Source: Eubacteriales bacterium (GTDB lineage: Bacteria; Bacillota; Clostridia; Oscillospirales; CAG-272). From it: a stretch of 24,000 bases of DNA. Numbering within the stretch: the first letter of the stretch is position 1; every line of letters begins with the position of its first letter. The notes beneath the pieces were generated by a model. That model did not search any database, was not told the DNA's origin, and was given only the letters and a program-made list of their open reading frames with translations. Below, piece by piece: positions 1-24,000 of the stretch. The stretch is from positions 37,578-61,577 of the forward strand of contig JAZTXK010000030.1 in NCBI GenBank assembly GCA_045636385.1, given 5' to 3'. The position numbers and the translations under genes are program-made.

Positions 1-173
1 CCGTCGGTACTGAGGCGATCATTGATACTATCTTTGCAATCGTAGTTACCGCTGTCGGACTTGTATTTTCGGCAACCAAGCTCAAATTCCAGCGCTGGGA
101 GGGCGGCGTGTTCGTGGCTACTTACGTGGTTTACCTCACCTACATGATCCTCCGCGCATACGCGATTATTTAA
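1..173 (+). CDS. 3' fragment of a CaCA-family (YrbG-like) Na+/Ca2+ exchanger; the 5' end lies outside the window
   Basis: Frame 3 is open from the window edge to TAA 171-173. The tail ...IDTIFAIVVTAVGLVFSATKLKFQRWEGGVFVATYVVYLTYMILRAYAII parallels the C-terminus of the full-length exchanger at 401-1393. Confidence 0.6.
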   Translation, partial: VGTEAIIDTIFAIVVTAVGLVFSATKLKFQRWEGGVFVATYVVYLTYMILRAYAII

Positions 174-185
174 ATTAATATGAAA

Positions 186-216
186 ATAAGGAGCCTCGTT
201 TGGCTCCTTATTTTTG
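186..216 (+). terminator. Rho-independent terminator
   Basis: Stem AAGGAGCC (188-195) pairs with GGCTCCTT (202-209) and is followed by ATTTTT. Confidence 0.7.
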
Positions 217-310
217 TATTCGATCTGTGTTACCGAAGAGTATGCAGAAAAGCGAATTTGATAATTTTGTAAATAATATGATACACGGATATGTAAATCC
301 GGCTTTACAG

Positions 311-339
311 TTGACAAATTGCGGTTTTTGTAGTATAAT
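311..339 (+). promoter_or_regulatory. Sigma-A type promoter for the exchanger gene
   Basis: TTGACA (311-316), 17-nt spacer, TATAAT (334-339). Confidence 0.6.
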
Positions 340-400
340 GTTCAAGTTAATATTAAAATATGAAGAAAAAAAGCGACTACATCGCGGAAAGCAGGTAAAA

Positions 401-1393
401 ATGAACATTTTTCTCGCAATTCTTGCGCTCGTCGGCGGTTTCGTGGCTCTTATCAAGGGCGCGGACTGGTTCGTTGAAGGTTCTTCGAGCGTAGCAAAGC
501 TTCTCAAGGTTCCCACCATCGTTATCGGTCTTACCGTCGTTGCGCTCGGAACAAGCCTTCCCGAGGCATCGGTTTCGATCAGCTCGGCTCTCAAGGGCGC
601 AAACTCGCTCGCGATCAGTAACGTAGTCGGATCGAATATCTTCAATACCCTCGTCGTTCTCGGCGCGAGTGCACTTATCGTTCCCGTTTGCGTACAGCCC
701 GGCTCGGTTAAGAAGGAGATCCCCTTCTCGATCCTTTGCACCTTCGCACTTCTCGGCTCGCTTTTCCTCGGTGCAGGTGTTGCAATTCCTGCAAACGGTG
801 ATAAGACCGTAAATACATATACCCTTACCCGTGTTGGAGGTCTTGTACTTATCGCTCTCTTTGCATTCTATATGTACTGGCAGATCAGCGCGGCAATGAA
901 GGCACGCAAGGCAGGTGAGCTTGAAGAGGAAGATGACGTTAAGATCATGTCCCCCCTCAAGTCCGTGATCGCTATCGTTGGCGGTGTTGCTTGCATCATC
1001 ATCGGCGGTAACTTCGTTGTTGAAGGCGCATCCGCTATCGCAATGAAATTCGGTATGAGCGAGACCCTCGTAGGTATGACCATCGTTGCTATCGGTACGT
1101 CCCTCCCCGAGCTTGTAACCTCTATGGTTGCGGCTAAGAAGGGCGAGAGCGACCTCGCACTCGGTAACGCTATCGGCTCGAATATCTTCAATATCGTATT
1201 CATCCTCGGCTTCAGCGCACTTATCTCCCCCATGACGGTAGATATCCTCGCTATCATCGACACCATCGCTGTTATCGGCGTCAGCGCGCTCACCCTCGGC
1301 TTCGCCGCTACCGGCAAGAAGATCTCCCGCGTAGAAGGTGCGATCATGATCGCGGCGTACGTTGGATACTTCGTATATATGTTCTTAAGATAA
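401..1393 (+). CDS. CaCA-family Na+/Ca2+ (K+-dependent type, YrbG-like) exchanger
   Basis: 331-aa multi-pass membrane protein. It has two alpha-repeat signatures (LGTSLPEASVS and IGTSLPELVTS) and a family-typical N-terminus MNIFLAILALVGGFVALIKGADWFVEG. ATG 401 follows GGAAAGCAGG. The ORF-track extension 200-400 runs over a terminator and a promoter, so it was trimmed. Confidence 0.85.
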   Translation: MNIFLAILALVGGFVALIKGADWFVEGSSSVAKLLKVPTIVIGLTVVALGTSLPEASVSISSALKGANSLAISNVVGSNIFNTLVVLGASALIVPVCVQPGSVKKEIPFSILCTFALLGSLFLGAGVAIPANGDKTVNTYTLTRVGGLVLIALFAFYMYWQISAAMKARKAGELEEEDDVKIMSPLKSVIAIVGGVACIIIGGNFVVEGASAIAMKFGMSETLVGMTIVAIGTSLPELVTSMVAAKKGESDLALGNAIGSNIFNIVFILGFSALISPMTVDILAIIDTIAVIGVSALTLGFAATGKKISRVEGAIMIAAYVGYFVYMFLR

Positions 1394-1394
1394 A

Positions 1395-2306
1395 ATGGCA
1401 TTTCAGCAGGTTAATTTAACCGATTGCAATATGACCGCGACGGATGCGGTAAAGGATCGCGCACCGAGCATTCTTCCTTCTGATAAGAATTGGAAGCTCG
1501 TCTGGAACGATGAGTTTGACGGCGCGGCACTCGACGAGAGCAAGTGGAACTACCGCCTCAATTTCTGGGGCTACCGTTCACCCGCTTTCACCACAGAGGG
1601 CGTCGAGGTCAGCGACGGAACGCTGAAGATCAATCTTCTGCGCAAGGGCGACGATTTCTGCTCCGCGCATCTGCAGACGGGCGGACTTACCTTCGACAAT
1701 CCCCGCGACGAGACCTCGCGCAACTTCTGGTCATTCGGCAAGAAGGATCCCGCGAAGTTTATGCATAAATACGGCTTTTACGAGATCAGATGCCGTCTGC
1801 CCAAGTGCGACGGCTGGCACGCCGCTTTCTGGCTTCAGGCACCCGGCATCGGTTCGCATCCCGACCCCGAGGTTGCGGGAGTTGAGTGCGATATTATGGA
1901 AAATTACCGTCAGCATAAATTCGGCACTATGATCTGCGGCAACGGCTGGGGCGGTTACGGCGCGGAAAGCGAATGGGCAGGTCATTTCGAATTTCCCCTT
2001 GAGGAAACCGAGGACGGCTGGCATCGCTACGCCGTGGATTGGACTCCCGAGGGATATACCTTCTACGCCGACGGTAAGCTCGTCGGACGCCAGATGGCTC
2101 CCGAATGCCCCGTTTCGCGCGTCGAGCAGTTTATCCTCGTCTCGACCGAATGTCACGGCTACAACCGCGTGTTCAAGAAGAGCGGAGAAGCGGGCGAGTC
2201 GACCGATAAGGGCTGCTGCGCAGGCGATCCCGTTCCCGAGCTCTTCGATGCAATCCTCCCCGACGTCTTCGAGGTCGATTACGTCAGAGTTTTTGATTCG
2301 ATATAA
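1395..2306 (+). CDS. Glycoside hydrolase family 16 (beta-glucanase/laminarinase-like), no signal peptide
   Basis: WNDEFDG...LDESKWNY N-terminal block and catalytic ExDxxE motif (ECDIME, nt 1884-1901). The start is 1 nt after the exchanger stop. The start codon is uncertain because there is no clear SD; an alternative ATG lies at 1431. Confidence 0.8.
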   Translation: MAFQQVNLTDCNMTATDAVKDRAPSILPSDKNWKLVWNDEFDGAALDESKWNYRLNFWGYRSPAFTTEGVEVSDGTLKINLLRKGDDFCSAHLQTGGLTFDNPRDETSRNFWSFGKKDPAKFMHKYGFYEIRCRLPKCDGWHAAFWLQAPGIGSHPDPEVAGVECDIMENYRQHKFGTMICGNGWGGYGAESEWAGHFEFPLEETEDGWHRYAVDWTPEGYTFYADGKLVGRQMAPECPVSRVEQFILVSTECHGYNRVFKKSGEAGESTDKGCCAGDPVPELFDAILPDVFEVDYVRVFDSI

Positions 2307-2313
2307 TAAAAAT

Positions 2314-2352
2314 TCTCGGATATCTGAACATATCAGATATCCGAGATTCTTT
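2314..2352. terminator. Bidirectional terminator between convergent genes
   Basis: 14-bp perfect stem TCTCGGATATCTGA (2314-2327) pairs with TCAGATATCCGAGA (2333-2346). A-run upstream and T-run downstream. Confidence 0.75.
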
Positions 2353-3117
2353 TTATTTGTAAATTCTTCTTCCGATCTCGTCAAGATAAGCGATAAGCTC
2401 GTGCGGGTCGTTGGCGGTGATGTTGGTGAACCCGAATTTCATACAACGCTCTGCCGCCTCGCGGGAGTCTGCGTGGTAGCCCCAAGCCTGAATGCCGCGC
2501 TCGTCGAGCATTTTTACAAGCGCCACGATCTCCTCATCCGACATACTCATCGGCACGCCCATACCGTACATACGGTCGAGCACGCGGGGATCGTAGTGCT
2601 TCATCTTGACGGGCGGCTGTCCTTGCGTTTTAACGTGAGGATAGTGATCCTGAACGTAGAGAAGAGTCTGTGCATCAAAGCTTGCAATTACCGAACGCTC
2701 AAGCAGACCGTATTTTTCGAGCAGCGCGATCGCTACGTCAACAACGTGCGGACGCTGTTCCTTGATCTCAACGTTGAGCACCATATGCGCGGGGGCTTCG
2801 TCACGGATGCACTCAAGAGCCTCCTCAAAGGTGGGCACGCGCTCGCCGGGGAAACCGAATTTAACACCCGCATCGAGAGCCTTTACCTCTTCGAGCGTCT
2901 TGAACCAGACAGACCCCGTGCCGTCGGTGGTGCGGTCGACCATACTGTCGTGCATAACGATCATAACGTCGTCGCGTGTGAGCTGAATATCAAATTCAAG
3001 CACGTCAACGCCGAGCTTGAACGCCTCGCGGAAGGATATAAGAGTGTTTTCGGGCATATATTTCTGACATCCTCTGTGACCCGTAACACCGAGCTTTTCT
3101 TTGTTCTGATCCCACAT
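2353..3117 (-). CDS. Glycerophosphodiester phosphodiesterase (GDPD family)
   Basis: GHRG...PENTLISFREA...GVDVLEFDIQLTRDDVMIVMHDSMVDRTTDGTG. ATG at 3117 is preceded by AGGAGGA. The ORF-track start at 3243 was rejected. Confidence 0.85.
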   Translation of the reverse strand: MWDQNKEKLGVTGHRGCQKYMPENTLISFREAFKLGVDVLEFDIQLTRDDVMIVMHDSMVDRTTDGTGSVWFKTLEEVKALDAGVKFGFPGERVPTFEEALECIRDEAPAHMVLNVEIKEQRPHVVDVAIALLEKYGLLERSVIASFDAQTLLYVQDHYPHVKTQGQPPVKMKHYDPRVLDRMYGMGVPMSMSDEEIVALVKMLDERGIQAWGYHADSREAAERCMKFGFTNITANDPHELIAYLDEIGRRIYK

Positions 3118-3150
3118 AATACTGTCCTCCTGTGGCGATTGTTTGGAATA

Positions 3151-3179
3151 ATTATAGCATAAAACGGTGGGATTGTAAA
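3151..3179 (-). promoter_or_regulatory. Promoter of the GDPD gene
   Basis: Minus strand reads TTTACA, 17 nt, TATAAT, with TTTTATGC immediately upstream of the -10 (TRTG -16 motif). Confidence 0.6.
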
Positions 3180-3202
3180 GTGAGCTCCGCGAAATTCCCG
3201 TA

Positions 3203-3231
3203 TAGACAAACTCAAAAATATATGATATAAT
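3203..3231 (+). promoter_or_regulatory. Candidate promoter of the sigma-factor gene, back-to-back with the GDPD promoter
   Basis: TAGACA (3203-3208), 17 nt, TGaTATAAT (extended -10, TATAAT 3226-3231). Confidence 0.5.
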
Positions 3232-3340
3232 ATTTTTGCACAAAAATAAAAAAATTCCTCTCTCAATCCAACCCGCGGACGTTTACTTGACACTAACAGA
3301 TGAACGTTCAAAAAGGAATAAACCGAAAGGAGAACGCGAA

Positions 3341-6300
3341 TTGAATTATAAGACTCAAAATGACGAAACCCTCGTGATGCTGACGCTTGCGGGCGACGGG
3401 GAAGCATTCGAAGCACTTGTGCTCCGACATCAGAATGCCGTCATCGGTGCGGCGGCTTCGGTTACGCACAATCGCTTTATGGCAGAGGATGCCTCGCAGG
3501 ATGCATTCGTCACCGCGTGGATGAAGCTCGATAGCCTCTCCGAACCCTCAAAATTTCTCGCCTGGGTATGCAAGATCGCAATGTTCAGCGCGAAGAACAC
3601 CGTCCGCCGTTACCGCCCGTTCGCACCGATCGAGGATATTGAAAAGTACGCGGACGTCACCGACTACTCGCAGGATCCCGCCGAACTCTACGCGATCTCC
3701 GAGGAAAAGGAGGAGCTTCACCGCACCGTCCTCTCGCTCCCCGAGCGGGTTCGGCGCGTGATCACGCTCCACTACTTCGAGGAGCTTTCGGTTACCGAGA
3801 TAGCCGAAAAAATGCAAATTTCGGTCGGCACCGTCAAATCACAGCTCTTTGAGGGCAGACGAAAATTGAGAAAGGAACTTTGTGCAATGAATGAAAAGGC
3901 AAACGACACTCTCGTAGAGAGAGTAATGAAAAAGGTCGAGGAGCTGGAGCTCTGGCAGATCAAAAACGATAAAAGCGGCTTCGGGTCGGTCTATTCCGAG
4001 GTGCTCGCCGAAGTTGAAAACCTTCCCGAATGCAAGGATAAGTACCACGCCCTCGCCGACGTCCTCGCGCGCGGCTGGTGGTGGCTCCCCGGCAAGAAAA
4101 ACGAGGAACTCTTCGCCCGCATCAAGGAAGCGGCACTGATCGGTAAAAATGATGAGATAATGCGGTTTATCATACTGCGTGAGGCATCGGGGAAGAGCAC
4201 GGACAAGCGCGCGGACTTTATCCGTGGCGAGCAGATCCCCGAGCTTGAGAAGGCGGGCTTCGTCGGTGCGCTTGCATTTGCCCACTTCCGCCTCGGATAC
4301 AGAGATATGATGGATAAGAAATATGAGGAAAGCCGTGAGTCCTTCGGAAAGGCGCTCTCGCTCGTCGGTACGGACGACATGGTGCATGCTCTCGCATCAA
4401 ACGCGCTCATATTCCTTGATAGAATGGCAGAAGGATTCGGAGATGCGGACAAACATGATTACCGCATCGACGTCAACGCAAACAAACTGAAGATCATAGA
4501 CGGTGAGCCAAGATTCTGGAATAACGACGTCTTTGACGCGGGTTGGATGAATTCGGGCGCAAATATGGACAGTAAGCTTTTCGAAGCTGCGGGCGCTTGC
4601 GACGGTTATTTCTTCTCCGATCTTGCCGTCGCCGAGAGCTACACGGCAAGCGACGGCTCGACTCTCACCTATATTTCTGACAAAGAGCACGTCGAAGTTC
4701 CCGCAGGAGTTTTTGAGGACTGCCAAGTCTGGGAGTCGAAGGTCTATAAAAGCTGGGAGGGCACAACCTATTTCAGAGTTTATTACAAGGAAGGCGTCGG
4801 AATCGTCAAATACGAGAACAGACTCGACGGTATCATCGATACGGCTTACCTTACCTCTTATGAAATAAAAGGCGGCTCGGGTATTCTTCCTCTCGCTGTC
4901 GGCAACAAGTGGGAATATTCACTTGACGCAAAGCCCGAACATCTCAAAACGCTTGACCGATACGTGGTCACTCACTTTGATGGAGAAAGCGCCATTATCT
5001 CGGGTTACAACGAAGCCGAACGCTTGGGTTACGACGAGTCATCATGGCTTGAGATGATCGAATACGTAAGGAACAACTATTTCAAGCAGGACGAAAAGGG
5101 TAACTATCACGTTTGCGACGTTTATAGGCAGATCGATCTCACCGAAAAACTCGCAGTCACGCCGATGGAAAAGCTTCACAGCCGTGTCGCCGCATCTGTC
5201 GCCAGGCGTATTCTTGACACCAATGATACTCTGCACCCCGATACGAAAGTCATGGGGCATTGGAATTTCTTCAAAAAGTCGGCTCTGCACGAATCAAACG
5301 GCGAATATACGCTGACTTATGACAGCCGCTTCTCGTTTGAGCTCAAGCGCGGAAGCGCCGGGAATGCAGTTGACGGTCTGCTCTTCAACCATATGTACGG
5401 TATTTTGCAGGATGCGACCAAATGCCTTTGGTCGGATACTTGGGTCATCGGTGCAACTCCCGTTGTAGAATATGACTCATACGGTGAAAAGCACATCAAG
5501 ACGACGATATCCGTCGAGGATGGCGGAATCATCACTACAAAGGCGGGTACGTTTGATAATTGTATCAAGCTCTCGCTCAAAATCGACGGTATGAGGGACG
5601 GATGGTCGTACCGTGGAGGAAACAAGGAATACTACTTTGCCGAGGGAATCGGCATCGTCCGCACTGTCAACGAATACGCAAGCGGAACGAAAAACGCGGT
5701 TTATGAGCTTTCGTTCTACGAGGGTGTCGGCAAAGGATATATGCCCTTTGAGGACGGAATGGTGCGCTTCTATGAGGCGGTCAACCTCACGGACGGATAC
5801 TACGGCGCTGTGGAATACACTTATATGCGTAACGAGGATGGCGGCATCAACGTCTTTGAGGATATGACGGGTATCCGCAATATCCCCGCTCCTGTGACGG
5901 AATACGAATTCGTCGAGCGCGAGGTAATCGAGGAACAGATCTGGGATGAAAAGAAACTACCCGAGGCGCGTCTGCGTAATGCCGCAAACAATCTTCAGCT
6001 TATGCTTCACTTCCTTTCGCGCAACAGCCGCTCATGGAAATACGCGCCGAGGGGCAGAGCGTGGGCAAAATACCGCATCAAGATGATAGAAAATATGCTC
6101 CTGACCGATGAGGGCGAGATCGCTCCTGCGTGGCTCGGTGTTTATGCCGATATGCACTTTATGGCGGCTTGCACTACATTCGGATGCAAAAAGCCCGAGC
6201 TTAAGGACGAGGCTTACGCTTATCTCGAGCGTGCGTTCGAGCTTGCGCCTCGGTGGTTTAAGATCGCGGACGGTACGCTTCTCGATGTAGGCGACAGCGA

Positions 6301-6532
6301 AATTTACGGAGGCATCAAGCTCAAAAAGGGAGAGGAGAGTGTACTTATCTTACCCGACGGCACACGCGAAGCCTACGACAGCGAGTGGTTTGTCAATCTG
6401 ATGAATCCCGCACGCTTCTATAACGCTATGATCGCTCCGAAGGGTTGGGAATGGTTCAACTCGGCTCGCGATGATGAGAGATATAAGGAGTACGTCGAGC
6501 GGGCGAGAGAGCTGATGGAGAAGTATAGCTGA
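3341..6532 (+). CDS. ECF-type sigma-70 family sigma factor fused to a large (~870 aa) soluble C-terminal region of unknown function
   Basis: Region 2 (EDASQDAFVTAWMKL...FLAWVCKIAMFSAKN) and region 4 HTH (LPERVRRVITLHYFEELSVTEIAEKMQISVGTVKSQLFEGRRKL) lie in the first ~190 aa. TTG 3341 is 8 nt after AAAGGAG. The ORF then continues to 6532 with no TM-length hydrophobic stretch. Confidence 0.8.
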   Translation: MNYKTQNDETLVMLTLAGDGEAFEALVLRHQNAVIGAAASVTHNRFMAEDASQDAFVTAWMKLDSLSEPSKFLAWVCKIAMFSAKNTVRRYRPFAPIEDIEKYADVTDYSQDPAELYAISEEKEELHRTVLSLPERVRRVITLHYFEELSVTEIAEKMQISVGTVKSQLFEGRRKLRKELCAMNEKANDTLVERVMKKVEELELWQIKNDKSGFGSVYSEVLAEVENLPECKDKYHALADVLARGWWWLPGKKNEELFARIKEAALIGKNDEIMRFIILREASGKSTDKRADFIRGEQIPELEKAGFVGALAFAHFRLGYRDMMDKKYEESRESFGKALSLVGTDDMVHALASNALIFLDRMAEGFGDADKHDYRIDVNANKLKIIDGEPRFWNNDVFDAGWMNSGANMDSKLFEAAGACDGYFFSDLAVAESYTASDGSTLTYISDKEHVEVPAGVFEDCQVWESKVYKSWEGTTYFRVYYKEGVGIVKYENRLDGIIDTAYLTSYEIKGGSGILPLAVGNKWEYSLDAKPEHLKTLDRYVVTHFDGESAIISGYNEAERLGYDESSWLEMIEYVRNNYFKQDEKGNYHVCDVYRQIDLTEKLAVTPMEKLHSRVAASVARRILDTNDTLHPDTKVMGHWNFFKKSALHESNGEYTLTYDSRFSFELKRGSAGNAVDGLLFNHMYGILQDATKCLWSDTWVIGATPVVEYDSYGEKHIKTTISVEDGGIITTKAGTFDNCIKLSLKIDGMRDGWSYRGGNKEYYFAEGIGIVRTVNEYASGTKNAVYELSFYEGVGKGYMPFEDGMVRFYEAVNLTDGYYGAVEYTYMRNEDGGINVFEDMTGIRNIPAPVTEYEFVEREVIEEQIWDEKKLPEARLRNAANNLQLMLHFLSRNSRSWKYAPRGRAWAKYRIKMIENMLLTDEGEIAPAWLGVYADMHFMAACTTFGCKKPELKDEAYAYLERAFELAPRWFKIADGTLLDVGDSEIYGGIKLKKGEESVLILPDGTREAYDSEWFVNLMNPARFYNAMIAPKGWEWFNSARDDERYKEYVERARELMEKYS

Positions 6533-6553
6533 CAAATTCCGTTGATATTAATG

Positions 6554-6583
6554 AAAGAATCCGAGCCGTGGCTCGGATTCTTT
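6554..6583. terminator. Bidirectional terminator between convergent genes
   Basis: AAAGAATCCGAGC (6554-6566), CGTG loop, GCTCGGATTCTTT (6571-6583). Confidence 0.8.
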
Positions 6584-6587
6584 ATAA

Positions 6588-7379
6588 TTATAACTTATCG
6601 TGCTTGATCCCCGAATTAATGAACCCAACCTGCTTGAAGTCCTTCGGGTTATGGCGGATTATGTAGTCGATATAGGAATCGACGAGCTCGGCGGTGAAGA
6701 GGTATCCGTCGGGGGTCATGTGGCCGTGGAGGAAGAAACGCTCGTGGAATTCCTTGCCGTAAAGCGGGCCGTATTTGTAGAGGTCGATGACGTATGAGTT
6801 ATCGAAAAGCTCCGCCATTTTGTAAAGCAGATCGATCATTGCGTGGGTTATCTCCTCGCGGTCGGCTCTGTCGGAGCGCGGGAAGGTTACGAAGAAGAAT
6901 TTTGCCTCGGGGCTGATCTCCTTGTAGCGGCTGACGATCGCGCCGTAATATCCGGCGAAGGTTTCCTTGTTATTGCGCCAATCCGAGAGGTCGATGTCCT
7001 CGATCGAGCCGAGCTCCCACTTCTTGTTGTAGAGATCGTTGACTCCCAGAGCGATAACGTACGCCTGACAAGCCTTATCCTTGTCCCAGAAGCCGCGGGA
7101 CTCGGCAAAGGACTCAATATACACCTTTGCGGTCATGCCGCCCTTGGAGAAATTATAAGCCTTGAGGCCGTTCTTGCGCGCGATAAACTGACCCCAGGAG
7201 TAGTCGTAGAGGTCGTGATAATGCGCCTTGCCCGCCTCGTCGCGCGTTTCAAACTCGCCCGAGGAAAGGCTGTCGCCGATGAAACCGATAGTTCTGAATA
7301 TGCTTGTTCTGCTGTAACCCTCGACGAGTCTGTCAAGCGGCTGTTCGTTTTCGGGGTAGAGATAATTGTTCCAGTCCAT
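6588..7379 (-). CDS. SGNH/GDSL-family hydrolase (esterase/lipase-like)
   Basis: Block I GDSLSSG, block III GVND and a C-terminal HGHMTPDGY block. SD AAGGAGAA. Last gene of the operon. Confidence 0.8.
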   Translation of the reverse strand: MDWNNYLYPENEQPLDRLVEGYSRTSIFRTIGFIGDSLSSGEFETRDEAGKAHYHDLYDYSWGQFIARKNGLKAYNFSKGGMTAKVYIESFAESRGFWDKDKACQAYVIALGVNDLYNKKWELGSIEDIDLSDWRNNKETFAGYYGAIVSRYKEISPEAKFFFVTFPRSDRADREEITHAMIDLLYKMAELFDNSYVIDLYKYGPLYGKEFHERFFLHGHMTPDGYLFTAELVDSYIDYIIRHNPKDFKQVGFINSGIKHDKL

Positions 7380-7390
7380 TGTTTTTCTCC

Positions 7391-7954
7391 TTACTGCGGA
7401 TTTATAAGACCGTTTAGCAGCCAGCGTCCGTTTTTGAGCTCGAGAATGACGATGGCGCAGTTTGAGCAGACAAAATTGGTTGTATTAACGTTTGCGGAAA
7501 AAAGTATTGAGAGAGTTGTACGCAAAATGCCCGCGTGTGTGAATGCGGCAACGGTGTCGCATTCGAGCGACTTGACTTTGTCGAGAAATTCCGTGGCGCG
7601 GGCGCGGAGCTCGGCGTTGCTCTCACCGCCGAATGCAGTGAAGCCGTCAACAATCAGCTTTCTTTCTTCGGAATCGGCGGGCAGGAAGGGCTGGTGAGCG
7701 AGAGAGCCGAGGTTTATTTCACGCAAAAGCGGGGTGGTTTCGTAAACGCAACCGGGGATGGCGGTTTCTGCGGTCTTCATAGCGCGGATGAGGTCGCTTG
7801 AATAGATCTTGTCGAATTTGATACCCGAAAGTATCGGTCTGATGCCCTCGGCATCGCGCACACCCTTTTCGGTCAGATTGACCTGCGACCAACCCGTGTA
7901 ATGACCTGCGAGATTTGTCTCGCTCTCGCCGTGTCTTATGAGATAAAGCTTCAT
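7391..7954 (-). CDS. Histidine phosphatase family protein (phosphoglycerate mutase-like)
   Basis: N-terminal LIRHGESETN catalytic motif and a later THAG block. The start overlaps the upstream stop (ATGA at 7951-7954). Confidence 0.85.
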   Translation of the reverse strand: MKLYLIRHGESETNLAGHYTGWSQVNLTEKGVRDAEGIRPILSGIKFDKIYSSDLIRAMKTAETAIPGCVYETTPLLREINLGSLAHQPFLPADSEERKLIVDGFTAFGGESNAELRARATEFLDKVKSLECDTVAAFTHAGILRTTLSILFSANVNTTNFVCSNCAIVILELKNGRWLLNGLINPQ

Positions 7955-8757
7955 TTTTTCTTGTATCCTTTGTAGAGATGAACGATGTTGAGGTCTTCTT
8001 CCATATCAAGACCGTGCGAGCCGTTTTCGCCGTCGATCTCGTGACAGCCGTGATCCATCGCGAAGCCGACAAGGACGTTTCTGTGGCTCATGTGACGCTC
8101 GACAAGCTCGCAGAACTCGCAGAAGGCGTGGTCATTGGAGCGAAGCTCGCAGAGAGCCTCGAGTCCCTCGGGAGCTTTCTTGTGCATCACGGAGTCGTAG
8201 TTGCCGTTGTAGATGACGATAAGGTCGTGCTCGTCCTTCATTATCAGCTCGGCAGCCTTGGCGTTGACGGCATCGACACCGCCCTCGGGAAAGAGGAAAT
8301 AGTCCATATCGCGCTCAAGGAAGATGTTGCTCAGGCTCGATTTGCCGTAGGATACGATCGCGCACTTCTTGCCCGCGCGGATTGCGGCGTCGAAGAGCGA
8401 ATCGATCTTGATGACTGGCTTTTCGTACTTGCGTATGCCGTGAACGGCGGGCTGTGCGCCCGTATACATCGTACCGAAGCAAACGGGAGTGACCGAGGGC
8501 ATGACCGAGCAGAGAGGGATCTCGACGTCGGTGCGTGCCTTCGCACCCTTGCAGAGCTCGGGGTATTTTTCATAAATCCACTGCGCGATCGCATCGGGAT
8601 TATACATTATAACGCGGTCGGCTTTTTCGCCGCCGAAAACAGAGTCGATATATGCGGTAAGGTCTGCGTTCGCCGCCGCAGCCTCGCTCGGAGCTTCGAT
8701 GCCGAGCGCGTAAGCAAGCGCGGCGCAGATGGTGTCAAGAGAGTTGGGATTATACAT
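7951..8757 (-). CDS. Alkaline-phosphatase superfamily protein (type I phosphodiesterase / nucleotide pyrophosphatase-like)
   Basis: MPSVTPVCFGTMYTGAQPAVHGI (Thr nucleophile block), YDSVMH, and MDHGCHEIDGENGSHG metal-ligand blocks. SD AAGGAGGAAG. Confidence 0.7.
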   Translation of the reverse strand: MYNPNSLDTICAALAYALGIEAPSEAAAANADLTAYIDSVFGGEKADRVIMYNPDAIAQWIYEKYPELCKGAKARTDVEIPLCSVMPSVTPVCFGTMYTGAQPAVHGIRKYEKPVIKIDSLFDAAIRAGKKCAIVSYGKSSLSNIFLERDMDYFLFPEGGVDAVNAKAAELIMKDEHDLIVIYNGNYDSVMHKKAPEGLEALCELRSNDHAFCEFCELVERHMSHRNVLVGFAMDHGCHEIDGENGSHGLDMEEDLNIVHLYKGYKKK

Positions 8758-8769
8758 TGTTCTTCCTCC

Positions 8770-9636
8770 TTAAAGTTCAATGTCAACGTAAGCGGGCGAG
8801 TGGTCAGAAATCGGATAGTAATAATCGGGCGAATAGCGTTCGAAACGCTTGACCGAGCCCTCTTCCTCGCCGATGACGAGAATGTGGTCAATGGCGGTCT
8901 TGAAAGGGCGGTCGGAGTAAAAGGTCTTGAATCCGTCGGGGAAGCAATAGTGATAGCCGACAGCCTCCTCGGCGTAGTCGGTAGCGATATCGTGCGCGTG
9001 GCGGAAGCCCTTGGCAAACGCCGACTGCACGGCTTTCGAATCGTAACCCGTGTTGAGGTCGCCGACGAGGAAAGCGGGGCAGTTGTATTTCGCACGGAAA
9101 CGCTCGAGCGCGGTCGTCAGCATTTCGATCTGATACTCGCGCGCCTCGTCCGAGTAGGGAAGATAGTTCGGAGGGAGCGGCACGGGCGTTTTTTCGGTCG
9201 GTTGATGCTTCCACCAAAGGTGAGTGGTGGCGAAAATGAAGAGCTTGCCGTCTTCCTTCACGCGGAAAACGCCGATATTGTAAGCCTTCGAGCGCACGTC
9301 GTTGAACTTGCCCTCAAAGCCCTCAATGTGATCGGGATAGGTGCAGAATTCCGAATCAACGAGCTCGAGCTTGTCGGCACGGTAGAAAATGGGCGTGAAG
9401 CGACCCCAGATGAGCGTGTAATTAACGGGTTCGTGCGCCATTCCTTCTTTGAGAATATCAGCCATCAGCGCGGACGCCTCCTGACAGCCGATGACGTCGG
9501 GCATTGTTTCGCGCCAGACGCGGAGCAGCGAGGGCGCGCGCACCTCGGCGGAGCAGTCAAAGCCTTTTTCCTCCCAAGCGGGCGAATTTTTATCTCTGTT
9601 CCAGATGTTGTGGGTCATAAGTCGGATGGTTGACAT
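8770..9636 (-). CDS. Endonuclease/exonuclease/phosphatase (EEP) family protein
   Basis: IRLMTHNIW, QEA, GDLN, DHI and SDHSP blocks. ATG 9636 is preceded by GGAGG. The ORF-track extension to 9849 runs through a promoter and terminators and was rejected. Confidence 0.8.
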   Translation of the reverse strand: MSTIRLMTHNIWNRDKNSPAWEEKGFDCSAEVRAPSLLRVWRETMPDVIGCQEASALMADILKEGMAHEPVNYTLIWGRFTPIFYRADKLELVDSEFCTYPDHIEGFEGKFNDVRSKAYNIGVFRVKEDGKLFIFATTHLWWKHQPTEKTPVPLPPNYLPYSDEAREYQIEMLTTALERFRAKYNCPAFLVGDLNTGYDSKAVQSAFAKGFRHAHDIATDYAEEAVGYHYCFPDGFKTFYSDRPFKTAIDHILVIGEEEGSVKRFERYSPDYYYPISDHSPAYVDIEL

Positions 9637-9664
9637 GGTTGAACCTCCAATGTTTGTTGAGATA

Positions 9665-9693
9665 ATTATAGCATAAAATGGAGAGGATTGCAA
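9665..9693 (-). promoter_or_regulatory. Promoter of the EEP/AP/HP/SGNH operon
   Basis: Minus strand reads TTGCAA (9688-9693), 17 nt, TATAAT (9665-9670), with TTTTATGC upstream of the -10. Confidence 0.6.
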
Positions 9694-9696
9694 GGA

Positions 9697-9732
9697 AATA
9701 TAAAAATAAAGACCGCCAAAAACGACGGTCTT
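9697..9732 (-). terminator. Rho-independent terminator (second of a tandem pair)
   Basis: Minus strand reads AAGACCGTCGTTTTTGGCGGTCTT followed by TATTTTTATATTT. Confidence 0.55.
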
Positions 9733-9736
9733 ATAG

Positions 9737-9766
9737 ATAAAAAACAAAAGCCCCGTTCGGGGCTTT
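9737..9766 (-). terminator. Rho-independent terminator (first of a tandem pair)
   Basis: Minus strand reads AAAGCCCC-GAAC-GGGGCTTT followed by TGTTTTTT. The tail on the plus strand is poor, so it is assigned to the minus strand. Confidence 0.7.
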
Positions 9767-9881
9767 CGGTAAGAACAAAGGATGGGCGGTGTATCCATCA
9801 TCTCAGGTACTTCGGGAAGAAGTGCGTCGGGAACCATTTCCGACCTCAATGTTGCTTACGGAATAAGTATAATCTCATTCC
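9737..9881 (-). ncRNA. Candidate ~140-nt small RNA or leader of unknown class
   Basis: It lies between a perfect consensus promoter (9888-9916) and an intrinsic terminator. The longest ORF with an RBS-less ATG is 10 codons. Predicted hairpins are at 9826-9844, 9809-9823 and 9781-9799. I recognised no Rfam family. Confidence 0.35.
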
Positions 9882-9887
9882 AAGTAC

Positions 9888-9916
9888 ATTATACCATATA
9901 CAAATAAAATTGTCAA
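9888..9916 (-). promoter_or_regulatory. Perfect consensus extended -10 promoter with no ORF downstream
   Basis: Minus strand reads TTGACA (9911-9916), 17 nt, TGgTATAAT (TATAAT 9888-9893). It starts 17 nt after the stop codon of the upstream gene. Confidence 0.65.
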
Positions 9917-9932
9917 GCGGTTGGAAAACTTT

Positions 9933-10301
9933 TTATTTGAATTTAATTAATCTTCCGCTGTGAATTCTGCGTTCTAATTTTGAGCTTTGTACTGTATACA
10001 TAGTTGAAACGTATAAAATATCCGCAGAATGATCTACCTTAATGCCGATTAAAACGTTATCGTCATATTGCTTTATCAATTCGATGGACGAATCTTTTTC
10101 ATTTGGGTTGATTCCGATATAATCCGGATTGTTTATAATATCGGAAATGCGGTCTAAATATTGTAAGCAATCCTGATGGTTTCTTTTGATAAGATGTGTT
10201 TGCAGTCCAACAGAGCGAAAAATATGGGTTTGAGTAATATCGATATTCAATAGATTATTAAATTCTTTATTATATTCACCAACGTGAATGAGCTTTTTCA
10301 T
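9933..10301 (-). CDS. Small hypothetical protein resembling phage/plasmid PBECR-type (Barnase-EndoU-ColicinE5/D-RelE-like) putative nucleases
   Basis: 122 aa in a visibly AT-rich segment. The pattern THLIKRNHQD...YLDRISDIINNPDYIG...IELIK...VLIGIKV...LYVSTMYTV...RIHSGRLIKF matches my recollection of that family's layout. Gene call confidence is high and family call is moderate. Confidence 0.6.
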   Translation of the reverse strand: MKKLIHVGEYNKEFNNLLNIDITQTHIFRSVGLQTHLIKRNHQDCLQYLDRISDIINNPDYIGINPNEKDSSIELIKQYDDNVLIGIKVDHSADILYVSTMYTVQSSKLERRIHSGRLIKFK

Positions 10302-10335
10302 AGTTGTTCTTCTTTGCGAGCATAGGATTTTTTAT

Positions 10336-10364
10336 ATTATATCACAAAACGGCAAGGATTGCAA
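10336..10364 (-). promoter_or_regulatory. Promoter of the PBECR-like gene
   Basis: Minus strand reads TTGCAA (10359-10364), 17 nt, TATAAT (10336-10341), preceded by TTTTGTGA (TRTG -16 motif). Confidence 0.55.
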
Positions 10365-10365
10365 G

Positions 10366-10401
10366 GAAATAAAGAAAAAAGACCGCACGATGGCGGTCTT
10401 T
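10366..10401 (-). terminator. Rho-independent terminator of the LRR lipoprotein gene
   Basis: Minus strand reads AAAGACCGC-CATCGT-GCGGTCTTT followed by TTTCTTTATTT. Confidence 0.7.
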
Positions 10402-10408
10402 AAAAGTT

Positions 10409-11539
10409 TTATTGCGAAGTTTCGGGCGTAACCGTGAGCGTTCCTCCGATACAGTGGACGGTTATGTTTAACGTCTTTTTCGCCCAATCGTTGTGCTTCT
10501 CAATGGCATCCCACTCTGCGATTGTTCCGTCATAATTAATATTAATCACTGCTTTACCGCAGTCGCGGAAGATACTTCCATTGATGCTCGTCACGCTTTT
10601 CGGGATATGAACGCTGTCGAGCTTGGCACAGCCCTCGAAAGCGTAAAAGTCTATCAAGGTCACGCCGTCGGGTATCTCGACGGTAGTAAGCTGATCGCAG
10701 TCCGTGAATATGCCGATTGAAAGCGATTTGAGATTCTTCGGGAGGGTGATATATTCGATCGCGGCATAGGCGAATGCATTACGACCGATATCGGTAATGC
10801 CGTCAGGAAGATTGATGGATTTGAGTGCCCAGCAGGTAGAGAATGCATTGTCACCGATAAAGGTTACTCCAAGCGGGAGAGATATCGTTTCAATAAGCTC
10901 GCAAGAAACAAACGCGCCGCTACCTATCGAAGTTACACCCTCGGGGATCTCGATCGCTTCGAGAGCTTTGCATCCTCGGAAAAGTCCGTCTGCAATTTCT
11001 GTCAGGTTCTTTGACAAAGTAATGCTTTTGAGCTTGGTGCAATCTTGAAAAGCAGCTGTTCCTATGCTTTTTACGCTGTCGGGAACAGAGAGTGTTCTGA
11101 TTGCATTACATCCATTAAAAGCCGAATCACCGATTTCCTCAAGCCCGTCCGAAAGATTTACGGTTTTAAGCGAAAGACAACGGTAAAATGCCTCGCTGCC
11201 TATCATTTTAACGCTTGCAGGAATCGTGACCGAGCTGATTTTTGAGAGGTTATAGAATGCTTTATCGGCTATGGCAGTAACGGGAAGATCTTTGTATTCG
11301 GCGGGAATGACGATCTCTCTGTCGCTGCATTCACCAATTCCAGAAACGGCATACACGCCGCCGATATCGGTGTATTTCAATCCTTCCGAATATGCCGCGG
11401 GCGCGTCCGTGGCTTCTTCAATTTCGAAGGTCTCGGGCGGCTCGGTGGTTTCAGCAGAGATTTCTCCGTGATCACAAGAAGTAAACAGAGAAAGAATGAG
11501 GCAAAGTAGGACTGTCAAAAATCTTCTTGTGTGCTTCAT
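10409..11539 (-). CDS. Surface lipoprotein with BspA-type leucine-rich repeats
   Basis: Signal peptide plus probable lipobox (LSLFTSC). About 10 tandem ~23-aa repeats of the form IPxxVxxIGxxAFxxCxxLxxIxL. Confidence 0.85.
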   Translation of the reverse strand: MKHTRRFLTVLLCLILSLFTSCDHGEISAETTEPPETFEIEEATDAPAAYSEGLKYTDIGGVYAVSGIGECSDREIVIPAEYKDLPVTAIADKAFYNLSKISSVTIPASVKMIGSEAFYRCLSLKTVNLSDGLEEIGDSAFNGCNAIRTLSVPDSVKSIGTAAFQDCTKLKSITLSKNLTEIADGLFRGCKALEAIEIPEGVTSIGSGAFVSCELIETISLPLGVTFIGDNAFSTCWALKSINLPDGITDIGRNAFAYAAIEYITLPKNLKSLSIGIFTDCDQLTTVEIPDGVTLIDFYAFEGCAKLDSVHIPKSVTSINGSIFRDCGKAVININYDGTIAEWDAIEKHNDWAKKTLNITVHCIGGTLTVTPETSQ

Positions 11540-11570
11540 GGTGTACTCCTTTCAATGGGTTTGTATTGCT

Positions 11571-11599
11571 ATTAAACTATAGTTTTTAGTATTTGTCAA
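11571..11599 (-). promoter_or_regulatory. Candidate promoter of the LRR lipoprotein gene
   Basis: Minus strand reads TTGACA (11594-11599), 17 nt, TTTAAT (11571-11576). Confidence 0.45.
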
Positions 11600-11614
11600 T
11601 AGGCAATATAATTA

Positions 11615-12796
11615 TTAATTCAACTTTTTCCCGCAAGCTCTGATATACGGCTTGAGATTTTCAAGCAGCTCGTCTTCGTTTTCCGCCGCGGGGGAGTCGC
11701 TCCAGAGGCAGTAGCCGCCGCCGAGGACGCGGGGATCGGGGGCGGGAGGATCGTTTTCGGGATGTTGGCGGTCGAAGACGTAGGCGTTCCATTCGTCCGC
11801 GAGGGCATCGGGTGTGATGCCGCTTCGCTGACCGAAGCCGAGGACGTAATAGGTATAGTAGCTTGTGAAATTATATACCTTGTGTCCGCGCTCAAGGTAG
11901 ACCGAAACCGCATTTTTGCCGCCGTTTGCCTTCGGCGACCAATACTGAATGTCGATCGAGCTGTCAAGCTCGGTCGCGCCCTTCCATCCCGTATCAAAAT
12001 CGCGGTAGACGTCATCGTTCCACATCAGTATCTTTTCGTATCCGATCGAGCGCATGAGTGCGACGATGTCGTTCATATAAAGAATGAAAGCATCGTAGGC
12101 AACGGCATCGGGATTGCCCGTCAGAGCCTTTGCGTGCGCTTCCCAATGGTCAAGATTCTGCCATTTTGAGAGCGAATCGTCGATTGTCTCGCCGAATCCG
12201 AGAAGCTCGTCGCCGCCGATGTCAAATTTTCTGCAGCCGAGAGAGTAGAAGAATTCTCCATACTCGGCGTAAAGGTTACGAGCAAATTCGACCGCCTCTG
12301 CGTTCGAAATATCAATTCCGCGCGAGTGAGTGTACTGCGCCGCTTCCTTCGGGATGCTCGAGCCCTGAACGATCGCAACCTTGCCGTTTTTGTGGAAATA
12401 ATTCGATATGTTCGAGCCGGTCTGCGCGTTGTATTTCTTGACGGCGTAGTTCATATGTCCGGGCGAGTCGAAGGAGGGAATGACCTCGATACCCTCGCTC
12501 TGCGCGAAGCGGACGATGTCAGCCATTTCGTCCTGCGTGATGAATTTGCCGTTGTTTTCGGGCATACCGTTTGCCGCGCCGTAAACGCAAAGCGAGTGGT
12601 CGCCGCCCGCAAGCCAGGGGTATCTCTTCGATTCAAGTCGCAGTCCCATATCCTCGGAAAAATGAATACTGATCGCATTGAAGCCCGCGCTCTTAATTTC
12701 GAGAATGAGCCGCTTTATCCACGCGGGAGTGTAGTATTTTCTCGCGCAATCGAGCATAAAAATGCGCTCGGGGACGCGGTAGATTGAAGTTTTCAT
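11615..12796 (-). CDS. Glycoside hydrolase family 20 (beta-N-acetylhexosaminidase-like), no signal peptide
   Basis: MLDCARKY...SIHFSEDMGLRLES, IEVIPSFDSPGHM, FDIGGDE (catalytic D-E pair) and CLWSD. SD GAGGAAA. Confidence 0.85.
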   Translation of the reverse strand: MKTSIYRVPERIFMLDCARKYYTPAWIKRLILEIKSAGFNAISIHFSEDMGLRLESKRYPWLAGGDHSLCVYGAANGMPENNGKFITQDEMADIVRFAQSEGIEVIPSFDSPGHMNYAVKKYNAQTGSNISNYFHKNGKVAIVQGSSIPKEAAQYTHSRGIDISNAEAVEFARNLYAEYGEFFYSLGCRKFDIGGDELLGFGETIDDSLSKWQNLDHWEAHAKALTGNPDAVAYDAFILYMNDIVALMRSIGYEKILMWNDDVYRDFDTGWKGATELDSSIDIQYWSPKANGGKNAVSVYLERGHKVYNFTSYYTYYVLGFGQRSGITPDALADEWNAYVFDRQHPENDPPAPDPRVLGGGYCLWSDSPAAENEDELLENLKPYIRACGKKLN

Positions 12797-12816
12797 AGCA
12801 TTTTCCTCTGGGGCAG

Positions 12817-12895
12817 TCGCGCAAGCGCGAATGATAGTCGCCTGCGGCGAATGATAATCCGCTTCGCGGAATGATAATTTGCCTACGGCAAAATG
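12817..12895 (-). repeat. Tandem array of four ~20-21-nt units: variable GC hairpin plus constant A/T spacer
   Basis: Minus strand reads TTTGCC-GTA-GGCAAA TTATCAT TCCGC-GAA-GCGGA TTATCAT TCGCC-GCA-GGCGA CTATCAT TCGCG-CTTG-CGCGA. Unit starts on the plus strand are at about 12817, 12838, 12858 and 12879. Confidence 0.7.
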
Positions 12896-12912
12896 AAAGG
12901 TGAATTTCCGAT

Positions 12913-14472
12913 TTATTCAACTAAAAGCGTAACGCTCGATTTATCGCAGATCACGGTATTATGCGCGATCTTGGCGGTTGTCTGGAGCGCGTAAGGTCCG
13001 CGGTTGTTGGTGTGGCGGACGTATAGCGGAAAAGCTGAAGATGAGACGTCGATGCGGAGCTTTTCTCCCTTTTTGATGACGAAAGCGTGCTCGTCGAAGG
13101 AGAAATCCATCTCGATCTCGTCACCCGGCTTATAGTCGGGCGCGAAATTCGAGATCTGATTGATATCGTCGCGCAGACCGTAATATCCCTCCTCCTTGCA
13201 GAGACTGAGGCGGATATAGAAGCAGGTGTCCTCGCAATCCGAGCGGACGCGGAGTTTTGCCGTCATCTTGCCCTTGACATAGGTGTCTTCCTCAAACTCG
13301 GGCGTGAAGAAGGAGAGAACGTCGTGTTGGATATTCGGCTTATGCTGCCACGCGTTGCCGCCGAAATTTGCCGAAAGTCCGCCCTTGAATTTCGCGGGGG
13401 CGTAGGGGTTATAGGTATAAGTCTTCTCCCCCTCGCCAAGCGCAAAGGTGATCGACTTTTCGGGCGCGGCGAAATCGTCGGTGCACCATTCGTTGCCGAA
13501 GAGCTTGTAATACGTGACCTTTCCGGGCTCGAAGGGAGCCGCCTCTTTGCCTCTGACCGAGTTGATCCAGCGGATATAAAAATCATTCAAGACGTCTTCG
13601 CCCGAGGGAGCGTCATCGAAGACGATCGGCTGATCGCCCTTTTTGTTGTTGCCGTGGTCATAGGGATGAACGAACAGAGCGCATTTAGCCTTCGTTTCGG
13701 GCGCGATGGCGTTCCACAGATCGAACATACCGCCCGTGTAGATGTCGTAAAATCCCGTGACGACGAGGATCGGAATATTCGCGTTCGTCATCGCACCGCG
13801 CGAATCGCATCCGCCCGCGCGGGTGTTCCAGAAATCATCGTTTCGGTCGGGATGGAGAAGAATGTCGTCAAAGCTCGGCACGCTCTCGCCGAAAACGGTC
13901 TTTGAAAAGTCGATCAGCGGGAGCATATTGTAGCTTTCGGGCTTATAAGCCTTCTCGCGGATGCTCTTGCGCTTATACATACCCACGTACCAGCCGCCGT
14001 GGAGACCTATTTTATAGAATCCGTTGCGGTAATTGCAGTTGTAGCGCTCGGTGTCCTGAACGGCAAGCACCGCGCCCTTGATGTCGTCCGCAAAGGGTGC
14101 CGTAACCTGATGGACGGTTGATTTGTAGCTGTTGCCGACGAGGTAGAGCTCGCCGTTATAGAAGGTCTGCTGACGAACCCAATTCTGTAGGAAAAGTCCG
14201 TCCTCGCGCTCGTTAATGTAGGGAATGCAATCGCCCGAGCTCTTACCCCTGCCGCGGCAATGCTGATAAACGACGGCATAGCCCTGCTCGGTCCATTTCT
14301 CCACACTCGCGGCAAAGGCATCGACGATCTCGTCCTCGGCTGAATTTTCAACCGCGTCAACGTAAGGATCGCGCCTGATAACGGTCGGAAACTTTCCCGA
14401 TTCCTCGGGAAGGCAGATTACGGTGAAAAGATCTGCTCCGTTAAATTCAAGGTATTCGTAGTAGTTTTTCAT
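12913..14472 (-). CDS. CocE/NonD-family hydrolase (X-Pro dipeptidyl-peptidase S15-like alpha/beta hydrolase)
   Basis: RRDPY, HCRGRGKSSG and GNSYKS (nucleophile elbow), plus a long beta-rich C-terminal domain typical of the family. Confidence 0.8.
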   Translation of the reverse strand: MKNYYEYLEFNGADLFTVICLPEESGKFPTVIRRDPYVDAVENSAEDEIVDAFAASVEKWTEQGYAVVYQHCRGRGKSSGDCIPYINEREDGLFLQNWVRQQTFYNGELYLVGNSYKSTVHQVTAPFADDIKGAVLAVQDTERYNCNYRNGFYKIGLHGGWYVGMYKRKSIREKAYKPESYNMLPLIDFSKTVFGESVPSFDDILLHPDRNDDFWNTRAGGCDSRGAMTNANIPILVVTGFYDIYTGGMFDLWNAIAPETKAKCALFVHPYDHGNNKKGDQPIVFDDAPSGEDVLNDFYIRWINSVRGKEAAPFEPGKVTYYKLFGNEWCTDDFAAPEKSITFALGEGEKTYTYNPYAPAKFKGGLSANFGGNAWQHKPNIQHDVLSFFTPEFEEDTYVKGKMTAKLRVRSDCEDTCFYIRLSLCKEEGYYGLRDDINQISNFAPDYKPGDEIEMDFSFDEHAFVIKKGEKLRIDVSSSAFPLYVRHTNNRGPYALQTTAKIAHNTVICDKSSVTLLVE

Positions 14473-14500
14473 AATTATACCGCCTTTTTGTTATGGGTTT

Positions 14501-14529
14501 ATTATAGCATAAATTGAGCATTTTTGCAA
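14501..14529 (-). promoter_or_regulatory. Promoter of the CocE/NonD-GH20 operon
   Basis: Minus strand reads TTGCAA (14524-14529), 17 nt, TATAAT (14501-14506), preceded by TTTATGC. Confidence 0.6.
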
Positions 14530-14586
14530 CTGTGTGGGAAAATAATATTTGAGCGTTTATTTTAATATGTGGCATTATGAATATGG

Positions 14587-14618
14587 AAAAACAGCCACTC
14601 GCGCGAGTGGCTGTTTTG
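14587..14618. terminator. Terminator of the small-protein operon (bidirectional hairpin)
   Basis: AAAACAGCCACTCG pairs with CGAGTGGCTGTTTT (13-14 bp stem). On the minus strand it is followed by TTTTTCC. Confidence 0.75.
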
Positions 14619-14677
14619 GAGTAAAAACTATTGAAATGCAAAGGGACCAATGCAAAACTAGATTCTTTGCAGAAGAA

Positions 14678-14887
14678 TTAATATCCGTTATATTGCGCTA
14701 TTGCAAGTAGTATGCCAATAACTAAAATAGCAATACCTCCAAGTAGCGCCAAAGGAGAGATTATGCTCCATTTAGCAATTTCTTTTTGCTGTTGAGGAGT
14801 AATGATTTTTTCGATTGTATGTCCGCATTTTGGACACATAACCGCTTCGTCGAGTAATTGATTTCCACATTTTTCACAATATTTCAT
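14678..14887 (-). CDS. Zinc-ribbon protein with one C-terminal TM helix
   Basis: MKYCEKCGNQLLDEAVMCPKCG (CxxC...CxxC), then ISPLALLGGIAILVIGILLAIA. SD GAGGAG. Confidence 0.7.
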   Translation of the reverse strand: MKYCEKCGNQLLDEAVMCPKCGHTIEKIITPQQQKEIAKWSIISPLALLGGIAILVIGILLAIAQYNGY

Positions 14888-14899
14888 TTATGATGCTCC

Positions 14900-15187
14900 T
14901 CACATAAAATATATCATCAATATCAAGAACAAATTAACAACAAAGCCTATTAGTGAAAACAAGCCTATTTGATTTGCTTTTCGAGGAGTTTGAGCTTGCA
15001 TTGTGCAATACAAAATCAAACCAACTATCGGTATAAAAAAGCCAAGTAAATTTAAGCCGACATTGGGCATATCAGCGGATGAATTGGCGGCTCCGATGTT
15101 GCCAACCCCATTCGCTGCGCAACCGCAGTTGGTGCACACAATGGCATCATCCACCAATTCTTTTCCGCAATGAGTGCAATACTTCAT
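14900..15187 (-). CDS. Zinc-ribbon protein with two TM helices (paralogue of 14678-14887 at the N-terminus)
   Basis: MKYCTHCGKELVDDAIVCTNCG, then LLGFFIPIVGLILYC and LFSLIGFVVNLFLILMIYF. SD GGAGGA. Confidence 0.75.
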   Translation of the reverse strand: MKYCTHCGKELVDDAIVCTNCGCAANGVGNIGAANSSADMPNVGLNLLGFFIPIVGLILYCTMQAQTPRKANQIGLFSLIGFVVNLFLILMIYFM

Positions 15188-15208
15188 AAATAGTCCTCCG
15201 CATATAAA

Positions 15209-15541
15209 TCAGTCTATTTCAACATCTACCGATGCTCTTTCAGTTTCCGGATTATATTTCCCTGTTCCTTCAAAGGTTCCTGAAACAGTTTGGTTGTATA
15301 CATCCAAAGCAGAATATGTGCCATAGAAGACAAACTCATTTTCACTAATTTCTTGAATAGTAGTAATTTGAGCCCTCGGTGCCTTGCATCCATAATTGGT
15401 TAAAGTAAAAGTAACATCCCATTCTGCTCGGTCAATAACCGCATCTTTAGGTGTCATTACTTTTGAGGGCTCTTCGCTATCGCACGCACAAGTTGAAATT
15501 AATAGAATTGCTATAAGCAAAAATATTATGCCTTTTTTCAT
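15209..15541 (-). CDS. Small putative lipoprotein, unknown function
   Basis: Signal peptide MKKGIIFLLIAILLISTCAC and a ~90-aa beta-rich mature part. SD AAAGGAGAT. Confidence 0.7.
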   Translation of the reverse strand: MKKGIIFLLIAILLISTCACDSEEPSKVMTPKDAVIDRAEWDVTFTLTNYGCKAPRAQITTIQEISENEFVFYGTYSALDVYNQTVSGTFEGTGKYNPETERASVDVEID

Positions 15542-15585
15542 AATATCTCCTTTTTAATTCAATAATTAATGGCTGTGAAGGTTAA

Positions 15586-15927
15586 TTATTTGAAATCGTC
15601 AAATTCTTCTTTTGAGAAAGTGAATTTATCTGCTTCTTCATTATATGTTGCAACCAAACCAAATTTTGCTGACATAATTTCCTTGTCGATTTTGATCGTA
15701 TATGTTCCTAAAACTGCCCATTGATTAGTTTTTGTTTCTACAACGGAAGCAATGTCTACATTTACAGGCTCGCTAACAAATCCGCCAATTCTGATACGGT
15801 AATTTGTACTTATGTATTCTGTTACTTCATCAGGAAGTCTTTCTTTCGGGGTTCGTTTTTCACCGCCACAAGCGCAAAGCGTGAAGAGCAAAACTACGGT
15901 ACAAAGTAGAGCAATAATTCTTTTCAT
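15586..15927 (-). CDS. Small putative lipoprotein, unknown function (remote paralogue of 15209-15541)
   Basis: Signal peptide MKRIIALLCTVVLLFTLCAC. It shares the ..GTY.. and ..YN.E.. pattern with the neighbouring lipoprotein. ATG 15927 was chosen over the TTG at 15957, and the SD is weak or distant. Confidence 0.65.
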   Translation of the reverse strand: MKRIIALLCTVVLLFTLCACGGEKRTPKERLPDEVTEYISTNYRIRIGGFVSEPVNVDIASVVETKTNQWAVLGTYTIKIDKEIMSAKFGLVATYNEEADKFTFSKEEFDDFK

Positions 15928-15970
15928 AGTAATTAGTATTCCTTTCAAATATACCAAATTGGGATATTTA

Positions 15971-15993
15971 TATTATACCAAAATGGTATAATA
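15971..15993. promoter_or_regulatory. 23-bp perfect palindrome (candidate XRE operator) containing both divergent -10 boxes
   Basis: TATTATACCA-AAA-TGGTATAATA. The plus-strand TGgTATAAT (15984-15992) has a weak -35 and would serve the XRE gene. Confidence 0.55.
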
Positions 15994-16000
15994 ATGTCAA
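15972..16000 (-). promoter_or_regulatory. Perfect consensus promoter of the lipoprotein/zinc-ribbon operon
   Basis: Minus strand reads TTGACA (15995-16000), 17 nt, TGgTATAAT (TATAAT 15972-15977). Confidence 0.65.
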
Positions 16001-16027
16001 GGTCTTTTGTAAAAAAAGGAGAGAAAA

Positions 16028-16237
16028 ATGGAATTTCGGCTCAAAGAATTGCGGAAAAAGCGGAATATATCGCAATTAAAGCTTGCAATCGATCTGAATA
16101 TGAATCAGAATACGATCTCGCGGTATGAAAATTTGGAGCGCGAGGCGGATTATGAAACTCTTATTCGCTTTGCGGATTATTTTGGTGTTTCGCTTGATTA
16201 TTTGCTGGGGCGAAGTAATAGCGAGGAAATAAAATAA
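16028..16237 (+). CDS. XRE-family (Cro/CI-type) helix-turn-helix transcriptional regulator
   Basis: LRKKRNISQLKLAIDLNMNQNTISRYENLEREADYETLIRFADYFGVSLDYLLGRS. SD AGGAGAG. Confidence 0.85.
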   Translation: MEFRLKELRKKRNISQLKLAIDLNMNQNTISRYENLEREADYETLIRFADYFGVSLDYLLGRSNSEEIK

Positions 16238-16279
16238 AGGAACTTTTTATGAGTAAGTCATAGAAAGTTCCTTTTATGT
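16236..16279. terminator. Terminator after the XRE gene
   Basis: AAAGGAACTTT-T-TATGA GTAAG TCATA-G-AAAGTTCCTTT forms a ~17-bp stem and is followed by TATGTATT. Confidence 0.65.
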
Positions 16280-16295
16280 ATTATGGGCAATCAAT

Positions 16296-16326
16296 TCAAT
16301 CTCGCGGAATTTTTCCGGGAGATTGA
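16296..16326. other. Strong hairpin downstream of the dehydrogenase gene (possible atypical terminator)
   Basis: TCAATCTC-G-CGGAA TTT TTCCG-G-GAGATTGA. There is no U-tract on either strand. Confidence 0.3.
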
Positions 16327-16352
16327 AGAATATCCGTAATAGCTTTTAGTTA

Positions 16353-17414
16353 TTATTTCAAAATCTCAATAATCGCATCTCCGACCTCGCTTGTGGAGGC
16401 GGTTCCGCCGAGGTCGCAGGTGAGGGTTTTGCCTTCGACCATCAGTTGCTCGATGGCGTCGATCAGGCGCGCGCCCCAATTTTCGTAGCCGAAGAAATCA
16501 AGCATCTGGCTTGCCGACCAGATGGAGGCGAGGGGATTTGCGATGCCCTTGCCCGCGATATCGGGGGCAGAGCCGTGGATGGGCTCGAACATCGAGGGGA
16601 ATTTTCTTTCGGGATTGATATTCGCGCCCGCCGCAAGTCCCATACCGCCCGCGATGGCGGCGCCGAGGTCGGTGATGATATCTCCGAAAAGATTGGAAGT
16701 AACAACGACCTCAAATCTCGCGGGATCCTTGACGAAGAACATACTTGCCGCGTCGACGAGGTAAGAGGCGGTCTTAACGTCGGGGTATTCCTTCGCGACT
16801 TCGGCAAATACGCTGTCCCAGAATACCATTGAATAGTTCAGCGCGTTGCCCTTGGAAATGCTCGTCAGAGTCTTCTTTTCCTTTCTTGCAAGCTCAAAGG
16901 CATAGCGGATGATCCTTTCGGTTCCCTTGCGCGAGAAAACTCCCGTCTGAAGAACGACCTCGTTTTCCTGACCGCGGTAGAGCCAATCGCCCGCGCCGGC
17001 GTATTCGCCCTCGCTGTTTTCGCGGATGACTATCATGTCGATGTCCTCGCATTTCGTATCTTTGAGTGGGCAGGGAGCACCGCGAAGGAGCTTGACGGGA
17101 CGGAGATTGACGTACTGATCGAACTCGTGGCGGATCTTGAGCAGCAGATCCCAAAGAGATATGTGATCGGGAACGCCGGGGGTTCCGACAGCTCCGAGAT
17201 AGATGGCGTCATACTGCTTCAGCGTTTCGATAGCATCGTCGGGCATCATTTTGCCCGTCTGCAGATAATAATCGCATCCCCAAGGGAAGTGCGTAAATTC
17301 AAATTCAAAGCCTCCGTCGAGCTTTGCAACGTGATCGAGCACGCGAACGCCCTCGGCAATGACCTCGGGGCCTATTCCGTCGCCCGCAATAACGGCAATT
17401 TTGTAGTTTTTCAT
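16353..17414 (-). CDS. Tartrate dehydrogenase/decarboxylase-like (isocitrate/isopropylmalate dehydrogenase family)
   Basis: KIAVIAGDGIGPEV, DHISLWDLLLKIRHEFDQYVNLRP, VIRENSEGEY, SNLFGDIITDLGAAIAGGMGLA and FEPIHGSAPDIAGKGIANP. ATG 17414 with SD GAGGA. Confidence 0.85.
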   Translation of the reverse strand: MKNYKIAVIAGDGIGPEVIAEGVRVLDHVAKLDGGFEFEFTHFPWGCDYYLQTGKMMPDDAIETLKQYDAIYLGAVGTPGVPDHISLWDLLLKIRHEFDQYVNLRPVKLLRGAPCPLKDTKCEDIDMIVIRENSEGEYAGAGDWLYRGQENEVVLQTGVFSRKGTERIIRYAFELARKEKKTLTSISKGNALNYSMVFWDSVFAEVAKEYPDVKTASYLVDAASMFFVKDPARFEVVVTSNLFGDIITDLGAAIAGGMGLAAGANINPERKFPSMFEPIHGSAPDIAGKGIANPLASIWSASQMLDFFGYENWGARLIDAIEQLMVEGKTLTCDLGGTASTSEVGDAIIEILK

Positions 17415-17434
17415 AGTGAAGTATCCTCTATGTG

Positions 17435-18508
17435 TTATTTTGACCATTTGATGATGTTTTCGAGCATTCTCTCGGCGGCTTCGGGGGATGAAAATCTGTT
17501 ACCGCTGAGGTAAACGCCGGTCGGATCGACGGTCTTGCAGAATTTCTCAATCTTATCCTCGTGCTTTTCGTCGAGCGCCCAGAGGAGTATGATATTCTTG
17601 CCCTTGTCCTGAATCTTTTTGAAAATGTCGAACCATTTTTCGTCGCAAAGCGGCTCTTTTCCCGCGCCGGGGTTCCATTGGATTCCGTTCAATCCGGGAA
17701 TGTCAAGGATCATATCGAGATGCGGAAGCTCTCCGATGCCGTCGAGGTGATAGACCGAACGCTCAAGATATGATGCCTGATCGATAAGCTCGGGCAGAAC
17801 GAATCTTTCAAACTGCGTGGGCGAGATCATATAGCAGAAGTCGCACTGCATCGGATACCACGGCTTTTCCGACGGAATATTCATCCAAGTGATGAAGGGA
17901 AGATCGTGCTTGCGGATGAAATCTACCTGCTTTTCGTAGGCAACGCGCGCCTCGCGGCGGACTTCCTTGGTGAAATTATATACCTCATCGGGGTAGTCGT
18001 AAAGATCGTAAAGCAGATTTTCGGTGCCGCGGAGCGACGCGACGATATCCATAATGCCGCCGAGGTCGGTTATCGAAAAGCAAACCTCGGGGTCTGCGGC
18101 AAAACGCTCCTGCATTTTTGTTACGTACTGCCACATTTCGCTCTGCTCGTCAAATTTCACGGCGGGAGGATTTTCCCAATCGGTTATGATTTGCGGTTTA
18201 TCGAACCATATCGTTTGTTTTGCAAGCTGAAATCCGCCGCCGAGGCAGGCGGAAAGACATCCGGGACCGAAGTTTGTGAAGTACCCGGGGATACCCTCGG
18301 CTAAATATTCGTAATTTGCGGAGTTGCATTTGAAGGCGTTGTAGTTATATTCCGGATCGAGCCACTTTTCCTCAAGGCTCAGGGGCGCGCGGTAGCCTAC
18401 CGCTCCCGGCTTAACATAGGAAATATTGAGTATCGGACGTCCCGTGTTTTCGCGTTTCCAGAATTTTTCATATTCCGCAAGTACGGATGCATATTTCTGT
18501 TTGAACAT
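17435..18508 (-). CDS. URO-D-like (uroporphyrinogen decarboxylase/MtaA-fold) TIM-barrel protein, function unknown
   Basis: 357-aa soluble protein. The blocks DLGGIMDIVASLRGTENLLYDLYDYPDEV and YHLDGIGELPHLDMILDIPGLNGIQWNPGAG resemble that family. The family call is tentative. Confidence 0.55.
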   Translation of the reverse strand: MFKQKYASVLAEYEKFWKRENTGRPILNISYVKPGAVGYRAPLSLEEKWLDPEYNYNAFKCNSANYEYLAEGIPGYFTNFGPGCLSACLGGGFQLAKQTIWFDKPQIITDWENPPAVKFDEQSEMWQYVTKMQERFAADPEVCFSITDLGGIMDIVASLRGTENLLYDLYDYPDEVYNFTKEVRREARVAYEKQVDFIRKHDLPFITWMNIPSEKPWYPMQCDFCYMISPTQFERFVLPELIDQASYLERSVYHLDGIGELPHLDMILDIPGLNGIQWNPGAGKEPLCDEKWFDIFKKIQDKGKNIILLWALDEKHEDKIEKFCKTVDPTGVYLSGNRFSSPEAAERMLENIIKWSK

Positions 18509-18558
18509 TTTATCTCGCCTTTCTTGGATTATATAACAAAGTGCTTGTGCTTTTTTAC

Positions 18559-18587
18559 ATTATATCACAAATTCGGGTTCGTTTCAA
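18559..18587 (-). promoter_or_regulatory. Promoter of the URO-D-like/dehydrogenase operon
   Basis: Minus strand reads TTGAAA (18582-18587), 17 nt, TATAAT (18559-18564), preceded by TTTGTGA. Confidence 0.55.
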
Positions 18588-18636
18588 TAAATTGCAGAAA
18601 ATAGCCGTGCATTTTTGCCAAAAAATTGATAATATA

Positions 18637-18665
18637 TTGACTTTATATTGCAAAAATGTTATAAT
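18637..18665 (+). promoter_or_regulatory. Promoter of the esterase/beta-helix lipoprotein gene
   Basis: TTGACT (18637-18642), 17 nt, TGtTATAAT (TATAAT 18660-18665). Confidence 0.65.
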
Positions 18666-18696
18666 AGCTTCAGATAAAAATAAGGAGGACTTCATT

Positions 18697-21045
18697 GTGA
18701 AAAAGTCTATGTTTATCCGCATTCTCTCATGCGTCATGGCAATGATCATGCTTTCGGGCACTATGCTCATGACTGCTTGTAATGACACCCCCGAGACTCC
18801 CGAGACTACTGCTCCCGCAGATACCACCTCGGCTCCCGAGACCACTGCCGCTCCCGAAACCACCGAAGCACCGTTGGTTCTCACCGAGCAGACGGTAAAT
18901 CTCAACAAGAACACCAAGGGCATCAAGATCCTCGGCGTTCGTAACCTCGCGTCCGACACCGCGATCAACGCCGACTGGAGCGCATCGGGTATCGAATTCA
19001 TCGCTACCTGTGAGGGCGATATGACCTTCGCTGTTGAGACCAGCAATGGCGCATATTTCCGCGCTTACATCGACGGCGAGCCCTATATGAACGGCGAAAC
19101 ACCTTACTTTGACATCACCGGCAAGGGCGAGATCACTCTCAAGGACATCCCGAAGGGTACTCACACCATCCGCGTGATCAAGGTCACCGGCTACACTCTT
19201 GCATTCGCGGCGTTCACCTCCGTCAAACTCACGGGTATCATCGCAGAAGAAGCACCCAAGGACAATGAGCTTTACATTGAGTTCGTCGGCGACAGTATCA
19301 CCTGCGCTTGGGGTACTATCGGCACATTTGACGGCAAGTACACCTCTCAGGACGCTACACTCGGCTACTCCTACCTCGTTGCAGAGGAGCTTGATGCAGA
19401 TTACTCCTTCACCGCGCTTTCCGGCCAGGGCATCTGCTGCGGCACTCCCGGCGTTCCCCTCGGCTACCGCTACGCTTGCTACGGCAAGGATGCCAAGACC
19501 GAATACGATTTCGCGCGCAAGGCAAACCTCATCGTTGTCAATATCGGTACCAATGACGAGACCAAGGCGATCGATCAGACTCAGTTCAAGAAGGATTTCA
19601 AGGCTTGGGTTGAGTACGCCAAGGAAAAGAACGGCGCAGACTGTAAGTTCCTCGCCGTTACCAATATGAAGAACGGCTCGTATCGCACAATCATCGAAAA
19701 GGTCTTTGAGGAGCTTGGCGGCGAGGCAGCGGGCTACTACGCATATAAGGCAGACCGTTCCCGCAACGCTACCGCTTCCTATCACCCCAGCATCGAGGAG
19801 CACGCGGCATACGTTCCCGCTATCGTTGACCTTTGCAAGAAGATCCTTGCTACTCCCATCTCCTCCACTCCCGGCACAACCGACCCCGTTACTCCCGGTG
19901 TTGACGTAACAGGTGCGATCGACCTTCCCGCAAACACCGTTGTCGTAGACGATGACTGCGACAAGGACGGCGACGTTATAGTATTCACCTTCGGCGGCGT
20001 TAAATATAAGGCAACCGTAGGTAAGGATGCATTCTACTCGCCCATGGATGCACAGAATGCAGTTACCGCGGGCGGAACTATCTTCTTCTTGCCCGGCTAC
20101 TATATGGAGAACTTCCAGGTTCAGAAGGACCTTACCCTTATCGGCCCCAAGGCAGGCGTCAGCCCCAACGTAAAGGGCGCAAATCCGACCGATGACTGGA
20201 CTCTTAACCCCGAGAGAAGCAAGGAAGAGGACGAGGCTGTCCTGATGTCCAACCTTGGTCTCGGTGTATGGAATGCTACCGTATATTCCGACTGTCATAA
20301 GATCGTTATGGACGGCTTCAAGTTCTCCCAGAACTTCCTCCTTCGCCAGAACTCGGGTAACGAGGGTGAGGTCGAGATCGAATTGAATAACATTCTGATC
20401 AGCGGAAGCACCATCACCAACAACATCCTCTTCTTTTTCCCCTACTATCCCAACGATGCGACCAACCCCGACCTCTATAAGAGACATCTGAAGATGGAAA
20501 ACGTCCGTGTTGAAGGCGTGACCGCACAGTATCTCTTCAGAATGGGCTTTGAAACTCTTGAGATCTCGGGTCTCTATATGGATTCCAAGTGCACCAAGGG
20601 CGTTGTTGAAAAGTTTGCTACTACTGCAGGTGTTGGCACCGATAAGTACGTTATCAAGGATAGTATGTTCAGAAACACCAATACCACGATATTCTCCATC
20701 AACCTCAGAAACGATCTTGCCGCTCCCAACTGGCGTCTTGATCACTTCGGCACAGATAAGAAGCAGATCGACATCGAGATCAGCGGATGCGTATTCTACG
20801 GCGAGGATCTTCCCTCCGCTCACGCACCCTGGATCATCATCAACCGCGACAGCGCGGCGGCTATCGTTCGTATCAAGGATAATATCTTCGCAAGCAATAA
20901 CACCGGATCCGTCATCGTAACCGACGAGGGCTCGGTTGAGGGCGAATACTTCTTCGCAACCGAGATTAGCGGTAACACCGTTACCGGATGCGCAGATCCC
21001 TATAAGTTCGTTGCGGCAAAGGATGCAGCACTCTTTCTTAATTAA
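18697..21045 (+). CDS. Lipoprotein fusing a CE2-like module (beta-sandwich + SGNH esterase) to a C-terminal right-handed beta-helix (pectin-lyase-fold-like) domain
   Basis: GTG 18697 is 7 nt after AAGGAGGA. Signal peptide plus LMTAC, then a Pro/Thr/Glu linker. FVGDSITCAWG (SGNH block I), NIGTND and YHPSIEEH. Then GGTIFFLPGYYMENFQVQKDLTLIG followed by repetitive N/G/I-rich beta-helix-like turns. Confidence 0.75.
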   Translation: MKKSMFIRILSCVMAMIMLSGTMLMTACNDTPETPETTAPADTTSAPETTAAPETTEAPLVLTEQTVNLNKNTKGIKILGVRNLASDTAINADWSASGIEFIATCEGDMTFAVETSNGAYFRAYIDGEPYMNGETPYFDITGKGEITLKDIPKGTHTIRVIKVTGYTLAFAAFTSVKLTGIIAEEAPKDNELYIEFVGDSITCAWGTIGTFDGKYTSQDATLGYSYLVAEELDADYSFTALSGQGICCGTPGVPLGYRYACYGKDAKTEYDFARKANLIVVNIGTNDETKAIDQTQFKKDFKAWVEYAKEKNGADCKFLAVTNMKNGSYRTIIEKVFEELGGEAAGYYAYKADRSRNATASYHPSIEEHAAYVPAIVDLCKKILATPISSTPGTTDPVTPGVDVTGAIDLPANTVVVDDDCDKDGDVIVFTFGGVKYKATVGKDAFYSPMDAQNAVTAGGTIFFLPGYYMENFQVQKDLTLIGPKAGVSPNVKGANPTDDWTLNPERSKEEDEAVLMSNLGLGVWNATVYSDCHKIVMDGFKFSQNFLLRQNSGNEGEVEIELNNILISGSTITNNILFFFPYYPNDATNPDLYKRHLKMENVRVEGVTAQYLFRMGFETLEISGLYMDSKCTKGVVEKFATTAGVGTDKYVIKDSMFRNTNTTIFSINLRNDLAAPNWRLDHFGTDKKQIDIEISGCVFYGEDLPSAHAPWIIINRDSAAAIVRIKDNIFASNNTGSVIVTDEGSVEGEYFFATEISGNTVTGCADPYKFVAAKDAALFLN
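18787..18873 (+). repeat. Low-complexity CCCGAGAC-type repeats encoding a TPETPETTAPADTTSAPETTAAPETTEAP linker
   Basis: Repeated CCCGAGACY / GCTCCCGA units are visible in the DNA. This is a typical flexible tether after a lipobox. Confidence 0.6.
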
Positions 21046-21059
21046 TTAATTGAATCATT

Positions 21060-21100
21060 ATCCCCGACCGAATGCGCGGCATTCGGTCGGGGATTTATTT
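21060..21100 (+). terminator. Rho-independent terminator
   Basis: ATCCCCGACCGAATGC-GCG-GCATTCGGTCGGGGAT (16-bp stem) followed by TTATTT. Confidence 0.8.
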
Positions 21101-21129
21101 GTGTGATATGTAAAATACTGTCCAAAAAC

Positions 21130-21158
21130 TTGACTTTGACGTTTATTCGTGGTATACT
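21130..21158 (+). promoter_or_regulatory. Candidate promoter of the MATE-wecB-cupin operon
   Basis: TTGACT (21130-21135), 17 nt, TGgTATACT (21153-21158). Confidence 0.5.
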
Positions 21159-21193
21159 TATTACATTATAATAATACTACGGAGAATAAAAAA

Positions 21194-22564
21194 TTGGCAT
21201 CCGCAAAGATTTCAAAGGATTTCACAAAGGGAAATCTCCCAAAGCAATTATTGCTTTTCACTCTGCCGTTTATGGCGTCAAACGCACTTCAGGTGCTTTA
21301 CAGCACCATCGATATGATAATCGTCGGCGAATACGTCGGAACGCCCGGACTTTCGGCGGTTTCGCAGTCGAGCCAGATCGTCAATTTTGCCACGATGGTA
21401 TGTCTTGGGCTTTCAAATGCGGGTCAGGTGCTCGTTTCGCAAGCCTTCGGCGCGGGTAAGAAAAAGGAGATGAACGATATCATCGGCACGATGTTCAGCG
21501 TGCTGACGATCTTTGCCGCTATCCTTTCGGTCGTTATCATTTCGATAAACGGGTGGATAATGGACGTTATGAATATGCCCGCCGAATCCTACGATATGGC
21601 GATCGATTATCTCATCATCTGCACGGGCGGACTGATTTTCACCGCGGGCTACAATATGGTCTCCGCAGTTTTGCGCGGTATGGGCGACTCGAAGCGTCCC
21701 TTCCTCTTTATCGGTATCGCTTCTGCGATAAACCTCGTGCTTGACCTGCTCTTTACCGGCGCTCTCGGTATGGGCGTTGCGGGTGCGGCTTGGGCGACCA
21801 TCATCGGTCAGGCGGCGGCGTGTATCTTCTCGATCTTTTACCTTTATAAACGCAAGGAAGCCTTCGGCTTTGATTTCAAGCGCGAAAGCTTCAGAATGCA
21901 GAAAAAGTACGTAAAAATGATCGTTTCGCTCGGCACGCCTATGGCAATACAGATGGGATGCCTCAATCTTTCAATGCTCTACGTCAACTCGCTTATCAAC
22001 GATATCGGCGTTGTTGAGTCGGCGACCTTCGGCGCGGGCGTTAAGATCGACGATATCATCAATAAGATCTCGCAGGGCATCCAGTACGCGGCTATGCCGA
22101 TAATCAGCCAGAATATCGCGGCGGGCGAGCAGAAGCGCGCGAAGCAGACGGTATATTGGGCGTGGATCTATTCAGCCGCGCTGACGGTGTTCTTTATGAT
22201 ACTTTACGTTTGCTTCGGCAAGCAGATGTTTATGCTGTTCTCGGATGATCCGCTCGTTCACGAGCAATGCACCGTCTTCATCAGCGCGATCCTCTGGATG
22301 TTCCCCGCGTTTGCAATCGTGAGAGGCAGCGGCGGCTTCGTTCAGGGCATCGGAAATGCCAAGCTCAGTATGCTTCTTGCACTTCTCGACGGAGTCGTTC
22401 TCCGAATCGGACTTTCTTATCTTTTCGGAATATATTTCGGCTGGGGATTCTACGGCTTCGTTCTCGGCTACGGACTTGCACCCTACGGCTTTGCGATCCC
22501 GAGTATGATATATTTCTTCTCGCCCGTATGGCAGAAGCAAAAAACGCTCGCCGATTCTATTTGA
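21194..22564 (+). CDS. MATE-family transporter (MOP superfamily)
   Basis: LLLFTLPFMASNALQVLYSTIDMIIVGEYVGTPGLSAVS and 12 predicted TM segments. TTG 21194 is 7 nt after ACGGAGAA. There is no in-frame ATG until the conserved core, so the start is uncertain. Confidence 0.8.
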   Translation: MASAKISKDFTKGNLPKQLLLFTLPFMASNALQVLYSTIDMIIVGEYVGTPGLSAVSQSSQIVNFATMVCLGLSNAGQVLVSQAFGAGKKKEMNDIIGTMFSVLTIFAAILSVVIISINGWIMDVMNMPAESYDMAIDYLIICTGGLIFTAGYNMVSAVLRGMGDSKRPFLFIGIASAINLVLDLLFTGALGMGVAGAAWATIIGQAAACIFSIFYLYKRKEAFGFDFKRESFRMQKKYVKMIVSLGTPMAIQMGCLNLSMLYVNSLINDIGVVESATFGAGVKIDDIINKISQGIQYAAMPIISQNIAAGEQKRAKQTVYWAWIYSAALTVFFMILYVCFGKQMFMLFSDDPLVHEQCTVFISAILWMFPAFAIVRGSGGFVQGIGNAKLSMLLALLDGVVLRIGLSYLFGIYFGWGFYGFVLGYGLAPYGFAIPSMIYFFSPVWQKQKTLADSI

Positions 22565-22565
22565 T

Positions 22566-23627
22566 ATGAAAAAAATTATTGCAGTTTTCGGCACTCGCCC
22601 CGAGGCGGTCAAGATGTGCCCGCTCATCCTCGAGCTGAAAAAGCGCGAGTGCTTTGACGTCAAAGTCTGCCTTACGGGACAGCACCGCGAGATGCTCGAT
22701 TCGGTTACCGAGCTCTTCGGAATCAAGGCGGATTACGATCTTTCGGTAATGGCGAAGGAGCAAACGCTCGGCGGTATGACCGCAAGGATCATCGACGGCG
22801 CAGAGTGGGTATTCGAAGAAGAAAAGCCCGATCTCGTCCTCGTTCACGGCGACACGGCAAGCGCGTTTGCGGCGTCGCTCGCGGCGTTTTATATGAAGAT
22901 ACCCGTCGGACACGTCGAGGCGGGACTTCGGACGTACGATATTTCGTCACCCTACCCCGAGGAATTCAACCGCCGCGCGATCTCGATGATGTCGAGCTTT
23001 GACTTTGCCCCCACCGAGGCGGCGAGGGAGAATCTGATCAAAGAAGGAAAGGCTCCCGAACGTATTTTCGTGACGGGAAATACCGTTGTTGACGCGTTGA
23101 ATTTCACGGCAAATGATGTAAAAACGGATGAAGACCTCGTTCTTTTCACCGCGCACCGCCGTGAAAGCATCGGCGATCCGATGCGGAATATTTTTTCCGC
23201 CGTCCGTTCGATAGCGCGGAAATATCCCGATATGAAGATCTTGTATCCCGTCCATCCAAACCCCGCTGTCCGAAATATAGCCGAGGAAATCCTCGGCGAG
23301 GTAGAGAATATCGACCTCTGCGAGCCGCTTGATCTGAAAGAATTCCATTCACTCCTCGCGCGATCATACCTCGTTATGACCGATAGCGGCGGCGTTCAGG
23401 AGGAGGCGGCGGCACTCGGAAAGCCCACTCTCGTCCTCCGCGATAAAACCGAGCGTAGAGAGGGCGGTTCGCTTATCCTCGTCGGAACGAAAGCGGACGA
23501 TATCGTACCAGCATTCGACCGCCTTGTAGGCGACAAAAACTATTATGAGTCAATAAAAAACGCCCCCAATCCCTTCGGCGACGGTAAGGCATCCGAAAGG
23601 ATTGCGGATATTCTTGAAAGGATATAA
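22566..23627 (+). CDS. wecB: UDP-N-acetylglucosamine 2-epimerase (non-hydrolysing)
   Basis: IIAVFGTRPEAVKMCPLI, LTGQHREML, VLVHGDTASAFAASLAAFYMKIPVGHVEAGLRTY, PYPEEFNRR, VTGNTVVDAL and LVMTDSGGVQEEAAALGKPTLVLRD. Confidence 0.9.
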   Translation: MKKIIAVFGTRPEAVKMCPLILELKKRECFDVKVCLTGQHREMLDSVTELFGIKADYDLSVMAKEQTLGGMTARIIDGAEWVFEEEKPDLVLVHGDTASAFAASLAAFYMKIPVGHVEAGLRTYDISSPYPEEFNRRAISMMSSFDFAPTEAARENLIKEGKAPERIFVTGNTVVDALNFTANDVKTDEDLVLFTAHRRESIGDPMRNIFSAVRSIARKYPDMKILYPVHPNPAVRNIAEEILGEVENIDLCEPLDLKEFHSLLARSYLVMTDSGGVQEEAAALGKPTLVLRDKTERREGGSLILVGTKADDIVPAFDRLVGDKNYYESIKNAPNPFGDGKASERIADILERI

Positions 23628-23629
23628 AA

Positions 23630-23971
23630 ATGGCACTTAAAATTCTTGAAAATAATGAAAACGGTTATCATCCTCTTGTGAAATTCGGTGCTTGGCGAGT
23701 TGCTGTGGCGAATCCGTGTGATAAGTGGGTCGAGGGCAACGTAACCTTTATGGAACGCCATATGAAGACGGACGAGGTCTTCGTTCTTCTTCAGGGCGTA
23801 GCCGCGCTCTATATCGGTGACGCGCGGGAAAAAATACCGATGGAGATCGGCAAGGTCTATAACGTCGAGTTCGGAACGTGGCACAACCTCTGTATGGAGG
23901 AAGGCTCTCAGGTTCTCATCGTGGAAAACGACGATACCTGCAGAGAAAATACCGAATATTGTGATTTTTGA
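23630..23971 (+). CDS. Small cupin-like beta-barrel protein
   Basis: 113 aa. The layout H..TDEVFVLLQGVAALYIGD....MEIGKVYNVEFGTWHN....GSQVLIVEN is cupin-like. It starts 2 nt after the wecB stop. Confidence 0.5.
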   Translation: MALKILENNENGYHPLVKFGAWRVAVANPCDKWVEGNVTFMERHMKTDEVFVLLQGVAALYIGDAREKIPMEIGKVYNVEFGTWHNLCMEEGSQVLIVENDDTCRENTEYCDF

Positions 23972-23978
23972 CAGAAAG

Positions 23979-24000
23979 CTCTCCCTCGGTCGAGGGAGAG
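23979..24000 (+). terminator. Probable terminator hairpin, truncated by the window edge
   Basis: CTCTCCCTCG-GT-CGAGGGAGAG. Any U-tract would lie outside the window. Confidence 0.4.

Follow-up and report, generated by a model that had tools for sequence, protein, structure and literature searches.

How is an ECF sigma factor controlled when its reading frame runs on for ~870 residues beyond the sigma domains and no anti-sigma gene lies nearby? This question was raised by one gene in the window, the 24,000-nucleotide stretch of a Eubacteriales genome that was analysed here. The protein is a real sigma factor, widely conserved in gut Clostridia and hitherto unstudied. Its extension is best read as a new type within a known kind, ECF sigma factors with a fused regulatory extension, the described groups being set apart by their descriptions, and this ~870-residue module is probably a signal sensor that governs the sigma factor.

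The fused gene and its family

The coding sequence (positions 3341–6532, + strand, 1063 aa; frame, domain and homologue evidence) lies within an ORF that runs without interruption from 3236 to 6532 on the same strand. TTG 3341 is the likely start codon, with a ribosome-binding site, AAAGGAG, read from the sequence at 3326–3332 (+ strand) and the TTG starting 8 nt later; in 78 of 82 homologous loci the aligned position likewise holds a start codon, and GAAAGGAG is kept in their 5′ UTRs. Searches of the 5′ UTR returned neither a conserved RNA structure (RNAalifold, 0 pairs) nor an Rfam match.

The N-terminal 180 residues form a complete sigma2-sigma4 module, in keeping with the preliminary description of a group-4 sigma factor with region 2 and a region 4 HTH. 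Pfam matches were obtained for Sigma70_r2 (residues 26–91, 39.8 bits) and Sigma70_r4_2 (residues 124–176, 62.8 bits), NCBIfam TIGR02937 (sigma70-ECF) gave 99.5 bits, its cut-off being 42.9, and no region 3 was matched by Pfam, leaving only sigma2 and sigma4 with a short linker; this is the group-4 arrangement, without region 3 or 1.1. The sigma2 domain (residues 8–94; 3362–3622, + strand), delimited by the Sigma70_r2 match and AF2 helices 8–94, contains the invariant residues D50, Q53, D54, A55, F56 and W60, and the sigma4 domain (residues 113–180; 3677–3880, + strand), identified by Sigma70_r4_2 and carrying the HTH that binds the −35 element, contains the invariant residues G163, T164, K166, G172, R173 and R177; the linker between them (104–126) is disordered in the AF2 model. 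The module is intact and retains residues characteristic of ECF sigma factors. The nearest solved relatives of the sigma domain are of the RpoE/AlgU/SigW type (AlgU, E 2e-24; SigW, 5e-20; sigmaE, 1e-19), whose promoters are similarly built, the −35 containing AAC and the −10 GTC. Proteins of that type differ in being ~190 aa long and in acting under membrane anti-sigma factors (MucA, RsiW, RseA), and the query scores far too low for the NCBIfam equivalogs of this type (SigW, for instance, 96.6 vs a cut-off of 209).

At least 120 clusters share the unbroken frame from sigma domain to extension reported earlier, as do at least 80 independent genomes, which ruled out a sequencing frameshift or two joined genes. 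At least 120 database proteins of 1041–1087 aa are full-length, with 99–100% query coverage and 49–95% identity, and relatives were found by a genome scan in at least 360 stretches of species-representative genomes. Full-length homologues are 47–95% identical and are carried by uncultured Clostridia of the gut and rumen, in at least 360 species-level genomes. Among 1.84 billion representatives searched, no more than 420 were relatives of the extension, and in all full-length matches among these relatives the extension match starts at ~185–210, after the sigma domain. Six candidates of ~660–690 aa for stand-alone extension genes were considered; of the three checked, two were truncations at contig edges and one followed a broken sigma gene. 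The extension is always fused to a sigma domain and is conserved along its whole length. The family is large, with long and short forms: the short subfamily (~830–890 aa) stops near residue 850, and the C-terminal part (853–1063), with an occupancy of 0.27–0.29 across 81 family representatives, belongs to the long subfamily only.

Two side observations concern related families. Long soluble extensions are carried by at least four families of ECF sigma factors, the present ~1050-aa one being the largest, and several ECF-fusion genes are arranged as tandem arrays.

Extension architecture and described ECF groups

By hydropathy, the protein is predicted to be wholly cytoplasmic, with a soluble extension of ~870 residues. 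Kyte-Doolittle means over 19 residues peak at 1.31 in the query and do not exceed 1.55 in 120 homologues, so no TM helix is indicated, which agrees with the earlier reading, and a TM or membrane fusion was ruled out for query and homologues alike. The ten cysteines (77, 181, 231, 420, 461, 592, 695, 741, 944 and 949) provide neither a CxxC pair nor a zinc-finger HxxxCxxC in the extension; two pairs among them, C420/C461 and C695/C741, are conserved.

The full-length AlphaFold model has a pLDDT of 87.5. In this model sigma4 is followed by a link (181–188), junction helices (191–250) and TPR-like helical repeats (to 366), together spanning 3881–4438 (+ strand), with nine helices over residues 191–366. 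The link is predicted to be flexible (pLDDT <50 at 180–188), the junction helices contain GWWWLPG with invariant tryptophans, and conservation over 181–250 is 0.57, against 0.61 and 0.55 for the sigma domains (81 family representatives). Beta-rich domain 1 (DUF3108-like, residues 367–566; 4439–5038, + strand; AF2 sub-model pLDDT 92.9), in which C461 and the AGxFxxC motif are kept across the superfamily, is separated from the homologous beta-rich domain 2 (DUF3108-like, residues 631–852; 5231–5896, + strand; Pfam PF21347) by a helical insert (residues 567–630; 5039–5230, + strand; AF2 helices 569–579, 595–604 and 608–626). The AF2 model ends with a C-terminal helical block (853–975) and a small alpha/beta domain (976–1063), together at 5897–6529 (+ strand), GWEWF being invariant in the latter.

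Duplicated beta modules had been proposed for the middle of the extension, and alignment of 367–566 with 630–852 by hhalign (probability 97.3%, E 1.9e-11) bore this out. DUF3108_like (PF21347) scored 36.7 bits against a gathering threshold of 27 in two stretches, covering only model positions ~140–184 of 199 (the C-terminal quarter), and was matched by all 35 family members tested (best E 8e-12). The TPR-like stretches placed near both ends by the preliminary description do lie inside predicted helical blocks (191–366 and 856–973), but as TPRs they fell under the Pfam cut-offs (TPR_2 at 312–341, a weak match of 21.5 bits vs 27; TPR_8, E 0.68).

Structure prediction and Foldseek, as suggested at the outset, gave confident multi-domain soluble AF2 models of the extension and no close solved structure. 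Residues 367–855 matched ARO/CYC-like proteins (SRPBCC/helix-grip di-domain) with E 1.5e-5 and probability 0.97, at TM 0.13–0.20 and rmsd ~20 Å; ARO/CYC, TbpB, porins and herpes gB were not taken as homologues of the extension, their TM scores being low, and the sigma part alone matched well. Single-sequence and profile searches of the PDB returned no relatives of the extension, Pfam detected no catalytic or DNA-binding domain in the extension across family members and no anti-sigma domain in the protein, and the analysis picked out no ligand, no pocket and no enzymatic motif for the protein; the literature on DUF3108 was uninformative. Sigma2 and sigma4 of the full-length model were compared with anti-sigma-bound ECF structures (TM 0.44–0.50, rmsd ~13.5 Å) and with RNAP-bound ones (TM 0.31–0.40, rmsd ~25 Å), and the better fit to the former is a weak hint that the model may depict a closed state of the sigma domain.

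Fused C-terminal extensions regulate ECF groups 41, 42 and 238, which have no anti-sigma factors (PMC8999054, PMC7826278). The 2021 ECF classification states ~400 aa as the greatest length of an extension, and its long extensions are membrane-spanning (PMC8999054); at ~870 aa, the present one is longer than any listed there, and it is several-fold larger than those of ECF41 and ECF42, as had been claimed. ECF42 (Streptomyces venezuelae Sven_0747, Pseudomonas putida ECF-10) is likewise soluble, has no anti-sigma factor and carries a helical-repeat region right after sigma4, and its extension is thought to control activity by conformational change (PMC8999054). That extension consists of TPR alone, over ~200 aa, and a YCII-domain gene is conserved at −1, whereas the query has ~870 aa with two DUF3108-like beta domains, further modules and sub-threshold TPR, and its upstream gene encodes a GDPD, no YCII gene being its neighbour.

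The SnoaL-like groups (ECF41, ECF56, ECF294, ECF295 and ECF205; SigJ, Ecf41Bli) follow the same one-component logic, with the anti-sigma factor replaced by an extension that may bind small molecules and contacts sigma2, sigma4 or the linker (PMC7826278, PMC8999054). Their extension is a single SnoaL_2 domain of ~100–150 aa, whereas that of the query is 6–8 times larger and multi-domain, and no SnoaL match was found in the protein at E up to 1. The ECF52/ECF53/ECF48/ECF57/IutY type likewise joins a long C-terminal extension to an ECF core with no separate anti-sigma factor (PMC8999054), but these extensions reach up to ~400 aa, with a zinc finger, one or two TM helices and a sensor outside the cell; the query, with its hydropathy maximum of 1.31 and no CxxC, falls outside the fused membrane anti-sigma groups ECF48/52/53/57/243. 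ECF262 shares the Clostridiales/Ruminococcus range, C-terminal extensions and same-kind ECF genes in adjacent loci; compared by description, its extensions differ in being low-complexity, often with a TM helix and assorted small domains, and the example sequence in the supplement has an N-terminus unrelated to the query. The peptides QDAFVTAW, GWWWLPG and GWEWFNS were absent among the supplementary ECF classification sequences listed, and no ECF group with DUF3108 or with an extension >400 aa is described in the ECF classification literature.

Promoters, start-site palindrome and neighbourhood

Motif conservation predicts a deeply conserved ECF-type promoter belonging to the gene itself (P2; 3268–3296, + strand), with −35 CCAACC at 3268–3273 and −10 region GACACTAA at 3289–3296. 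When homologous loci were searched for such an element, as initially recommended, 81 of 83 orthologous loci, with protein identities of just 47–81%, had CCAACC(TTTT)-N-TGTGTCTA(W) ~80 nt ahead of the start codon. The consensus is CCAACC-N17-GTCTA (CACTA in the window), 75 loci have a 17-nt spacer, and the −10 contains an invariant C. An AAC-type −35 and a (C)GTC-type −10 thus precede the gene, as is common for group-4 factors, and published motifs of other ECF groups (GCAACC...CGTCT, CCAACC...GGCGTC) have the same form. The conservation of P2 argues for autoregulation, in which the protein would read its own promoter. P2 is placed behind a predicted sigmaA-type promoter (P1; 3203–3231, + strand; TAGACA-N17-TATAAT with a TG extension before the −10, 11/12 in a consensus scan), and similar TGnTAnAAT elements occur upstream in related loci.

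In the clade of the window the −10 has changed from GTGTCT to GACACT alongside a change in a sigma2 helix from IA(K/R)NC to IA(M/I)F(S/C), a pairing seen in 9 of 9 members vs 0 of ~65 elsewhere that counts as one lineage event only. The sigma4 residue after GTVK was tried as a correlate of the T-run after the −35 and showed no correlation within the family. The same −35 and −10 also stand ahead of another sigma-fusion family of ~555 aa, so the promoter could be driven by another sigma factor, or cross-talk could occur.

A perfect 10-bp palindrome, TGAACGTTCA (3301–3310, + strand), lies over the predicted transcription start and was recognised by the conservation of its symmetry. Of 74 distinct own-promoters, 78% have a perfect palindrome of at least 8 nt here, compared with 2.6% of shuffles; the palindromes comprise 16 different sequences, the symmetry being kept while the sequence varies. 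This points to a further regulator, which the one-component model leaves unspecified. Start-site palindromes were also found in other sigma-fusion families.

The flanks hold no anti-sigma candidate, and the gene order given in the preliminary description was confirmed, with a divergent GDPD gene (2353–3243, − strand) upstream and a convergent GDSL-lipase gene (6588–7379, − strand) downstream. Between the latter and the sigma gene lies a bidirectional intrinsic terminator common to both (6554–6583; 13-bp GC-rich stem, −21.6 kcal/mol, z −4.27), flanked on both sides by A and T runs. The gene is monocistronic and lacks the co-transcribed anti-sigma factor that is typical, though not universal, of ECF genes. 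No conserved neighbour and no anti-sigma or protease gene was found in 81 loci, and the carbohydrate and phospholipid genes around the gene in the window are not kept in 80 other loci.

The proposed search for the promoter motif at candidate targets produced no regulon, whether by PWM scan of ~1 Mb of loci or by pattern scans of the window, which holds no second site of the P2 kind. A metagenome scan with CAACCTTTT-N10-TGTGTCTA returned at least ~30 own-promoter sites, the rest being mostly unrelated soil or marine matches, and likewise gave no regulon. The one candidate regulon member that emerged was a small membrane-protein gene in locus L011.

Control of the sigma domain

The explanation that we favour, at roughly even chances, is that the protein is a cytoplasmic ECF sigma factor of the one-component kind, with its own extension as the gate. 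P1 would supply a basal level of the protein, in which the extension would substitute for an anti-sigma factor: the conserved junction helices may hold or position sigma2 and sigma4, and the tandem DUF3108-like beta domains may bind an intracellular ligand or partner, toggling the sigma domain between an inactive and an RNAP-competent state. The active fusion protein would transcribe from its own ECF-type promoter, giving positive autoregulation, and would also transcribe an unlinked regulon, while the start-site palindrome probably adds a second, negative control. Glycan sensing, entertained in the preliminary description, is unsupported, since the protein is cytoplasmic, the carbohydrate genes nearby are not conserved and the beta domains match only DUF3108_like.

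An ECF42-like alternative, in which the extension is a protein-interaction scaffold that sigma activity requires and an unlinked partner protein, instead of a small ligand, delivers the signal, is unlikely. Activity in ECF42 depends on the TPR-rich extension, which is considered to work by way of protein partners (PMC8999054), and the helical TPR-like blocks at both ends of the extension, together with the absence of a ligand-binding signature among the features found in the protein, would suit such a role; however, the TPR matches are sub-threshold, no partner gene is kept in the 81 loci, whereas ECF42 has its YCII-domain neighbour, and the beta-rich domains, which make up more than half of the extension, are absent from ECF42.

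There is a small chance that the extension is non-regulatory, with an effector or tethering role of its own (RNAP to another machine, or binding of the palindrome), and that the promoter is read by another ECF sigma factor. The identical −35 and −10 ahead of a different sigma-fusion family, the tandem arrays of ECF-fusion genes and the need of the palindrome for a binding factor are consistent with this, but the obligatory fusion, the highly conserved junction and the paired change of −10 and sigma2 in the clade of the window argue against it, as does an extension with no detected catalytic or DNA-binding domain.

Activation by cleavage is very unlikely. The extension would then be a fused soluble anti-sigma factor, and a cytoplasmic protease would cut the link at ~181–188 (KELCAMNEK) and free an ECF sigma factor of ~21 kDa. 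The predicted disorder and nearly invariant sequence of the link agree with this, and proteolytic activation has been proposed for the anti-sigma-like extensions of ECF243 (IutY), ECF48, ECF52 and ECF53 (PMC8999054); those precedents, however, span the membrane and use regulated intramembrane proteolysis, whereas the query has no TM segment, no HxxxCxxC zinc finger, no Pfam anti-sigma match and no linked protease gene. That a sigma gene and a large soluble-protein gene were fused by a sequencing frameshift, as an assembly or annotation artefact, has a negligible probability: nothing was found in its favour, although a distant relative (L084) does have a broken sigma gene ahead of the extension, and against it stand one frame in all those clusters and genomes and no true occurrence of the extension as a separate gene.

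The gated one-component factor may also be one instance of a wider, not yet described regulatory design, common to at least four families of gut-Clostridia ECF sigma factors with long soluble extensions, although we regard this as improbable. The design would combine a sigmaA promoter for basal expression, an ECF promoter for autoregulation and a lineage-variable symmetric palindrome at the start site, bound by a dimer of the fusion protein or by a dedicated co-evolving regulator. If the dimer were to occupy the palindrome in its signal-free form, the giant sigma factor would combine two roles, metabolite-gated activator and autorepressor, and the tandem DUF3108-like domains would be a new class of cytoplasmic sensor.

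Sigma factors of the ECF type form a major bacterial signalling system, and variants with fused extensions are their least understood branch. To these can now be added a family that has a defined promoter of its own and an extension that is very large, fully cytoplasmic and made of several domains, and the start-site palindrome, variable in sequence and constant in symmetry, poses a separate mechanistic question. For synthetic biology, the family could supply a sensor-sigma module that is self-contained and needs no anti-sigma factor. Own promoter and fusion together offer a direct experimental handle, which could throw light on transcriptional control in abundant uncultured gut anaerobes.

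Reading frame, family and domain architecture

The sigma-fusion gene lies in a single uninterrupted open reading frame (window 3236-6532, + strand), in which TTG at 3341 is likely the start codon: a ribosome-binding site, AAAGGAG (3326-3332, +), precedes it with 8 nt spacing, and a start codon was found at the aligned position in 78 of 82 homologous loci. The 1063-aa product opens with a complete ECF sigma module (residues ~8-180), matched by Pfam Sigma70_r2 (26-91) and Sigma70_r4_2 (124-176), with no region-3 match in Pfam or NCBIfam. The NCBIfam sigma70-ECF superfamily model scored 99.5 bits (cut-off 42.9), no NCBIfam equivalog model came near its own cut-off, and the nearest solved sigma factors by sequence were AlgU (E 2e-24), SigW (5e-20) and E. 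coli sigmaE (1e-19). The ECF core is intact.

A protein search with the window protein gave 625 matches, the best 120 of which were 1041-1087 aa long, with 99-100% query coverage, 49-95% identity and an identical Pfam set; the sole source name for the database relatives was 'sigma-70 family RNA polymerase sigma factor [Clostridia bacterium]'. Scanning one genome per GTDB species yielded 360 stretches encoding a relative, and the best 80, all full-length, belong without exception to uncultured Clostridia of gut, rumen or faeces, among them Oscillospiraceae, Acutalibacteraceae, Flemingiibacterium and Faecousia. Since one-piece relatives recur across both scans, a frameshift joining two genes, a concern of the preliminary description, was excluded. 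One MAG supplied two of the best 80 stretches, so paralogues, which had also been raised there, exist. The window protein is of a long form (~1045-1130 aa), and a short form (~830-890 aa, proteins P0141-P0208), more numerous among representative 50%-identity clusters, stops after the second beta domain, without the last ~210 residues.

No membrane-crossing hydrophobic stretch was found in the ~870-residue extension, the top 19-residue Kyte-Doolittle mean being 1.31 (at most 1.55 among 120 homologues), and the original call of no TM helix stands. The ten cysteines include no CxxC pair, and a zinc-finger anti-sigma motif is therefore absent. Exhaustive phmmer searching of residues 190-1063 against 1.84 billion representatives returned only 420 matches, and all full-length matches began at residue ~185-210, behind a sigma domain. 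Three apparent stand-alone extension proteins were checked, and proved to be two contig-edge truncations and one case behind a broken sigma gene. Judged from these sequence searches, the extension is restricted to the sigma-fusion family, and fusion of the ECF core to this conserved, soluble, multi-domain extension is obligatory.

A confident full-length AlphaFold2 model (mean pLDDT 87.5, pTM 0.73), built from a 119-sequence alignment, comprised sigma2 (residues 8-94), sigma4 (113-180), nine helices (191-366), beta domain 1 (367-566), a helical insert (569-626), beta domain 2 (631-852), five helices (856-973) and a small alpha/beta domain (980-1062), with disorder confined to residues 104-126, which join sigma2 to sigma4, and residues 180-188, which lead into the extension. 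The duplicated beta modules that had been noticed mid-extension were borne out by hhalign as homologous duplicates (probability 97.3%, E 1.9e-11), sharing the motif AGxFxxC...Y(Y/F)xxG(V/I)GIVR...LxxYxGxGxG(L/M)P. They matched Pfam DUF3108_like, of unknown function, at 36.7 bits (threshold 27), as did 35 of 35 family members tested. 'TPR-like', the earlier label for the helical blocks, is fair as description, but Pfam TPR matches were below threshold. For a separate, very confident model of residues 367-855 (pLDDT 92.9, pTM 0.90), Foldseek found no close solved relative, the top matches being the di-domain ARO/CYC proteins StfQ and BexL (E 1.5e-5, probability 0.97) at TM-scores of only 0.13-0.20; PDB sequence and profile searches with the extension were empty.

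Promoters and the start-site palindrome

Alignment of the upstream regions of 83 orthologous loci gave a new result, a conserved ECF-type promoter of the sort the preliminary description had proposed seeking: (C)CCAACCTTTT followed by TGTGTCTA(W), located ~80 nt upstream of the start codon, in 81 of the 83. In 75 loci CAACC and GTCT are 17 nt apart, in 8 they are 16 nt apart, and the C within GTCT never varies. The window's copy, CCAACC (3268-3273, +) and GACACTAA (3289-3296, +), is unique within the 24 kb. The conserved motif, whose -35 contains AAC and whose -10 contains GTC, follows the pattern of published ECF promoters such as ECF21 (GCAACC...CGTCT) and ECF128 (CCAACC...GGCGTC). Upstream of the window's ECF-type site lies a near-consensus sigmaA-type promoter with an extended -10 (3203-3231, +; 11 of 12 consensus positions), and similar elements are visible in related loci; the arrangement suggests a basal sigmaA-type promoter combined with a feedback ECF-type one. 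A second near-consensus sigmaA-type promoter, TTTACA-N17-TATAAT with TG (3151-3179, -), faces the GDPD gene, so that the 3100-3340 intergenic region holds back-to-back promoters.

Directly after the -10, a perfect palindrome of at least 8 nt was present in 78% of 74 distinct own-promoters, compared with 2.6% of shuffled controls; its centre falls ~15 nt beyond the GTCT G, which puts it across the predicted transcription start. In the window it is TGAACGTTCA (3301-3310), and it occupies the equivalent position in loci L001-L082 and many of L086-L205. Its symmetry is maintained despite sequence change between lineages, with 16 variants including AAGCGCTT, GAGCGCTC, TAGCGCTA, CAGCGCTG, GATGCATC, GAGTACTC and GAAGATCTTC. 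An RNA hairpin is unlikely because the palindrome is too short and has no loop, and neither RNAalifold nor Rfam reported RNA structure there. The obvious guess is a putative operator for a dimeric factor. Most orthologues have another short palindrome or mini-hairpin in the 5' UTR, ~15-30 nt past the first and variable in sequence (for example L063 TGGGAACTCCCA, L030 CGAAAATTTTCG, L038 CGGAAATTTCCG), with no RNAalifold call; it is absent in the window's clade.

Neighbourhood, candidate regulon and sister families

The flanks were as first described: the GDPD gene upstream is divergent, and the GDSL-lipase gene downstream is convergent and lies beyond a strong bidirectional terminator (6554-6583). 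They held no anti-sigma candidate, again as first reported. No conserved gene family adjoined the sigma gene, the commonest occurring in 7 of 81 loci; neither an anti-sigma factor nor a conserved partner gene accompanies it. Nothing about function can therefore be read from the window's surrounding glycan and phospholipid genes (GH16, GDPD, GDSL lipase, phosphodiesterases, GH20). Elsewhere in the window, an Rfam 'skipping-rope' RNA motif (9773-9854, -; 61.1 bits, gathering score 36.7) sits immediately 3' of a PBECR3 nuclease-domain gene (9933-10301, -) and overlaps the start annotated for an Exo_endo_phos ORF (8770-9849, -); that ORF probably begins further downstream. A low-GC stretch (0.36-0.43) of small genes at 14400-16300 may be an inserted island; it carries two zinc-ribbon membrane-protein genes (14678-14887 and 14900-15187, -), two lipoprotein-like ORFs (15209-15541 and 15586-15957, -) and an XRE-type HTH gene (16028-16237, +).

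Scanning ~1 Mb of related loci with a PWM of the own-promoter turned up five further strong sites, four of them before a different, ~555-aa sigma-fusion gene. The strongest non-self match (L011:1174-1605, score 30.1) precedes a gene, ~2 kb upstream of the sigma-fusion one, that encodes a predicted membrane protein of 120 aa, and it lacks the start-site palindrome; this was the only candidate regulon member seen. Among the matches listed in a metagenome-wide promoter pattern scan, most were own-promoter or unrelated sites, and no regulon emerged.

Several loci (L068:1-5394, L059:85-8853, L021:4255-10999, L042:2296-5832, L070:139-1821) carry tandem arrays of three further ECF sigma factor families of ~540-570 aa, adjoining the ~1050-aa gene. 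Their soluble extensions open with weak winged-helix (MarR-like) matches, and in each family a sigmaA-type promoter stands ahead of the family's own ECF-type one, which in one case is the same CCAACCTTTT...GTGTCTAT promoter as that of the ~1050-aa gene. Two of the three have a start-site palindrome of the same kind (TGAAAGCTTTCA, TGAACGTTCA, TGAATATTCA). The fusion of a sigma factor to a long soluble extension is therefore a design that recurs in these bacteria.

Relation to described groups and models of control

The 2021 ECF classification has 19 groups with C-terminal extensions, listed as SnoaL-like (~100-150 aa), TPR (~200 aa), Cys-rich (~20-100 aa), DUF1835 and zinc-finger/TM types (up to ~400 aa), and none has DUF3108-type domains or a soluble extension this large; the extensions of ECF262 (Clostridiales) are variable, partly membrane-bound and low-complexity. 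Compared by group descriptions, the sigma-fusion family appears to fall outside the described extension groups. The window protein resembles ECF41 and ECF42 in function, having a fused soluble regulator and no anti-sigma factor, but, unlike ECF41, lacks a SnoaL domain.

In a model that we hold at about even odds, the extension would replace the anti-sigma factor and gate the sigma domain, with the tandem beta domains sensing an intracellular ligand or partner; there would be positive feedback on its own gene, and perhaps a brake acting through an operator. Control through a partner in the manner of ECF42 is unlikely; unlike ECF42, the window protein has neither a 200-aa TPR-only extension nor a YCII neighbour. 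That the extension is non-regulatory and the promoter read by another sigma factor is quite improbable.

The simplest reading of the own-promoter is positive autoregulation, and the sigma domain would therefore work as a sigma factor. In the window's clade (9 loci), GACACT replaces GTGTCT in the -10 and IA(M/I)F(S/C) replaces IA(K/R)NC in a sigma2 helix, a co-change that fits self-recognition and, as a single lineage event, is only suggestive. A further candidate correlation, between a sigma4 residue and the T-run that follows the -35, broke down.

Junction 181-250, with its near-invariant KELCAMNEK link and GWWWLPG tryptophans, is conserved as strongly as the sigma domains by alignment (identity to consensus 0.57 versus 0.61 and 0.55; 81 superfamily representatives). 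Proteolytic release of the sigma domain at this link is very unlikely. Gating by the extension is the preferred model. The sigma-fusion gene lends itself cleanly to experiment, and its promoter has an intriguing feature.

Follow-up and report, generated by a model that had tools for sequence, protein, structure and literature searches.

A compact AT-rich cassette joining an XRE-type regulator to small lipoproteins and zinc-ribbon membrane proteins in gut Clostridia

The window analysed here, a 24-kb stretch of a gut Clostridia chromosome, contains a cassette of five small genes in which an XRE-type regulator gene (xre) faces a four-gene operon on the minus strand, in the order Lipo1, Lipo2, ZnR-TM1 and ZnR-TM2. 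The intergenic gaps within the operon measure 44, 21 and 12 nt, and a GGAG-type ribosome-binding site precedes each of the five genes. The cassette differs from its surroundings in base composition: GC content is 36% over positions 14,480-16,350, with flanks at 51-55%; it ranges from 0.335 to 0.41 across 14400-16400, against about 0.54 on either side; and the cassette as such has a GC of 0.359, against 0.511 for the remaining window. The original prediction, made from the letters of the sequence, had judged the AT-richness by eye; computation bears this out and reproduces the operon spacing given there. Neighbouring genes in the window encode Peptidase_S15, GH20, Iso_dh, MatE and Epimerase_2 proteins, an LRR protein, GDSL lipases and others, and an Rfam search over the region returned chance-level matches only. 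The anatomy of the cassette is solid, and it very probably forms a regulated unit.

The regulator gene (16028..16237, plus strand) encodes a 69-aa helix-turn-helix (HTH) protein of the XRE/Cro-C1 type, as had been proposed, matching HTH_3 (PF01381) with 56.5 bits (cutoff 23; E 2.8e-15). The protein consists of the HTH domain alone, without a sensor domain. Its nearest solved structure is 7T8I, an Xre-family regulator of ICEBs1 (1.1e-9); it also matches phrog_8 (1e-25) and, as a generic HTH match, the PADLOC model 'Control_protein' (3.9e-6). Proviruses contain many related proteins with 36-57% identity to it, a likeness that we judge to be generic HTH similarity. The dN/dS of xre is about 0.1.

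The operon promoter (15972..16000, minus strand) reads TTGACA, 17 nt, TGnTATAAT: it has 12 of 12 matches and an extended -10 element, and is the sole perfect site, where roughly 0.004 would be expected by chance per 2 kb. Two tandem operator-like palindromes accompany it. The first, O1 (15971..15993; TATTATACCA-AAA-TGGTATAATA), has perfect 10-nt arms, which hold the -10 element of the operon promoter and, on the plus strand, a TGgTATAAT (15984..15992) that could serve xre as an extended -10 element. This putative xre promoter has no good -35 element, and is back-to-back and overlapping with the operon promoter. The second palindrome, O2 (15947..15969; AAATATACCAA-A-TTGGGATATTT), has 11-nt arms that are 91% complementary, and covers the point at which operon transcription is predicted to begin, together with the first part of the leader. 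Both the perfect promoter and the shared palindromic control region that had been claimed are thus in place. Together with an XRE of this type, promoter, O1 and O2 are kept invariant across four loci, namely the window and the related loci L150, L001 and L106, the promoter hexamers being identical in all of them; the cargo of L106 differs nonetheless, consisting of a ZnR-7TM protein and ZnR-TM1. At L005, a divergent XRE gene of another subtype comes with a different tandem palindrome pair. In the window, the operator motif is confined to this control region, and a scan of viral contigs with the promoter-operator motif gave no match. At the sequence level, conserved palindromes that overlap both promoters are the arrangement of an autoregulated repressor, and the presence of two of them in the promoter region of xre itself implies autoregulation.

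Hairpins were found after xre and after the operon, in agreement with the terminators first proposed. The terminator-like hairpin of xre (16236..16274, plus strand) has 17 pairs, only 4 of them G-C, followed by a T-rich tail. The intrinsic terminator of the operon (14588..14617, minus strand) consists of a 13-bp stem and a 4-nt loop followed by U5; the 106-nt stretch that was folded reaches -30.5 kcal/mol (z = -5.78), a stability equalled by 0 of 200 shuffles. With an A-run on its opposite side, this terminator is potentially bidirectional, and it would insulate the operon from the downstream Peptidase_S15 gene.

The first two genes of the operon encode small lipoproteins, each with a signal peptide and a lipobox whose cysteine is invariant throughout the family on inspection of the sequences: Lipo1 (15586..15927, minus strand; 113 aa from MKRII; lipobox ...LFTLCAC|GG) and Lipo2 (15209..15541, minus strand; 110 aa; lipobox ...LISTCAC|D). 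A longer, TTG-initiated Lipo1 reading frame (15957) was rejected because it would cross O2 and because homologues begin at the MKK/MKR codon. The two proteins share 23% identity over their full length (E 5e-5). For the mature domains alone, profile-to-sequence E-values are 1e-5 to 5e-8 and the hhalign probability is 68%; predicted strand positions coincide, and family members of intermediate sequence bridge the two. The pair had been described as paralogous, and its paralogy is indeed real, if distant. Neither lipoprotein matched a Pfam family, and no sequence relative was found in Pfam, NCBIfam or the PDB; matches to O_Spanin_T7, LytA and GerS were dismissed, covering only the signal peptide and lipobox. 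The family is small: an exhaustive search recovered 23 matches among 1.84 billion representative proteins, Lipo1 homologues form 25 clusters, and a genome-contig scan with the Lipo1 profile found two loci only. The AF2 model of Lipo1 (pLDDT 87.4) shows a mature domain made of one helix on a curved four-stranded antiparallel sheet. Foldseek found nothing at E < 1e-3 in PDB or BFVD; its top matches are NTF2-like, VirB8 and cystatin proteins with TM-scores of 0.3-0.5, and a minimal NTF2/cystatin-like fold is predicted. Lipo1 also matches phrog_17892 (2e-7).

The last two genes encode membrane proteins that begin with a four-cysteine zinc ribbon: ZnR-TM1 (14900..15187, minus strand; 95 aa), in which the ribbon is followed by a two-TM hairpin with the conserved motif D.P..G...LGFFIPIVGLILY...P.KA..G, and ZnR-TM2 (14678..14887, minus strand; 69 aa), in which it is followed by one TM helix. 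Both match Zn_Ribbon_1 (PF13240; CxxC-N(10-17)-CxxC), with 28.3 bits (1.4e-6) and 30.1 bits (4e-7) respectively against a cutoff of 25, as do 36 of 36 relatives. Over 22 aa, their zinc-ribbon N-termini share 55% identity (E 1e-9), which substantiates the claim of paralogous N-termini. Homologues of ZnR-TM1 form 71 clusters; 11 of 36 relatives match PLDc_N (PF13396; best 3.4e-5) and 2 of 36 match DUF4190 (PF13828; 5e-7), the window protein matching neither. ZnR-TM2 resembles TcaA (NCBIfam NF053815) over the ribbon and TM only (1.9e-5), and its 23.7 bits against a cutoff of 550 do not make it a member of that family. It lies directly downstream of ZnR-TM1 in L001, L007, L009-011, L012, L149 and L150-153, and its dN/dS is 0.04-0.40. 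Among relatives, conservation is highest in the ribbon, which is taken to be cytoplasmic, while the outward-facing partners vary. This strong conservation is left unexplained by the envelope-protection model set out below.

The conserved core of these systems is a tandem pair formed by a zinc-ribbon two-TM hairpin protein and a zinc-ribbon one-TM protein. The pair is found repeatedly in gut Clostridia, where the divergent regulator may be of the XRE or RHH type and the accompanying lipoproteins or ectodomains differ from locus to locus. Lipo1 accompanies ZnR-TM1 and ZnR-TM2 in the window, L001, L007, L149 and L150-153; with L005 included, the lipoprotein and zinc-ribbon families recur together outside the window, as the gene-neighbourhood analysis suggested by the original prediction was meant to ascertain. 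Lipo2 is missing from L001 and is found in L005 and L150-153. In L005 and L148, a lipoprotein of the Lipo1/Lipo2 family is paired with a 4-TM protein, and the same 4-TM domain is fused to a zinc ribbon in L009, beside ZnR-TM1 and ZnR-TM2. L092 and L094 combine an RHH regulator, ZnR-TM1 and one to three unrelated paralogous lipoproteins. The regulator is thus exchanged between loci, at least two XRE subtypes or RHH proteins lying divergently upstream of ZnR-TM operons. In L009 and L012 the pair has neither an adjacent regulator nor a Lipo1/Lipo2-family protein, so that both are optional; ZnR-TM genes often occur singly, or three or four in tandem, without a regulator (L085, L108, L009, L012). 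At 44 distinct ZnR-TM1 loci, neighbours are mostly housekeeping genes, with HTH_3 in 3 of 121 and two resolvases.

The cassette lies between the same flanking genes in L150-153 and is syntenic in L001, the same flanks being found in at least two related lineages. This goes against reading the AT-rich 'islet' as a strain-variable insertion; of the universal conservation with the same flanks that had been named as evidence against an accessory module, a part was found, since L150-153 and L001 share the setting. In three lineages all five genes keep an intact reading frame, dN/dS over the five genes is 0.04-0.40, and purifying selection goes with stable synteny in three related lineages: the cassette is not a recent insertion. 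Compared with L150, dS is 0.05-0.28 in the distal half and 0.45-0.72 in the flanks, which marks recent recombination of the distal half. Cassette GC is 1-18 points below that of the host in 10 of 10 loci. An exact-sequence look-up of contigs had neither the window Lipo1 nor ZnR-TM1 on record.

Accessory modules such as phage exclusion, abortive infection (Abi) or immunity systems were the suspected setting. No integrase, phage, mobile-element or defence gene was found in the 24-kb window. PADLOC-DB 2.0 has no model for Lipo1, Lipo2 or ZnR-TM1; ZnR-TM2 yields merely a chance-level Cas12f ribbon match (E 0.08), and XRE only the generic HTH match. No match was obtained by tblastn in GenBank phages with the window Lipo1 and ZnR-TM1 or in plasmids with ZnR-TM1 as the sole query, and a Lipo1 scan of viral contigs (IMG/VR) found none. 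Only two relatives lie beside phage genes. In L023, a ZnR-TM1 homologue sits in the lysogeny module of a provirus, between the cI/ImmA genes and the integrase; a tblastn search with this protein matched one unannotated 5-kb record. In L008, a Lipo1 homologue adjoins a terminase-small-like gene. The ZnR-TM proteins also weakly match phrog_16989, annotated 'moron ... membrane protein'. The defence reading is thus neither supported nor excluded, and phage exclusion, Abi or immunity is a possible role. Searches of Pfam, NCBIfam, PADLOC, PHROG and PDB profiles placed no cassette protein in a characterised housekeeping family, as had been anticipated, and the literature searched on DUF4190, TcaA, YdjG and zinc ribbons with superinfection exclusion or XRE does not describe the module. 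A lead from YdjG was dropped, since the paper on pspA-samGHI assigns the zinc finger to SamI and not to the membrane proteins. What stands of the original prediction is a self-contained cassette of duplicated small envelope proteins under a repressor-type regulator, with no enzymatic domain and not assignable to a named system: PADLOC has no model for it, and Pfam identifies only HTH_3 and Zn_Ribbon_1.

We propose that XRE dimers bind O1 and O2 and repress both the operon and xre, so that the operon would be held low and become strongly expressible once repression lapses. The four products would act at the cytoplasmic membrane, with the ZnR hairpin and single-pass proteins as the core, their ribbons facing the cytoplasm and very little of them exposed outside, and with the two NTF2/cystatin-like lipoproteins as exchangeable outward-facing binding subunits; there is an even chance that the four form a physical complex. 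The unit would belong to an AT-rich pool exchanged horizontally among gut Clostridia, in which a small regulator and a ZnR-hairpin anchor are combined with a variable lipoprotein or ectodomain; evidence for such a pool comes from the GC deficit, the swapped regulators and the low dS of the distal half. Its likeliest job would be envelope protection, by excluding phage DNA entry or by conferring immunity to a membrane-targeting peptide or toxin. Hints in this direction are the positions in L023 and L008, the matches to phrog_17892 and phrog_16989, and the ICEBs1-like XRE. Counting against it are the stable synteny, the housekeeping neighbours of 44 loci, the lack of phage and plasmid matches, and the lack of any characterised homologue among exclusion, immunity or defence proteins. 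A protective function is a doubtful proposition on its own, and envelope exclusion or immunity is a best guess held with low confidence; metabolism and cell suicide are less likely functions. The whole explanation, a repressor-gated operon for an envelope-protective membrane complex, is our preferred one, and a tentative one.

The same proteins might instead serve lineage-specific envelope maintenance without any role in conflict. ZnR hairpins would then be general small membrane adaptors that serve, for instance, the homeostasis of cell wall or lipids, a role suggested for zinc-ribbon-TM proteins including TcaA, with lipoproteins as accessory binders, and low GC would reflect small, weakly constrained, hydrophobic genes rich in Lys and Asn. 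Synteny and selection in the three related lineages, the mostly housekeeping neighbours, a sigma-70 promoter, the lack of mobile-element genes over 24 kb and the weak likeness of ZnR-TM2 to the TcaA N-terminal ribbon and TM, far below cutoff, all agree with this. However, hydrophobicity does not account for the composition of the cassette, since the gene for the soluble XRE matches the membrane genes in AT-richness; the extreme rarity of the lipoprotein family is not the pattern expected of a general maintenance function; and swapped regulators, paralogue arrays and recent recombination of the distal half fit an accessory, exchanged module. We consider maintenance unlikely, if worth keeping in mind.

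A mainly sensory circuit with feedback can also be envisaged, in which membrane-tethered cytoplasmic ribbons bind the sensor-less XRE, sequestering or releasing it, and lipoproteins or ectodomains sense a cue from the envelope or from outside the cell. B. subtilis YxlE and similar small membrane proteins of the PLDc_N type help to regulate a transcription factor, and the logic would resemble that of CylR1/CylR2 or of LytTR regulators with membrane inhibitors. An HTH-only regulator, the fact that ZnR-TM operons in distinct loci are repeatedly preceded by a divergent gene for one of at least two XRE subtypes or for an RHH protein, a best-conserved cytoplasmic ribbon with variable outward partners, and a portable regulator-operator unit kept with ZnR cargo are consistent with it. 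Contact between ribbon and XRE is purely hypothetical, however; no output regulon is visible, the operator motif being restricted to one control region of the window; many ZnR-TM1/ZnR-TM2 pairs lack an adjacent regulator and HTH_3 neighbours are few; and the membrane partner in CylR1/R2 is co-transcribed with the regulator, whereas the membrane protein here is repressed cargo. Such signalling seems rather improbable.

A toxin-antitoxin or abortive-infection device, in which XRE silences holin-type depolarising ZnR-TM toxins and loss of the repressor under infection or stress kills or arrests the cell, would suit a very strong promoter under a small repressor, small hydrophobic products and an XRE that resembles HTH antitoxins and controller proteins at the domain level. 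The ZnR-TM genes that occur alone or arrayed without a regulator make a toxin role unlikely. Partner genes are divergent and not co-transcribed as in type II systems, no toxin family was matched in Pfam, NCBIfam or PADLOC, and the lipoproteins have no part in the scheme, which we regard as improbable. Most improbable is an inert remnant of the regulatory region (repressor and early genes) of a decayed prophage or mobile element, with no current function, an idea to which AT-richness, an MGE-like XRE and weak PHROG matches lend themselves but which is contradicted by five intact, selected reading frames in three lineages, by conserved promoter, operators and terminators, and by the absence of further phage remnants nearby.

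Several known systems offer partial parallels to the cassette. Ltp of S. thermophilus TP-J34 and Sie2009 of lactococcal P335 phages are superinfection-exclusion proteins of Gram-positive prophage lysogeny modules; in systems of this type, a lipoprotein or membrane protein encoded between the prophage repressor and integrase blocks DNA injection. Like these and like morons, the window proteins are small lipoproteins or membrane proteins that lack an enzymatic domain; they are encoded beside a Cro/CI-type repressor, in DNA of AT-rich, exchangeable composition. The window has the lipobox and membrane anchors, and prophage position is found only in the L023 homologue. In contrast to Ltp and Sie2009, there is no sequence or profile similarity to annotated Sie or Ltp families, the window lacks integrase and phage genes, the cassette is chromosomally syntenic across lineages, and its cargo is divergent from the regulator and apparently repressed rather than co-expressed.

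The regulator recalls controller (C) proteins of restriction-modification (R-M) systems and ImmR-type repressors, being a small HTH-only XRE whose own promoter region has two palindromic operators side by side. Unlike in those systems, the window has no R-M genes and no nearby ImmA protease, the cargo consists of envelope proteins, and the operators overlap a divergent consensus promoter and do not form an upstream C-box/activation site. CylR1/CylR2, which regulate the enterococcal cytolysin, comprise a 66-aa HTH-only XRE and a small membrane protein. The shared traits are a sensor-less XRE of about 66-69 aa, a palindrome at a divergent promoter and pairing with small membrane proteins, the homology covered here being that of the generic HTH; the differences are that CylR1, which lacks a zinc ribbon, shares its transcript with CylR2, and that the lantibiotic operon forming the cargo there is absent here. 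Firmicute zinc-ribbon-TM proteins share the N-terminal MKYCxxCG...CxxCG ribbon followed directly by TM helices. The alignment of ZnR-TM2 with TcaA takes in the first 76 residues of TcaA, whose large ectodomain is missing from the window proteins. Of the family cutoffs, the window proteins reach that of Zn_Ribbon_1 only, and we know of no established mechanism in these families that could be transferred. The fold of the Lipo1 model comes closest to NTF2-like or cystatin-like lipoproteins and VirB8-like domains, at the modest scores given above.

The Oscillospiraceae are an abundant, scarcely tractable group of gut bacteria whose small envelope proteins mostly lack annotation. The analysis newly defines a family of orphan lipoproteins, a widespread family of zinc-ribbon hairpin membrane proteins with a gene partnership that recurs, and a compact, conserved repressor-operator-promoter unit, whose twin-operator consensus promoter may provide a genetic part for these bacteria. 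Possibly, and we put this forward tentatively, such loci of gut Clostridia represent a class of modular envelope systems not described before, built from a portable regulator/twin-operator/consensus-promoter unit, a cytoplasm-facing ZnR-hairpin anchor and interchangeable outward-facing lipoproteins or ectodomains, and acting either in a new kind of exclusion or immunity at the membrane or as a sensor based on a membrane-tethered anti-repressor, with the ribbon as a common signalling or assembly element. Ordinary envelope upkeep would make this a modest gain in annotation. A sensory role would tell what the 'MKYCxxCG' ribbon does that is so common at the N-terminus of membrane proteins in Firmicutes, and phage exclusion or immunity would reveal a layer of defence that current tools such as PADLOC miss.

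The AT-rich segment at ~14,400-16,400 of the window, in which GC content falls to 0.335-0.41 between flanks of ~0.54, holds five genes, with coordinates taken from the ORF listing and the sequence. On the plus strand, xre (16028..16237) encodes a 69-aa regulator (XRE) matching Pfam HTH_3 at 2.8e-15. Divergent from it, on the minus strand, is an operon with intergenic gaps of 44, 21 and 12 nt, comprising two lipoprotein genes without Pfam match, Lipo1 (15586..15927, 113 aa, from MKRII) and Lipo2 (15209..15541, 110 aa), followed by two genes for zinc-ribbon membrane proteins, ZnR-TM1 (14900..15187, 95 aa, with a 2-TM hairpin; Zn_Ribbon_1, 1.4e-6) and ZnR-TM2 (14678..14887, 69 aa, with one TM helix; Zn_Ribbon_1, 4e-7). 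A GGAG-type ribosome-binding site precedes all five. A consensus scan places a hairpin 3' of xre (16236-16274); it missed the operon terminator, a 13-bp stem followed by U5 (14617-14588), which was found by RNA folding, the folded 106-nt stretch of this region having a z of -5.8. The original prediction had described such an arrangement, with its own terminators, a perfect TTGACA-17-TGnTATAAT promoter, a palindromic control region and a marked AT-richness (mean GC is 0.359 in the cassette versus 0.511 in the remainder of the window), and all of these elements were recovered. Downstream of the operon terminator and just upstream of the Peptidase_S15 gene lies a promoter-like TTGCAA-17-TGnTATAAT (14501-14529, minus strand, 10/12), and this gene probably does not depend on the cassette for its transcription.

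The operon promoter (16000..15972, minus strand), in which 17 nt separate TTGACA from TATAAT and a TG stands before the -10, is the sole perfect site in the consensus scan. It is accompanied by two operator-like palindromes, O1 (TATTATACCA-AAA-TGGTATAATA, 15971-15993), whose arms are perfect, and O2 (AAATATACCAA-A-TTGGGATATTT, 15947-15969), whose arms are 91% complementary. Both have an ATACCA-N3-TGGTAT-like core, which occurs elsewhere in the window only as a single chance match with two mismatches. One arm of O1 is the operon -10; in the other, the plus strand has TGgTATAAT some 36 nt before the start of xre, a putative extended -10 for that gene. The predicted start site of the operon falls within O2. 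The straightforward reading of these predicted operators is repression and autoregulation, whereby XRE would act through O1 and O2 to repress both promoters; its best solved relative is an Xre-family regulator of ICEBs1 (7T8I, 1.1e-9). The -35, spacer, -10, O1 and O2 are essentially invariant across four loci: the window, L150, L001 and L106, in the last of which an XRE of this type, 79 aa long, faces other cargo, a 417-aa ZnR-7TM protein and a ZnR-TM1 homologue. This conservation constitutes a phylogenetic footprint, in which the regulator, twin operators and strong promoter move as one unit. Another locus, L005, has a different XRE subtype (66 aa) and another tandem palindrome pair, TACAC...GTGTA.

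The lipoproteins belong to a small family. Only 25 homologue clusters were found for Lipo1 in an index of 5.8 billion proteins, and three for Lipo2. An exhaustive search of 1.84 billion representatives with a profile of both mature domains returned 23 proteins at E ≤ 1e-3. Fifteen of 17 retrieved members are lipoproteins of 109-132 aa whose leader has the form MKK...LSLCACG; two are aberrant (one diverges past residue 73, one has no leader). The family contains intermediates between Lipo1 and Lipo2, and in all of it the Cys of the lipobox, the glycine in GTY and one Tyr never vary. Paralogy of the two proteins, as originally proposed, is borne out by 23% identity over the full length (E 5e-5) and, once signal peptides are removed, by profile-to-sequence E-values of 1e-5 to 5e-8 and an hhalign probability of 68%. 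The AlphaFold model of Lipo1 is confident (pLDDT 87.4) and shows, past the signal peptide, a helix (residues 27-42) and four long antiparallel strands; that of Lipo2 is weaker (pLDDT 65.6), with four strands at matching positions. The top Foldseek matches of Lipo1 in the PDB are NTF2-like proteins, VirB8 and cystatins, all short of E < 1e-3; among viral models the best are unnamed proteins of 108-123 aa (E 3.5e-3), again none at E < 1e-3. No Pfam or NCBIfam family covers either lipoprotein, and the entire Lipo1 sequence aligns with phrog_17892 (2e-7), a PHROG of unknown function.

ZnR-TM1 has 71 homologue clusters, in which are kept an N-terminal MKYCxxCG...CxxCG ribbon and a hairpin of the form D.P..G...LGFFIPIVGLILY...P.KA..G. 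Zn_Ribbon_1 is matched by all 36 aligned members, PLDc_N by 11 of the 36 (best 3.4e-5) and DUF4190 by two; the window protein itself passes Zn_Ribbon_1 alone. The ribbon is all that ZnR-TM1 and ZnR-TM2 have in common, at 55% identity over 22 aa (E 1e-9), in keeping with the predicted paralogy of their N-termini. The family is modular, some members having additional ribbons, TM bundles or C-terminal ectodomains, and it has no related solved structure beyond generic ribbons. Three loci contain tandem arrays of ZnR-2TM hairpin paralogues, three or four genes long (L085 115-1441, L108 1291-2637, L105 356-4201); in the last, long fusion proteins also join a ribbon to 7-8 TM helices and a hairpin.

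We surveyed the neighbourhoods of 153 related loci, classifying ORFs with custom profiles and leaving out 67 XRE-query provirus loci. The conserved core is the tandem ZnR-TM1 to ZnR-TM2 pair, present in the window, L001, L007, L009-011, L012, L149 and L150-153, and preceded by Lipo1 in the window, L001, L007, L149 and L150-153. Around this core, partners change. In L007 an RHH protein replaces XRE. L005 runs XRE, Lipo2, Lipo1 and a 155-aa 4-TM protein, and the same 4-TM protein follows a distant lipoprotein-family member in L148. In L009, a 207-aa zinc ribbon fused to that 4-TM domain (6809-7432) adjoins ZnR-TM1 and ZnR-TM2; a 79-aa lipoprotein beside the same pair (6510-6749) carries in its mature part a CxxC...CxxC that resembles an extracytoplasmic, zinc-ribbon-like motif. 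In two loci (L092 1636-3042, L094 5328-6673), a divergent CopG-like RHH gene comes first, then ZnR-TM1, then from one to three lipoproteins (117-161 aa) that are paralogous to each other, share a '...YE(L/F)TAG.Y..P.D.P.GKYD...' motif and have no detectable kinship to Lipo1 or Lipo2, one borderline match to the Lipo1 profile (E 8e-4) aside. About ten distinct loci (L073-077, L083, L088, L095, L096, L114-116, L132) have a small divergent XRE gene 64-134 nt upstream of ZnR-TM1; in these, a gene for a second ZnR-1TM protein, bearing an ectodomain, usually comes after ZnR-TM1. Such fusions and exchanges of partner establish a functional link between the lipoproteins, the ZnR hairpin and single-pass proteins and the 4-TM proteins. 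This linkage is not universal: 44 distinct ZnR-TM1 loci have 121 neighbours, whose commonest Pfam matches are Zn_Ribbon_1 (10) and HTH_3 (3), the remainder being mostly housekeeping genes plus two resolvases, with no phage or defence enrichment.

The original prediction had called the segment an AT-rich islet, and the related loci contradict a recent one. Gene order is collinear with L001 on either side of the cassette, with Peptidase_S15, GH20, Exo_endo_phos, Phosphodiest, His_Phos_1, GDSL lipase and a sigma-70-fusion protein on one side, MatE and Epimerase_2 on the opposite side, and identities of 72-95% for flanking and 66-88% for cassette proteins. On at least 24 metagenome contigs (L150-153), the identical cassette of five genes is flanked by Iso_dh and Peptidase_S15. 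The lineage is probably a genus of the Oscillospiraceae, the only named relatives being one Oscillospiraceae MAG and one Faecousia MAG. All five genes are under purifying selection (dN/dS 0.04-0.40), and integrase, transposase and phage genes are all absent from the window. By this shared synteny, selection and lack of mobile genes, the cassette is a stable chromosomal resident of its lineage and not a recent islet. Between xre and MatE, the window has Iso_dh, a 357-aa protein without Pfam match and a predicted 834-aa GDSL-domain protein (16353-21045). L001 has none of the three at the syntenic site, xre and MatE being direct neighbours there; in L150-153, as in the window, xre adjoins Iso_dh, the sole one of the three within reach of those contigs. 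The window and L001 differ here by an indel at the cassette border. Other features of the flanks include two long ORFs overlapping on opposite strands (18541-21045, plus; 18727-20823, minus), with a Pfam match on the plus strand only (Lipase_GDSL_2, 9.4e-8, small part covered); a 1098-aa protein (3236-6532, plus; 1063 aa in L001) in which N-terminal ECF-type sigma-70 regions 2 and 4 are fused to a large C-terminal extension with TPR and DUF3108-like regions; and a BspA-type leucine-rich-repeat protein (10409-11539, minus; LRR_5, 2.8e-72) amid glycoside hydrolase and peptidase genes.

Residence may coexist with exchange. In every one of ten loci, the GC content of the cassette is 1-18 points below that of its host, and this extends to the soluble XRE gene. 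Compared with L150 (window 14678-15541 versus L150 2225-2734 and 1871-2203), dS is 0.28 for Lipo2, 0.13 for ZnR-TM1 and 0.05 for ZnR-TM2, versus 0.45-0.72 for Lipo1, XRE, Peptidase_S15 and Iso_dh, a rough estimate from short genes. By this rough measure, the low values make the distal half look recently replaced by recombination. Together with the AT-richness and the regulators and lipoproteins swapped from locus to locus, they point to a cassette belonging to an exchanged gene pool.

As regards links to phages and defence, PADLOC gave generic HTH matches only, GenBank phages matched neither Lipo1 nor ZnR-TM1 of the window, and plasmids, queried with ZnR-TM1, gave no match. IMG/VR has no Lipo1 relative and ZnR-TM1 relatives on 55 contigs, one of three inspected not being phage-like. 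In a provirus of an isolate genome (L023, IMG 646206276), the lysogeny module (4119-8607) comprises cro-like XRE, cI-like XRE, ImmA-like HExxH, SHOCT, ZnR-2TM hairpin, two small genes and integrase; the ZnR-TM1 homologue (47% identity) lies between the cI-type/ImmA-like/SHOCT genes and the integrase. The repressor-to-integrase interval of Gram-positive temperate phages is the classical site of exclusion genes and morons. In L008, a lone Lipo1 homologue adjoins a terminase-small-like gene (phrog_2538, 4.8e-6). Both contexts are suggestive of a phage link. Type II toxin-antitoxin pairs occur a few kb from the cassette in L001 (ParE/RelB, 4527-5146) and L005 (Phd/Fic, 5737-6362), and none in the window.

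We propose that the four operon products act together at the membrane, where the ribbons would face the cytoplasm and the NTF2/cystatin-like lipoproteins would be outward-facing binders. Several features lead us to suggest, tentatively, a role in envelope protection, whether by keeping phages from entering or by conferring immunity to a membrane-active peptide: a homologue in a lysogeny module, weak matches to PHROGs, an AT-rich and exchangeable make-up, paralogues in arrays, and no enzyme among the products. Such a role leaves the conserved cytoplasmic ribbon unaccounted for, which the main rival explains: a membrane-bound anti-repressor sensor whose ribbons tether or release the sensor-less XRE. 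Stable synteny and housekeeping neighbours keep plain lineage-specific envelope maintenance credible as well. Toxin or Abi activity is unlikely since ZnR-TM genes often lack a regulator and often stand in arrays, and selection on every gene makes an inert remnant unlikely. The parts are of known kinds, XRE repressor, lipoproteins and zinc-ribbon-TM proteins; in the libraries searched, no described family or system takes in any cargo protein, and neither there nor in the literature searched did we find the recurring combination of a small regulator with a ZnR hairpin and a lipoprotein or ectodomain that varies. Without striking departure from the usual look of small accessory operons, the locus is a real and conserved, probably repressor-controlled accessory envelope cassette.
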